Source: Tubiluchus corallicola
Lineage: Eukaryota; Animalia; Priapulida
NCBI GenBank assembly: GCA_030141605.1
Contig: JAQGDQ010000333.1
Span: 197,803-261,802, forward strand
DNA length: 64,000 nt
Reading direction: 5' to 3'
A program made the translations under genes and the position numbers. Numbering within the stretch: the first letter of the stretch is position 1; each line of letters begins with the position of its first letter. This document shows, piece after piece, positions 1 to 64,000 of this stretch. The notes below the pieces were generated by a model. The model was not told the DNA's origin and ran no database searches. It saw only the letters and a list, made by a program, of their open reading frames with translations.

Positions 1-580
1 CAACCGAGTTATCAGACGTAGCACCGAACCAAATACAGAATAAAATGTGAAGTTAAAATTGAACATCAGACCAATGCCAAATTTGTTACGAAATGATACG
101 GAATGTTACCGAATTTGTTACCAAAATTGAACCGAGTTTTCTTGAAATTTCAATTGAAAGGAATGGTAATTTGTAATGTTTAAATTGTTTTAAATTAGTG
201 GTGTAAAATTTTCTTATTACTAAATCTGTGTTTTATTTAATGGTTATGTTTTAAAATATTAGGTATTTTGAAAGCAGCCCTAATTATTTCAAAAGCATTC
301 AAACTATTTTGTTATTGCAATCAGAATGTCATTATGTCTGTTGTAGACAATGAGGCACTAAATAAAGATTGAGACCTGTCTGAAGCTTGAACAAGATATT
401 TTTTGCTTCAAAGCTTTTAAAGCCTTATAAATCTGGCATGCTGTAGTCAGTATAGCTGTCTAACTGCCTTTTTCTACTCCGGAACTCGGACGCCAAATCC
501 GATTTTTTGGATCCGCCCCAGTTTTACTTTAACTGCTTTCAATTAGATTCGGGTTCAGGAAAAAAATTTGAAGCATCTTC

Positions 581-1043
581 CTAATTACTGTTTATCCAGT
601 TTAAGGAGCAAGTCTGCTACCAACTAGTGCTATAAAATTTCCCTTATTTCTGGTTTAATCTCTAATACACCAATTCGCTATGTTAACACCTTTAATGTGA
701 TTGCGAAGTTCCGTAAAAGTTATGCACCGCATAAATGATTTGTCAACCCAGCACCCTACTGGCGATAAATATTTTCAACAGTAACATGGACACAACATAC
801 GCACACAATTTTCTAATTACTGTTTATCCAGTTTAAGGAGCAAGTCTGCTACCAACTAGTGCTATAAAATTTCCCTTATTTCTGGTTTAATCTCTAATAC
901 ACCAATTCGCTATGTTAACACCTTTAATGTGATTGCGAAGTTCCGTAAAAGTTATGCACCGCATAAATGATTTGTCAACCCAGCACCCTACTGGCGATAA
1001 ATATTTTCAACAGTAACATGGACACAACATACGCACACAATTT
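581..1043. repeat. Near-perfect direct tandem duplication, period ~232 bp
   Basis: CTAATTACTG...GCACACAATTT occurs at 581-811 and 813-1043; the only difference I see is one T-run length. Confidence 0.93.
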
Positions 1044-1835
1044 CGGTTATAGTGTTTCTAAACACAAACAATATTTTAGCAGTTTAGTTTATTTTTACAT
1101 TGTAAATGATATTAGATTAGTTCCAAAAAACTATGCCAAAATATCTCTGTATTCTTTGTACATAGTACCACGTACGTTTTGCATAGTAATAGCATTACTA
1201 TCTAAATTGCAATAAATAAAGATCGAACCAAGGTGAACAACAGGCAAAAACTAAATCTGAAGTTTTGAACTAAGAAACTTTACTGCATTCAGTGACCATT
1301 ATACAAGACCATTTTGTATACTTATGTTTCAATGAAACATACATGGAAACAACAAAAACCTCAGATTCGGATTCGATTCATTTTCGGAAATGAAGTAAAA
1401 ATCATCTTCGAATTCACTTTGATTTCTGAATTTAAGCTTTGTCCCACTCCTATGCTATACATAGTAGAGGTACAGTGGAAGAATCAGCTTGATTTACATT
1501 ACATCATTATATACTATAACAATCAGATTTTTGAGAATTGGTTTTCTACAAATTTTAAATGTTATTTCCACGTTAAATGTTTATATATACTTGCACATAG
1601 CATATCTTTCATTTTGTAACTTTTGTACTTGCATTATCCGCGCTTTTGAAATTACTTTATTAAAAAATGGTAAGTTTGTCTTCGTCAGTATTGAATATTA
1701 ATTTATTGATGTCAAATTGTTATGCAAGTTTAGTAATCTCATGTATTATCAGTAGCATGAAAACCGTATAGTTGAGAACCGAGAATAAACCTCAATTAGT
1801 AATTTAGAATTTTTTTACTTTTCACAGAGTTTACA

Positions 1836-4800
1836 ATGGCTGTTTATTTTGATACAAAAATTGAACCAGCATATCCTGGTAGCAACAACTATTTTATTGA
1901 TTGGCACAGTGCAGGTAGAATACTAGCTGTGGCATCCTATCACAGTGAACATGGTGGAGCGGTGAATTTATATTGTTATTTAGACGATGTAAGTAGTATT
2001 TTTGTGATATAATTAGTGACTTAACATGCAAACCATAATTTGAATGTGTTAGCTTCATTTAGTCGATTTTTTTAGATATCTTTTGCGGGTAATAAATGTG
2101 CTATTTTGCGGAAATTTTTGCAAGACTTTTTAATTGTTACCTGTGTTAACATCTTTATAACAAAAATTCTTCACTTTTTGAATGGATGGTATTAAGTGTG
2201 ACAAATACGATTAAAATCTTGAAAAGCCTCAAAAGATACTCTTTAAAAACATCTTGCCCACAATCCAAAACCGCAGGAATTTTGTTCTAATTTCTTAAAT
2301 ATATGTTTACATAATAAGGGTGGTACAAAATTCTTCACTATTTTAATACTAGACATTATATTGATCTGTTTTCATTGGAATGTTACCTTACAGGACAATA
2401 AGATGTATGTAAATGCTGGATGACGAAAATTTTCGTTGTTTGATGATTATGTGTTTGCAACAGGTCCATTTCTATGGTGAAATGAACACAAGACACCATT
2501 TAGTGCTGTCTTGGCTTGGAGTGCAGAGAAGTGCTCTTAATAACAAAATTTTTGTGTTTCTTATTTTTTAGTTTAACACTTTGCAAAATTTTAGGCCACA
2601 CATCTTAGTGAATCTGTCCTTCACCAGACATCAGCTCCAGCTTCAATAAATTGGCATCCATCGAAGAAAATCCTTGCTATTGGTTGGGTAAATGGCAATC
2701 TTACTATATGGCAGGAGGAGGGCAACAGGTCCACAAACATTAATAGCATTCATTCCAGTGTAGTGTCTGTGTTAGAGTGGAATCCAACTGGTACAAGGCT
2801 ACTGTCAGCAGATAATGTAAGCTTCATAGAGCCAATGAGCAAATTATTTTATTTTATTTCTGTAAATGCAATACTTTCAAAATCGCTGTTTTCTTACATT
2901 TAATTAGAGTGCAGTGTTTTATTTAGGCACGTTGTAATAATGAAATTGAGTGCCCTTGAAACAATTATAACTTGAACTGTTTATAATTTGCAGTTTAAAA
3001 AAGTCTAACTAATTCTTCTTTTAATGATGTCCTATTTAGTGAAATTTTGTTCTAACAATAGTGAGATTTAAACTTTGTGCAAACTACTAGAAGTGACCAT
3101 TAATAATGAATGTCTGTTAAGAAATTAAAGCGAGTTTCATTAGTGCATTTAAATTAAATTGTAAAACATTGGCAAAAAACTGCTGTTAGCTTGGTAAAAT
3201 TAAATTATGTTACATTTGTGTAACATGCTTGTGTTGTGTTATTATAGAATGGCGTAGTTGTTGTCTGGAAAGTAGATCCACGTGGTCAAATACAACAGCC
3301 ACCTGTACATCAACATGAAGTGACAGAGGCAATTGTACAGTGTGTATTTAAGCCCAGTCCTCCTATTGATCCTGACACGTATGTACTAAATTTTGCATAT
3401 TTTCCCAAATAACTATGTTAAACTGTATAAATGGCAGCCGAACTTTAGAATTACTAGTGATGTGTAAGGAAGAGAGCCCATATCTAAATTTTGGTTGTAG
3501 AATGACTTGTTTACTGCTGATTTTTATGTATTGCCAACTGTAAGAGCAAATTTTTTTCAAGGCGGAAGAAATAACAATAATAAGAACTAATATCATTGTC
3601 ATATCAAGTAAATGATAGGTGTAAATGACATTAAATTTTTTGAGCATACAATTGTCAGAGATTTTGAAATTGCAATAAGTTGTTGAAAGTTCTTGTTTGG
3701 CCCAAATACCAAATGTAATGGAAATAGCAATGATTTTTAAATTAAAATTCAAAGTGTATTTTTTGTAATTTGCCACTGCTAATTGGTGGAAAACAGTTAA
3801 CTTTTAATAAATTGACATAAAATTATTATTCAATGTATTAAACTGAATTTCTTAACTGGATCTAGTTGAAATAAGACTTGATGAATAAGTTTTTTTTATT
3901 AAAATTACATCAGCTTTATGTTTATGCAGATGTATCATTCACATGTGTGTGGCTATTACTAATTCCAGTCTTTGACTGATAAAAACTATTCTAAAACCTT
4001 TAACATTTTTGTATCAATTTTGGGATGGCACAATTAAACATTTTCCATTTTGCACTACAGTAAGACCTTGCTTAACGACGCTAATACGGTCCAGCAAAAT
4101 GCGACATTACGTGAAACAATGTTAAACTAAGCCAAGACCATATTAAGTAATGTAACAGAACTGAAATACATTCCAGAGACAAAAAATCAATACTGCTTCT
4201 TAAATCATATAAGTTAAATAGTCTATGAGTTTTATTCATTTTTCTGCTGGTTAATGCCTTCCTGCTTGCCTGAAACCACCTATATATTTTACTTACCAAT
4301 ACCTAGCTATAGCGGTTTCTCATTCACTAACTTTAATCCTAGACAAGGGTTAAACGATAAACACTGCAGAGTCAAAGTCAAGCCTTGGGGTGACCTTGGG
4401 AATTTTACCTACATACACTTAGTCTGGCTGCTATAGCAACAGGTTGCAGACAAAATTCCTTGCATAAAATTTACTTGTTGGTAACTTGATAATTGAAACT
4501 TCTAGTAAGACAGTAGTAGCATCAGTAGTCAGTCACAAAGGAAAAACATGTATAATAATTGCACTGTTTGCATTACTAGTGTGGTTTTAGAACAGAATAT
4601 CACAATTTGTGCTGTTTTAGTGCATCAAATTAGCTAAAGATTTTGTTGATCAAATAAAAATTTGCCTTGAGCAAAGTAAAAAAAATCGTAATTAAAGCGA
4701 AACATGCATTGTTACGTGAAAAAGCTGTCAAATGATCAGTGTCGTTAAAATGAACCATTGCTAAATGGGGAGTTGTTAAACGAGGATTTACTGTATTAAA

Positions 4801-7800
4801 TGCAAAGTAAGTTAACTTGTTTTGTGCTATGGTAGTTGAATTTGTATTTAGACGAGTGGGTATAAATAACAAGTATGTCATAGTTTTAAATGAGTGGTGT
4901 GGGCTTGCCTTATGAAAGTGTGAGTCTAGTGCAATATTTGCATTGCATTTATTACTGTTTGCTCAAAAATGTGCGAGAATAAAGACATCCATGTACCTAA
5001 ATATTTATGTTGTTCAGATGTGATCTTTTATTCAATTTTGGCTATTCAAATAATTACTGTTTAAATATAGTTTCAACATTATGTTTCTGGGGTTTCCTGA
5101 TCTTGTGTACATATTTATGTTCTTGCATATATTTATGTAGTGTTTCACTTACAGGACATCTTTTAATTATTTTCTTACTAATACACAGGGACATGACAAG
5201 TTTAGCTAGAGCAGCAGTGAGTGGAGATGAGAGTGCATTAGACATGTTCACTTGGAATAAAAAAACTAAATTGTCATCTGCATCCACAGAAAGTTTAACA
5301 TGCTACTTGTCTGGGGTGTCAGGTAATGTATGTTATAAAACTTTGATGCATGTATCTGGTGATTGTGGTTTTCCTATACTTGACCACAAAGTCAGGCAGC
5401 TCCTCTGAGCAGCTCCTTTTAATTTGATGCTTAAGATATCTCAGTTTAAAGAAGGTATTAAAGTCATTGAAAAATTTTGGTTGCTTTAAGAACATTGAAT
5501 ACTATGTGTGCAGTCTATCACAAGTGGCTTCCTTCCTGACATTAGAAAATGCCTGCTGAATGCTTTATGATTGTGTGCATTTGACAGAGTTTTTAAGGTG
5601 CTACTTTAAAATGTAAGGCCATTAGCCATGTATCTGGCTATTTGTATTCTAAAAAACACTCTGGCCAGTCAGTACAAAAAGCTGTACTTATACATCAATC
5701 TCTCTACGAAAAATTTTTAGATTTTTTAATAAATGATATCTTTTTAAGATTTTTCACTTGTTTCAAGTCGTTTTAATACTTTTGTAAGTTACAATTTGAT
5801 ACTTGATTTATACTTGATTTTAAAATGGCAATTTATTTGTTCTCAAAATAATAACTTTCTTAACGCTAATTTTAAATGAAGCACTGAGATCTGGAAGGCT
5901 GCTTCTAAAGGAAGCGAAAGGAAAAACATGAAAGAACCAAGTTACAGTACCAGGTATTAATAAAGTGTTCTACCTGCTAAAGCCAAATTTATCTTGAATG
6001 TCACAGGATTTGAAAAATGTTGCTTGTATGAAGAACTGGAGTGGTTTCATGTGCGGTAGAAGCTCATTGAAGATGTTTTTCTCATTTTAGCTGCAATATA
6101 TATTTTCCATGTTGCAGTTAATAGCAAATTTTGATATCTAATTTAGGTGGTGTTTATCTTGTTAACGAGTCAGGAGAATGCATGCAGATTTTCAAAGCTG
6201 ACGAGCCAGTCAAGAAATTGTTATTTTTTGAGGATAAGCCAATCCTTGTTGTCATTACAAGTTCTTTCATGTTATGTCAATATGATGTGTATCCAGATGG
6301 ATCACTGTTAGAGATATCCAAGGTTTGTGATTTATCTTCTACGTCTTTTCCAAGTTGATTCTTGAATTATTCATTGGCTCAACATGTTTCCTTGTGCATA
6401 ATTATACAGAATTTTAATCTTTGGATTATACTATGAACTTAGGCATTTTTGTATAAATTTTGTAGTAGTATCATTAAGAATTTACCATTTCTTTATTAAA
6501 ATTTTTTTACTCATTTGTATAAATTTTACATTTTATATAAATTGGCATTTTTGAAAAGCACCGTTTGTCTCTAGTTGATATCCTTTGTAACACCTATTTG
6601 TTTAAATAATAGTGATCATCAGCTTTTTCTGAGGGTTAAGTGTTTTGATTTTTCTAGTACAGTTGATACTTTAAAAAAAGCTCTTAACATACATGTGTAA
6701 CTTATAATTAGAGGCTGAAGCTAAGCAGTTGCAACTATATCATCTTACTCACTGAAATCAGCTAGCTCGGCTGAGGTTGTGATTTTTTTAGCTAAATAAA
6801 TGGTAAATTGTAAGTTTGGTAAATTGTTAGTTAACTGTTAGTTATGTAGACATTTTTTTAAATAATTCGTGTTGCTTATACACAGAGAAAAGCTGATGTA
6901 CAAATTCAAATGATGAATTTTTTGTTTTTATAAAAAAGCAATGACTTGATTGCAAATGTAATTTAAATGCAACTCTTGGCGAGGTTGATCTTGAACACCA
7001 AAATTATCCGATATGTGTGACTGGCGTTGCCTATTTTTGTATTTAATTTGAATTGACCAGCTTTCTCTGTCAGTTATCTCTGGTTATCTCTGTCAACACA
7101 AGCATTAGCTAACCGTGAATTTGCGATGCATTTGCCATATTTCAACCAGTGAATTACAGTGTCACATGATTATCGTGAGAGGGAAAATGTTTGCACCAGT
7201 GAAAAATGCCGGCTAGCTCGACTCCCATCATTGAGTGGCTGGTGCGAATAAAGCTGGGTTTCTTGTTGGCTAGGTGTCTGTAGAATTAAACCATCTGGAG
7301 CCCTGCTGAAACGGCGCAGCTCTGGGCGCTACTTATAATAGTTTTTAATCCTACACTTAGCATGATAAGCATTTGTATGTGCTTGTGTCGTACAACACCC
7401 GATTTGACCATTTTAAGTCTTCATTAATTTCATGTTCATCTGCCTAGAAGCTAAATTATTTAGAAACCAATGTTTCAAGTTTAAGGAAATATTTCTAGGC
7501 ACTGCAAGAAATAGCAACAGAGTTAACCGCTCTATTTATGGCAAATTGTGTAGTTACTGCATTACTACTACATTACTATTTTATGTTTAAAAAGCAGTAC
7601 TGTTTTATGTTTCATAAATAATGATATATTAAGTAACAGAAGTCAGAATGCCTTTTTAAGTCTTAACAGTTTCTTCAATTTTGCTTTAGAAGCTTTCATC
7701 AACTTCATCGGCTGTACCAGTTTTACCTTTTACAGTAATTTTATTGTTGTATCTCTCTGTACAGCTGATGAAGTCCAAGGCAGATGAAAACTTCTGAAGG

Positions 7801-10800
7801 AAAATGAAGAATTTGTTGACATGTAAAGAGCATTATGATCATAGCAAGTCTCAGAAGAGAACCATCTTATTTTCACGTATATATAAATGTAAACAACTCA
7901 AAATTTTAGAATTTGTATAATGTTAGACTTATGCAAGATAATCATTTTTCTTCCATTCTAATCATTGCATGCTTAATAATGTTATTAAACACTTTTGTCA
8001 TTAGATAACACATACATTTATTATTTACTATGAATGAATGGTGGTTTCCTTTAACAACTTTTCCCTAGAATGTTCGCTTTTCACTTTTCTCTAACAACTT
8101 TCTTGGAATGCGGAAGAGTCGATTAAAGATGGGCTTGCCGTATGGTATTTTGTTAAGATGATCTATAGTATCATATGCCTGTTGCTGTGCTATAATAACT
8201 ATATTGAAATTACATTAGATAAGTGTTTTTTCACTTTTTGCAAGATTGTAGTTAATGCTTATTTTGGTATTTACCCACAGGTAAAGTTAAGCGGTCGCCC
8301 GCAAGAAGCAGAGATAATTTGGGCTGGAAAGGGAGTGTTAGCAACTGCAACTGGAGAAAAAGTTATCAGGTAGAAACTTCTTTTAAAGTATGCTTTTTTA
8401 TACACTTTGTGAAACATTGAGTATGTTCCAAAATATAACTTTGATGTGAAATTTTCTTTTTGTCCTTTTGATACAGTTTTGATGAGTGTTACCACTTCAG
8501 AAATACTGGAATTTGATTGCAATCACTTATGTTTTGAAGTACTTCTGGAAAAGTTTCTAGAAACACCTCGTATAAAATTATTATTGTTATCATTTATTAC
8601 GTATTCATAAGTACAATATATATTTTGCAGAAAAAAGTGCAAAGTTGCAATTACAGAGCAGTAACAAAAAAGGAAAATGTAATGGATTAGTAGAAAGTGC
8701 GTTTCTAGGTTACTATGAACTTTAATAAGATTTAATTATTAGTTAGAGGATCAGTGATTGCAGGTCGGTTTACTTTGCTTTAATTTTATTTGTAAACTGA
8801 AGTAGTCAACAAATTTTGTTTGGTATATACTAAAGAAATGAACTTTAATGCTTGTAGGATGTGGGATCTTGATAATGGAGAAAACTTTGTACTTTCATTA
8901 GAAAGTCAACCAGCCTTTGCTGCAAACGAAAATGTGATTTGTGTAGCTTATTGCAAAACTAAAGGTAAGTGATTAAGTTTGGTTTGGGGTATTGGTGCAA
9001 TAAAGTGTAGACTTACTCAATCGCTTGTAGCAAGTTTCAGTTAAACTGGAGACATTTTATGACTGATAAAACCTATCGATGGTATTAACTAGCTTTTACA
9101 TCTCAGTTTTTCCTTGTTTTTACAGGTAGTCATCAACTTACTGCCAATGCGGCTTATGACAGTTCGACTTTACGACCTGACCGCAATTTAATTAATTAAT
9201 TGTACAAAACCAATTAAAACTTCTTAATATTTCCTTCTATTTTTTAACAATTTAACTTTAATTCGCTATCTTTTTCAATAAATTCATTGTAGGCGTTGCC
9301 ATACTTTGTGCATGTACGCTCGCAACGTCTTGCATGTATCAGTGCACGGTTTTAATGTACATTTCCAACTTGTGTCCATATCGTCTTATGACGCCTACTT
9401 GCGGTCATAAGTTGACGCCTACTTGCATTAGGGTTGGGGTTCACCAAAAAAAGTACTAAAATGTATTGTCAGTATTGTGCCTAACAAAATACTTAACATC
9501 TGTTTCCCACATAAGGCTAGAAACTGCCACATAAGCCTCTTGGGTTTATCGAAAGTGTTGTTCCTGAGCTGGCTAGTGGAAGTAACAACCTGATTTTAGT
9601 AAAAGGACCAGTTTATCTATTTAAGTTAATTGATTGCTGTGCACACCCAAAGTTATGATCTTATGATCTGTTATGATCTCTTACAAGATTTTTTGTTGAT
9701 AAAAATACCTGCCAGCACCCACATAAGTCATCTGCAACTCTTTAGCCATAACATGGTCATGATCATGCACTTCTATCTAATAAAAATATGAACGTAAAAA
9801 TTAATATAGCTGTCCCAAAATCTACATTGTGAAAAGCAAACAACTCAATTTCTAAATAGTAAATTTATAGATCGGCTGGCATATAGTCTGCCCCTAGAAT
9901 TATTTTGAACAGGTCCTTGTAGTTACTCACTTACATTGTTGCTCAAGTGTTGATGCAATGGCTTCTCTTATTGCCATGCACAGGCATTAGTCAGAGAATG
10001 AATTGTATTGGAATAAAGTGATAACTTCATTTTTTCAGTCATTTAGCAATGTACTACACAATCTGTAAGTTTGCTATTTAGACATTGAGTTATTTGCTTT
10101 TCACAATATGGATATTTATATTAATTGTTATACATTATATTTTTGTTAGGTAGAATTATTGTTATTGTCAAAACGTTGCAGAATATGTGTTGGAACAAAT
10201 AATCATGCTTGTTCTTAAATGGGTGTTGGCAGTTATTTTTGTCTTAAGAATTTGCTTTCCCCAACACCAGTCAGATTATTTATTGAATACTAAGCATGTT
10301 CTTTGGTCATCTAAACAGGCATTTGTCTTTCAGGATAGCTCCAATTTGTTTTGTGAGGTTGAGGTTTTTGTTAAATTTTCATGCCATTTAATTCAATCGG
10401 AAAAATTTATCCCAGAGTTTTCAGATCGTTGGTCCGATCATACCCTTTAAGACTACAAGTGTGTGAGTCTTATGACTTTCACATTAAATTTTTTGGGCAT
10501 GATAGATTCACTATTTTTTCTGCAGTAATTTTATGCAGTAAATTGTTCTGTACTGTTACACATTGTTTTTGTACCCTCCCCCCAGCAAAAGTTTATGTAC
10601 TACATGTAGTTAATAATTTCTTATTGGCCTTATACATGTTTGCTATACATGTCTAAGTATGTGACACATGATCATTGTATTGGGCTTGATCTCTCGCATT
10701 CCAAAGGGCTATTGTGCTTTGGCACTATGCGAATATTACCCACTGCTAGTGTTTAGCTTATCTCATAAGTATTGCTGACGAAATTCACTCTCAAGACTAC

Positions 10801-13800
10801 TAGGGATCACATGACAGGAATGCCGTGCTGAGTAGTTGTTAATTTTAGACTTTACAGGCTGCTTTGTCTTGCTGTAATATAGCTACTAGCTGTGTATAGT
10901 TTAATACAAAAAATAATCCTTACCCTGGAGTTGCTTGTTTATGATAAATCTAGGGCAAAATTAGGTTTAAAAGTTGCACTAAGTACTTGGAATTAAAAGA
11001 ATGTTTTAATACATATTTTTCTGAGCTTCATTTCACATTGTCAAACCTCTCAAATTGTAGACAATAAATTTGTTTTTATTCAGAATATGCTCTCTTCAAT
11101 TTTCAGCTAACTCTTACAGTTTTGAAGATTTTTAAACATGTCCATGGTTTTAATAAAGCTGTTAGCAGTTAATGTTTTTACAGAAGTACTTGCTGGAGGC
11201 ACTAGTCTTGGTAATGTGGCACTATGGTGGCACCATCCGGTGCCTCAGACTGATCGAGAACTTGAATGGAAACTTCAGGCTCCGGCTCCACTTGAGGGCA
11301 TCATCAAGTCTATACGAGTTAGTAGTTTATCTCATCAGTTTTTGATACGAAATATACAACTTTTTCTTCTATGCTGTTAAACTTTGAGAACATATAAAAC
11401 TTCTGCATAACTATAACCACATAAATGCGTACATGTATAAAGGTGTGGTTTAACAGACACTGATTTATTTTCAGTGGGGGTCACATAACTTGTTAGCTAT
11501 CAGCACCGTCCATAGTGCATACATTTTAGAAGAGCAGGCATTGGTTTCACATTATTCAGGCAAGGTAAGCAATTTTACATTACTGAATGACAGCATTTTG
11601 AAATCATATTTCAGAATCCGAAGTTTTTCTCGAGATTAATAATAAGACATCATTAGTTATAATACAATTGTTAAGTATATTTTTAATCATTTTTAAGTTA
11701 GGTATTTGTTAAGAATAAGTTTTGTTCCAATTTTATTATCCTGTAGTAATTAATGTGTCTTTGCCCCATTATTAAAAGGTTGCAGCAGTGCAGATCTCTC
11801 CAGCACAGGTGTGGATTGAGCTGTTCTCAGCTGGTACATTTTACCAACTAAAAACTGATATTCAGGTTAAAGGCGTTTGTTGCTCTAAGGATAATATTTG
11901 CATGTGGAATGGCAAAAAAGTGCTAGTTTATGATGTGAGCAGTGATCCATGTGCTATTAAAATATGTGGTAAGTGATTTTATAATTTTAGTATATTTGTT
12001 AAATTTCTGGAAATTGTTTTTATGGCCATTAGTTTGCACCTTTTTAGTGTACATTTTGTTTTGTTTTAGCAGCTTAGCAACTTAGAAAAAATATTTGGTG
12101 ATTTGAGTTACAGTTATATATGACAAAATATTGCATGGAGTGATGGAAGCTGTTTTTATGATCATATTTTATGCATACGTAAACTGAACTCATCTTGAAA
12201 ACAAGAAATAATGTAATTTGTAATGTATATAAGTAAAAACGTGTGTCAGTGGATGAAGATATTTTGCAATTTTGAATTTTGTGTTTTAGTAACTAACACG
12301 TGTTTGTAATCATTGAAATTTTAGGTACATTTGCAAGTGAAGCATATTCAGCCTGCATAAACGAGCAGACTTTATACTTGGTAGAACAGAGAAAAGTTCA
12401 AGTTAGAACATTTCAGGTTAGAGCAATGCTTAGTAATTTGTAACTTTAATTTAAATAATTACTTTTGCTTCATTAGGCTATTTTATGAATGGGATATAAT
12501 AATGTCACTCAGTATTTGTGAGTAATGTTCTTAATCTTTCTTTTTTGTTGTTTTTACATAGGGCACAATTAAGCAGACACTTATGTTTAGCGAAAATGAG
12601 GGTGATCCATTATGTTTGGACACTAATGGATTGTACCTAGTTGTAGGCACTTCTAATAGTTTTATCAAAGTCTGGGATCTCTCACGGAGGTATAATTTTG
12701 TGATTTTCTTCTGTCTTGAGCATTAAGTGTGTTGCAGCCTACGCAATGTTCATCAATTTGGAAACTTGTCTAATTTGTGTCAGTGGGTTCATATTGATTT
12801 AAATCTTCATTTGTATAGTTTCTGATTCTGTGAGTTTTTTATAACTTTGCTGTTTTTGCAGAGAAGCCAGGCTTCATGTGAATCCAAAGTCCATAAAAGA
12901 TCTAATTCCATTTTATGAGGACATTGCCAGTGTGAAAGTCAACTGTGCAGGCAATAAAGTCAGCATTATGTTGAGAACTGTAAGTGTCTTTTGCAGTACT
13001 TTACTGCATCTGCAATGCCTTTTGTTTTATGCATATGTGCTGTTTTAAAGAAAAGATCATAATAAACAGTTTCAAAACTTAGAAGCACCTATTCTATATT
13101 CTAATTAACAAATTTGAATAATATCATTTATAAAATAGTTTTTGTTACCTAAATCAGCTTTATTTTTAGGTCCCCTGACTTTTGTAAAGCGGGGTAAAAG
13201 TCAGTAAAGGGACCCATTGCCGTAGTGCGTCGTTTGTCGAACTTCGGGTGTCGTCCACAATTGACTTAATTTGGTATATTGAGCCAAAACCTTTGGTCTC
13301 AGGTCGTTGACCTTTGGCATGCAACAACCTTTGCATAAGATGCATGTATGAAAATGAATGAGGAACATGAATTTTCAAGTTATGTAGGATTTTGGACATT
13401 TTGCTAAAAATCTATGTTATGTATGATGTAAACAAAATGTTTTTACAGTAATTTTGGACAGATAATATGACTTTCAAAAGTTCAGGGGTTGCTATGGTGT
13501 CGAAGGTCTTAATTTGACGGTTGCTAGGGTGTAGGTACAAAACAGATAAGGTACATATTCTTTGAAAATTTTGAGGCCAAACACATGCAATATACAGAAA
13601 ACACTGTAATGCCAGAGTTTTGGACACTGTCAAAATTTTGGCCCACCCGGGGTCACCCAAAGGTCATCAACAGAGAATGTCTCAATCACATTAGATTATA
13701 TATCAAATTAAAGCTTGAGGTGAGGTGGGCTTGACACTAACAATTGTTGGCCCGCCTGGTGTCACCTAAAGGGCATCTACAGGGAATATGTCTACATGTT

Positions 13801-16800
13801 GTGTAATATATACAAATAAAGCCTATGCAGAGGCAGTTTGACGTAGTTCACGAGGGTCGTTGACAAATGACTTAATTTTCTTTATTTTGCCAAAATCTTT
13901 TGTCCTTTGTTTAAAGATTTTTGGTGTATCGTAACCTTTGCATAAAATGCATGTCAAACTGACTGACCAAGGTCAAAAATTGTGGACCATCTGGGGTCAC
14001 CAACAGGGTATCTAAAGGAAATGTCACAATCATTTGTGTAATAATTATAGGGTACGATAAGCTTATAAACTCAAAACTAGAATCATAATTTTAAGGATCT
14101 ACTGTGGGCCTGATTTAGGAAGATGCTAAATGCAAAATTAATAGAAAGACAACAAACAGCATAGCAGGAAGTAACAATCCAGAGCATTATAATTAGTGGC
14201 CAATGTGAGGGCACTATCAGAGTTTTCTGACTCTAAGGCCTAAGGCATTTGTATACTAGTAGGATGTCATGGCAATGTGATAACATATTACCCCAATAAG
14301 CCAGTGTGCCTTTGTGCTTGAGCAATCATTCGACCACATGTCATACAAGTTTGTTGTGGCGATTGCAAATTTTTCTTCAAGGGACCTACATCGTTATTGA
14401 CGGTCTGGTTCTGTTGTTTTATACTTTTTGGTAACATGGTTTCTGTAATGTCTGATGTCATTTAAATGCTTTGCTGGCTGGGGCTGTTTTAATTGTATAT
14501 GATTTTTAACTAGAAAATGACCAAGCTTATTCATAGGCACTTGTGATTACAAAAGCATTTAAAATGTACAGTGACTAATATAGTAGGCACTGCTTAATAG
14601 ACCCACTTTGGGACCGAAGTGTTTTGACCCAATTAACTGACGCGTAGTATTACTGGTATAGAAGTATTAATTAGTAATTAGTAATAAATTAAAAAGTATA
14701 CTTTTCTAAATCACACAAGTCTGTTTATTTGAAATTTCAAAAATTCCTTCAAAGTCGGCTGCTTCATTTCATCGCGAAGAAGTCGGTTCACAAAGTTCTC
14801 ATAATGATAAAAATGTTGAAAATCTGTTGTTCTATGATGCAAAAATTCTGGTAAAATACTCAATGCTGGCGTGTTTAAACTGTGGTGCCTGTTTTTCTCC
14901 ACAAGTAGCTTTGTCTGTAGTTTCGCTTAAGCTCCTGCTTGCTATAATTGTGACATAGTTACTGTCATACTTACTGACATACCACCTTTTGTGGTTAGTG
15001 CAAGTTGAACTAGATTCTCTAGAGAAATTTGCTAAGTGTAGTGCTACCTTTTATTTAGATTAGAAGAACAGCTGGCCTAGACAGCAAATATCTGCTGCAT
15101 TAATCAGCCAATTATTATTATTATTATTATTGTTAAACTTTTATTCGTATAAAATTTTATGCAGCAGTGATTTTAGTATAGATGATTAATACAATAAAAT
15201 AATAATTATTACATAATTTTTGTTAGCAATTAAAAAAGATGATGAAGTCCATACATCATACTTGCTACACCTGTCCTTGCTTACACTTTCATAAAATATT
15301 TTTCTAACTTTTTGTTTTATTTTAAAATTAAGGCACTGCCATACTTTATCCTTAACTCAACATCTGAGTCATTCATAAAATACATTTTTGGTATAACAGT
15401 GATTTAGTATTTTGAATTATTCTCAAAAAGCCCAATGTGCGACTGTCAACCAAAAAGTTTGATGACATGGTACCACAATATAGCATAAGTAGTTTTAAAT
15501 ATTCATTTCACTTAAGGTCAAATGTTTTTCTATATGCACAGTTCCAACTTACTCTAATTATATTCTGCTTCTACAGAGTAAATGATACCAATTTCACACC
15601 CATACAACAAAATGGGAAGACAATTAGAACATATTAGTGTTTTTGCCACTGTTGTGTTGACTTGGGTCCCATTGCCAATTGTGTCTAGCCACTGCCTTTA
15701 ATCTAATCTAAATATTTAATTTAAATATAAATGTTTAGTGAAAAAGCTACAATTAAAATGCAAGAAAAACATGACGTTTAAAACTACTGCTGTGGTTTAC
15801 CTTCAGGTGAAAGAAAGAAAAAAGAAAACATCATATAGAATTAGTGTAGTAAATGATGGTTTCAAATGTAATGTTTTAATTGTGGGATCTTTCATTAATT
15901 CACACTGTTTTTGTCACTAGGAATTAAATTTGTGTAATTGTTTAGTATTAGGGATGCACTGGATCCAGTTTTGCCTGTTATGGATCGAATCCGGATCTGT
16001 ATGTGCCGGATCCAGTTCCTGATCTACAAATTAATGTAAATGATATTTCGTTTGTTTAGCATTTTGTTCATGTAGTGGCAGTCCATGGCATTACCTGTTC
16101 ATTTTCATGGTCATGAAGTAATTTTAAGTGGAAAACCTGCAAACGTTTCTCTAAAGTTGATGTACTCATTTGTACTATCATTTTTAACGCTGATTTGCGT
16201 TTCTATTCTTTGTTACTGAACTCTTTCAGTAAAATACTACTGCATACGTTTTGTAGTGCTATCTTTGTGTGCGGTTTGCTGCAAGGAAGCGTGAAGACTG
16301 CTAGTATCGCTTGCGCTACAAACATGGAGGCATAAAAACTAAGCTATACTTTCGTAAATTTCTAATAGAAGTCTTTAAATTCTTAACAAATTCTTTAAAA
16401 ACTTAAAACTGTAACTGTTATGTATATTTTTCTTTTATCTGCACTAATTTGTTCACTTTCAGCGTGCAATAGGTAGTTTTACACCTAGAAAAATAGAAAT
16501 TCCAATGGCGCAAAGTCTGATGAACATTTTTGCTTGATACGGATCCATTAAAATTAAGGATTCTTGGGATCTAGAACCGGATCTTCTACATCCCTGTTTA
16601 GTAGTATAGTTTAAGACATGTAATGTACTTGCTAAATTTCTGTATGTTACTGAAAACAAAAAAGATGTGCAAAATGAAGAGTGGGTGAGACTTTGCGTGA
16701 TGTACTAATATTTCCTGCATTTTCGTATAATGATACTGATGCTGATCTATTACAGGAAGCATACACACCTGTGTACATTCTTTACATATGGGACATAGAG

Positions 16801-19800
16801 TCGGATTCCATGCATTACTTTAATTTTAGTTCTGGCCGGGGTGACCAAGATGATTTTAGTGAGACCAGTAGTTCAGACGATTTCACCAATACTGAAAGGT
16901 AAGCAATTTTTTTAGTTTTTTAGTTGCTGCAATGTTAAAAACAGATCTTAATAATTAATTTAAGGTTGTGGAAGAATGCATGCAACCAGCTAGTGGGTTC
17001 GGGGGAGTGCTGTAAACTCCTCTATTGGGGTCCGGTGCATTTTCCTGCATTTTAAGGGTATTTTGGAGGCCTGAAATAAGATGTAAATTCTGGAACGTGC
17101 ACTTCCTCAAATGTGAAAAATGTACTTGTTGTAAGTCAAATTTTAGGCAAATTTATTTGTAACTTTTGTAGCTAACGTAGAAAATTGGTTGTAGCTGTTT
17201 TTGATTCAGCACCTATACGGGTGGATCATGAACCAACAAATTGTAGGCCTCAATCCGTTTCTGTTGTCCAGCCAGGGCTTACCTAAAATACTTGAGAAAC
17301 TATTGTACAACAGAGTTTTTGCCTACTTGAAAATCATTAATTTACCAAAACAACAATTCAGGGTACAGATAAAACTCTATTACTGCGGTATTATTTTTTT
17401 TACAGAAAACTAGAAGTAAGCAGAGATAAATAACTGTTGGCCAATAGTAGCTGAAAAGTTGGTCAGCCTTACCTAAAATACTTGAGAAACTATTGTACAA
17501 CAGAGTTTTTGCCTACTTGAAAATCATTAATTTACCAAAACAACAACTCAGGGTACAGATAAAACTCTATTACTGCGGTATTATTTTTTTTACAGAAAAC
17601 TAGAAGTAAGCAGAGATAAATAACTGTTGGCCAATAGTAGCTGAAAAGTTGGTCAGCCTTACATAAATCCTGGTACAGCTCATTCATTCAAACGAATAAC
17701 AATTCTGCAGCACTTGGCAATTACAACAAAAAATAATGACATAATAGTTTCTTTACATTTGAGACAGATAAGCGATCTCTAAATTAAGTTCACTTATTTA
17801 TTGATGGTAGTCTACACACGGTGAAAGAAACCATTCAGAGAGAACAGACCCGATAACAATAATTAACGCAATTAATTATAAACTGATTTACTGAGCACCA
17901 GCATTAAAATACATACAATTTTTATTCGCTATATGCCTAGAAAAGTTTTATAAATGTTAAACTATTTACTTATTATTAAATTGTCTCACTGAATATTTTT
18001 AATTCTGCACCCAGCAATTTGTTGACAAAAATTCATTGAATTAGCCACAAAAAGCCAAAAATTGACTAATTTGTAATGTTGAAATGCAAAGTAATACAAC
18101 CAAACTCTAAACCTGGAAACGAAAATTTAGGAAACTTTTATAGCTTTTTGTTCTAATGTGCAAATTTGTTACCCAACAAAAAAGAGTGCCGTAAACCTTT
18201 CAATCAAAATTTTACTCATGATTCATAACATATCTCAAATTTGGTTGAGTACAAATGTATTAAAACCCAAGTGTCTTTTGTTAAATTGTCAGAGCTTGCC
18301 ATAGTGCTGATTAAGTTGGAATCATAAACTGGGTGAAAGTTCCAAAATTTAGTGACTTTATAAGTCAAAAGCCTTGCCTGAATCACAGAATAGGGTCTTT
18401 AATCTGCTGTTTTGCAAAAGGGGGCACCTCCGTTGTACCCGCTGTGGTCCCAGACAATTTTTTTCGTATTGTCTAATACCATCGATGGGCGATTCTATGT
18501 CTTGCAAAGGGAAAGAAGTTCTATCTCACTGAAATTGCACTGTTCTCTATGTTTGCTAGAGTAGCAATTGGGGGCAAAGCGGAAAAAGGGAGGTTATCAC
18601 TAAAATCTCAATTAAAATCTCAACTAAATCAGGAGAGTTGCAATGTCTGGTATTTATTGTAACCGACACAGATCTAGGCTACAATTAGGTAGTGTAATTC
18701 AATTTCAGTGATGCAGTCCATCGCTTGTACCAAAGCCATACATTATTTTAAAATCGACCCTTACATCCTAGCTAATCAAAAATAAGGTAATTTAATTAAG
18801 TTAATGTAAAAGAAATGCTTACCACACATGCACTTCTCGCACACCGAATTCCAACTACTGCATTAACACTACACTAAAATCCTATTATCTGATAAGTTTA
18901 CTACAGCAATAAAAATACTAGTGCAGGGAAATTAAAATTAACAGATATAGAAAGTATAAATACTACAGTAGTAAAACATGTAGAAGTAACATTCAGTTAT
19001 TATCTAACACTCTGCAAAGCTACAGAACTCTGTCAACTACAACTATGTATTAAACAATGGCTCAAACAAACCATGTTATGCATTCATGTGTGGGTCAGCA
19101 ATAAGTTGAATGAATGGCAACATTTCTCTTGCGGATGCGCTTGGGATAAAAACAGTTCTGTCATTATTTGTGATTGTAAGTTTCAATTAAGTCACGTCTT
19201 CAAGTGCCCTGTCTAAATTGTAATTTTAATGTTGAAAAATACCGTGAATGCAGTGTAATGGTTTCGCAAAACCTATAGCATACCGACGTTATAATACAAT
19301 ACTAGTGTAAAGTGTTAATAAATATTAGCAGTAATAGTTAATTATTAGAAATATTTACAAGTGCTTTTTACATCATAATTATTTTTTGGAAATTAAAAGG
19401 CATGCAGTGCATGCGTTGCATGCATGGATTGTATGCCACTGGAGGCAAGTAAACCTGCTTTAGAAAACACTGGGTTGCTCATTTAGATTTAAGAACATTG
19501 AGTTAATTAGTTAAAATCTTCAAAAATGCTTTAATCTGAAACAGTGATGAATAAACGACAGACTAAGTTTTTCACTGGCGAATGAAGAAGGATTTTGTGT
19601 TTCTTTCGTTTCATGTTCTAAGTCTATGACAGTTACGGTAAAATCACTACTTCACTTTTGTGTTAATTTTCAGTGAATTTTTCAATGAGAAGTGTTTACT
19701 TTAATTCTGGAGCCTTCTCTTACCTTCTTTGTAAAAAAAATAGTTTATTTAATTAACGTTTTTACAATTTCAGGGCAAACTGTGAAGCAGCTAAGGCAGT

Positions 19801-22800
19801 TGCAGGTCGTTATCCAGTCTCACACTATTGGGATGCACTAGAACCCAAACTATTGGTTTGCGAGGCAAGATTGTTACCATTAGAAACCCAACCTGCTCGA
19901 CAATTTTCAAAATTATCTCTTGGGCAGGACTCTAAGAAGATGAAAGTTCTTCCCCAGGTATGCTAAAAGTTATGTAAGCTTGAAATAATACCTTATTTGC
20001 CTTAGCTTATTTGCTCTATAATTTTGCATTTAAAAAGTTATGTAAGCCTTTGGATCCATATGATTTTTTAGGTCAAATTCTTACTGCTGTAGTTGATGTA
20101 CCAATGTCATGTGTAAAATGACAACAATCGAACTACTTTTTGCAGGTGGAATCTATGGTTATCTCATTATTTGCAACTCCTGAGAATGGTATTATCCTCC
20201 AAGATAGTTTTCCTTTAAGCGAGTCATTCAGTTCATTATTAGGAGTTGACGTCCCTCATTATTATTTTGTTCGCAAGGTATTTTTTCCGAGTATACATTA
20301 TTATTTGTTTTAATTAAATTTTTTAGTTGAAGGTGAAATTTGAAAAACATGAAAAGTGAATGGATTGGTAGCCAGCTGTTGCATCACTGTACTGATTCCA
20401 GCTTTTGTTAATTTCAAGAGTTTTTGTGTAGTAAAACATTGTGAACATATTTCGAACATGTAAAACACATTTTACATCCAAGAGGTTTGTGTACTGTAGC
20501 TGTCAACTTGTTTGGGTTGGATGCTTGAATCGTATAGATACAGTAAGTCCTCGCTTAATGACTTCCCGTTTAGCAATGCTTCGTTTTTACTACGCTGATC
20601 ATTTGACATCTTTTTTCACTTAACGATGCATGTTTCACTTTAACGACGATTCTTTTTACTTTGCTCAAGTCAAATTTTTATTTTATTAACGACATTTTTA
20701 CCCAAGTTGATGCATTAAAACAGTACATATTGCATTATTCTGTTCTAAAAACGCACTTGTAATGTAAACAGCACAATTATTATATATGTTTTTGCTTCCC
20801 AACTAACTACTGACCGCTACTACTACCAGCGGTTTGTCTCTATTGTCAAGTTACCAGCGAGCAAACTTTATGCAAGGCCTTTGCCTGCTATCTGTTGCTA
20901 TCGTAATCAGAGGCTAAGTACATAAGTAGATAAAATTCCCAAATCGCCCCAGGGCTTGGCATTGGCTCTGCAGTACTTATTGTGTAACCACTACTTTAGG
21001 TTAAAACCTTAACGAAGGAGAAACCGCTATAGCTACGTATAGTTAAGTAAAATATATAGGTGGTGTCGGGCAAGCAAAAAGACATTAATCAGTAGAAATG
21101 TGAGTAAAACTCCTAGAACGTTTAACTTATATGATTTAAGCTGTATTGACTTTTGTCTCTGGAACGTATCTGAATTCTTTTATCTTACTTTCTATGGAAA
21201 ACCTAGGCTCGTTTAATGATGTTTAGTTTAACGTCATGTTTTGCTGGAAAGCATTAGCATCATTAAGCGAGGACTTGTTGCATATTCATTGTTGAGTGTG
21301 TATCACTTGGATTGTCTCGACGGTTTTGAAAATTAGTTGTTTTCCTTTTATTATCTTTAAAGTGTTTTATAACTGAAAATGTAAAGGAAGAAAAAATTGC
21401 ATAGTTTTGTTTCCTACAGATTTCTCTAAGCTTACATCACCTTAAATCTATTCAAATCTCAATATTGTGATTGCATTAAAGCAGAACAGCAAATGTTTTT
21501 AGGCAGATAGCATTAAAGAAGAATTTAGCTCAGATATGACACACGAAATGTCAACTAGTGAATTAATGGTCTCTGGTGGCACCACTGGGCAGATGATGAC
21601 ACACTTGGCAGTCAGGAAAGTTATGCGGGATTTCGTCGGCCTTGAGAATGGGGATGAAGCATCACGGACAGCTATGATAAACTTTAGCTATTACTTAGCA
21701 ATAGGAAATATGGATGAAGCATACAAAGCCATCAAGCTTATTAAAAGGTACAGTGGCACATTAGTTATTCACTTTTTCTGCTGGCCACTCAGCTGCAAAG
21801 TTAGGAAGCGGAAATACATATCTCATTTAATTATCTAGTTTCTTAGAATTTTTTCATTTGATTTTTATTTATAAATCATTGCTTTCTTAACAAACAATTG
21901 CCTCTACACATTCTGAACAAGGCAAAGAAGGAAGATACGTCAGAGTTCTGGTATTGTGGTTTTATAACAGTTATTTTGCAGTGAGCCAAGAATTTCATTT
22001 CTGCCTGTTGCTTTTCAAGCTTGGTTGTATCTTTATTTCTACTGAACATTGAGTTCGTTGATCATATAGACAACATTGTTGTTAATTTTACATGTTTTTG
22101 TCGATTTAATTATGATGGGTATCTTAACTTATATTTTAATGTTAAAGGAGAGTGTTCATTTTTACCATTCATAATATAAGCTAATTTTATGTCAGCTGAC
22201 AGAGATAGTTTGTTTTTTAGTGAATCTGTTTGGGAAAACATGTGTCGCATGTGTGTGAAGTCGCGTCGCATAGATGTCGCCACTGTGTGTCTAGGCAACA
22301 TGGGACATGCTCGGGGTGCCAAAGCATTGCGGGAAGCCATGCAGGAGCCTGAGCTGGACGCTGCTGTTGCTATGCTTGCTATACAGTTAAACATGCTTGT
22401 GAGTTGAATTGTAAAATTATTTTTGATACCAGGTCAAAGCCACTACCTATGCTAAATACCGTTATTTAATTTAGTATCAAAGTTTAGAATTGAATTCCAA
22501 AATCTGACAACATCAATTAAATTAATAGAGGTAGCAGAGTGTTGCTGTTTGTCGTATTCAGTGCTATGGAAGATGCCCAATAAATTTGAGTTTAAAGTTG
22601 CTTAATTTAGAAACTTGGTTTTTATGAAATTTACTTCTTACAACTACTTGGTCATGCTAGCACTTTTCTAATTGAATTGTTTGCTTCATGAACAGTTGGA
22701 CATCATTATTACTATTAATGGTGCTTGCATCTTTTTTGACTTAGACACTTAAAAAATAAACTGAACATTTGGCAACCATTAACCATTTTATTTAATTTTT

Positions 22801-25800
22801 ACCAAAAACTGATCTACTTACAGTGCTGTATTATTTGCAGCAATAAAGAATCTATCTGGCTTAACTAGTTATTTTGACACATTAAAGCTGTGGTAATTGG
22901 GAATTGTGCTTCTCAGTATTGAAAAACCATTTTCTTTATTTCCAATTGCATGTATAGTTTATTATGCGATTTTCAAGTTATCTGCATTTCTTTATTAGGA
23001 TGATGCTGAACAGTTATATAAAAATTGTTATCGCTACGACTTACTCAACAAATTTTATCAGTCAAGAGGAATGTGGGATAAGGTATATTATAATAATGTT
23101 CAATTGTTTTTTAAAAATTCAGATATTCAGGTATGTAAAATTTGTGATTGGTGTGATAGTGTTAGTTATATGAGATGCAAAATTTTTCACTGAAAATTAC
23201 ATTAATACTTGATTTTTATACATTATTATACACTATTAATTTTTTTCAACATTTGTTTGATTAATCGGATGATTGGTAGGTTCGTTTTTTTTATAATTGG
23301 ATAACTAATTACTGGATGTGTAACTGATTGGCTAACTTAATTGATTGGGTAACAGGCAGGCTATCGACGTATCTGCTCATATGCTTATCTGTGTGGCAGA
23401 ATGATTAAAAGTTGGTGCTGGTTGAACATTTAATCTAAAACGTTATATTGTGCTGTTAGTCAGTATTTACGTATATCTGTCCATTTTAATTAGGCATTAG
23501 AAACTGCAGATCTGTATGATAGATTGCATCTGCGCTCAACTTATTATAATTATGGTAAATATCTGGAAACGAAAGGAGATTTTTCCACAGCTATAGTACA
23601 GTAAGTTTGACATCAATTTTTTTTAATTACATGTATAAAGTTTTTTGCATAATCTCTGTAATAAGTCATATAATTTCCAAGTTTTCTGGTTGTATAATTG
23701 AATCAAAAGTCATAATGTGGTCGCTCTATTGCATACCTGCTACTCACAGTTTAAACATGATTTTATGCTTGTCACCATCATTGATTTTTATAAGCTTACC
23801 CTATATACTGGTTAAGCCCAACTGTTTTTTTGTGCATATTATATATGAAACAGATTTTTGCATTTACTTATCATTGGAATTGTTTATTATGTAGTAAAGC
23901 ATTTTTTGAAATTGTGACATTCATGGACAGTATTTAATCTTTGGTAATATTTTCGTTGGAAAACAAAGTATAAAGTCATGCTAATCCTAATGTACAAGAT
24001 TTTGGAAATTAAGAACCCATTATAGTAAACTCAAAAAGTGCCTGCACTAAAATCTATCAAAAACGTGTTAAAACGTGAAATCGCTTTTTGCTGAATGAAG
24101 ATAAAAATTTCATTGCTGTTACAGTAAGTCCTCGCTTAACAACTCCCCATTTAGCGACATTTTGTTTTAGTGACCCTGAACATTTGACACCTTTTTTTTA
24201 CTTAACTACACTGTTTCGTTTCAATGGCATTTTTTTGCTTTGCACAAAGCCAATTTTTATTTTATCAATAACTTTTGTAATGCCTTAAAACAGTACATAT
24301 TGCATTATTCTGTTCTAAAAATGAACTAGTAACGTAAACACTGCAATTATTATATAAGTACATACGTTTTTGCTTCCCGACTGACCACTAAAATTATGCT
24401 AGCCATTTGTATCAAGGGAGACCTTTAAGCAAACTTTATGTGAAGGAATTTTGCCTGCAACCTGTTGTTATAGCAACCAGACTAGTGCATACTAACTTTC
24501 TTGATAAAATTCCCAACATCAGCACAGGCCCCAGGCTTTGACTCTGCTGGTGTGTTTATTGTTTAATTTGCAGTCTAGACTTGATCAGTTAAACGTCAAC
24601 TAAAGAGAAACCGCTACAGTTAGATAAGTAAGATATATAGGTGGTGTTAAGCTAGCAGAAAAATATTAATTAGTAGAAACATGAGTAAAACTCATAAAAT
24701 GTTTAATTTATATTATTTAAGCAGTATTGATTTTTACCTCTGGAATGTATCCCAATTCTTTTACATTACTTTCTATCGAAGTCTTTGCTTCGTTTAATGA
24801 CGTTTCACTTACGTCGCATTTTGCTGGAATGCATTAGCGTAGTTAAGTGAGGAACTGTAATTAACTTTGAGGAAATACATGGATGTTAAAAAACAAAGTA
24901 TAGGTACATGTGAACGGATTTTTAAAAGTGCAAGAAAAGTTATTCATAAAAGTAGCCACATAGTCACATATAACACAGTAGGCCTAATGAGCCTTTTTCT
25001 TTTCTTTTATTTACATTTTCTGTTACTTACTACAAGAAGTAAAACGTGTTTATTTTTGTGCAGTACTATTTGAATAATAATTAAACATATTGTTTACCTA
25101 CTCTTTGTATGGCTGCACTTTTCAGGTAAACTTTTAATTTCATTTTGTTTTTTAATTGTTTATTAGGTATGAGCGCTCTGGTACAAATAAATTCGAAGTT
25201 CCTCGGATGCTAGTGGATGAAAATCCAGCTGAACTGGAAAAATATATTGCACAGTCAAATGATCCGTAAGTTCACATCCGTCCCTACTGTTTGTTTTGTT
25301 TTCTCAGTGACGCTTTACTTTTATGTAGGTGTTATGTTTCATATAGACTGTCATAACGATATTCGTGATTAGTAATTTCTATTGTAGGATGTTCTGTTAT
25401 GAAAAAAGATCAATAGAACTGATAACTGGAAGATTGTCATTGTATTGTCAATAGCTATAGCTTTCACACATTTTTAATGTAACAGTGAAGAACTTTCGTC
25501 ACATTTTCAGTGTCAGGGGTGCCACACTAATTTTGTAAGCTTTTTGTACCTTTTTTGTAAGCACAGGCAGCAAGCACAATATGCTACAAATCAGTTTCTC
25601 AGCTTGGCACCACTAGTAGCAGCTGTGATGACCCTCAACTTCACCTCCTTGAGAACTTGAACAAAGAGTGAATTTTAACTGAAATTGCAAGTTTTAGCAA
25701 ACACTTTGCATCTCATGCTTGATGTCATCATATACAGTGCACACAATACGCTTATTCCCTCAAAGTTCCAGCCCTCTAAGTTTTCCTAATTCTGAGTAAT

Positions 25801-28800
25801 TTAGCATCACAAAAAAAACACCTGGTAAAGGATATGGCATAATTCAGCATTCATAAACACCGATGTTATTTTATGATTTAGTAGTTACAGAACCCATCAG
25901 TTCATTATAAAATACAAGTGATTATAACTGATTGGCTCAGTGCAATGTAACTATTCGCATAATGACAGTTATGGCAATTTATATGCTCACTGAACGTTGA
26001 TATATCAGTGCTAACAAGGTGCTGCTGAAGAGCTTTGTCATGTACCTAAATATTGTGTTCATAGTGGTATAGTTGTAAAAACTGATCAAACTACATTGGA
26101 TGTAGTTGCATATTTGTATATGTGGGTGTTTGAAGCACAAAGGCTTCAGACAGTTTATAGCTTTTTATCAAATGGAGCTGCTGAATTTTACTGCCTCTCA
26201 GTTACACCTGTGTCTGCTAAGCACTTGGAGTAAAAGGCAGATTTCTGTGTTAGTGACGTAGCATTAGACTCAAATCAGCATATCTGGACAGAAGCAGCTG
26301 ACCATGCATGAGGAAGAATTCACTGAGCAAACTGAGTGATAAGTGTTTAAGTTAGTTTGCTTAGTGTTATTTGTTTTACTTAAATCTTTAATATTGGCTG
26401 AACATAAATCATTTCTGACATTAAAATGATTACTAAATGTGCGTCATGATTTATGTACCACTTTGCCTGGCTCCTATTTCTGATACTTCGAATAAGCATA
26501 CTGGATGATTTCTTCCTGCATTACATGCAAGAAATTTACTTTAAAAGGAAATAAAAATTCATACAAAAACTATAGAATAGAATAAAAAAAATACCCATTT
26601 TTCAACAACAAATACGACCAATACAACAATACATTAATAATAATAATTTGTGAAAGATGTAAAGAGGAAGAAAGAGCAAGTGCTTTCTTGTCTTTCTCCC
26701 ACAGAAGAATCCCGCACACATCTAGAATACGCTTACTAAATAGATTATGAATAAAGCTTAAATGGAATTTGTTTACTTTGTTTTTTAAATTCTTCAGGAA
26801 TGTTAATTGTTCAACCAAAGTTTTATACATTATATTTAATTTTTTTATGTTTGAAATTTGTTTGAAGATATAGTCCAGTGCTGTGGTATAAAATTTTTAG
26901 TAGATGCAAATCTAGTGCAGTGATCATGAGTATGCAGAACTGGAGTAAAATATTTAGAAAATGATCAAGGTAATAATTTGTAATGAAATTTGCAAATAAA
27001 TATAAGCGAGTGCAAATCATACCTTTTTTTAATTTTAAAAGTGCAAGCTTCCTTATATATTACATTTGTTTTGTGGTTGTAAGGAACTGAATGGAACTAA
27101 AATTTGTTTTGTAATTTAGATTTGTAAGCACCATCCCACGACATAATACCGTAAATTAAGGATGGATCCGATAGACTAAATTGTAATAAATTTTCGTAAA
27201 TGTTTGTAGATTAGTGATTTTCCGAAGCTTATATATAATGCTTACAATTTTAATTAGTTTGTGTTTAATATTATGTATATGAAATTTCCAGTTGAAATGT
27301 TCTTCAAAGAAAATACCCAAACACTTGACCGTCTTGTTCCTTTCAAATTGGACATCTTTAAATATAATTTCAAAATTGTCATTATTTTATTTATTACTTT
27401 TTAATCGAAAAAGAATATAATTTGATTTCTTAATATTAGGAGGCAATTTTTTGACATATTCAAATTCTCGATTCATTGTAAACTTTAAATTTATTAAATT
27501 AGTGTCGACAAAGAAAATATTTGTGTGTCATCTGCAAGGAAACAAAGAAATGGGTAAATTGCATTATGCATTTCATGTATCGCCAAAACATCTTTTGAGC
27601 AAGAAAAATTATTGTATCTTCACATGCAGTTCAAAAACTCACCTTAATTTTTTCTATAATCATATAGATCATATAAATAAACAAGTTACTTAATGACATG
27701 TAAAATGACTGTTTGCAGAGCCCACATTTCCAGCAGTGCAAAACTTGAAAAGGCAATCCTTACTTACCTACTAGAGCAGACCTAGTCATTTGTTAATAGT
27801 TTGTTGTCTACTTGTAGTTTGTACGAGATAAGTAAATGCTAATAATGCAAAGGTACCGGTTTAATAAAAAAAATTACAAGATTTCCTTAGAAAGCTTCAT
27901 AGAAATTAATTTTCTACATTAACAGATGTATCTTGAAGCCACAAACTTGCCTGTCTGAATTAAATTTTTTTCCCATTTTGGCACATTTTAGCTTTCTTAC
28001 TTTTTTATTGTTTCTCGGGGTTTTCCATCTTCTGCAACTAAAAAAGGAATAGGGTTTCTTTTCTGAATGCTTCATTGTCGACGTTCTCGGCTGCTATCTC
28101 CTTTGATTAACTATACTTTTCAGTTTTTTTAACTGCATGACATGCATTTCCAGTTTTAGAATGTTGTTGTAAATCTACCATTACACTTAGTGCAACATTT
28201 TACTTGCGGAAAATAACGAAGTGACATGTCATTTGATTTTTGGTCCAAGTTCCTGCAAAAAAATTTGAGTGAGACAAGCATGGTGGTGGTGGTATTCTTC
28301 GGAACTTTCACTTCTTATTTTTAAAATTTCATGTATGAGCTGATGAAAGTGTAGGCAACACAGCAACTGTTGTCGTCTGTTTTTCCAGATTTTTAGACGC
28401 TGTGTCATGTAGTGGTCCTCCATGTTGCATGTTACTGCTTGATCTCACATCATTGATAGCGTTACTGTTATCTCGACACAGTAGTTTTCTAAAGCAAGTG
28501 CGAAATTCTTGATTTTGCAACACGTAAATTATTGGATTCACCAAACTGTTGGCTGTAAGTGCTAGTGTTCTGATGTTATTCAGAGTTTGGTATTCATTCC
28601 GTGTCAACCCAACCAGTATCATGTGTAAAATGTGTGGACATATTAGTGCCATGGATGTGCTTATTATAATTGCTGTCATCCACGTTGCTTTTAACTGAGC
28701 AATAGAAAGCACCCGAACATTGGCATTGTTTCGTCTTTTTACTGCATGATTTCGAGCTGTCTGAATTACCTTTGTGTAGGTGAACATCATATAGCTTAGT

Positions 28801-31800
28801 GCTATTGGATAATGGGCGGCTAGACAAAGGATAAACCATGGCCACACAACATAATCAACAATACATTGATTTTCATTAGACCAACTAAAGAAAATTTGCA
28901 AGACTGTAAAAATGGACAAAAGGATTGAGTAGCTGATGCAGAAGAGAATTAGTTTATAAAATTTGTTGGCTGTCATTAGTTGTTTGTATATGATTGGTTT
29001 TGTCATAGCTAAATGTCTGTCGTAGGTGACTAACATTAAATTTCCTAATGTGGATATGACGCAGAACATAGAAAAAAATGCAAAAAATGAGCAGAATCCC
29101 ACTTCTGTCTTTGGATGAATCATGAGGGACATAGTAACCACTGGTGCTAGAAATCCACTGATCAGATCTGTAATGGCCAAGCAAGCAAGAAATTTATTGG
29201 TGAATGTCTGCAGTTTTTTGAATTTTCCAATGGCAATGATAACTAACAAGTTGAGAAATATAGTTAGTACACCTATGGGCACTATTATTATAATTTCTCC
29301 ATTTGCCTTAAGCAGATCATATGATTTTGCTTCAAAGTTTGTGTCATCAGGTTTGGCTTCAGTCTCATTTGTTTCCTTGCTGTAGGAAATCCCAAAACTT
29401 CCGTTTCTGCTAATAGCAATTTTAGATTCCATTTCCGTGGTAACACGCCTATAAGTTGTTTCACATTTTTGCACAAATTATGTCATCACTAATTTTCACA
29501 TATCTACTGATTTGCAAAATATGTTGTCGCAACTTTTATCCACCTTGATGATTTACAAAAGTTTCTCTCCCTCTAGATGATTTGCCAACAGTAATGTCTC
29601 TTATTTATAGCAAAGCAAGATTATTAAAGGGTAACACTTGTCAGTCAGCACATGTACTGCACATGTAGGAGTGTACGTCATAATGACCACATCAGCCAGT
29701 GAAACTCTAGAAACTTGTTTTGAAAGAAACTTTATTGTGATACCTACCTTGTTCCATTATGCAGCTTTGCAATTTTGTGTGTAAAACACAAAGGCAGTTT
29801 GCGTGTTACTGCTAAGCTATCAGAAATGGCTTTAGTTTGTTTGGTTAAGTGCACAGATCATATAGATTTTTGTGACACCTGAATGGATTTGTGAAACTCT
29901 GTCTTAGAACAAACAATTTTCTTTATTATCTTGGAAAAACAGCTAGGTTCAATCCGTTATTATGTTTTTGGGAAAGAATAAAATTTGATACAAATAAAAA
30001 TCTTTTGTTATATTAGGTGTCAGGTTTTATCACTATTTTGTTCATTTTTCTTGAAGCATGGATGTCAGATTAAGTTTTTTAATGAAAAAAATTTATTTTA
30101 ATCTATTAGAAACTTTTGCTAAAAATATAGTTTGAATTAAGTTTTTACATGTTTTATTCAGATTTTAAAAAAAATGAAGATTAAATGACTTCGTAAGATA
30201 GAAACCTAAAAATTATTTTGGTTGATTTATGCAAACACTATGACTGTCAAACACAACTGAAGAACGTTCTGTACAATGTCATCTCAGTGATATGAAGTGT
30301 CTCAAGTCCTAAACACTAAGCAAAGTGCTGCTTGTTATAACAGTGCATGAGCACTGCCCTCAGTTATCTACTCCATAAAGTTTGTTGTTTGGTTATGATT
30401 TTTATAAAGTTGGACGACTGAAGCATGATTTATATTTTAGTGCTTTAGCCCCTGCTATTTATCTGTGTACAGTAATCTTTAGCATCATGGATGTCTGCTA
30501 TTTCTATCACAGGGAGTAAAACCGGTATAACCTGTCAGTTGCCACTGCTTACTGACTATCTCTGTTGATTACTTTTTCTATCTATGTTGATTTCTTTACA
30601 ATTTTGTTGTGTTATTAGTTTCTGTTGTATCTCACTCTCTTCTGTGACTGTGACCAGTGATTTTATACTTCTGTGTTTTTCCCTTGAGTTTTTTTATTAG
30701 CATTTATTATATGTATAAAACATAGCGCCTAAAAAATCAATATTAGTAATTCCATTCAGTCTTTTCCTTTTTCACCTGAAAATAAACTAGGGCGACATTT
30801 TTCATTAATATATGAGGTGCTATATAAGGACATGAAATAAAAATTCATAGTTCATAGTGCTTCCACCACTGGCAAACAATTATATTCTCCCCTGTTTCAT
30901 ACATTTCCATTAAATTCTGTCTGTTTCATGTTACAAGCTTTTTTAGCCTTGCTGGTGTGAGACTTTCAATTTGTATTTGTTATAACCTTATCTCAGATTT
31001 CTGTTCTCAGAAACCTGAGATGTATTACAGACTATGTGTCTGCAGAGGATGCTACAGTGTTCCATATTTTTACTTTTCCTGTCTGAATGTCAATTAACTG
31101 AACTGTTGCCGATTGTGAAAGTTCTCAAGGAACACAAAAGCGCTTGTGGTCTATGCCATGTCCAAGTGCTCATCCGCAAAATTATAGCAACAGCCCTGCC
31201 TTCACTGGCTAACATGACTTTTTATTAACAGTACAATTATTAAACAATTGTGTGCTAATAAAATTAATAAATAGTAGTAATAAAGTAGTAATAAATGGCA
31301 CTATAATCATGTTAATCACTTGATAAATATACACAAAGTAATACAAAACAAATTATAGATCAGAAAATGTTATCAGTTTTATTTATGTTTCGAGCTTAAA
31401 ACTGTAACTATGACACCGTTATTTCATTTTATTATTATAAGTTTAACAAACTCTGATTCTTAATGGCTAATCAGGGTTATATTGACTGTACAAAACTTGA
31501 CTGTACAATCAATTACTAAATTGTTAACATTGGCTAATGCAGAAGTCTATTTGTGAACTGTGTAAGTATATTCATATGTTCACCTGATTTACAATTGACT
31601 CTGTACTTTATTTGCAAAGCAGTGTAATTTTAGTTTTCTTTGCAGGTATTTGCGGAAGTGGTGGGCTCAGTACACTGAGAGTCATGGTGAGATGGAAGTA
31701 GCTATGCAGTTTTATGAAGCTGCTGGAGATTGGTTGTCACTTGTCCGTGTCTATTGTTACTGTGGTAACATTGACAAGGTCAGAAACTTGATGTCAACAT

Positions 31801-34800
31801 TTTAGATGCATTTGCTTCGCCTGCTGACAAAAAACTTTATGTGTAAATCTTAAACTATCAATTGTGTTTTCTTTTTGCAAATTTTTTAATATTGGGTGTC
31901 TTACCTCATGTCTTCAACTGTATTCCCAAAAATGGCTCCGAAATTTTGTACACGGTAGTGGTTTTGTTACATTTTTGTCTACTAGTTAAACGACTATATT
32001 GTACATCAATACTATTTAATTTCATTCATATGTAGCATTAAGCAATAACATTCCTTATAGTGCTTTTTATGTTTCCAAAGTATGCTTTTGCCATGTTCAA
32101 TTTGTTTATAATTTTTTGTCAATACAAGTATGTTTTGCATAGAAATTCTGGCAAAAACCAAAACTATTGGTGAAGTCATCAACAAGAAGCAATATAATAG
32201 ATACATGCAACTTTGCTATTTTCATTTCAGTTCATTATGAAAAGTGGAAAGCCTTCTACTTTTTGAATGAGTTTCTTTTTTCTTGGTCTGCTTAATTAAA
32301 TATTTGCAGTAATTTGGAATACTAGAATTTCATATTTTAATTTGTCTTGCTGGCTTGGCTTTTGAGTAAGTTTAGAGTGTGTTTTTTTCCTTTAGGCATC
32401 AGAGATAGCAAATGAGACTGGGGATAGAGCTGCATGTTATCACTTAGCTCGACAGTTTGAAAATCAGGACAAAATAAAAGAAGCAATTCATTTCTTTACT
32501 AGAGCACATGCATATGGAAATGCCATTCGCATTTGTAAGGTAAAGAATTGTGTAAAATGTTTCTTTTTCAATATATTTTTCTTCAATTTTGTGTTACGGA
32601 AACATCTGTATATGTGATTTAAATGATATTGTTATAACACAGCTGAAAAAAGTCTGTTTTTCATTTCACGTTACTGATTATGCAGGTCTAAAGCCATAGA
32701 TGAAGGCTTTCAGTTGTTAAACATGGCACCTTACCTGCAAATGATTTATTTAACTTGTATGAATTCTGAGGTTGACTGTCATCTGAGTGCTCAATCTAGT
32801 CATCAACATTTACTTATTTATTGCTAATGAACAGCTAATTCTGGCAATAACTAACAGTACTGGGTCTGAAAGAACGTGAGTTATTGCAAAATACCAAATT
32901 TACAGACCTGGTATAATTAACAGATTTGTAAGTGTATGTTTAAGTCCTAATTAAGCAACAACCCTGTCAGTTTGCACTGTGAGCTCCAGATCAACCTAGT
33001 AGTTGCTATATGAATTTCTGTTTTGCTTCGTACACTGATCATTTTGTAGGATAGGAAAATTATAAAATCATTAACCGTTTACATGCAAGCATGTTTTTAT
33101 TTAAATAATCTGAGAAATCACAGAAGCTATTTACTAGAAACACCTTTGTCTCCCAATTTCAGACTAGACCTGCATTGTCTGTAATAGGCCATCTATGTGG
33201 TTGTTCAAAAGCGTAACAATTAAAGGAATGATATTCAAAAGAATCAGTCAGTTTTTACTGTCAGTTAGTTTGCATATAACTATTTGTTGAAGGGGTGTCT
33301 TTTCAGTTCCAAAGTATTTCCAAAAAACGAAAACAAGCTTTGTTGCAGTGATTACGTCTTGTGTTTCTGTAAATGTAAAGGAAAAGCACAGAAAAAAGAA
33401 GTTATGGTTGCTACGAAGAAATGAAAATGGAAGCTATTAGCAAATATTTCAGGAATTAAGAGCAGAAGAGTCAAATGACTTTTTAAATTACATGCTGATT
33501 ACATCAACAATGTTTGATGACTTGCTGGATAAAATTAAAATATCACCTCTCATACAAAAGAGTAATATCCTTGTGAGAGCATGCGGGTAAATTTCATGTG
33601 TATAATACAATAATTTTTTAATATCCCACCTTTTCGGTTTCTCTATTTTTATCTCTCTGGATAAAAATCAAGACAAGGTTGATATAGTCGAACTTGAATG
33701 ACACTATCATGTCCACATGATCATTCAATACTGACAAACTCGAGAATGAGTGTTTTGAATGCTCATGTGAACGGCCTATAAGATGAATTTCTAAGTACAT
33801 AGAGCTTACAAGACTTTTAGAAGGTTCTCCTTTGATAAAGTGTTTTACTCAAAATTAAGGAGACTTACAAAGATAGCCTCTAATCTGATGTTATGCTATT
33901 ATTCAGACCTTACTTGCATCACTGTAACTCCAACTTGTTGTTGTTGTAGCAGCACTGTTAATGAATTGTTTTTTATACAGTTTACTTTGGTTGCAAAACA
34001 CCCATTTGACCACTAGGTTATTCCTCTCTTCCCAAACTTCTTCCTGCTATTAATTGCTGTAGGCAATATTAGTATTGTTTAGTCAAAACATTAAGCATTT
34101 ACTTAAAAAATTTGGCATTCCATTCATGTAGGAGCATGCATTAGATGATCAGTTAGTCAACTTAGCACTTCTTAGTTCTCCTGAAGATATGATTGATGCA
34201 GCTCGGTATTATGAGAAGAAACCTAGCCAAAAGGACAAAGCTGTCATGTTGTACCACAAGGTTAGTCTATTCTAGGTTCCTTATTGCTAGTATTGGTACA
34301 TTCAGTAGGCAGCAGGTAATAAGCCTTTTCATAGTTTTGCTATTGGCATGCACTGTTGAGGTAAGCTCAAAGATTGAGTTATATAACTACAACAGTCACA
34401 TGACCTTATGCACGTAAATACATGTAGATGAAATGGGTGAAACACATTATTATTTTATTATCTACATGTGTACAGTTTTAAACTAACATGTTATTCTTTT
34501 CTGAAAACAGCTAGCATGTTATCACATTACTGTTATCATTTAAAGTTAGAAGAATATAACAAAGAAATTTGCAAAAAACTTTCTATTAAGCATAAATCTA
34601 AAAATACGCTACCTCTGAATAGAAATTTTCAGAGGTAGCCGCCATTCGTTTGGAAATTATGACATAACTAGCGAACTTTGTGACTTTTCGCAAGTGCATT
34701 GTGGTTTTCTATAAGCGCGCACGGCTCAAACTAATTCAAATTTCTGCAGTTTACTTAAAATTCATGCAAAAAAACAAAATCAACCAGGGTTTTCATATTC

Positions 34801-37800
34801 GCTTCAGCACTCAGATAATTAGTTCTTCTAAACAATACATATGTTCTATTCATGCATGTGTTGGGAACAAATTAGCAGTTGGTGCTAATAAAGCACTTCT
34901 ACACATAGGTGGATAGATAGCTCTTGATCATTAATGCAGAAAATCATCAAGCTAATTTGTTGGTTTGATGGGTCTATTGTAATTCATAAAAACTTTTGTG
35001 TACTACAGGCAAAGATTGCTAAAATGTTTAATGTGTTGGCTGTATTGAATCATTAAAATAATGACGAAGTTCACATTATTATTATTATACATCATGATGA
35101 CGCAACTTGTCATCATTAAAATAATGACAAAGCTCACGTTATTAGCCTACATCATGATGACGCAACTTGTCATCATTAAAATAATGACAAAGCTCACGTT
35201 ATTAGCCTACATCATGATGACACAACTTGTCATCATTAAAATAATGACAAAGCTCACGTTATTAGCCTACATCATGATGACACAACTTGTCATCATTAAA
35301 ATAATGACAAAGCTCACGTTATTAGCCTATATCATGATGACGCAACTTGTCATCATTAAAATAATGACAAAGCTCATATTATTAGCCTATATCATGATGA
35401 CGCAACTTGTCATCATTAAAATGATGACAAAGCTCATGTTATTAGCCTATATCATGATGACGCAACTTGTCATCATTAAAATAATGACAAAGCTCATATT
35501 ATTAGCTTGCATCATGATGACACAACTTGTCATCATTAAAATAATGACAAAGCTCATATTATTAGCCTGCATTACGATGACACTGCTTGTCATCATTATA
35601 ATCATGACAAAGCACAGGTTATTAGCCTACATCACACTGACATGATCTTTATCTTATTTTCATGAATCTTAAAGGCCGATTCAGTGAAAAAATAGAATTT
35701 ACCTGTTGTCTGCAATGTTTTTGCTAAATTTGTCTCACTTTTTGCTTCTGAACTGAATTAAGCAACGTTATCTTTAGATGTTATGCTTGCTCGCTGCAGT
35801 GATTACAACACTGATACTGTTGCATTCATCTGCACAAAATCCTTATGTATCATTAAAGTGGACATTCTTTCGTTTTCACCAATTTCATAAAATATTTCGA
35901 ACTTGGTAAAATGCTTGGTTGGTCTGTATTCAAATGTTCACAGTAAAGTTTGACGAAAGTTTCCTTGTACTTTTTCGATAAGACCAGAAACTGAGATAAT
36001 CAAACACATATGAAAAAAGTTTCAACCAACCCAAAATGCCAGTCTACAGAGGAACCGGGAAACGCCAACCATCCAGTGGGAGTCCTTCTCTCAGCTGGTT
36101 AACTGCTCCGATGCCTGAAAATTTACTCCCAGGAAATTAAACACACTTAACAAGGTTTTAAATTTATTTTAAAATTTGAGATATGAAATTTAATTAATAA
36201 TTTTTGGATTAGAGTTATAACTAGTACTTGGTTCATTATGGCAAGTGTTGGAGTAAAGTATTGCTGTGCTGTAAATTGTAATAACACAAAGAAAAGTATC
36301 AATCCAAGAATGAATGAAGTGGCAAGAATACATTCCTTTTCATACGTTATAAAAGATTAAATTGGCATAATGTTAAATAGCATATAGCTTTATTGCCATT
36401 GTCTTATTAAATAAATAAATAATGCTGTTTCTACTCTCATCACCTATCTAAGTCCATCACTTGTTTGCATCAATCAAAGAATGCCTCCAAAGGAAAGAGT
36501 TGTTTTGCCTGGTAAAGGAAAGCTTTAATATAATTACAACTAGGTAAATTATCAAAAGTGGAGAATGCAGAGGTGGAAGTTATTGTCGTTCTTCCCTGCC
36601 ATTGTCTTCTGTTGAATATGAAATCAAAGTTACAGCATCTGTAGGACTTCAACACATAGAGAAGTAGGTAAGCCTCTATACCACAGGATGAGTTGTAACA
36701 AAACTAATGATACAATCTGCCAGTGAGCAACAGCTAAACATAAATAACAAGATGTTTGTATGCAAATCTATCATTTAATTAGAAATATATTGAAGAAAAC
36801 ATATCAAGCAGGGATTATTTCTGTTCAGATGAATTCTACCCAAGGTATTTTGGCACATAATCAATGTGTGATGGTTGTGAGACATGACAACAAACCACCA
36901 AAATATAATTATACTTGTCTTTATTGATAAGGCGGATGGATAGGGGTTGAAATTGCTCTTAACATATTCTTGCAAAGAGCGCCTTGAATGAAACTAATTC
37001 AAAAATTTGTAATGAATTACTGTATTTATGAAGCAACTAGTGAGAAAATTTTTATATACCTTTATTATAACAATTAAACAAATGAGTCTCTGCCCTAAAT
37101 TACTTTAAAAATCAGCAGAATGTCCCGGCCAATGACATAAATGCACCAATTTTCCCCAAATTGAGTGGAGCAATTTGTTTTTTAAAGAGCCGGCATTTCA
37201 AATTATCTGTTGTTAACTCGACCATTTTTACAATTTCCAAAAATCGGGTTTGATTAACCGGACTTTGCATTATGAGTCTAGTGCTACCAGGAACATGTGT
37301 CTTTAACATGGAGAATAATAACAATAAAATAATCTTCAAATTGTCACCATATAAGGGAGCTATTTTGTAATGTTGATCTTCTTTGTACAGAGTAACATAT
37401 CCAACAATCCTCTCACATTCTGTAGCCACAAAAGTTCGAGTTGCAGAACTTTGAAGCCAAGGTCTCAATACCTTTGGTCTTGCATTTCCACCAGCTATAA
37501 TAGTGTCGTACTTTTCTAACTCATCATAGTCAATATTATTAAAGTCAACAATTATGTAGTCATTATTTGGTGCATACATTTTGTCCACTGCAGTTTTGTT
37601 TAGTATTCCTGACACTGTAATTGCATTGTGAGCATGATAGCTAAATCCAAACCTTTCATACATTCCTTTTAAGTGATACAGACTGTCTAATCCAATATTG
37701 CAGATTTTGGGAAGTTGTTTTTGCAGCATTTCTATTAGAGCACCGCCAATACCTTGACGACGGACACCTTTTCTGACCAAAATAATACCAATCATGGCTA

Positions 37801-40800
37801 TGTCATCACTAATTTGAGCTGCAAAAATGTGCCCTATAAAAATCAATCAGTTACTGTATCTAAATCTGAAAACATTTGATGATTGATCATGAAGTATTAT
37901 TGGAGAAGTTTATAATTGAGTGTCATTTTCCTTTAATTACAAGATTAACTTGAGTATAACCACTTCATGTTTTGTGCTGAATGTTCCACTTACCAAGAAG
38001 ATTTCCTTCATTATCAATGGCACAGAGTGAACTTTGTGGATTAGTCGTCCAAAGGATGCTAATGAGTTCAGAACTTGATGTCCAGCCTTCTGCTTTTATC
38101 ATCTTGAATATTTCTTCATGCATCTCGTGTTTAGTCTGAATTATTCTGTAGTCCATTTCACTAATAGAACAGAAGCACTGTATTTAACTGCACTTCTTTT
38201 GCTAGTATTTGATTAACAGATTGACAGTACCATCATTTCTCAAAAAAAGTTTCAAGTTTCAGAAATGTAGCATTACAAAGAGGACCCAAAGGTCACCTTT
38301 CCTATATCATTCTCTGAACACCTTTCCCATGTTTTTAGGTCTTATAATTATGAAGTTATTAACTTGACCCTATTTTCTGTTTTGGCTCCTATCTTGGGCC
38401 CTGAAGGAATCCCAGCTTTTTAAAACACCAGGTGCACATTTAACCCACAATGCTTAAATACTTGTAAAAAATTGAAACAGAAGAATGGTTTGACACCCTC
38501 TGTCACTGACACCCTTGAGCAGAGATCAGCAGCCACTACATTGCTGCCCTTCCCCTGCCAAAGGCTACTTGCTCGTTGAGTTTCGTGACCCTAGTTTGCA
38601 AGGCCAACAAGTAATTAAGGGAGATATGTTTACGGAGAATGAATAAAGAAGTAAACAACTCTATGAAAATCATAGCATAATGTCAATGAAATTGAAAAAT
38701 TTTGCCTATAAGTCCACTTATAATCAATAATGCGTGAACAGTGAACATCCAACTTAGTGTCCATCTCTTTACCTGAAGCAAAGCCAGCAGCTTTTACTGA
38801 ATTAAAGTTATAGGCAGACTCTGGGAATGCTATGGGTACAGAGTACAATGGGAATGACGTCAGAACAATGCAAACGTCACTGTAGCTTCTAAGCGAAAAT
38901 CTCCCAAAATGGAACCTGTAATCAACTCTTTGCCACTCTTCTTGATGGAAGTGCCTCAACATGTGGCCCACATCATCGTGTAGACCTGTCCTTGTTATTC
39001 TTCTTTCCAAGGAGCTATATATCTCCTTCCAAGAGTCCCACCAGGTGCAGCTAGGACATTTTTATACAGGCTGTTCTGTCAAAATTTCAAAAAAAAATCA
39101 GAAGTTGGGTCCCGGGAAAATGCCCGTTATGGGACGCCATGACCCTCCAGTGAATTATAAATATGTCTCCTACACCCACCCATCTATCTATTATCAGCAG
39201 TGCCCCCAGCCTGTTCCCAATCTGTAGAAATAAGAGGTATAAATTTTGCAAAAAAAAGAAGCCCATTTTGGAGGTATTTGGCCCCCCCTTCCTCCCGGTG
39301 GGCTCAAATAAAAAATAAACCATCAAATAGATGACACCTGATCAAAATTTAGATACAAAAAATCCGTCTGACCTTGTTTGACCAGGAGGCACTATTGGGA
39401 AAATATTGCTCCTTATGTACCTTTATGTCTTTATTGCCTGTGAGAATTTTTGAATAGACGTTGCCAAAACAGAATGATTTTGTGTCAAGATCCTCACAGT
39501 GTCAAATGTGAGCCAGGTGACGTACAACATCATGAATGCTCTAGTTTTTATAAATTAGAATTCATATTTTTATTTACTGTACAACTATTATGATAATATA
39601 CGATTTTTTAAATTATTTATTTCGGATATTCTCCTTATGTTTAATGTCAAAGTATTCTAAATTAAGGTATTTTTAATTATCATATCACCTGGTTACTATG
39701 CAATGTGGACATTTATCAAGCCAATTCACTAGGAGCTTCAGCAATCTTATTTGCAGCTGCACTACATATATGAACTACAGACAATCAAAAACGTTAATTA
39801 TCTTAGCGATTATTAATACTATTTATTTAATTTTTTATAAATCCCGTTCCTCACTATATGTAACGCAAACCAGTTGCCAACGTTAATAAGTTAAAGCCAA
39901 CAGAGTAATTATTTTAACAAGCTAAAACTGAACACTATAAGCTAAGTATGCCTAACCTGATTATCTGTAATTATATTATGTGCAGCACTTATGTAATCTG
40001 AGGTATAATCCTATGGCTACAGCAATTTATCTGCTTAACTAATTTAGCTAGCAGCCTTTGACCTTTAGTACAAAGTTACAAGATCTTTACTTTATTGCCC
40101 TTGATCACGACTAAACAGCGTTTGGCCTAAGATTATTTGATGGTGAGCTAAACCACAGCACGCACTACGTATCCAAGCAATGTTATCATTTGTTTACTGT
40201 TCGATTTCCAAACAAATAATTTGCCAATGTATTTTCATCAAGAAATTTATATTTTCAATGTATTACACATAATGCTGTTCACATTTCTGTGAACATAAAA
40301 TGCATACATATGTATTATATTAGCAGGTGATTTTACAGAAACTTTAATTATTTCTGGAATGTTTTTAGTTTCAGTCTACAGAAGTAAAAACAATAGTGGA
40401 TGTTCTTGACTTTACAGAAACTGTGATAAGCTTCTGTGATAGAAGATGCTTTAAGAGGCAGCTTTTATTGTGTATTTACAAATAAAAATGATTCCCAAAA
40501 TAATGTGGATGTGACTCATACCAGTCAATTTGCCTCACTGAGGCCTTTCATTTGAAGTACTACAACATACTATTGCCTGGCACTGGATGAATTGTATCCC
40601 TGACCTCTAATACCAGTTTTTGCCAACCAGGGGGGCTACAGCTTGAAGCAATCTGGGCTTAGGCCATCCCATTCAATTCGTCTCACCAAGACCTTTCATT
40701 TGATGACCATAAGATATTAAAATTGCAACATGTTAATTTAACCTGTCATTTTGGGGTCAACGGTCAATAAATATGGGCGTGACTCATGCCACCTAATTAC

Positions 40801-43800
40801 GCACAAGCATTGGTGTCCCTGACGCCCTTGATTTTGGTTTTGCCCATTACCGAAAATTTTTTCCATGCGCAAATCGCTCATATTCAGCCATTCACAATGA
40901 CTTGACACTACCTAGCCACATACCAAAAATGGTGGCCCTAGCTCAAACATATCTAGAGAGCTAGGAGGAGGAGGAGATCCAGCCTAATGAAAAAAACAAG
41001 CATTCGGCTCTGTCACCTTTGACCCAGGGGTAGCGGGTTATGTGCAAACATGAATCCCCCTACCTTGGGGAATGCACCCTGTGAGTTTTGTGAACCTAGC
41101 CCTGTGAGTGTGTGAGTTATTAAAGAAACAAAACGTCGCAAATAATAATAAAGAATGAAAACCGGGAGTAAACCAAGAAGATTCTGCTGTAATTTCAATT
41201 ATTTAAGAAAATTTGGCAATCCAATAATAAACTAACTGCCCATTTTATTCTGGCTAACAAGCATATAAGCTAAATATAATTTAAAACGACATATTTATTG
41301 TCCATTCCCCGTACTATTTTTATTAGAAAGTGATTATAAAAATTACTAGTGAGTACAAGTGGACGTCCTTTGTGATTTGAGTGCATAGATTTAAATGCCA
41401 TGCATGAGTAGAAAAGTACTGCATATTGAACAGTACCTTAAAAGTGTGTCGTTCAAAAGCTGTTTTTTCCTTATAGTCCAAAATCAGTTTTTGTATTGTA
41501 CCACATGGTGCCCATTGTTTCTAAATCAAACAATTTAAATCTATTTAAATTTAAAACAATTAGATTAAATCTAAAACAATAAAACAAATCTAGATTCAAA
41601 AAAATTTAAATGTCAAATAATTTAAATCAATATGATGCCCAAGTCAAACAATTTAAATCTATGCACTTGAGTCATACAAAAAAACCATTTTACAGCAGTT
41701 TATTAGGACAATGCACTTTTAACAGTAGCTCTGTAATGGGCATTTAGTAAAGCTTTAGTGAACTAGAAAACTAGTGATGATGATTGTGATGACAGTGATA
41801 ATGGTGACAATGGTTGTGATGTTGTGATAATGATGATGGTGTAATTACTAATAATGATAGTAGCAATATTACTTCGAGTACAATATTACTTCAATTACAT
41901 TTGATCATAGGCTGGCTATCTTACAAAAGCTGTTGACATGGCATTTAAAGGCAATCAGACATCGGCACTGCACATGATTTCTGGTGACATACGAGACAAT
42001 GTAGATCCGGAACTTATCTCAAAAATGGTGACCTTCTTTACAGAAAACCATCAAATAGACAAAGCAGTTGATATGCTAGTGAAAAGTAAGCGGGTGAGTG
42101 CATATAGCATTAAATGTAGGAAATGCATTTAGGGATAAAAAGTAGGTAAATTTCTAGCTGTTACCTAACCTATTAGCAAAGTTGTAAATTTCCATATTTT
42201 TTAAAACTTTGTTTACCAAAGGATAACTAAATCCTTATTCGAGATCTAAGATTTTTGGTGAATTCATTCAGTATGTTGGAAAGTTCGTACAATGTTAACA
42301 CCCATTTTGTAATTATTAAAATTTATTAATGCTGTTTATTTATTTTTTCTGTTTTATCATTAGCCAGTGCTGAGCGTAAGTTAACAAATTGTGTTATTGA
42401 TGATGTCTGCATTTGTTTACAGTATTTTGATGCACTGGATTTATGTGTTGGACATAACATACAGATCACTGAAGAATTAGCAGAACAGTTTACTCTAGAG
42501 AAAGAGAATGTCGATGCAGCAACACGGAATAAGTTGCTGGAGAAGATAGCTGACTGTGCTATGCAACAAAGATCGTATCACTTGGCAACAAAGAAATTCA
42601 CACAAGCTGGCAATAAAGTGAAGGCAGGTTATGTTGTTATTTCACTTTCCGACATTTTGCAATATATCTTGGTTACACACGTGCACTTCAAATATGCCCT
42701 GTAACAAAACTAGGGATTCCTAGAAACTGTGGTCATTTTTATGTTATAGCTTGTACATATATGAGGCTGTAGAGATTTGATTGTAGAGCTCAGTAGAGAT
42801 AGAGACTGTATTGTAGTGGGCGCATTTGTAGCGGGTACATGGTTATGAGGTGGGCGCATTTTATGTGTTTAGTGTGTGATTTCCCAGGTTTGATACTCAC
42901 TCCAGGCAGTACATTCGTAAACCTTGGTTGTTTAGCAGAAAGAACGTATATACATCAAAATATGGCTGAGAAACTTCTGTTGGTTTGGTATCTCATCTTA
43001 GAGACATATCCTTGATATAGAATGAGGCTCTTCTCATTGAATAGGCTCTGCCTTTGTGAGATTCTGGCTTGCAGTGTGCAGAAGTGCATAAAATGTAGGT
43101 AAGATTGAAAATCTGTCAGGGTTTAGTTCACCTTTAAAACTAGAGTCACTTTTTCTACATGTATGTGAATTGTCAACCAAGACCTTATTGTCTCTCTTAT
43201 ATGTGAAACTTTGATGTTTTTGTTTCCTAGTTGAAGTTAATACGAACACAATTTTTCTTTGAAATTTACAAACTTATAGATGTTATTGACGATTGGCATT
43301 ACTTTTAATTTAATTGATGTTTGCTTTCTGTTAGGCTATGAGAGCTTTACTGAAATCTGGAGATACAGAAAAGATCGTCTTTTTTGCAAATGTGTCAAGG
43401 CAGAAGGAAATTTACGTCATGGCAGCTAACTATCTTCAGACATTGGATTGGAGGAAAGAGCCGGAGCTTATGAAACATATTATTACATTCTATACTAAAG
43501 GCAGGGCTTTAGAATCGTTGGCTGGTTTCTATGATGCTTGTGCTCAGGTATCCAATTTTTTTAGTTAAAGATGCTTGGGATTGTCATATAACCGTGTAAC
43601 TACTTTTTTGTAGTATTACTGTTTAAACTGCAAATTAACAGAAACATACATAAAGTTTGAGCCTAATAAGTTGAAACAAAATATTGTGTAGCAAAAATAC
43701 TCAAATGCAAAATACATAGCTAATTAAATAGTGAAAATGTAACCTAAAATATTACAGCACGTTTTCTGACGTGTGATAGAAGTTCAGCCAAAGAGTGGTG

Positions 43801-46800
43801 CAGTTTTCCTACTTACATCATAGCAGCATATAGTTGGCTTAAAGATGAAATACATGTAGTACTAAGACAAGGAAAAAATACAAATATTTGGCAATACAAT
43901 AACAAAAATTAGTGCCCCAATTCACACATTAAGCTTTGCCACGTCAGTGACTTCGCTCACACCTTTTACCTGCATTATACTACTGCCACATGGTGTTTGA
44001 AATTCAGAAAAAATCCTTACAAACCGTTTCTTGTTTTGTTTAAATTACAGTTCCACATCTGCCTACATATACAGCACAAGGCATGGAGTTTATCACATGA
44101 CAACTGAGCTAATTAATACCATTCGTTATTAGTATTTGCATTCACATAAATTGTGCCGTCGTCAGCAAATCTAAACTTCTAAACATTTCTGTTTGGGTCA
44201 ATTTCACTAAACATATCTGATACATACAGAATAAACATTAGTGGTGACAGGACATTTCTGTGCGGTACACCTGCATGACACGACAGTTCTTCTGACAAAT
44301 AATTTTCAATTCATATTTTAATATGCCTGTTTTTCAGAATTGAGCAAATTAGTCTGAAAAGCCTGCCTGCTACACCTGCTTGGGCTAACTTAAATATTAA
44401 ACCGTTCATACAAATGTTATCGAAGACACAAAAGAATGCAATGTCAGGACAGTTTTGAAGCCTGTTTCTTTCAATAGTGGAAACTAGTCTAAGCAGATAC
44501 CGATTTGTGCTACCCAATGGTAGAAACCCTTCCTGCTCTTGATCTACAATGCTATTGTCATTTAACCAGGTCCACAATCTGACTTATATGGGCTTTTCTA
44601 CTATTTTGCCATAATAGATGCAATCGTAATTGGCCTATAATTTGAGGGGTCACTGTAATCGTTTCTTCCATTTTTACAGAGGAATATTACTTTTGTGCTG
44701 TTTGGCCATTTATCAGTTCTTAAACATAGATTAGCTAGATTTAGTAATAAACTGCTCCCCCAAAAACACATGCTCATGTTTCAACATGAGTGAGTGACAT
44801 CCATCACAGTCCATGCTTTTATTAGAAACCTTCATGTTTCTTTATCGCAAAAGTGAGTTCAACTATTGTAAAATTTGCATTAAACCAACTATTAGCTTCT
44901 TGCTTTTAATTTAATTCCTTCAGCTACTTCATTTTCTACATATTCGAACCATGCTTGATCAAAGTGTTAGTGTATTTGCAGCTAAACGGCAGAACGTCTC
45001 AGCCACACATGCATTTCACTGCATTTTAGACCATTTTGCTGTTGTTTGTAGCTATTTCCTTAGGCAAGGTCCTAGTTTAAAACTGATTATGTCACTTCAA
45101 ACTCGTGACTTATAATTTCATTACTACCATGAAAGGGGGTGCCAGCCTGTAAATGCGGAAGTGCAGTTATAGTTAGTTAAAAACTGTCTGGACAACGGAA
45201 ATCGAAAGAGAATCGACACTATATAAGTGATATACGCAAACATAACTTCACTATGCAAATCATCTTACTGCTCGGGTATTGTGCAAACAAACAAGGGATT
45301 AATATGTTTCTTTGTTTACAGCTAAAAAAATTTATTTAGCCATAAAAAAATTTTTCTTAAGAAATTCTGTGGACGCACAGGCGTCAGCGCATCCACCTGC
45401 CAGAGCCCGTGATGCAAGTATTTTAAATTATTAAGAATTTTCTTTTCCAGGTATATAAGTCTTTCAAACAAGTAAACGTAATGCTAAGTAATATAACGCA
45501 CTATGAAAGTTCTCTAGGATATACTTTGAAATTGCCTTTTCTCTCCCTTTAAGCAAGAGGTTTGTTGATTGACATTGCTTCTAGAATACCATTTTCGATG
45601 TAGAGAAAAAACCTGGCCAGTGAATAATATACTTATATTATTAAGCCCTGAGTACTTGAACATACTGACATGTCTCATATGCTCCCTCTGGAACTTGAGA
45701 CTTCATTGGAACGAACATCCTTGATAATTTCGTGATAAATTTATAGTTGTGTGGGCATGCATAAGGAGCAAGAGTAAAGACACATTCCCATTTTCATATT
45801 AGCCTTAGTCTGTGAAATACAGTTTAGGCATTGTATGACGATTTGTTTGAAAGTTTTTTTTTATTTTGCTATATGTTTTGAACAATTAGTAGTTGAATAA
45901 TAGTTTTTATTTGATTTATGATTTATTTGCAGGCCATTGGAAACTTATAAGCACTGGCTAATACATTTCTCTTTGCTTAGAACTTGATGTTTATTTGTTA
46001 GGTTGAAATAGATGAATACCAGAATTACGAGAAAGCACTCGGTGCTTTGAATGAAGCTTATAAGTGTCTGTCAAGAACAAAGATGGATAACCAAGCTGAG
46101 CACGATGAAAAGATGAATGCCATGAAGTCAAAAATTGATCTTGTTAAGAGATTTGTCCAAGCTAGACGGTAAGTGCTAACTCATTGTTCACCTGTCGGCT
46201 GTTGTTGTGAATGAAAATGTACTGATAGCCTAGTGGGAATTCTACTGAAATCCCAATTTCTTCACTTACTTTTTCTTGATGTGTCAAAGGCTTTTCATAC
46301 AGTTAAAATAAGCATCTTACTTAACAAATTATCAGAAGTTTTAGAAGAAGACGAGTTGTATTTTGTCAGCATATTCTTGTAAAATCTCACTATTCAAGTC
46401 TGATATGAAGGAAGGATGAGTGTCTCATTCTATTTTAACATCAGTGTACCTCATGGGAATTGTTTGAGCTCCGAATTTTTCCCTTTTTATTTTGCTGTAG
46501 CTATGACAGATGATAACTATGCACATTGTGAAGAAATGAAGAACCATACTTACATAGATCTTAATTCAGGAAACTTAAGACCAGATATACTTGTTGAACA
46601 TAATTGTGGTACATTTAGAAGACCTTCATCTTTAATCTCAATGTAATGTGCAGATGATATAGCTTGCATTACAGCTAATATATACGAACTGGAAGATGTA
46701 AAATGCACGATCGGCTGCGATTTAGAAAAATATAATCTTAAAGTCAACAATACAAAGACTAAATAATATCACATCCTGTGAAGTGATGATGCAGGGAAAA

Positions 46801-49800
46801 AATGTCAATGCCAACATACAACAAAAGAAAAATTTTCTGTAGGATTGTTTGCTTATACAGTTCTCACAACCATTTTTCAAAATAATAGACCTTGTCTTGA
46901 AACTGATTTTCAATCTAACCTGGTTGCTATTGCAATTGCTAAGGCAAACAGTAACCATGGCAACAAATTTATGAGAATAACATTTTATACATTAGACTAA
47001 GAATTTGATTGCCAAGGCTAATGCTGTGTAGGATTGTCTTAAAATTCAACAGACCATAAAAAATTTTCCAGAAAGCCAATTCATAGGGGAAATTTTTCTG
47101 TTATACTACGTAACATCACGGAGAATAACCCTATAATCGGAGAATTTACTTCGCCTGCTGCACATGACTGTGCCTGTTTTTTGCACCGTGTCCTTGTAAA
47201 AGTAACGATTTTGCTATCCACTATCTGTGTTTTATGATACTGTGCTCAGACAGCTTCTGTATAATCATTTGCACAAATTCATTGTGTTGCTTATTATCCT
47301 TTGGCATCAGTATCACCTGTAACACCAGCTATTGTTTTATTGTAAATGAAGAAAAGTTAGTTATTAACGGCCAAGTTGATGTCTTCAAACTGATATAATT
47401 TCATGTTTAAAAAAAGACGAGAGTGGTCAGTTTTTCAGTTTATTCAGGCTTGTTGGCGATGCTCTACTTTCGGTGCAAACATTGAAACTCATGCATGCTG
47501 TCTTGTCTGTCCTTTTGCTGCACTTAATTTCTTGGATTTTTCTTTTGTATAAAGTAAAATTGTATGTATTAATTTCGCTGGTATATATATATATATATAT
47601 ATATATCGCTGGACGAGGCTACAGGTCCAACAACGGCACCATTTTCAATGATCTATACATCAAACAAAAGGTCCAGACCCACAGATTTGCCATTGAGTGT
47701 TTATTTTTCGAATTGGGCCCACCGGGACGAACGGCGGGCAAAAACCTCCAAAAATGGCCATTTTTTGCAAAACTTCTACCTCTTATTTCTGGAGAACGGG
47801 AATGTGTCTGGCATGGTGCCAGTAATGGTTAAGTAACCCATTCTACGGTGAGCGTTATAGTCACATTTAGAATTCTGGGGAGGGCCATGGCGCCCCATGA
47901 CGGATGTTTTCCCGGAGCCAACCACGCAAATTTTGCGGAAAACTGCTCAAACAGCCTCTAGGAAAACTCAACTTGTGGAACTGTTTGGGCATGCTGGGTA
48001 AAAACAAACACACTCGCAGAAAGACAATGAAATGGGAGGGGTGTATTTCGAAGTTCTTTTTCTACCCCCTGTGCTGCACGCTATCTGGAACATCCATTGT
48101 CTTTGAGTGGCTGTTCCAGGCATTGTCTTCTACAGTGGTATAGATTGTACATATAAATAAGTTCTGTTAGCTTATTATCATCTGAGAAGCAGCAAAAAAA
48201 ACTATGTGGAATGTCCGCACATTATTGATCATGGGTAAACAGACTAAGAGCATTTATTATAGCACACAGTTTCGATTTTGTGGAAAATGTTTGGAATGGT
48301 TTTGTTGTGATTCTGTGCTGTTGGTGCTGGTGCCATAGGTGTCGTTGTCGTTGCCACCATCATCATCATCATCAACATCATGATCACCATGCGAGGTGGT
48401 GGATTTGATGTGGTGTGGGTTGTGTGGTGTGGTGGTGGTGTTCTGTGGGTGTTCTGCTATTGATGGTGTGGTGGGGTGGTAGGGTGTGGTTCAGTGTGGT
48501 CTGGGCGGCATTCTGTGGTATTGATAATGTGGTGTGTGTGGTGTTGGTGGAGTGATGTGTGTGTGGTGTTGGTAGAGTGGTGTGGGTGGCAGAGCATGGG
48601 TGGTGTGGTGTGGGTAGTGTGGTATGGTGTGGTGTGTGGGTGGTGCGGTGCAGTGCAGTGTGGTGGTATGGTGTGGCGCAGTGTGGTGTGATGTGGTGGA
48701 GTGATATGGTGTGGGTTATGTGTTGATTTATGTGAAAATTCTTTTTTGCGGGGTTTGGCTAGTCACAATGAATTTACTTCAAAAGCTTTTGTAGTGAATT
48801 GGACATATTATTGCACTATGAGAAAGAGAAGTTACCTTAAGTCCAGTGACTTGTTGTGGACACGCAATAAAGATCATGATGCCACAATGTGATAACGAAT
48901 TTTTGTGTAGTGGCATAAGGTGAATAAAGATATGAATCAGGGAGGAACTGTAAAATACTTATTTTTTTTGCAGGTCTTATGATGACAATCAGACAGAAGG
49001 AGTAAAGTTATTCCAAGTTTTACTGGAGGAACCAGGCATTGAACAAGCAATCCGGATTGGAGATATTTTTGGATTTTTAGTAGAGCACTATACTCGTAAT
49101 GAAAAATATAAAATGGTTTGTTGCATTTAATTGCTTTTTTGTTTTAGCAATTTAACGTATAATAAATATTGAGCAGTCTGTGCGTATTTGTATTTCTATT
49201 GTGCTATATTTGCTTGTACTTTGAGGCAATTTGAAACTGGACAAATTGTTGGGAATGGAAATTGTTAGTAAAATTAGTAGTACGTAGAACATTACTGGAA
49301 TGATCCTTAACTCACATGTTAGAAACGTGTATTTTTGCCAGGTACACTGAAATTAGGGTTGCCAGTTGCCAAATAAAGAGACTGAGGACAAATCAGTTAG
49401 GGCATTCGAATGGATGGGCTTTGTCATAAACGCCCACACTGCAAGGGTACTCACTAATGTACTAAACAAAATTTAATTAGGTAGATTAAGTTACACATAG
49501 ACACGACACATGAATGTAAGATGGAAGCTGACTGATAATGATAACTTAATAACATTTGTGCTATTAAGACATCACCAAGACAAGTGAACAGTAAATCATG
49601 CATATGTACATCCACAAACTGTAATTCAACATTGCCGAAGCTAGAAGACATTTCCATGTCACTGTTTGTTATTTCCCTAGCAAACTATGGCAAAAATTAG
49701 CAACAAAAGGCAGAAACAAGGTGCAATCTCTGAAAACACGGCACATCTGGTAACCCTAATTGGAAATTTAGAACACATATTACTGAGTTACGACTCACTT

Positions 49801-51149
49801 ATCATCAAATTTAAAGTACTAATGCTAAATAGATGCTGAGGACATTTCATAATGTTCTGACAAGAAGAAACTGTTTTTGAAATTTTTAGGCCTATTCTTG
49901 TCTGGAACAGATGCGAAACAAGATTCCGAACTTAAACATGAGCTATTATGTAAATATGAAGACAGTAGAGCGAATACATCAGGTATGCAGTCTTGTTAGC
50001 ATAGTAAGAGCTTAATAGCAAAACAAAATATGCAGTTGTACATAGTTAATTAAGGATGTCACTCTCATGATGAAGAAAGATAACAGTGCAACTTCTGACA
50101 TTATTTTTGTGTAAAATTGAAAAGAAATGTTGCCACATTATTATTATTTGTGGAAAACCAGGTTTATTTTTCTGAGCCTATTTTTCTATTGGAGTGGGAG
50201 ATTCAGTGCTACAACTTGAACTTAGCTTGTAATAAAGTCTAATTCTTTAAGGTAAAGTACTGAACTGGCAGATGTTTCTTAGCCTTTTTTACATATAATA
50301 TATTCTCCCCGAACACGAGAAAAGTAGATGGTCAACTTTGTGGGGGAAACTTTGCAGAATGACTTTTGAGTCAAGCTGTCATCCATTCATTAAAGATCAG
50401 GTTTTGCCCTGCTCAACTTGAAATGCTAAGCATACACTGTAAGCATTTAACCAGTGCCAGTCATTCCAGGTAGATTATTACAAAAGATTTATGATGTCGA
50501 AAAAACCTATAAGACAGTTTGAAAGTAGTCAAAAATAGTCTTGTATTATTCAAAGAAACTAGCCTCAAAATATATAATAATTGGCTTCACTTTGAGTGGT
50601 TTGCAGTTCAGCTACAATTTGTAGATGATGGCTTGATTTCACGCATTCTCAGATGCAACCAAATGAGAATTCATGTAACAATAACCAGTTCTTTTATAAA
50701 AGGTGATTTTTGACATTTAAAAAAAAGAAAAAAGTATTTTATATTTGAAAAGTGACATGTATGTAGTGTTTTAGATTTAGAACAACCGAACCATGTGAAA
50801 AATTTATAAAGAAAGTTTGTCCATTTGGTTACCATCCTATAATGCTTTCTCTTTTTTGTTATTAGATGTAACCACATTATGAATAAAATAGTGCATAAAG
50901 CATCATTAGTAGCACAGTTTATAACACTTCTGTCACCATGTACCAAAGTATTATTAAAATCTAACAAAATTACAGCATCTTGATGTACGTTGCTTGCTGA
51001 AGAATATACATTCATTCACTTAACGATTTGTTTAATAATTTCAGCTATTAGACATACCATTGAGAAAGTCTGTCGAGGATCATGGTGATGACGAGTATGA
51101 CGAAGTTGAAGAACAAGTGGAGGGAGACATGAACTATGGCGATGTCTAG
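1836..51149 (+). CDS. IFT140: Intraflagellar transport protein 140 (IFT-A core; WD40 repeats + TPR-like solenoid), 31 coding exons, 1481 aa
   Basis: Exons traced by hand, all phases compatible: 1836-1988, 2595-2816, 3248-3378, 5189-5322, 6147-6322, 8281-8369, 8858-8964, 11184-11317, 11475-11564, 11779-11968, 12325-12416, 12562-12689, 12862-12979, 16756-16898, 19774-19957, 20146-20277, 21503-21747, 22221-22398, 22999-23082, 23494-23600, 25167-25265, 31646-31778, 32396-32539, 34132-34260, 41911-42093, 42423-42623, 43335-43547, 46002-46168, 48974-49115, 49890-49982, 51045-51149 (4446 nt, ATG to TAG). Peptides [47 protein letters not shown] and [40 protein letters not shown] match IFT140 as I recall it. 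Confidence 0.96.
4058..4793 (-). mobile_element. Tigger/pogo-like (Tc1/mariner) MITE, family A copy 1
   Basis: TA on both sides; TIRs CAGTAAGACCTTGCTTAACGAC / GTTGTTAAACGAGGATTTACTG; interior is the reverse-complement homolog of 20541-21280 and 24122-24857. Confidence 0.88.
6709..7331. mobile_element. hAT-like non-autonomous element
   Basis: Perfect 8-bp flanking direct repeat CTTATAAT (6701-6708, 7332-7339); degenerate TIRs TAGAGGCTGAAGCT / AGCTCTGGGCGCTA. Confidence 0.6.
9123..9425. mobile_element. Short Tigger/pogo-like MITE (family B)
   Basis: TA then CAGGTAGTCATCAACTTA at the left; TAAGTTGACGCCTACTTG at the right (imperfect TIR). Confidence 0.6.
13163..14420 (+). mobile_element. Helentron-associated (HINE/DINE-like) non-autonomous element
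   Basis: 5' T-run plus subTIR TAGGTCCC (13167-13174) in a hairpin with GGGACC (13209-13214); three imperfect core repeats near 13633, 13742 and 13976; 3' subTIR GGGACCTA (14381-14388) followed by a short palindrome and T-rich end. Confidence 0.6.
14579..14905 (-). mobile_element. Possible pogo/Tigger transposon end with transposase C-terminal remnant
   Basis: TA followed by a TIR-like TAGTAGGCACTGCTTAAT; minus-strand remnant ending [10 protein letters not shown] resembles pogo transposase C-termini. The second end was not found. Confidence 0.3.
15949..16596. mobile_element. hAT (Ac-like) MITE
   Basis: TIRs TAGGGATG / CATCCCTG (Ac-type); 8-bp TSD TTTAGTAT / TTTAGTAG (7/8 match); subterminal GGATCC/GATCCGG repeats at both ends. 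Confidence 0.8.
17278..17662 (+). repeat. 190-bp direct tandem duplication of a degraded LINE RT fragment
   Basis: CTTACCTAAAATACTTGAG... starts at 17278 and 17468, with one substitution seen; translation [16 protein letters not shown]...QQF resembles non-LTR RT. Confidence 0.88.
20541..21280 (+). mobile_element. Tigger/pogo-like MITE, family A copy 2
   Basis: TA then CAGTAAGTCCTCGCTTAATGAC; ends CATTAAGCGAGGACTTGTTG; homologous to copies 1 and 3. Confidence 0.88.
24122..24857 (+). mobile_element. Tigger/pogo-like MITE, family A copy 3
   Basis: TA then CAGTAAGTCCTCGCTTAACAAC; ends GTTAAGTGAGGAACTG then TA; homologous to copies 1 and 2. Confidence 0.88.
28329..29432 (-). CDS. Intronless class A (rhodopsin-like) GPCR, 367 aa, nested antisense in IFT140 intron 21
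   Basis: First ATG at 29432 (the ORF-track start at 29474 is GTG). Seven hydrophobic segments; LNLLVI (TM1), LAITD (TM2), DRH (DRY variant), NSLVNPIIY (TM7), helix-8 EFRTCF; N-terminal NGS/NET sequons. Confidence 0.9.
   Translation of the reverse strand: MESKIAISRNGSFGISYSKETNETEAKPDDTNFEAKSYDLLKANGEIIIIVPIGVLTIFLNLLVIIAIGKFKKLQTFTNKFLACLAITDLISGFLAPVVTMSLMIHPKTEVGFCSFFAFFSMFCVISTLGNLMLVTYDRHLAMTKPIIYKQLMTANKFYKLILFCISYSILLSIFTVLQIFFSWSNENQCIVDYVVWPWFILCLAAHYPIALSYMMFTYTKVIQTARNHAVKRRNNANVRVLSIAQLKATWMTAIIISTSMALICPHILHMILVGLTRNEYQTLNNIRTLALTANSLVNPIIYVLQNQEFRTCFRKLLCRDNSNAINDVRSSSNMQHGGPLHDTASKNLEKQTTTVAVLPTLSSAHT
29604..29609 (-). promoter_or_regulatory. Candidate TATA box of the nested GPCR
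   Basis: CTATAAATAA on the minus strand ~170 bp upstream of the ATG; the AT-rich background makes this weak. Confidence 0.25.
33390..33585 (+). mobile_element. PIF/Harbinger transposase N-terminal remnant
   Basis: Translates [63 protein letters not shown], matching the ELR...F.NY.....FD.LL...I.P.I pattern of Harbinger transposases; contains an in-frame stop. Confidence 0.6.
35049..35645. repeat. 60-bp minisatellite, ~10 copies
   Basis: Unit CATCATTAAAATAATGACAAAGCTCACGTTATTAGCCTACATCATGATGACGCAACTTGT, visible as near-identical 60-column lines. Confidence 0.97.
36238..36360 (+). pseudogene. THAP-domain N-terminal remnant (probably transposon-derived)
   Basis: [20 protein letters not shown]...IHSFHTL*KD resembles the THAP start (CxxxxC ... 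FHxFPxD); broken by a stop. Confidence 0.45.
37112..38156 (-). CDS. Tandem-GNAT N-acetyltransferase (YitH/HlmA-like), 2 exons, 294 aa, nested antisense in IFT140 intron 24
   Basis: Exon 1 38156-37994 (GTAAGT donor, phase 1), 160-bp intron, exon 2 37833-37112 (TTTTTATAG acceptor); the join is in frame. Acetyl-CoA motif [12 protein letters not shown] and YERFGF; second GNAT-like half with IVGYVTL...IAPLYGD. AATAAA on the minus strand at 37061-37066. Confidence 0.88.
39066..39330. repeat. Dispersed repeat, inverted homolog of 47695-47960
   Basis: For example AGAAATAAGAGGTATAAATTTTGCAAAAAA and CCATTTTGGAGG are reverse complements of TTTTTTGCAAAACTTCTACCTCTTATTTCT and CCTCCAAAAATGG near 47750-47790. 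Confidence 0.75.
41775..41860. repeat. Degenerate (GAT)n microsatellite
   Basis: GATGATGATTGTGATGACAGTGATAATGGTGAC... triplet periodicity. Confidence 0.7.
44300..44720 (-). mobile_element. Degraded non-LTR (LINE) reverse transcriptase fragment
   Basis: Minus strand gives [13 protein letters not shown] and EQEGFLP..STNRYL...GLIFKL...LICSILKNR, all non-LTR RT motifs, with frameshifts. Confidence 0.75.
46270..46830 (+). mobile_element. Degraded non-LTR (LINE) reverse transcriptase fragment
   Basis: [19 protein letters not shown] (GVPQGSxLS-like) and ADDIA (YADD-like, ~46650) occur in the expected order, with stops. Confidence 0.7.
46951..46964. promoter_or_regulatory. RFX X-box consensus match in IFT140 intron 28
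   Basis: GTAACC AT GGCAAC fits GTHNYY-AT-RRNAAC exactly; function is not shown by sequence alone. Confidence 0.45.
47582..47606. repeat. (TA)n microsatellite
   Basis: About 12 TA units. Confidence 0.9.
47695..47960. repeat. Dispersed repeat, inverted homolog of 39066-39330
   Basis: Reverse-complement similarity over ~260 bp; GC-richer than its flanks. Confidence 0.75.
48330..48720. repeat. Low-complexity (CAT)n followed by degenerate (GGTGT)n
   Basis: CATCATCATC run, then ~330 bp of GTGTG/GGTGT units. Confidence 0.9.
49354..49758. mobile_element. hAT (Blackjack-like) MITE
   Basis: TIRs TAGGGTTGCCAG / CTGGTAACCCTA (11/12); flanks ACTGAAAT / ATTGGAAAT look like a decayed TSD. Confidence 0.7.
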
Positions 51150-51571
51150 ATACTGTCTGGCAACATGTAACAAAAACACCAGTATTTGTACTTGCAATTC
51201 AACCCAATCATGTTTTGTTTTAATTTTTTTCTATTGGGTCAAATGTGTGATAATTAACTATGTCACTTATACTAAGAGATATTTTGTATTGTTTGTATAA
51301 ATATTTATAGAAAAAATATGTCCTATTTCATCATAAATGATTCTGTCGGCACACGTCACTGCTGCTTGATCATATCATAACAGACGTTAGAACAAGTCTT
51401 CAAAATTATTTAGGAAATTTAAATGCTAAACTGTTCAAATTGTTTAGTAATATGTTTTTAGTCTTGTATAAACATAATTTTTGGTGTTGTTTCAGATTAA
51501 GAGCCACTGGCTTAAGCGCAACTTTTGTGACGTGCTGTCAATATTAATGCTAACACCAGGATGGCATTAGG

Positions 51572-52046
51572 CTGTAGCGGATAGCCCTATAGGCTGAAGC
51601 CTAAGGCCCGGGATCAAAAGGGGCCAGGCAAAATAAAACGAAAAAAATTTTTTTTTGTAAAAAAAAAATAAATTGACAAAAGAGCAAGGGGCTCTTTTTT
51701 TTCAAAAGTCAGTCACTATATTTCAAATCGGGTTTACACAAATCAAGTTTACACAATTTAAGTTTACACAATTCAAGTTTACACAATTTAAGTTTACACA
51801 ATTCACGTTTACACAGTTTAAGTTTAAGTTCAAAATTTCAGTTTCCGAATTTTTCTGGGGGCAAAGTCATTTATAATTTCTAAAAAGTCCATTTTATCAC
51901 AATCGGTGGGCAAAAACTCACAAAATTAAACAAACTTATAAACGACGAGAGCTCCACAAAAACACGTCAGCTCAGCAGTGTAGCAACATTTAAAAGGCCC
52001 GTTCCAAGCTCAAGCCTAAGGCCCATAAAATCATAATCCGCCGCTG
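51572..52046. mobile_element. hAT-like MITE with an internal 15-bp tandem repeat
   Basis: Perfect 8-bp TSD GCATTAGG (51564-51571, 52047-52054); degenerate TIRs CTGTAGCGGAT / ATCCGCCGCTG; AAGCCTAAGGCCC near both ends; about six AAGTTTACACAATTY units at ~51733-51822. Confidence 0.8.
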
Positions 52047-53719
52047 GCATTAGGAGTCACTTGTAGTTTTTAACTTAGCAATTTGCAAAACAACGTACAA
52101 TAATATTAAATGGCCACTATTTAATGTTCAGTGAAAATCCATTAATTTAAATCTAATTAAGTGTATACTGAACATAAATGCTGCATGTAATACAGTCTAG
52201 CCTCATTATAATCTTGCCGTCCCCTTTATAATGCCAGCCTCGCTTAATGCCCAAATTTTTAGTAAAATGAAATACCTGCATTTGCATAGACATGTATTTA
52301 TTAATGTACCTCTTTGGAATGTCAAACTCACTGCAACTGCAACTTGCTTTTGCAGTCTCAAAGTTAATCCTAACAGCTGTAATTACATTAAATACCTAAA
52401 TTACCAAGTTATAATCATTTTTGAGCAATTACTTCAAGTTCACATTTATTCATGTAACCTGAATCCATATAGATTAGTATAGAATTTTTCTGATAATGTC
52501 AACAATTTAATTTGTTGTAGAAAGTGTGCAGGCACGTCTCGTTTTGCTGGGAAGATTACAGTATTTTTAACCGACTAATATTGCATTCTGCAGCAACAGC
52601 CAAACTATTGAAACATAGCACTAACAGGTCCTCTACTAATTGTGATTTTAATGCATTTTGTGTCTACCTCTTATTCAATTTAAAAAATGATGGTCTGTTA
52701 ATGCAGGCATTTTAAATAATGAATGCACATAGAAGACGTTCGTTTGTGATATGCCGGTTGTTCTCTGAAATATTCTCCGTCCATTTTTGTGTCACTGTTA
52801 GTAAGTCTTGCGTATTAGTTATGCTGAGATTGTATGTAATGTACATGTTTTGAACATTTAAATTATGAATTAAATGTGACCTTATTTAAAGTAACCAATG
52901 AAGAAGTGTTTTATGCAAATTCAGTGGCAGTTATGTATTTATAAAAACTTTATCTTTCCGCTGCATTGGAAGGACTATCAATCTTTATGTTAGTGAATGA
53001 CTGAAGAACACCTGTGTAATTCCTTTATTATTATGTGGCAGTTTTTTTGTGAGTCATTCTAGCAGGGACTTTACAATTTAAAAATTTTGTACCTGTAAAA
53101 CATGTACAGTATTTTAATTTTGACCATCTTCATATTTGGTTTTTTAATTATACAAATAGATATTTCTTTCGTTGTGTTCAATGAATATTAAAGAAGATTA
53201 ACCGAAAAGACGATGTTCAACTTGTGGACTATATGGTCCGATCCTATAATAAAATAATCGGGACTACTCACTATTGCTTGTGTCGAAATCGTCGTTACCA
53301 CCAAAAAAATATACCATAGATGCTAATGTAATATTCTCTAAAAAAATATAATCATCGGAATTTTAATATTGTTTACACGCACTATGGACGCAGCCATTAT
53401 GGATGCTCTTATGTTATGCACATCTTCGCTATACGGCAAGCACACCAGATGCTGACCGAAAGATAAACACAGGGCGATGAAACTTTAGAACCCGGTGAAT
53501 TCCCGGTTTGGAAAACAAGAAAATGAAAACAAAAAGGATCAAACATAAGCTGATAAATTAGATTAAATGTAGACAAACATATGCGCTGTTAAAAAAGAGC
53601 AAAACAAATTGATGAAATTATAATTAGAAGACTGAAAGTAACAAAGTGTAATGAACAGCCCACCCCTCGGTTACAATGCACAATCCATGGTAACTTAGCG
53701 ACGCCGACGCTCAGGCGGC

Positions 53720-53727
53720 TATATAAA
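53720..53727 (+). promoter_or_regulatory. LTR TATA box
   Basis: GGC-TATATAAA-GGGAGGG in a GC-rich context; repeated in the 3' LTR at 63121-63128. Confidence 0.75.
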
Positions 53728-53809
53728 GGGAGGGCCAGGCCATTGACCACACACATCCGAACATTTTCAAAGTGATAAAGAGCTACAGCAACTGAAGATT
53801 CATCTAAAC

Positions 53810-53832
53810 ATGGAAAAGAAGCAGGATGAGAA
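53810..53832 (+). CDS. LTR ATG mini-exon (MEKKQDE + phase-2 donor), putative first exon of ORF3; an 8-codon uORF when unspliced
   Basis: AAAC-ATG-GAAAAGAAGCAGGATGAGAA|GTAAGT: good Kozak context and consensus donor ~85 nt after the TATA box; phase matches the acceptor at 61323. Confidence 0.65.
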
Positions 53833-53899
53833 GTAAGTTTTAACTTACTAGATAAAGCTAGCTTTCAAAACTAGCTAGGATGTGTCAGGAATCTAGAAC

Positions 53900-54735
53900 C
53901 TAGAAAAGAGTTCCAGAAATGAAAAGAGTTCCAGAAACACTAGGTTCTAGAAACCAAAAGAGAAGCTAGAAAAGGGTTTCAGGATTAAAGCAGTTCCAGA
54001 GACAAAAAGAGTTCCAGAAAGTTTCTAGATTTAAAAGAGTTGCTGAGAGTTCCAGGAAAATCCAAGATTTAAAAGAGTTGCTGAGAGTTCCAGGAAAATC
54101 CAAGATCAAAAGAGTTCCAGTAATTTCCAGGAATTAAAAGAGTTCCAGTAATTTCCAGGAATTAAAAGAGTTCCAGAATTAAAAGAGTTGCAGAAATTTC
54201 CTGGAATTAAAAGAGTTGCAGAAATTTCCTGGAATTAAAAGAGTTGCAGAAATTTCCTGGAATTAAAAGAGTTGCAGAAAGTTCCAGAATTAAAAGAGTT
54301 GCAGAATTAAAAGAGTTGCAGAATAGAAGAGTTCCAGAATTAAAAGAGTTCCAGAATTAAAAGAGTTGCAGAATAAAAGAGTTCCAGAATTAAAAGAGTT
54401 GCAGAATAAAAGAGTTCCAGAATTAAAAGAGTTGCAGAATAGAAGAGTTCCAGAATTAAAAGAGTTGCAGAATAGAAGAGTTCCAGAATTAAAAGAGTTC
54501 CAGAATTAAAAGAGTTGCAGAATTAAAAGAGTTGCAGAATAAAAGAGTTCCAGAATTAAAAGAGTTGCAGAATTAAAAGAGTTGCAGAATAAAAGAGTTC
54601 CAGAATTAAAAGAGTTGCAGAATAGAAGAGTTCCAGAATGAAAGAGTTCCAGAATTAAAAGAGTTGCAGAATAGAAAAGTTGCAGAAAATTCCTGGAATG
54701 AAAAAGTTCCACTTAAAAAAAAAGTTGCAGATCAC
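53900..54735. repeat. Minisatellite inside the 5' LTR (16/17/28-bp variants of AAAAGAGTTSCAGAATT)
   Basis: Dozens of AAGAGTT(C/G)CAG cores in tandem. Confidence 0.95.
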
Positions 54736-55244
54736 AAGTCAGCTAGCTATTGATCCGGGGTTATTCGAGATCTTATACAAATAAGTGAAAGAAGAGACTG
54801 GATCATAGTTTTGCTCACTTTTAGTTAAATGTGGAACAGGAACATAGTACCTATACACAGGACTGGCATGAAAATTGCAACTGCTTAATCTTACTGAAAC
54901 CTGGACTCTAGCATTCTTTGCATGACCAATTGCAATTGCTATAGAAGATTTCTTTAACTAGAAACAAGAATAGTATTGATGATATTGTGGATTTTACCTA
55001 ACTAAAATTAGCTGTATTTTATAGTAAAGTCAATAGAATAAATTATTTTAATCTTAGTTCACTTGTTGTTGCTTTTACTCAGTTTAAATTTGAATTACAA
55101 GTAGCCTCAAGATATTGTCAAAGCTGAACCCAACATTTTTTTATGTAAAAATAAAGTAAAATAAAGTTAGTTGCAGAAGTCAATGATAGGTGGCACTTTA
55201 ACCTAATATCATACCCTTAAGCCGAGCTGTGCCACACTACATTT

Positions 55245-55262
55245 TGGGGGCTCGTCCGGGAT
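55245..55262 (+). other. Primer binding site, tRNA-Pro
   Basis: TGGGGGCTCGTCCGGGAT, the 18-nt complement of the tRNA-Pro 3' end (same as the MLV PBS), just after the LTR CA. Confidence 0.93.
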
Positions 55263-55332
55263 TTTGAATTTTGTTTTGAGGCATTGTGATTCAAACTGAG
55301 TAAGAACGGCAAGCTGTAATAAAATTGGTAAA

Positions 55333-56760
55333 ATGACAGCTATATTATCCTACTTAAAATCCTTTCTGACTTCCACTCCTAAAAGTAACACTGATACAAT
55401 TGTGGGAGCACAAAATACAGAGGTCCACATAGAAAATGCTATGCATAAGATGGAAACAGATGGAGCAGAACAAGATAGAAAATTCAGCAAGAGAAGAGCA
55501 ACACTCCCAGCAGCACTGCAAAACGAAGAAAGCTTGCAGCCGACTACATTACAGATAACACCATCTGTAAAACCAAAAACAACTTTATCCAATCTCGGTA
55601 CACCTAGTACTGAAAGCAAGCGAAAACGTGCGAGACATACAGGCTGGATTGAAGCACCACCTGTAGAAGTACATTCACCATGGTCAGAATGGTCAACAGA
55701 GGGAAATGCATCAGAAGCTGGTGAAGAAGTAGAACCAAGATGGCCACATATAAGTTATACAACACCAAATCAGCCTGAAGTTGGATGGACACCACTGCCC
55801 CATCTTACCAGACAGTCAACTCCAACTGCGACAACACAAGCAAAAGGAGCAGGCAAAATACGCAAAGAAAAGAAGCCTCCTACTTTTAAAACAGGAGATG
55901 GCTTGCAGTTCAGACAATTTATTGCAAAGTTTGAACTAGTTGCAAAACACAACAATTGGCCAAGAACTGAATGGGTTACCCACCTACCCTTATGCTTGGA
56001 AGGGGATGCACTTGAAGTTGCCATGGAAATGGATTTGGATTCTGGTGAAGTGACTTACATGTCACTCATCCAAGCACTGGGTAAACGCTTTGATCCAGCT
56101 GAACGCATGCTACAACATCGCAGTGAGCTGAGGCATCGAATGAGAAAATTAAGTGAAACTCCGGAAGAGTTTGGAGCTACAGTTCGACGTTTGTTTGGCT
56201 TAGCCTATCCTGGTTTGTCAAAAGAAGCTAGTGAAGCTTTACTAATTGATAAATACCTGGAAGGACTTGGTGACATAGAAGTCAGAAAGCATGCCAGCCT
56301 CCAGGAACCAAAAACGCTTGAGGATGCAATAACAAAAGTTGCACAATATGAGGCAGTGACTAAGGAGGCCGCCGAAGCTAGAAGCAAGAAGCCGCTACAA
56401 CCGAGAATCAACCAAGTGAATTATACACACAAAGCATCATCAAGCAAAGAAATAACTTTGGAAGAAATTATGAAAGAGCTGAACAGTGTAAAATACCAGC
56501 TGCGTGAACTCACTAATACTGAAAAACAAGAAAAGAAGTTTAATGTTGAATCAAATATGCAAAAACAAAATGAGGTGAGAAATCAAAATGACTGGCGTGC
56601 GAAGGTTGAATGTTACTACTGTCACAAGCCTGGACATGTGATGAGATTTTGCAGAGAAAGATTTCCCAAGATGACACAGTTTTTGATAGCTACATCTCCA
56701 AAAAGACCAAGAGAAGAAGCTGTTGGTTCTGAAAACCAGGTACATAAGCAGTTAAACTAA
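55333..56760 (+). CDS. gag: Gag, 475 aa
   Basis: Capsid-like FRQFIAKFELVAKHNNW...LEGDALE; CCHC knuckle CYYCHKPGHVMRFC; lies after the PBS. Confidence 0.92.
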   Translation: MTAILSYLKSFLTSTPKSNTDTIVGAQNTEVHIENAMHKMETDGAEQDRKFSKRRATLPAALQNEESLQPTTLQITPSVKPKTTLSNLGTPSTESKRKRARHTGWIEAPPVEVHSPWSEWSTEGNASEAGEEVEPRWPHISYTTPNQPEVGWTPLPHLTRQSTPTATTQAKGAGKIRKEKKPPTFKTGDGLQFRQFIAKFELVAKHNNWPRTEWVTHLPLCLEGDALEVAMEMDLDSGEVTYMSLIQALGKRFDPAERMLQHRSELRHRMRKLSETPEEFGATVRRLFGLAYPGLSKEASEALLIDKYLEGLGDIEVRKHASLQEPKTLEDAITKVAQYEAVTKEAAEARSKKPLQPRINQVNYTHKASSSKEITLEEIMKELNSVKYQLRELTNTEKQEKKFNVESNMQKQNEVRNQNDWRAKVECYYCHKPGHVMRFCRERFPKMTQFLIATSPKRPREEAVGSENQVHKQLN

Positions 56761-56837
56761 AGGAGACCGGACACGGGGCCAGTGTCCCGGTCATGAATAC
56801 ACAGGCCTCAGGAATACTACCTTGCACTGGCCCCGTG
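56751..56837 (+). other. -1 ribosomal frameshift signal (slippery site + pseudoknot)
   Basis: G_TTA_AAC (56751-56757), 7-nt spacer, stem GACCGGACAC/GTGTCCCGGTC, loop GGGGCCA complementary to TGGCCCC (56828-56834); the -1 frame is open into the protease. Confidence 0.8.
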
Positions 56838-59800
56838 ACGAGAAAGCAAGAGGTAGTTGTAGCTCTGAACAAAGAAGAAGTAGTTATTCCTCCTCACTCC
56901 GATCTGATAAAGAAGAGAAGTGAGAACATTGTAGTTCTACCAGTAGATTATAAATATTGTTGGCATGTAGAATTATTAATCAACAGTTTAGATGTAGATT
57001 TTGTAATCGATAGTGGAGCCAGTGCTAGCATATTAGATGTTTACATGTATTATAGTATTCCGGAAGAAGAAAGACCAGTCTTGAAAAGCACTGAAAAGAA
57101 TCTTCAAGCAGCTAGTGGACACACACTGATTCAAATGGGAGAAGCTGAATTCCAAGTTATATTAGCTGGAATAAGTACACACTGATTCAAATGGGAGAAG
57201 CTGAATTCCAAGTTATATTAGCTGGAATAAGTACCACTAGTACAATGATTGTCGCTTCCATTGGAGGGCCTTTCGGAATTTTAGGATTAGATTTTCTTGA
57301 ACCAAGAAGTGCTGTGCTAGATATGCAGCAAGGAATTCTCCATATTGGTGAAGTTACTATACAATGTTTCAAGAATTCAGTGGATAGTTCAGACTATGAA
57401 CATGAGTCTTCTTCAGATAATCAGATTGACTTAGTGTTGCCAGAAAATATTGGTGAAAGGGCAGCTCCAAAATCTCTGCTCCCTGAGCACTTGCATCAAC
57501 TAATAGAAGAAATCAGCTCTAAGCTTTCACCTAGCGAGCAATCTTCTCTCGTAAATTTGATACAGGAATATCAGGATATATTTGGGGGGCCTGATAATAA
57601 ATATGGCAGGACAAGCTTGGTAAGACACGTTATTGACACTGGTACTGAGCACCCAGTTAAACAAGCTCCGAGAAGACTGGCTGAACAGAAAAGAGCCATT
57701 GCTGAAGCTGAAATAAATAAAATGCTCAAAGAACAAATTATTGAACACAGCAACAGTCCCTGGGCCTCACCGATCGTGTTGGTGACTAAAAAGGATGGCT
57801 CCACACGATTTTGCGTTGATTATTGTCAGTTAAATGAAAAGACAATTAAAGATGGGTTTCCACTGCCAAACATTCAAGAGATTTTTGACACATTACGTGG
57901 GTCCCACTGGTTCTCTACTTTCGACCTAGCTAGCGGGTATTGGCAAGTTGAAATGGATGAAACGTCGAAGCCTAAAACAGCTTTTGTTACACGACAAGGA
58001 TTATTTCAGTTTCGAGTGATGCCGTTTGGCCTTTGTAATGCACCAGCCACATTTGAGAGGTTAATGGAAGAAGTACTTAGAGGCTTACAATGGAAGAATT
58101 GTCTTGTCTATCTCGATGATATTATTGTTTTTGGCAAAAACTTTGAAGAGGCTAAAAATAATTTAAAGACAGTATTTTCTCGCTTGAGGAAAGCAAATTT
58201 GAAAATCAAGCCATCAAAAAGCACACTGTTTCAGACAAGTGTTCGGTTCCTAGGGCATGTAGTGGATAGTCAAGGCATCCGATGTGATCCAGACAAAATA
58301 CTGGCTGTAAAGAATTGGACATTCCCAAAAACACCTACACAAGTACGTAGCTTCTTGGGATTTGCTTTATATTATAGAAAATTCATTCCACATTTTGCCT
58401 CAATTGCAGACCCCCTTACTGCCTTGACAAAGAAAGGAGCAACATTTATTTGGAATGATTCATGTATGGCAGCATTTAACACCTTAATAGATCTTTTAAC
58501 ACGAAGTCCTGCATTGGCATATCCAACACAGGAGGGAAAATTCATCTTAGATACAGATGCCAGTAACTCTGGGATTGGAGCTGTTTTATCCCAGTTACAA
58601 GTCGATGAAGAGAAAGTCATTGCTTATGCTAGTAGGACATTAAACCAGTCACAAAGGCAGTACTGTACTACAAAAAAAGAATTACTGGCTGTTATCACAT
58701 TTGTAAAACAATTCCACCATTATCTATGGGGAAGACATTTTAGGATTCGGACTGATCATGCAGCACTAACTTGGCTCATCAATTTCAAGAACCCAGAAGG
58801 TATGATAGCAAGATGGTTATCTATTTTAGACACTTATGATTTTAGTGTTGAGCATAGAAAAGGAACACAACATGGGAATGCTGATGGATTATCCAGAAAA
58901 CCAAATACAAGGGTTAGCAAATGCCCAAGAGAGGACTGTAATGACGACAGGCATAAAGGCACGAAAGAAGCCCACAGTTCTAAAGAAATTAGCAAGAGGA
59001 CACGTAACGATATTTTAAAAGTTCCAAACAATGCTGAGTGTGATTTTATCTATGCAATACCAGCTGGAAATGGAGAAGAGGAAAGCAGTAGTTTCAGAAA
59101 AGGTAAAGTAAGATGTAGAAAAGAATGCTTATGCATGGAAGGTAATTCCAGAAAGGGGGAAGATGGACTTGACAATGTTTATGAAGACCAGGAAGCAGCG
59201 CACAGACTGTGCATAACAGAGGCACCTACTTGTGGAAAGGATGCAGCGCACGACTTGTGTTCTGTAGAGGCTCCTGGTGATATCAGGGAAGCAGCGCAGA
59301 AATCGTGTTTGGTAGAGGCTCCTCCTCATATGGAAGAAGCAGCGCACGATTTGTGTTTAGGAGAGGCTCCCTATATGGCTGAGGAAGCAGCGCATGGTTC
59401 ATGTTTTGTAGTGGCTCCCAGCAGAATATTGGCAAGTCAAGAAATAGAGGTAGAAGATGAAGAAGAGAAAAAGTTTGTTTTAGATTTGTCAAGAGAAGAT
59501 GTTATTAACATGCAACAGGAAGAGGAAGCAGTTTTGTTATTCAAGGAGTTGAAAGAAGAAGATTTGGACCGACCCAGCTGGAAAGATGTGAAAGATAAAC
59601 ACCCAGATTTCAAGGCATACTGGAACTTGTTTGATGTATTAGAGGTACGAGATGGATTGCTGTACAAGAAGTGGGAAACAGATGTAACACCAAGTGCTCC
59701 TGTATACCAGATGGTTGTACCAACTGCATTACGAAGGAAATTATTTAGAGCTTTGCATGAAACCAGAACTGGTGCACACCAAGGAATACAGAGGAGTCTG

Positions 59801-61034
59801 TCATTATTAAAGCAACGGTATTACTGGCCAGGTTATCAGGCAGACATTAAAAGATGGTGCCTATATTGTGCTGCTTGTGCCAGAAGAAAACCTGGAAAAG
59901 GACCAAAAAGAGGTAAACTGCAACAACAGAGGGCAACTGGACCATTTGAAAGAATAGCAATAGACATTTTAGGACCACTAGAAGAGACTGATAAGAAAAA
60001 TAAGGTGGTGATGGTCGTCTGTGACTATTTTACAAAATGGGCCGAAGCCTATGCACTTCCTAATCACGAGGCATATACTGTTGCAGATGTGTTGGTGACC
60101 GAATTTATATGCAGGTTTGGAGTACCAATTCAAATACATAGTGACCAAGGGCCAGACTTTGAGTCAAAGTTATTTCAAGAAATGTGTGCTGCTTTGCAGA
60201 TTGACAAAACAAGGACAACCCCGTATCATCCACAATCAGATGGTCTCGTTGAGAGATTTATGAGGACATTACAGCAAATGCTGGCTATATTTGTTAACGA
60301 TCATCGTGATGACTGGGATGACCACCTCCCTTATGTCATGATGGCATACAGGGCAACCGCACATGCGTCTACCAATTGCTCGCCAAACTTAATGATGTTT
60401 GGTAGGGAAAACCATTTGCCATTAGATGTGATGGTGGGACCTCCACCACAGCCAGAAAGACCTACACAGTGTCCACAGGAATACGTAGAATGGATAAGAG
60501 ATGTTATAAAAGAGGCACACAATTTTGCTCGAGAATCACTGGGAAAAGCTGCAGAAAGACAAAAACGAGATTATGATCAATTTGTGAAAAGGCTTAGCAT
60601 TGATAAAGGTAACTGGGTATGGTACTGGTATCCACCAGCTACCAGGAGAAAATTAGGCCAAGGCTGGCAAGGCCCATATCTAGTACTAAAGAAGATTAAT
60701 AATGTGACATACCAAATCCAGAGAGATGCAAAAGCTCCTGTTAAAGTAGTTCATATTGACAACTTGAAGCTTTATCATACTGATGAACCACCAATAGACT
60801 GGACAGAAATAGAGAAACTAGCAAATTCTGATGATGAACAGCAACTAGAAGAATTTGAATTGAGTAGAATTTTTCCTACAGTTAATGAAGAAGTAGCAGA
60901 GAAAGAAGAAATGTATACAACAGGAACTACCACAATTCAAGAAAAAAAATGATGAACCGTCCAGTAGCACTTCTGACACAATGCTAGGAAGAGGACAGCG
61001 GATGAGGAAACCTCCAAACAGACTTGACCTATAA
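56751..61034 (+). CDS. pol: Pol polyprotein (PR-RT-RNase H-IN), interrupted as assembled by a 56-bp duplication and a +1 A
   Basis: PR FVIDSGAS; RT MPFGLCNAPATF and YLDD; RNase H ILDTDAS; IN HHCC, IAIDILGP, HSDQG, GLVERF, GPY. Track ORFs 56793-57185 and 57191-60952 fuse if one 56-bp copy is removed; the tail RGQRMRKPPNRLDL* (to 61034) is regained by removing one A at 60942-60949. Confidence 0.93.
57121..57232 (+). repeat. Perfect 56-bp tandem duplication in the protease region
   Basis: ACACACTGATTCAAATGGG...GGAATAAGT at 57121-57176 and 57177-57232. Confidence 0.95.
59192..59431 (+). repeat. Five in-frame 48-bp (16-aa) repeats in the RNase H-integrase linker
   Basis: Units start at 59192, 59240, 59288, 59336 and 59384: EAAHRLCITEAPTCGK / DAAHDLCSVEAPGDIR / EAAQKSCLVEAPPHME / EAAHDLCLGEAPYMAE / EAAHGSCFVVAPSRIL. 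Confidence 0.92.
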
Positions 61035-61285
61035 CTTAACCATATTTTCTTCCTTTCCTCTGCTGCTGCATTAATTTTCTGTTAAAAGCTGTTATCTGGA
61101 TTAGTTGCCCTGGGCAAGGCATTAAACTGCATCCAGCATAAGAAAAAAAAATATAGAAAAGTATGAGTTAGTGACACTTGATAATCACATGTCACTTAGA
61201 AATGTGTCACTTATTACAATTACAATGTAGAAAAAAAAGAAATAGGCAAAGGTACCTTAGTAAAAAAAAAACGTAACAGTGGAAA

Positions 61286-62272
61286 ATGAAGTTATTAAAA
61301 CACTGTTATTTTGTCTATTTTAGGAGGGAGACAGTGTACTGTTGTACAAACTGTGACTATAGGTCTCAAAGGACTGCCTATATGTCAAAACACTGGAAGG
61401 CATGTCATGGGAGTAGACAAATTCCCGCTACTTGGCCAACTAAGCGTCTTGAAAGGCCACCTCAGGCAACCTCTGTTGATAAAAGACCTCTGTCACCAGA
61501 AGGATCACCAAGATTGAGCCGCTCCAAATGGAGTACAACTAGTGACAGCAGTCTGGAAAGAAAAGACGGGAAGAAAGAGCGAGATTTAAAGAGTCATAAT
61601 CAGAGGTCGGAACAGGAAAGCAAAATCAAAACAGCAAAATCACCCAAAACAAAAAGAGGAACTTCCCCAGTTACAGTAAGGCCTGAGTTAAGTAATCCGA
61701 AGAACAGGGCCTTCAAGCCACCAACAAGCAACTCAACCTTCAGAAATTTCAGAAGCAGAAGTATTGTGAGGCAGAACAGCACCCATAACCTGACCAACCA
61801 AGTTAGAAAACCAACTAGACCTGCCTTACCACACTATAAACCATACAAGGAAACACAGTCGAAAAATCTGCCAGTATTCCTTGCACCGCAGTCGGACAAG
61901 GTGCCACGAAAAGCTCCACCTCCATGCACAGAGCTAGATCAGATAGTCATGAGGGAAAAGATATTAAAATTAAAAAATGAGATCATGGAACTAGAGGAGC
62001 GATGCAGGGTAGCAGCTCTAAATAAGTGGGAAGCAGTTTTAGAGAAGAAGAGTAAAGAAATTACGGAGAAGAAAGAAAAAGAGTGGAATGAGGCAGTTGA
62101 TCGTATGTATGAGAGAATGGAAACAACTGTAAGCAAGTTGGTGAGAAAGGAGGTGGAAAAGTTGGCTGAAAAGAAGAACACTGAAGGTCAACAACAAATG
62201 CCACCCACAAATACAGATATTTCTATAGATCTAGCTGTCTCCTCGGATGACTTCTCCAGTGAAGAGGACTAA
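61286..62272 (+). CDS. Retrotransposon ORF3: C2H2 zinc finger + basic disordered region + coiled coil + acidic tail (probably spliced, acceptor at 61323)
   Basis: Intact 328-codon ORF; C-TN-C-x12-H-x4-H; EK-rich helical C-terminal third; ends SSDDFSSEED; no signal peptide or TM segment; TTATTTTGTCTATTTTAG acceptor. Confidence 0.82.
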   Translation: MKLLKHCYFVYFRRETVYCCTNCDYRSQRTAYMSKHWKACHGSRQIPATWPTKRLERPPQATSVDKRPLSPEGSPRLSRSKWSTTSDSSLERKDGKKERDLKSHNQRSEQESKIKTAKSPKTKRGTSPVTVRPELSNPKNRAFKPPTSNSTFRNFRSRSIVRQNSTHNLTNQVRKPTRPALPHYKPYKETQSKNLPVFLAPQSDKVPRKAPPPCTELDQIVMREKILKLKNEIMELEERCRVAALNKWEAVLEKKSKEITEKKEKEWNEAVDRMYERMETTVSKLVRKEVEKLAEKKNTEGQQQMPPTNTDISIDLAVSSDDFSSEED

Positions 62273-62711
62273 GGCCATGCAGCTACGTTCCAATATATAT
62301 TCATACCTACGTTCAACCTACGTTCATATATACATTCCAATATTTCCTAGATAAATTAGATTAAAAATTATATATCTTTTATATATATATATATATCATT
62401 TGAAGGAATATATCAGCATATCTACAACGGGTTGTTCCAGTATTATATACTTGCTTATTTACTTATATTGTTTACTAGAATGGTGCTATCAAGAATATGT
62501 ATGGATGTATAAAAATTCCGTTATATTTTACAAGTAAATAAAGCTGTATTCAGTTTAGTAAGTATATAAGCTGTATTGGATTTCAATATCAGGATGGCAA
62601 AGAAACAAAAAAAAAAAATTTTAAAGGAGCAGTCAACAAAACTCAACAATAGTTTGGTAAGCATACCTGATGCTGACAGGAGACAGAGCACCTGAGGGCA
62701 GGTGCAGTTTT

Positions 62712-62724
62712 AAGAAAGGGGGAA
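62712..62724 (+). other. Polypurine tract
   Basis: AAGAAAGGGGGAA one base before the 3' LTR TG. Confidence 0.88.
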
Positions 62725-62725
62725 T

Positions 62726-64000
62726 TGTAATATTCTCTAAAAAAAATATAATCATCGGAATTTTAATATTGTTTACACGCACTATGGACGCAGCCATTAT
62801 GGATGCTCTTATGTTATGCACATCTTCGCTATTCGGCGAGCACACCAGATGCTGACCGAAAGATAAACACAGGGCGATGAAACTTTAGAACCCGGTGAAT
62901 TCCCGGTTTGGAAAACAAGAAAATAAAAACAAAAAGGATCAAACATAAGCTGATAAATTAGATTAAATGTAGACAAACATATGCGCTGTTAAAAAAAGAG
63001 CAAAACAAATTGATGAAATTATAATTAGAAGACTGAAAGTAACAAAGTGTAATGAACAGCCCACCCCTCGGTTACAATGCACAATCCAGGGTAACTTAGC
63101 GACGCCGACGCTCAGGCGGCTATATAAAGGGAGGGCCAGGCCATTGACCACACACATCCGAACATTTTCAAAGTGATAAAGAGCTACAGCAACTGAAGAT
63201 TCATCTAAACATGGAAAAGAAGCAGGATGAGAAGTAAGTTTTAACTTACTAGATAAAGCTAGCTTTCAAAACTAGCTAGGATGTGTCAGGAATCTAGAAC
63301 CTAGAAAAGAGTTCCAGAAATGAAAAGAGTTCCAGAAACACTAGGTTCTAGAAACCAAAAGAGAAGCTAGAAAAGGGTTTCAGGATTAAAGCAGTTGCAG
63401 AGACAAAAAGAGTTCCAGGAAAATCCAAGATTTAAAAGAGTTGCTGAGAGTTCCAGGAAAATCCAAGATTTAAAAGAGTTGCTGAGAGTTCCAGGAAAAT
63501 CCAAGATCAAAAGAGTTCCAGTAATTTCCAGGAATTAAAAGAGTTCCAGTAATTTCCAGGAATTAAAAGAGTTGCAGAAATTTCCTGGAATTAAAAGAGT
63601 TGCAGAAATTTCCTGGAATTAAAAGAGTTGCAGAAATTTCCTGGAATTAAAAGAGTTGCAGAAATTTCCTGGAATTAAAAGAGTTGCAGAAAATTCTTGG
63701 AATGAAAGAGTTCCAGAATTAAAAGAGTTGCAGAATTAAAAGAGTTCCAGGAATTAAAAGAGTTCCAGAATTAAAAGAGTTGCAGAATAGAAGAGTTCCA
63801 GAATAAAAGAGTTCCAGGATTAAAAGAGTTGCAGAATAGAAGAGTTCCAGAATTAAAAGAGTTGCAGAATTGAAAAGAGTTGCAGAATAGAAGAGTTCCA
63901 GAATTAAAAGAGTTGCAGAATTGAAAAGAGTTGCAGAATTGAAAAGAGTTGCAGAATTTAAAGAGTTGCAGAACTTAAAGAGTTGCAGAATTTAAAGAGT
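62726..64000 (+). repeat. 3' LTR (truncated by the window end), minisatellite from ~63305
   Basis: Matches 53327 onward with about five substitutions and two homopolymer-length differences in the first ~680 bp. Confidence 0.95.

Follow-up and report, generated by a model that had tools for sequence, protein, structure and literature searches.

The window analyzed here (the whole stretch of 64,000 nucleotides) harbors a young Gypsy element with an intact zinc-finger gene at the position of the retroviral envelope gene. The evidence supports this gene, ORF3, as a genuine accessory gene that is under selection and is not env. A zinc-finger slot after pol is common across related elements and is thus broader than the first-pass annotation held: a sense C2H2-finger ORF follows pol in 18 of 48 related Gypsy loci. 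Judged from the DNA sequence, the best-supported route to ORF3 expression is a predicted subgenomic splice that starts from a donor in the LTR. It is tentatively proposed that the product of this spliced, LTR-initiated RNA acts as a nuclear self-regulator, i.e. as an LTR-binding activator or an anti-silencer.

The element and its accessory gene

The element is assigned to the Ty3/Gypsy LTR retrotransposons, as gag is followed by protease, RT, RNase H, and integrase in this order, and as two LTRs, a primer-binding site (PBS; presumably of the tRNA-Pro type), and a polypurine tract are present (Table 1). Its named relatives come from Pinctada, Mytilus, Pecten, Priapulus, and Cordylochernes. Aligned over 575 columns, the start of the 5' LTR and the sequence from 62726 differ by 4 substitutions and 2 one-base gaps. 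In the window copy, pol is interrupted twice: its frame changes at 57121-57232 and again close to 60945. A 13-nt motif is found in 28 copies in the 5' LTR and nowhere else outside the LTRs.

Table 1. Positions in the window of the element's features, including the predicted splice sites and exons of ORF3.
Feature	Position	Strand	Remarks
5' LTR (TG...CA), ~1.9 kb	53327..55241	+	end placed at the CA preceding the PBS
TATA box (predicted promoter), TATAAA	53722..53727	+	
Predicted coding exon 1 of ORF3	53810..53832	+	23 coding nt
Predicted splice donor GTAAGT, phase 2	53833..53838	+	
LTR tandem array	53903..54687	+	units of 16-17, 28, and 38 nt
Primer-binding site	55245..55262	+	
gag	55333..56760	+	Ty3 capsid-like, CCHC knuckle
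pol	56748..61034	+	protease, RT, RNase H, integrase
Predicted acceptor (phase 2) with pyrimidine tract	61300..61323	+	AG at 61322-61323
ORF3 exon, 315 codons	61324..62272	+	finger, basic middle, long helix, acidic tail
Polypurine tract	62712..62724	+	
3' LTR	62726..64000	+	ends at window edge; second copy of exon 1, donor (63234), and array

The ORF3 exon carries a single C2H2-like finger (61343-61408), whose C-x2-C-x12-H-x4-H arrangement agrees with the classical spacing C-x2-C-x12-H-x3-5-H. The middle part is basic, Ser/Pro-rich, and disordered, with K/R making up 23%, and precedes a long helix (exon residues 203-288, 61931-62188) that structure prediction places mostly at pLDDT >90. The finger, basic middle, and acidic tail described in the first-pass annotation were recovered, and this helix lies at the place of the annotated coiled coil. 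The finger itself gives a Pfam hit to zf-C2H2_7th_ZNF462 (E 0.0047) at 17.1 bits, below the family's cut-off of 27 bits, and matches solved C2H2 fingers weakly (best E 0.22); structure prediction returns only a helix for it, at a low pLDDT of 65. Shuffling of the post-pol region never yielded 315 open codons (0/2000; maximum 164).

An env identity of ORF3 was rejected because it contains no membrane segment (top 19-residue hydropathy 0.22) and no furin site (no R-x-K/R-R), and because the domain search returned no env family match; the view that an accessory gene occupies the place of env was thereby upheld. Domain and homology searches revealed no enzyme domain in ORF3 of the window. When the exon was compared with 1032 candidates (lengths 173-552), no match was found at E 0.01, and among 1.84 billion representatives the only match was P0001, a generic multi-finger protein (E 1.8e-4). 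Atlas matches reached at most 0.87 and serve as leads only. Searches of viral contigs gave 0 of 15 in one case and 3 distant loci in the other.

Compared with two contig variants, the exon appears to be under purifying selection, the counts being small. The major contig of run X1 differs from the window in ORF3 by 10 changes, 6 silent and 4 replacement, plus one 3-nt deletion (pN/pS 0.17-0.25, p 0.008-0.03). For a diverged contig, 36 changes are listed over 61367-61620, 17 of them silent and 19 replacement (pN/pS 0.30-0.42, p <=0.008); it is frameshifted from 61621 onward, with 11 indels listed. In line with the expected conservation of splice sites and protein, donor and acceptor are kept in contig variants and pN/pS stays below 1; the frameshifted part of the diverged contig departs from this, and in the finger region taken alone selection is not significant (4 silent vs 10 replacement).

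The predicted splice

The ATG at 53810, the phase-2 donor at 53833, and the phase-2 acceptor at 61323 were all found where they had been reported, and length arithmetic (323 codons) agrees with an intron of 7491 nt and a joined product of 323 aa. The distance from TATA box to ATG, given as about 85 nt, measures 88 nt. The donor falls within the LTR, so that the intron opens with the repeat array, which sits 3' of the promoter within the transcribed part and begins 70 nt past the donor. On unspliced RNA, exon 1 would be read as an 8-codon uORF with its stop inside the donor.

Scored with crude splice-site matrices, the acceptor comes out best among 860 AG sites, with a p of 0.005 against shuffles, and the donor ranks first of 83 GT sites from TATA to gag and third of 360 across the whole intron. 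Shuffles of the 151 nt past the presumed start site contain an equally good donor in 10.5% of cases; in 0.84%, the first ATG also has an open frame leading to such a donor in phase 2. A further phase-2 AG lies at 61325-61326. The diverged contig retains the pyrimidine tract and an AG directly 5' of the exon, 12 nt shorter and still in phase 2; an in-frame ATG is seen within the tract (by eye, 30 letters), and the 112 letters upstream do not align to the window at 80%. ATG and donor are also retained in an exon-1 variant; a variant contig that covers the 3' LTR copy shows no change in the donor. Run X1 is of unknown kind, perhaps DNA and perhaps the source sample itself; its two exon-1 contigs both continue past the donor into intron sequence, and none of the records listed joins donor to acceptor. 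No RNA run containing the locus was found, and X2 yielded 0 records; neither result bears on whether the element is expressed. Splicing from 53833 to 61323, which is considered quite probable, would take out the PBS, gag, and pol, and the ATG that comes first past the TATA box would then share the frame of ORF3.

Finger genes after pol in related elements

The count of finger ORFs in the related loci compares with 1/48 in antisense, 1/48 in upstream sense, and 0.04 in shuffles. None of the 18 loci contained both LTRs. They are scattered over the integrase tree, and the finger ORF may have arisen once or several times: the quick tree takes 10 changes for 20 rows, the 'no' rows including truncated or decayed copies. 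Enzyme domains are joined to the finger ORF in some relatives (TatD in L034 and L073, GDSL in L071), and in P0033 the end of pol runs on into two fingers and a helix.

An own Met precedes the finger in 21 of 23 relatives, L004 and L045 being the exceptions. In 8/21 relatives, the first ORF3 ATG has an AG resembling an acceptor at most 8 nt ahead of it, vs 26/528 control ATGs (p 1e-5, a post hoc comparison). A test for the best acceptor in 270 nt did not beat its control, with 4/18 sense vs 5/18 antisense cases at p <=0.05.

A profile built from the two-finger ORF3s of five neighbors (L001, L005, L014, L028, and P0033) found 2 proteins, one of them that of L014 itself. On this profile, ORF3 of the window scores -9.6 bits (shuffles up to 5.7) and has only the layout finger-linker-helix in common with the two-finger family; judged by sequence it is not counted as a member and is at most a putative homolog of the finger ORFs of the relatives. 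Acidic ends occur in several of the relatives' ORFs, in L001, L005, and L014 at the N-terminus. As a lead, 2 of 17 tails match a SUMO-interaction-like pattern.

Possible role and comparison with known systems

The proposed self-regulation starts from the layout of gag-pol followed by the selected finger exon, the selection resting on small counts, and from the predicted splice. The protein would likely reside in the nucleus, bind nucleic acid, and regulate the element that encodes it. Less certainly, the finger and the basic region could bind repeated LTR sites, e.g. the array of the 28-copy motif, while the helix might oligomerize across these sites and the acidic tail might recruit activating or chromatin factors. 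Since the array is transcribed and lies 3' of the promoter, an RNA target fits equally, and no fact ties the ORF3 protein to the array.

HTLV-1 (Tax/Rex) and foamy viruses (Tas) encode regulators 3' of pol that are served by a donor in the LTR; these are complex retroviruses with an env gene, and no sequence match to ORF3 was found. In errantiviruses of the ZAM and Beagle subclades, splicing joins a short upstream peptide to env (10.1101/2023.08.03.551782); the window product differs in its missing membrane segment, furin site, and env match. Rotifer LTR retrotransposons carry non-env ORF3s, a GDSL esterase or a DEDDy exonuclease (parts of PMC5408684 and PMC5718144), as a swappable third gene after pol, which is reminiscent of L071 with its GDSL domain, whereas the ORF3 studied here has no enzyme domain; the words 'zinc' and 'finger' do not occur in the main text of PMC5408684. 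A spliced nuclear regulator of a Gypsy-type element is represented by CERV of C. elegans Cer1, likewise non-env, made from a spliced mRNA, nuclear, and possibly equipped with a zinc finger and a coiled coil (PMC10309623, in part). As described there, CERV comprises 517 aa from 5 exons, of which three share the gag frame, and contains H/M/G domains as well as a C4-type loop. None of these features is found in the window gene, which has 2 predicted exons with its finger exon after pol, a finger of C2H2 type, and a mostly disordered product without sequence match to CERV. VANC of the Arabidopsis VANDAL elements, a fast-evolving protein encoded beside non-coding tandem repeats, sets a precedent for an element-encoded anti-silencer with repeat targets, by analogy only, as it is an unrelated protein of a plant DNA transposon for which repeat binding was shown (PMC5735166).

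Spliced ORF3s and CERV were thus already known; for the C2H2-finger slot after pol, no report was found in the literature searched. C2H2 fingers are familiar above all as a means by which hosts combat retroelements. With a common, selected zinc-finger slot in animal Gypsy elements, many of them would supply regulators of their own in the manner of complex retroviruses, and CERV would not stand alone. The case also cautions against taking an ORF after pol for env. In a wider and somewhat doubtful reading, a broad Gypsy group of aquatic invertebrates would consist of complex retrotransposons, in which a fast-evolving C2H2 factor, made by a splice of retroviral style and in some cases bearing an enzyme (TatD, GDSL), binds its own LTR and activates it or shields it from silencing; in the animal arms race, zinc fingers would in that case work for transposons as well as for hosts.

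The chief alternative, a CERV/Rev-like switch, in which the protein of the spliced gene would bind the intron array and let unspliced gag-pol RNA evade splicing and exit the nucleus, is rather unlikely. A strong donor and acceptor bracket gag-pol and would create an export problem as in Cer1 (PMC10309623, in part), and both the K/R content of the middle and the start of the array shortly past the donor suit such a switch. However, ORF3 bears no likeness to the H/M/G domains or the C4 loop of CERV, and the array, which spliced and unspliced RNA alike carry in their 3' LTR, does not mark unspliced RNA alone. The tandem C2H2 fingers of the relatives, with their acidic ends, would moreover look more like DNA-binding activators. 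That the spliced protein has another job, e.g. integration steering, help in particle assembly, or carriage of a swappable cargo domain directed at host defence, is unlikely: the slot of some relatives does hold TatD or GDSL next to the finger, and GDSL and DEDDy ORF3s were proposed as replication helpers (PMC5408684, in part), but the window protein has no such domain.

It is quite unlikely that ORF3 functions by a route other than this splice, such as a start at its own ATG from an internal promoter or another acceptor, or a pol extension. An in-frame ATG with A at -3 is present at 61286, and the own Met of most relatives and the fusion in P0033 point the same way. The element's best acceptor lies 37 nt past this ATG, though, and its use would remove it; the likeness of the diverged contig ends at the tract, and ORF3 starts ~250 nt past the pol stop. 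Very improbable and largely refuted already is a passenger, i.e. a chance frame or a zinc-finger exon taken up from the host together with its acceptor: the finger does resemble generic host C2H2 fingers, as in the sole match P0001, and the diverged contig is frameshifted, but the ORF length, the silent excess, and the slots filled over the integrase tree speak against it, and a recent host exon confined to this copy, as considered in the first-pass annotation, is contradicted as well.

A zinc-finger slot downstream of pol

The most interesting result is the breadth of the zinc-finger slot, the place directly after pol on the sense strand, among related Gypsy elements. Named relatives of the element's pol occur in bivalves, in a priapulid, and in a pseudoscorpion; identity over the integrase reaches 68% in the nearest of them. 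At least 79 metagenome loci (from the best 80 of 568 matches) and 3 loci from viral contigs, 82 in total, served as relatives; L017 was excluded since its match belonged to another element. The count was restricted to the 48 loci that include the end of the integrase plus 700 nt or more of downstream sequence; of these, 18 harbor a sense post-pol ORF with a C2H2-like finger, versus 1/48 antisense, 1/48 in equal-length upstream sense sequence, and 0.04 in shuffles. Five further loci encode loosely spaced fingers. The finger-ORF loci are scattered across the integrase tree (a quick tree; 10 changes).

The slot also accommodates other domains. In two loci (L034:7372-9000 and L073:8060-9988), a TatD DNase domain (Pfam; E 2e-38 for L034 and 1e-45 for L073) lies C-terminal to C2H2-like fingers. 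A literature search on TatD in Gypsy retrotransposons retrieved no paper. A third locus (L071:3514-4680) encodes a finger C-terminal to a GDSL domain; since it clusters with the other two on the integrase tree (support 99), cargo may be swapped inside one lineage. The last 329 residues of P0033, a related pol protein, comprise two C2H2 fingers and a helix in frame with pol; either the slot is fused to pol here or a stop may have been lost. A two-finger domain is common to the ORF3s of five neighbours, and the window's ORF3 obtained no score against their profile; the likeness seen is in slot and layout.

Non-env ORF3s are known from rotifers (passages of PMC5408684; PMC5718144). The zinc-finger slot is not described in passages of PMC11952523, PMC13524379, PMC6338049, PMC7998251, PMC2774666, and PMC6431247, nor in those of the mollusc and annelid surveys PMC6238403 and PMC8556966, whose main text contains neither 'ORF' nor 'zinc'. 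The literature search turned up no description of a third gene with C2H2 fingers in Gypsy elements of animals; supplements may contain element maps, and Repbase/Dfam/GyDB and most subscription journals were outside the scope.

Element structure and ORF3 as an accessory gene

Gag and pol domains follow the Gypsy order (Ty3 capsid, protease, RT, RNase H, integrase), and pol of the window copy is disrupted at 57121-57232 and near 60945. The insertion is young, as the LTRs differ at only 6 of 575 aligned columns.

Coordinates of the Gypsy element and its parts in the window
Feature	Position	Remark
Gypsy element	53327 to beyond 64000	
5' LTR	53327 to 55241	end set upstream of PBS
PBS	55245 (start)	presumably tRNA-Pro type
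3' LTR	62726 (start)	

A four-copy repeat with a 48-nt period (59191-59418), encoding a Cys/His-containing repeat, lies in the RNase H-integrase interval. An AATAAA in U3 of the 3' LTR (62922-62927) is missing in the 5' LTR via a single base difference; further AATAAA sites are located at 55150, 55160, and 62537. Two host ORFs on the minus strand resemble, by eye, a rhodopsin-class GPCR (28329-29477) and an acetyltransferase (37112-37846).

ORF3, the third gene, is a real, selected, non-env accessory gene. The post-pol region holds 315 open codons, a length reached by 0/2000 shuffles, and scans of the protein detected neither a membrane segment nor a furin site. In sequencing run X1, a 948-nt contig spans 61310-62260, nearly exactly from the pyrimidine tract to the stop, and deviates by 10 changes (6 silent, 4 replacement) and a 3-nt deletion (pN/pS 0.17-0.25, p 0.008-0.03). 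A diverged contig of this run is about 85% alike to the window; the 36 changes listed for 61367-61620 (17 silent, 19 replacement; 61456-61487 and 2 further differences close to its first cysteines left out) yield pN/pS 0.30-0.42 (p at most 0.008). Within its finger, His23 carries a silent change, and Cys27 and His28 are without change among those listed. Loss of its frame from 61621 onward counts against selection, as does the non-significant result for its finger region alone (4 silent, 10 replacement).

The predicted splice and its sites

The first-pass annotation had claimed a spliced, LTR-initiated zinc-finger gene; its TATA box (53722), ATG (53810), donor (53833), and acceptor (61322-61323), together with the phases, the 7491-nt intron, and the 323-codon length, were confirmed by arithmetic. 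Scored with crude matrices, the acceptor ranks 1/860 among AG sites 3' of the donor, with p 0.005 in composition shuffles. The donor ranks 1/83 among GT sites upstream of gag and 3/360 overall. An equally good donor arises by chance in 10.5% of shuffles of the post-promoter region; only 0.84% also have the first ATG open to it with the correct phase. Another phase-2 AG is found 3 nt 3' of the acceptor. On unspliced RNA, the ATG at 53810 starts an 8-codon uORF whose stop lies within the donor. Twelve ATGs precede the gag ATG on this RNA (53750-55333); gag translation may therefore require internal entry or shunting.

A variant contig of exon 1, the short coding exon predicted in the LTR, retains ATG and donor. 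The diverged ORF3 contig retains a pyrimidine tract and AG immediately upstream of the exon; this stretch is shorter by 12 nt and leaves the phase at 2, and the 112 nt upstream of it lack an 80% match to the window. Among relatives, the first acceptor test did not beat its antisense control (4/18 in sense versus 5/18 in antisense). An acceptor-like AG at most 8 nt upstream of the first ATG occurs in 8/21 relatives versus 26/528 control ATGs (p 1e-5), a test picked post hoc on data already seen. A Met upstream of the finger is missing in 2/23 relatives. The splice 53833 to 61323 is a well-supported prediction; most probably, transcription from the LTR promoter would give genomic RNA alongside a spliced form lacking PBS, gag, and pol.

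Putative role of the ORF3 product

The protein has a single finger with C2H2 spacing, scoring under Pfam's cut-off and with a low-confidence predicted fold, a disordered middle (23% K/R), one helix (residues 203-288), and an acidic C-terminal tail. Sequence searches found no full-length homologue. The protein probably acts in the nucleus to regulate the element that encodes it. Regulators for comparison are Tax and Rex of HTLV-1 and Tas of foamy viruses.

We tentatively favour a putative binding of LTR DNA leading to activation or anti-silencing, because the finger is combined with a basic region, a possibly oligomerising helix, and an acidic tail, and because relatives show tandem fingers and acidic ends and the LTR holds 28 copies of one motif. 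Tandem repeats are targets of VANC proteins (PMC5735166). A putative export role resembling CERV or Rev ranks next and appears rather unlikely; CERV is the spliced nuclear export factor of Cer1 from C. elegans (PMC10309623). Some other putative accessory role is improbable. Expression of ORF3 without the predicted splice is ranked below this, as a doubtful option. ORF3 has its own ATG (61286), and the pyrimidine tract of the diverged contig also contains an in-frame ATG, which counts against the splice. In run X1 (DNA or RNA, possibly from the source sample) no donor-acceptor joint was found, both exon-1 contigs continuing into the intron; a second run, X2, gave no match to the locus. That ORF3 is a passenger is very improbable.

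Apart from the favoured LTR binding, the acidic tail (62219-62269) resembles what we take to be a phospho-regulated SUMO-interacting motif. A SUMO-interacting-like pattern occurs in 2/17 ORF3 tails, and the related locus L072 ends much as the window's ORF3 does.
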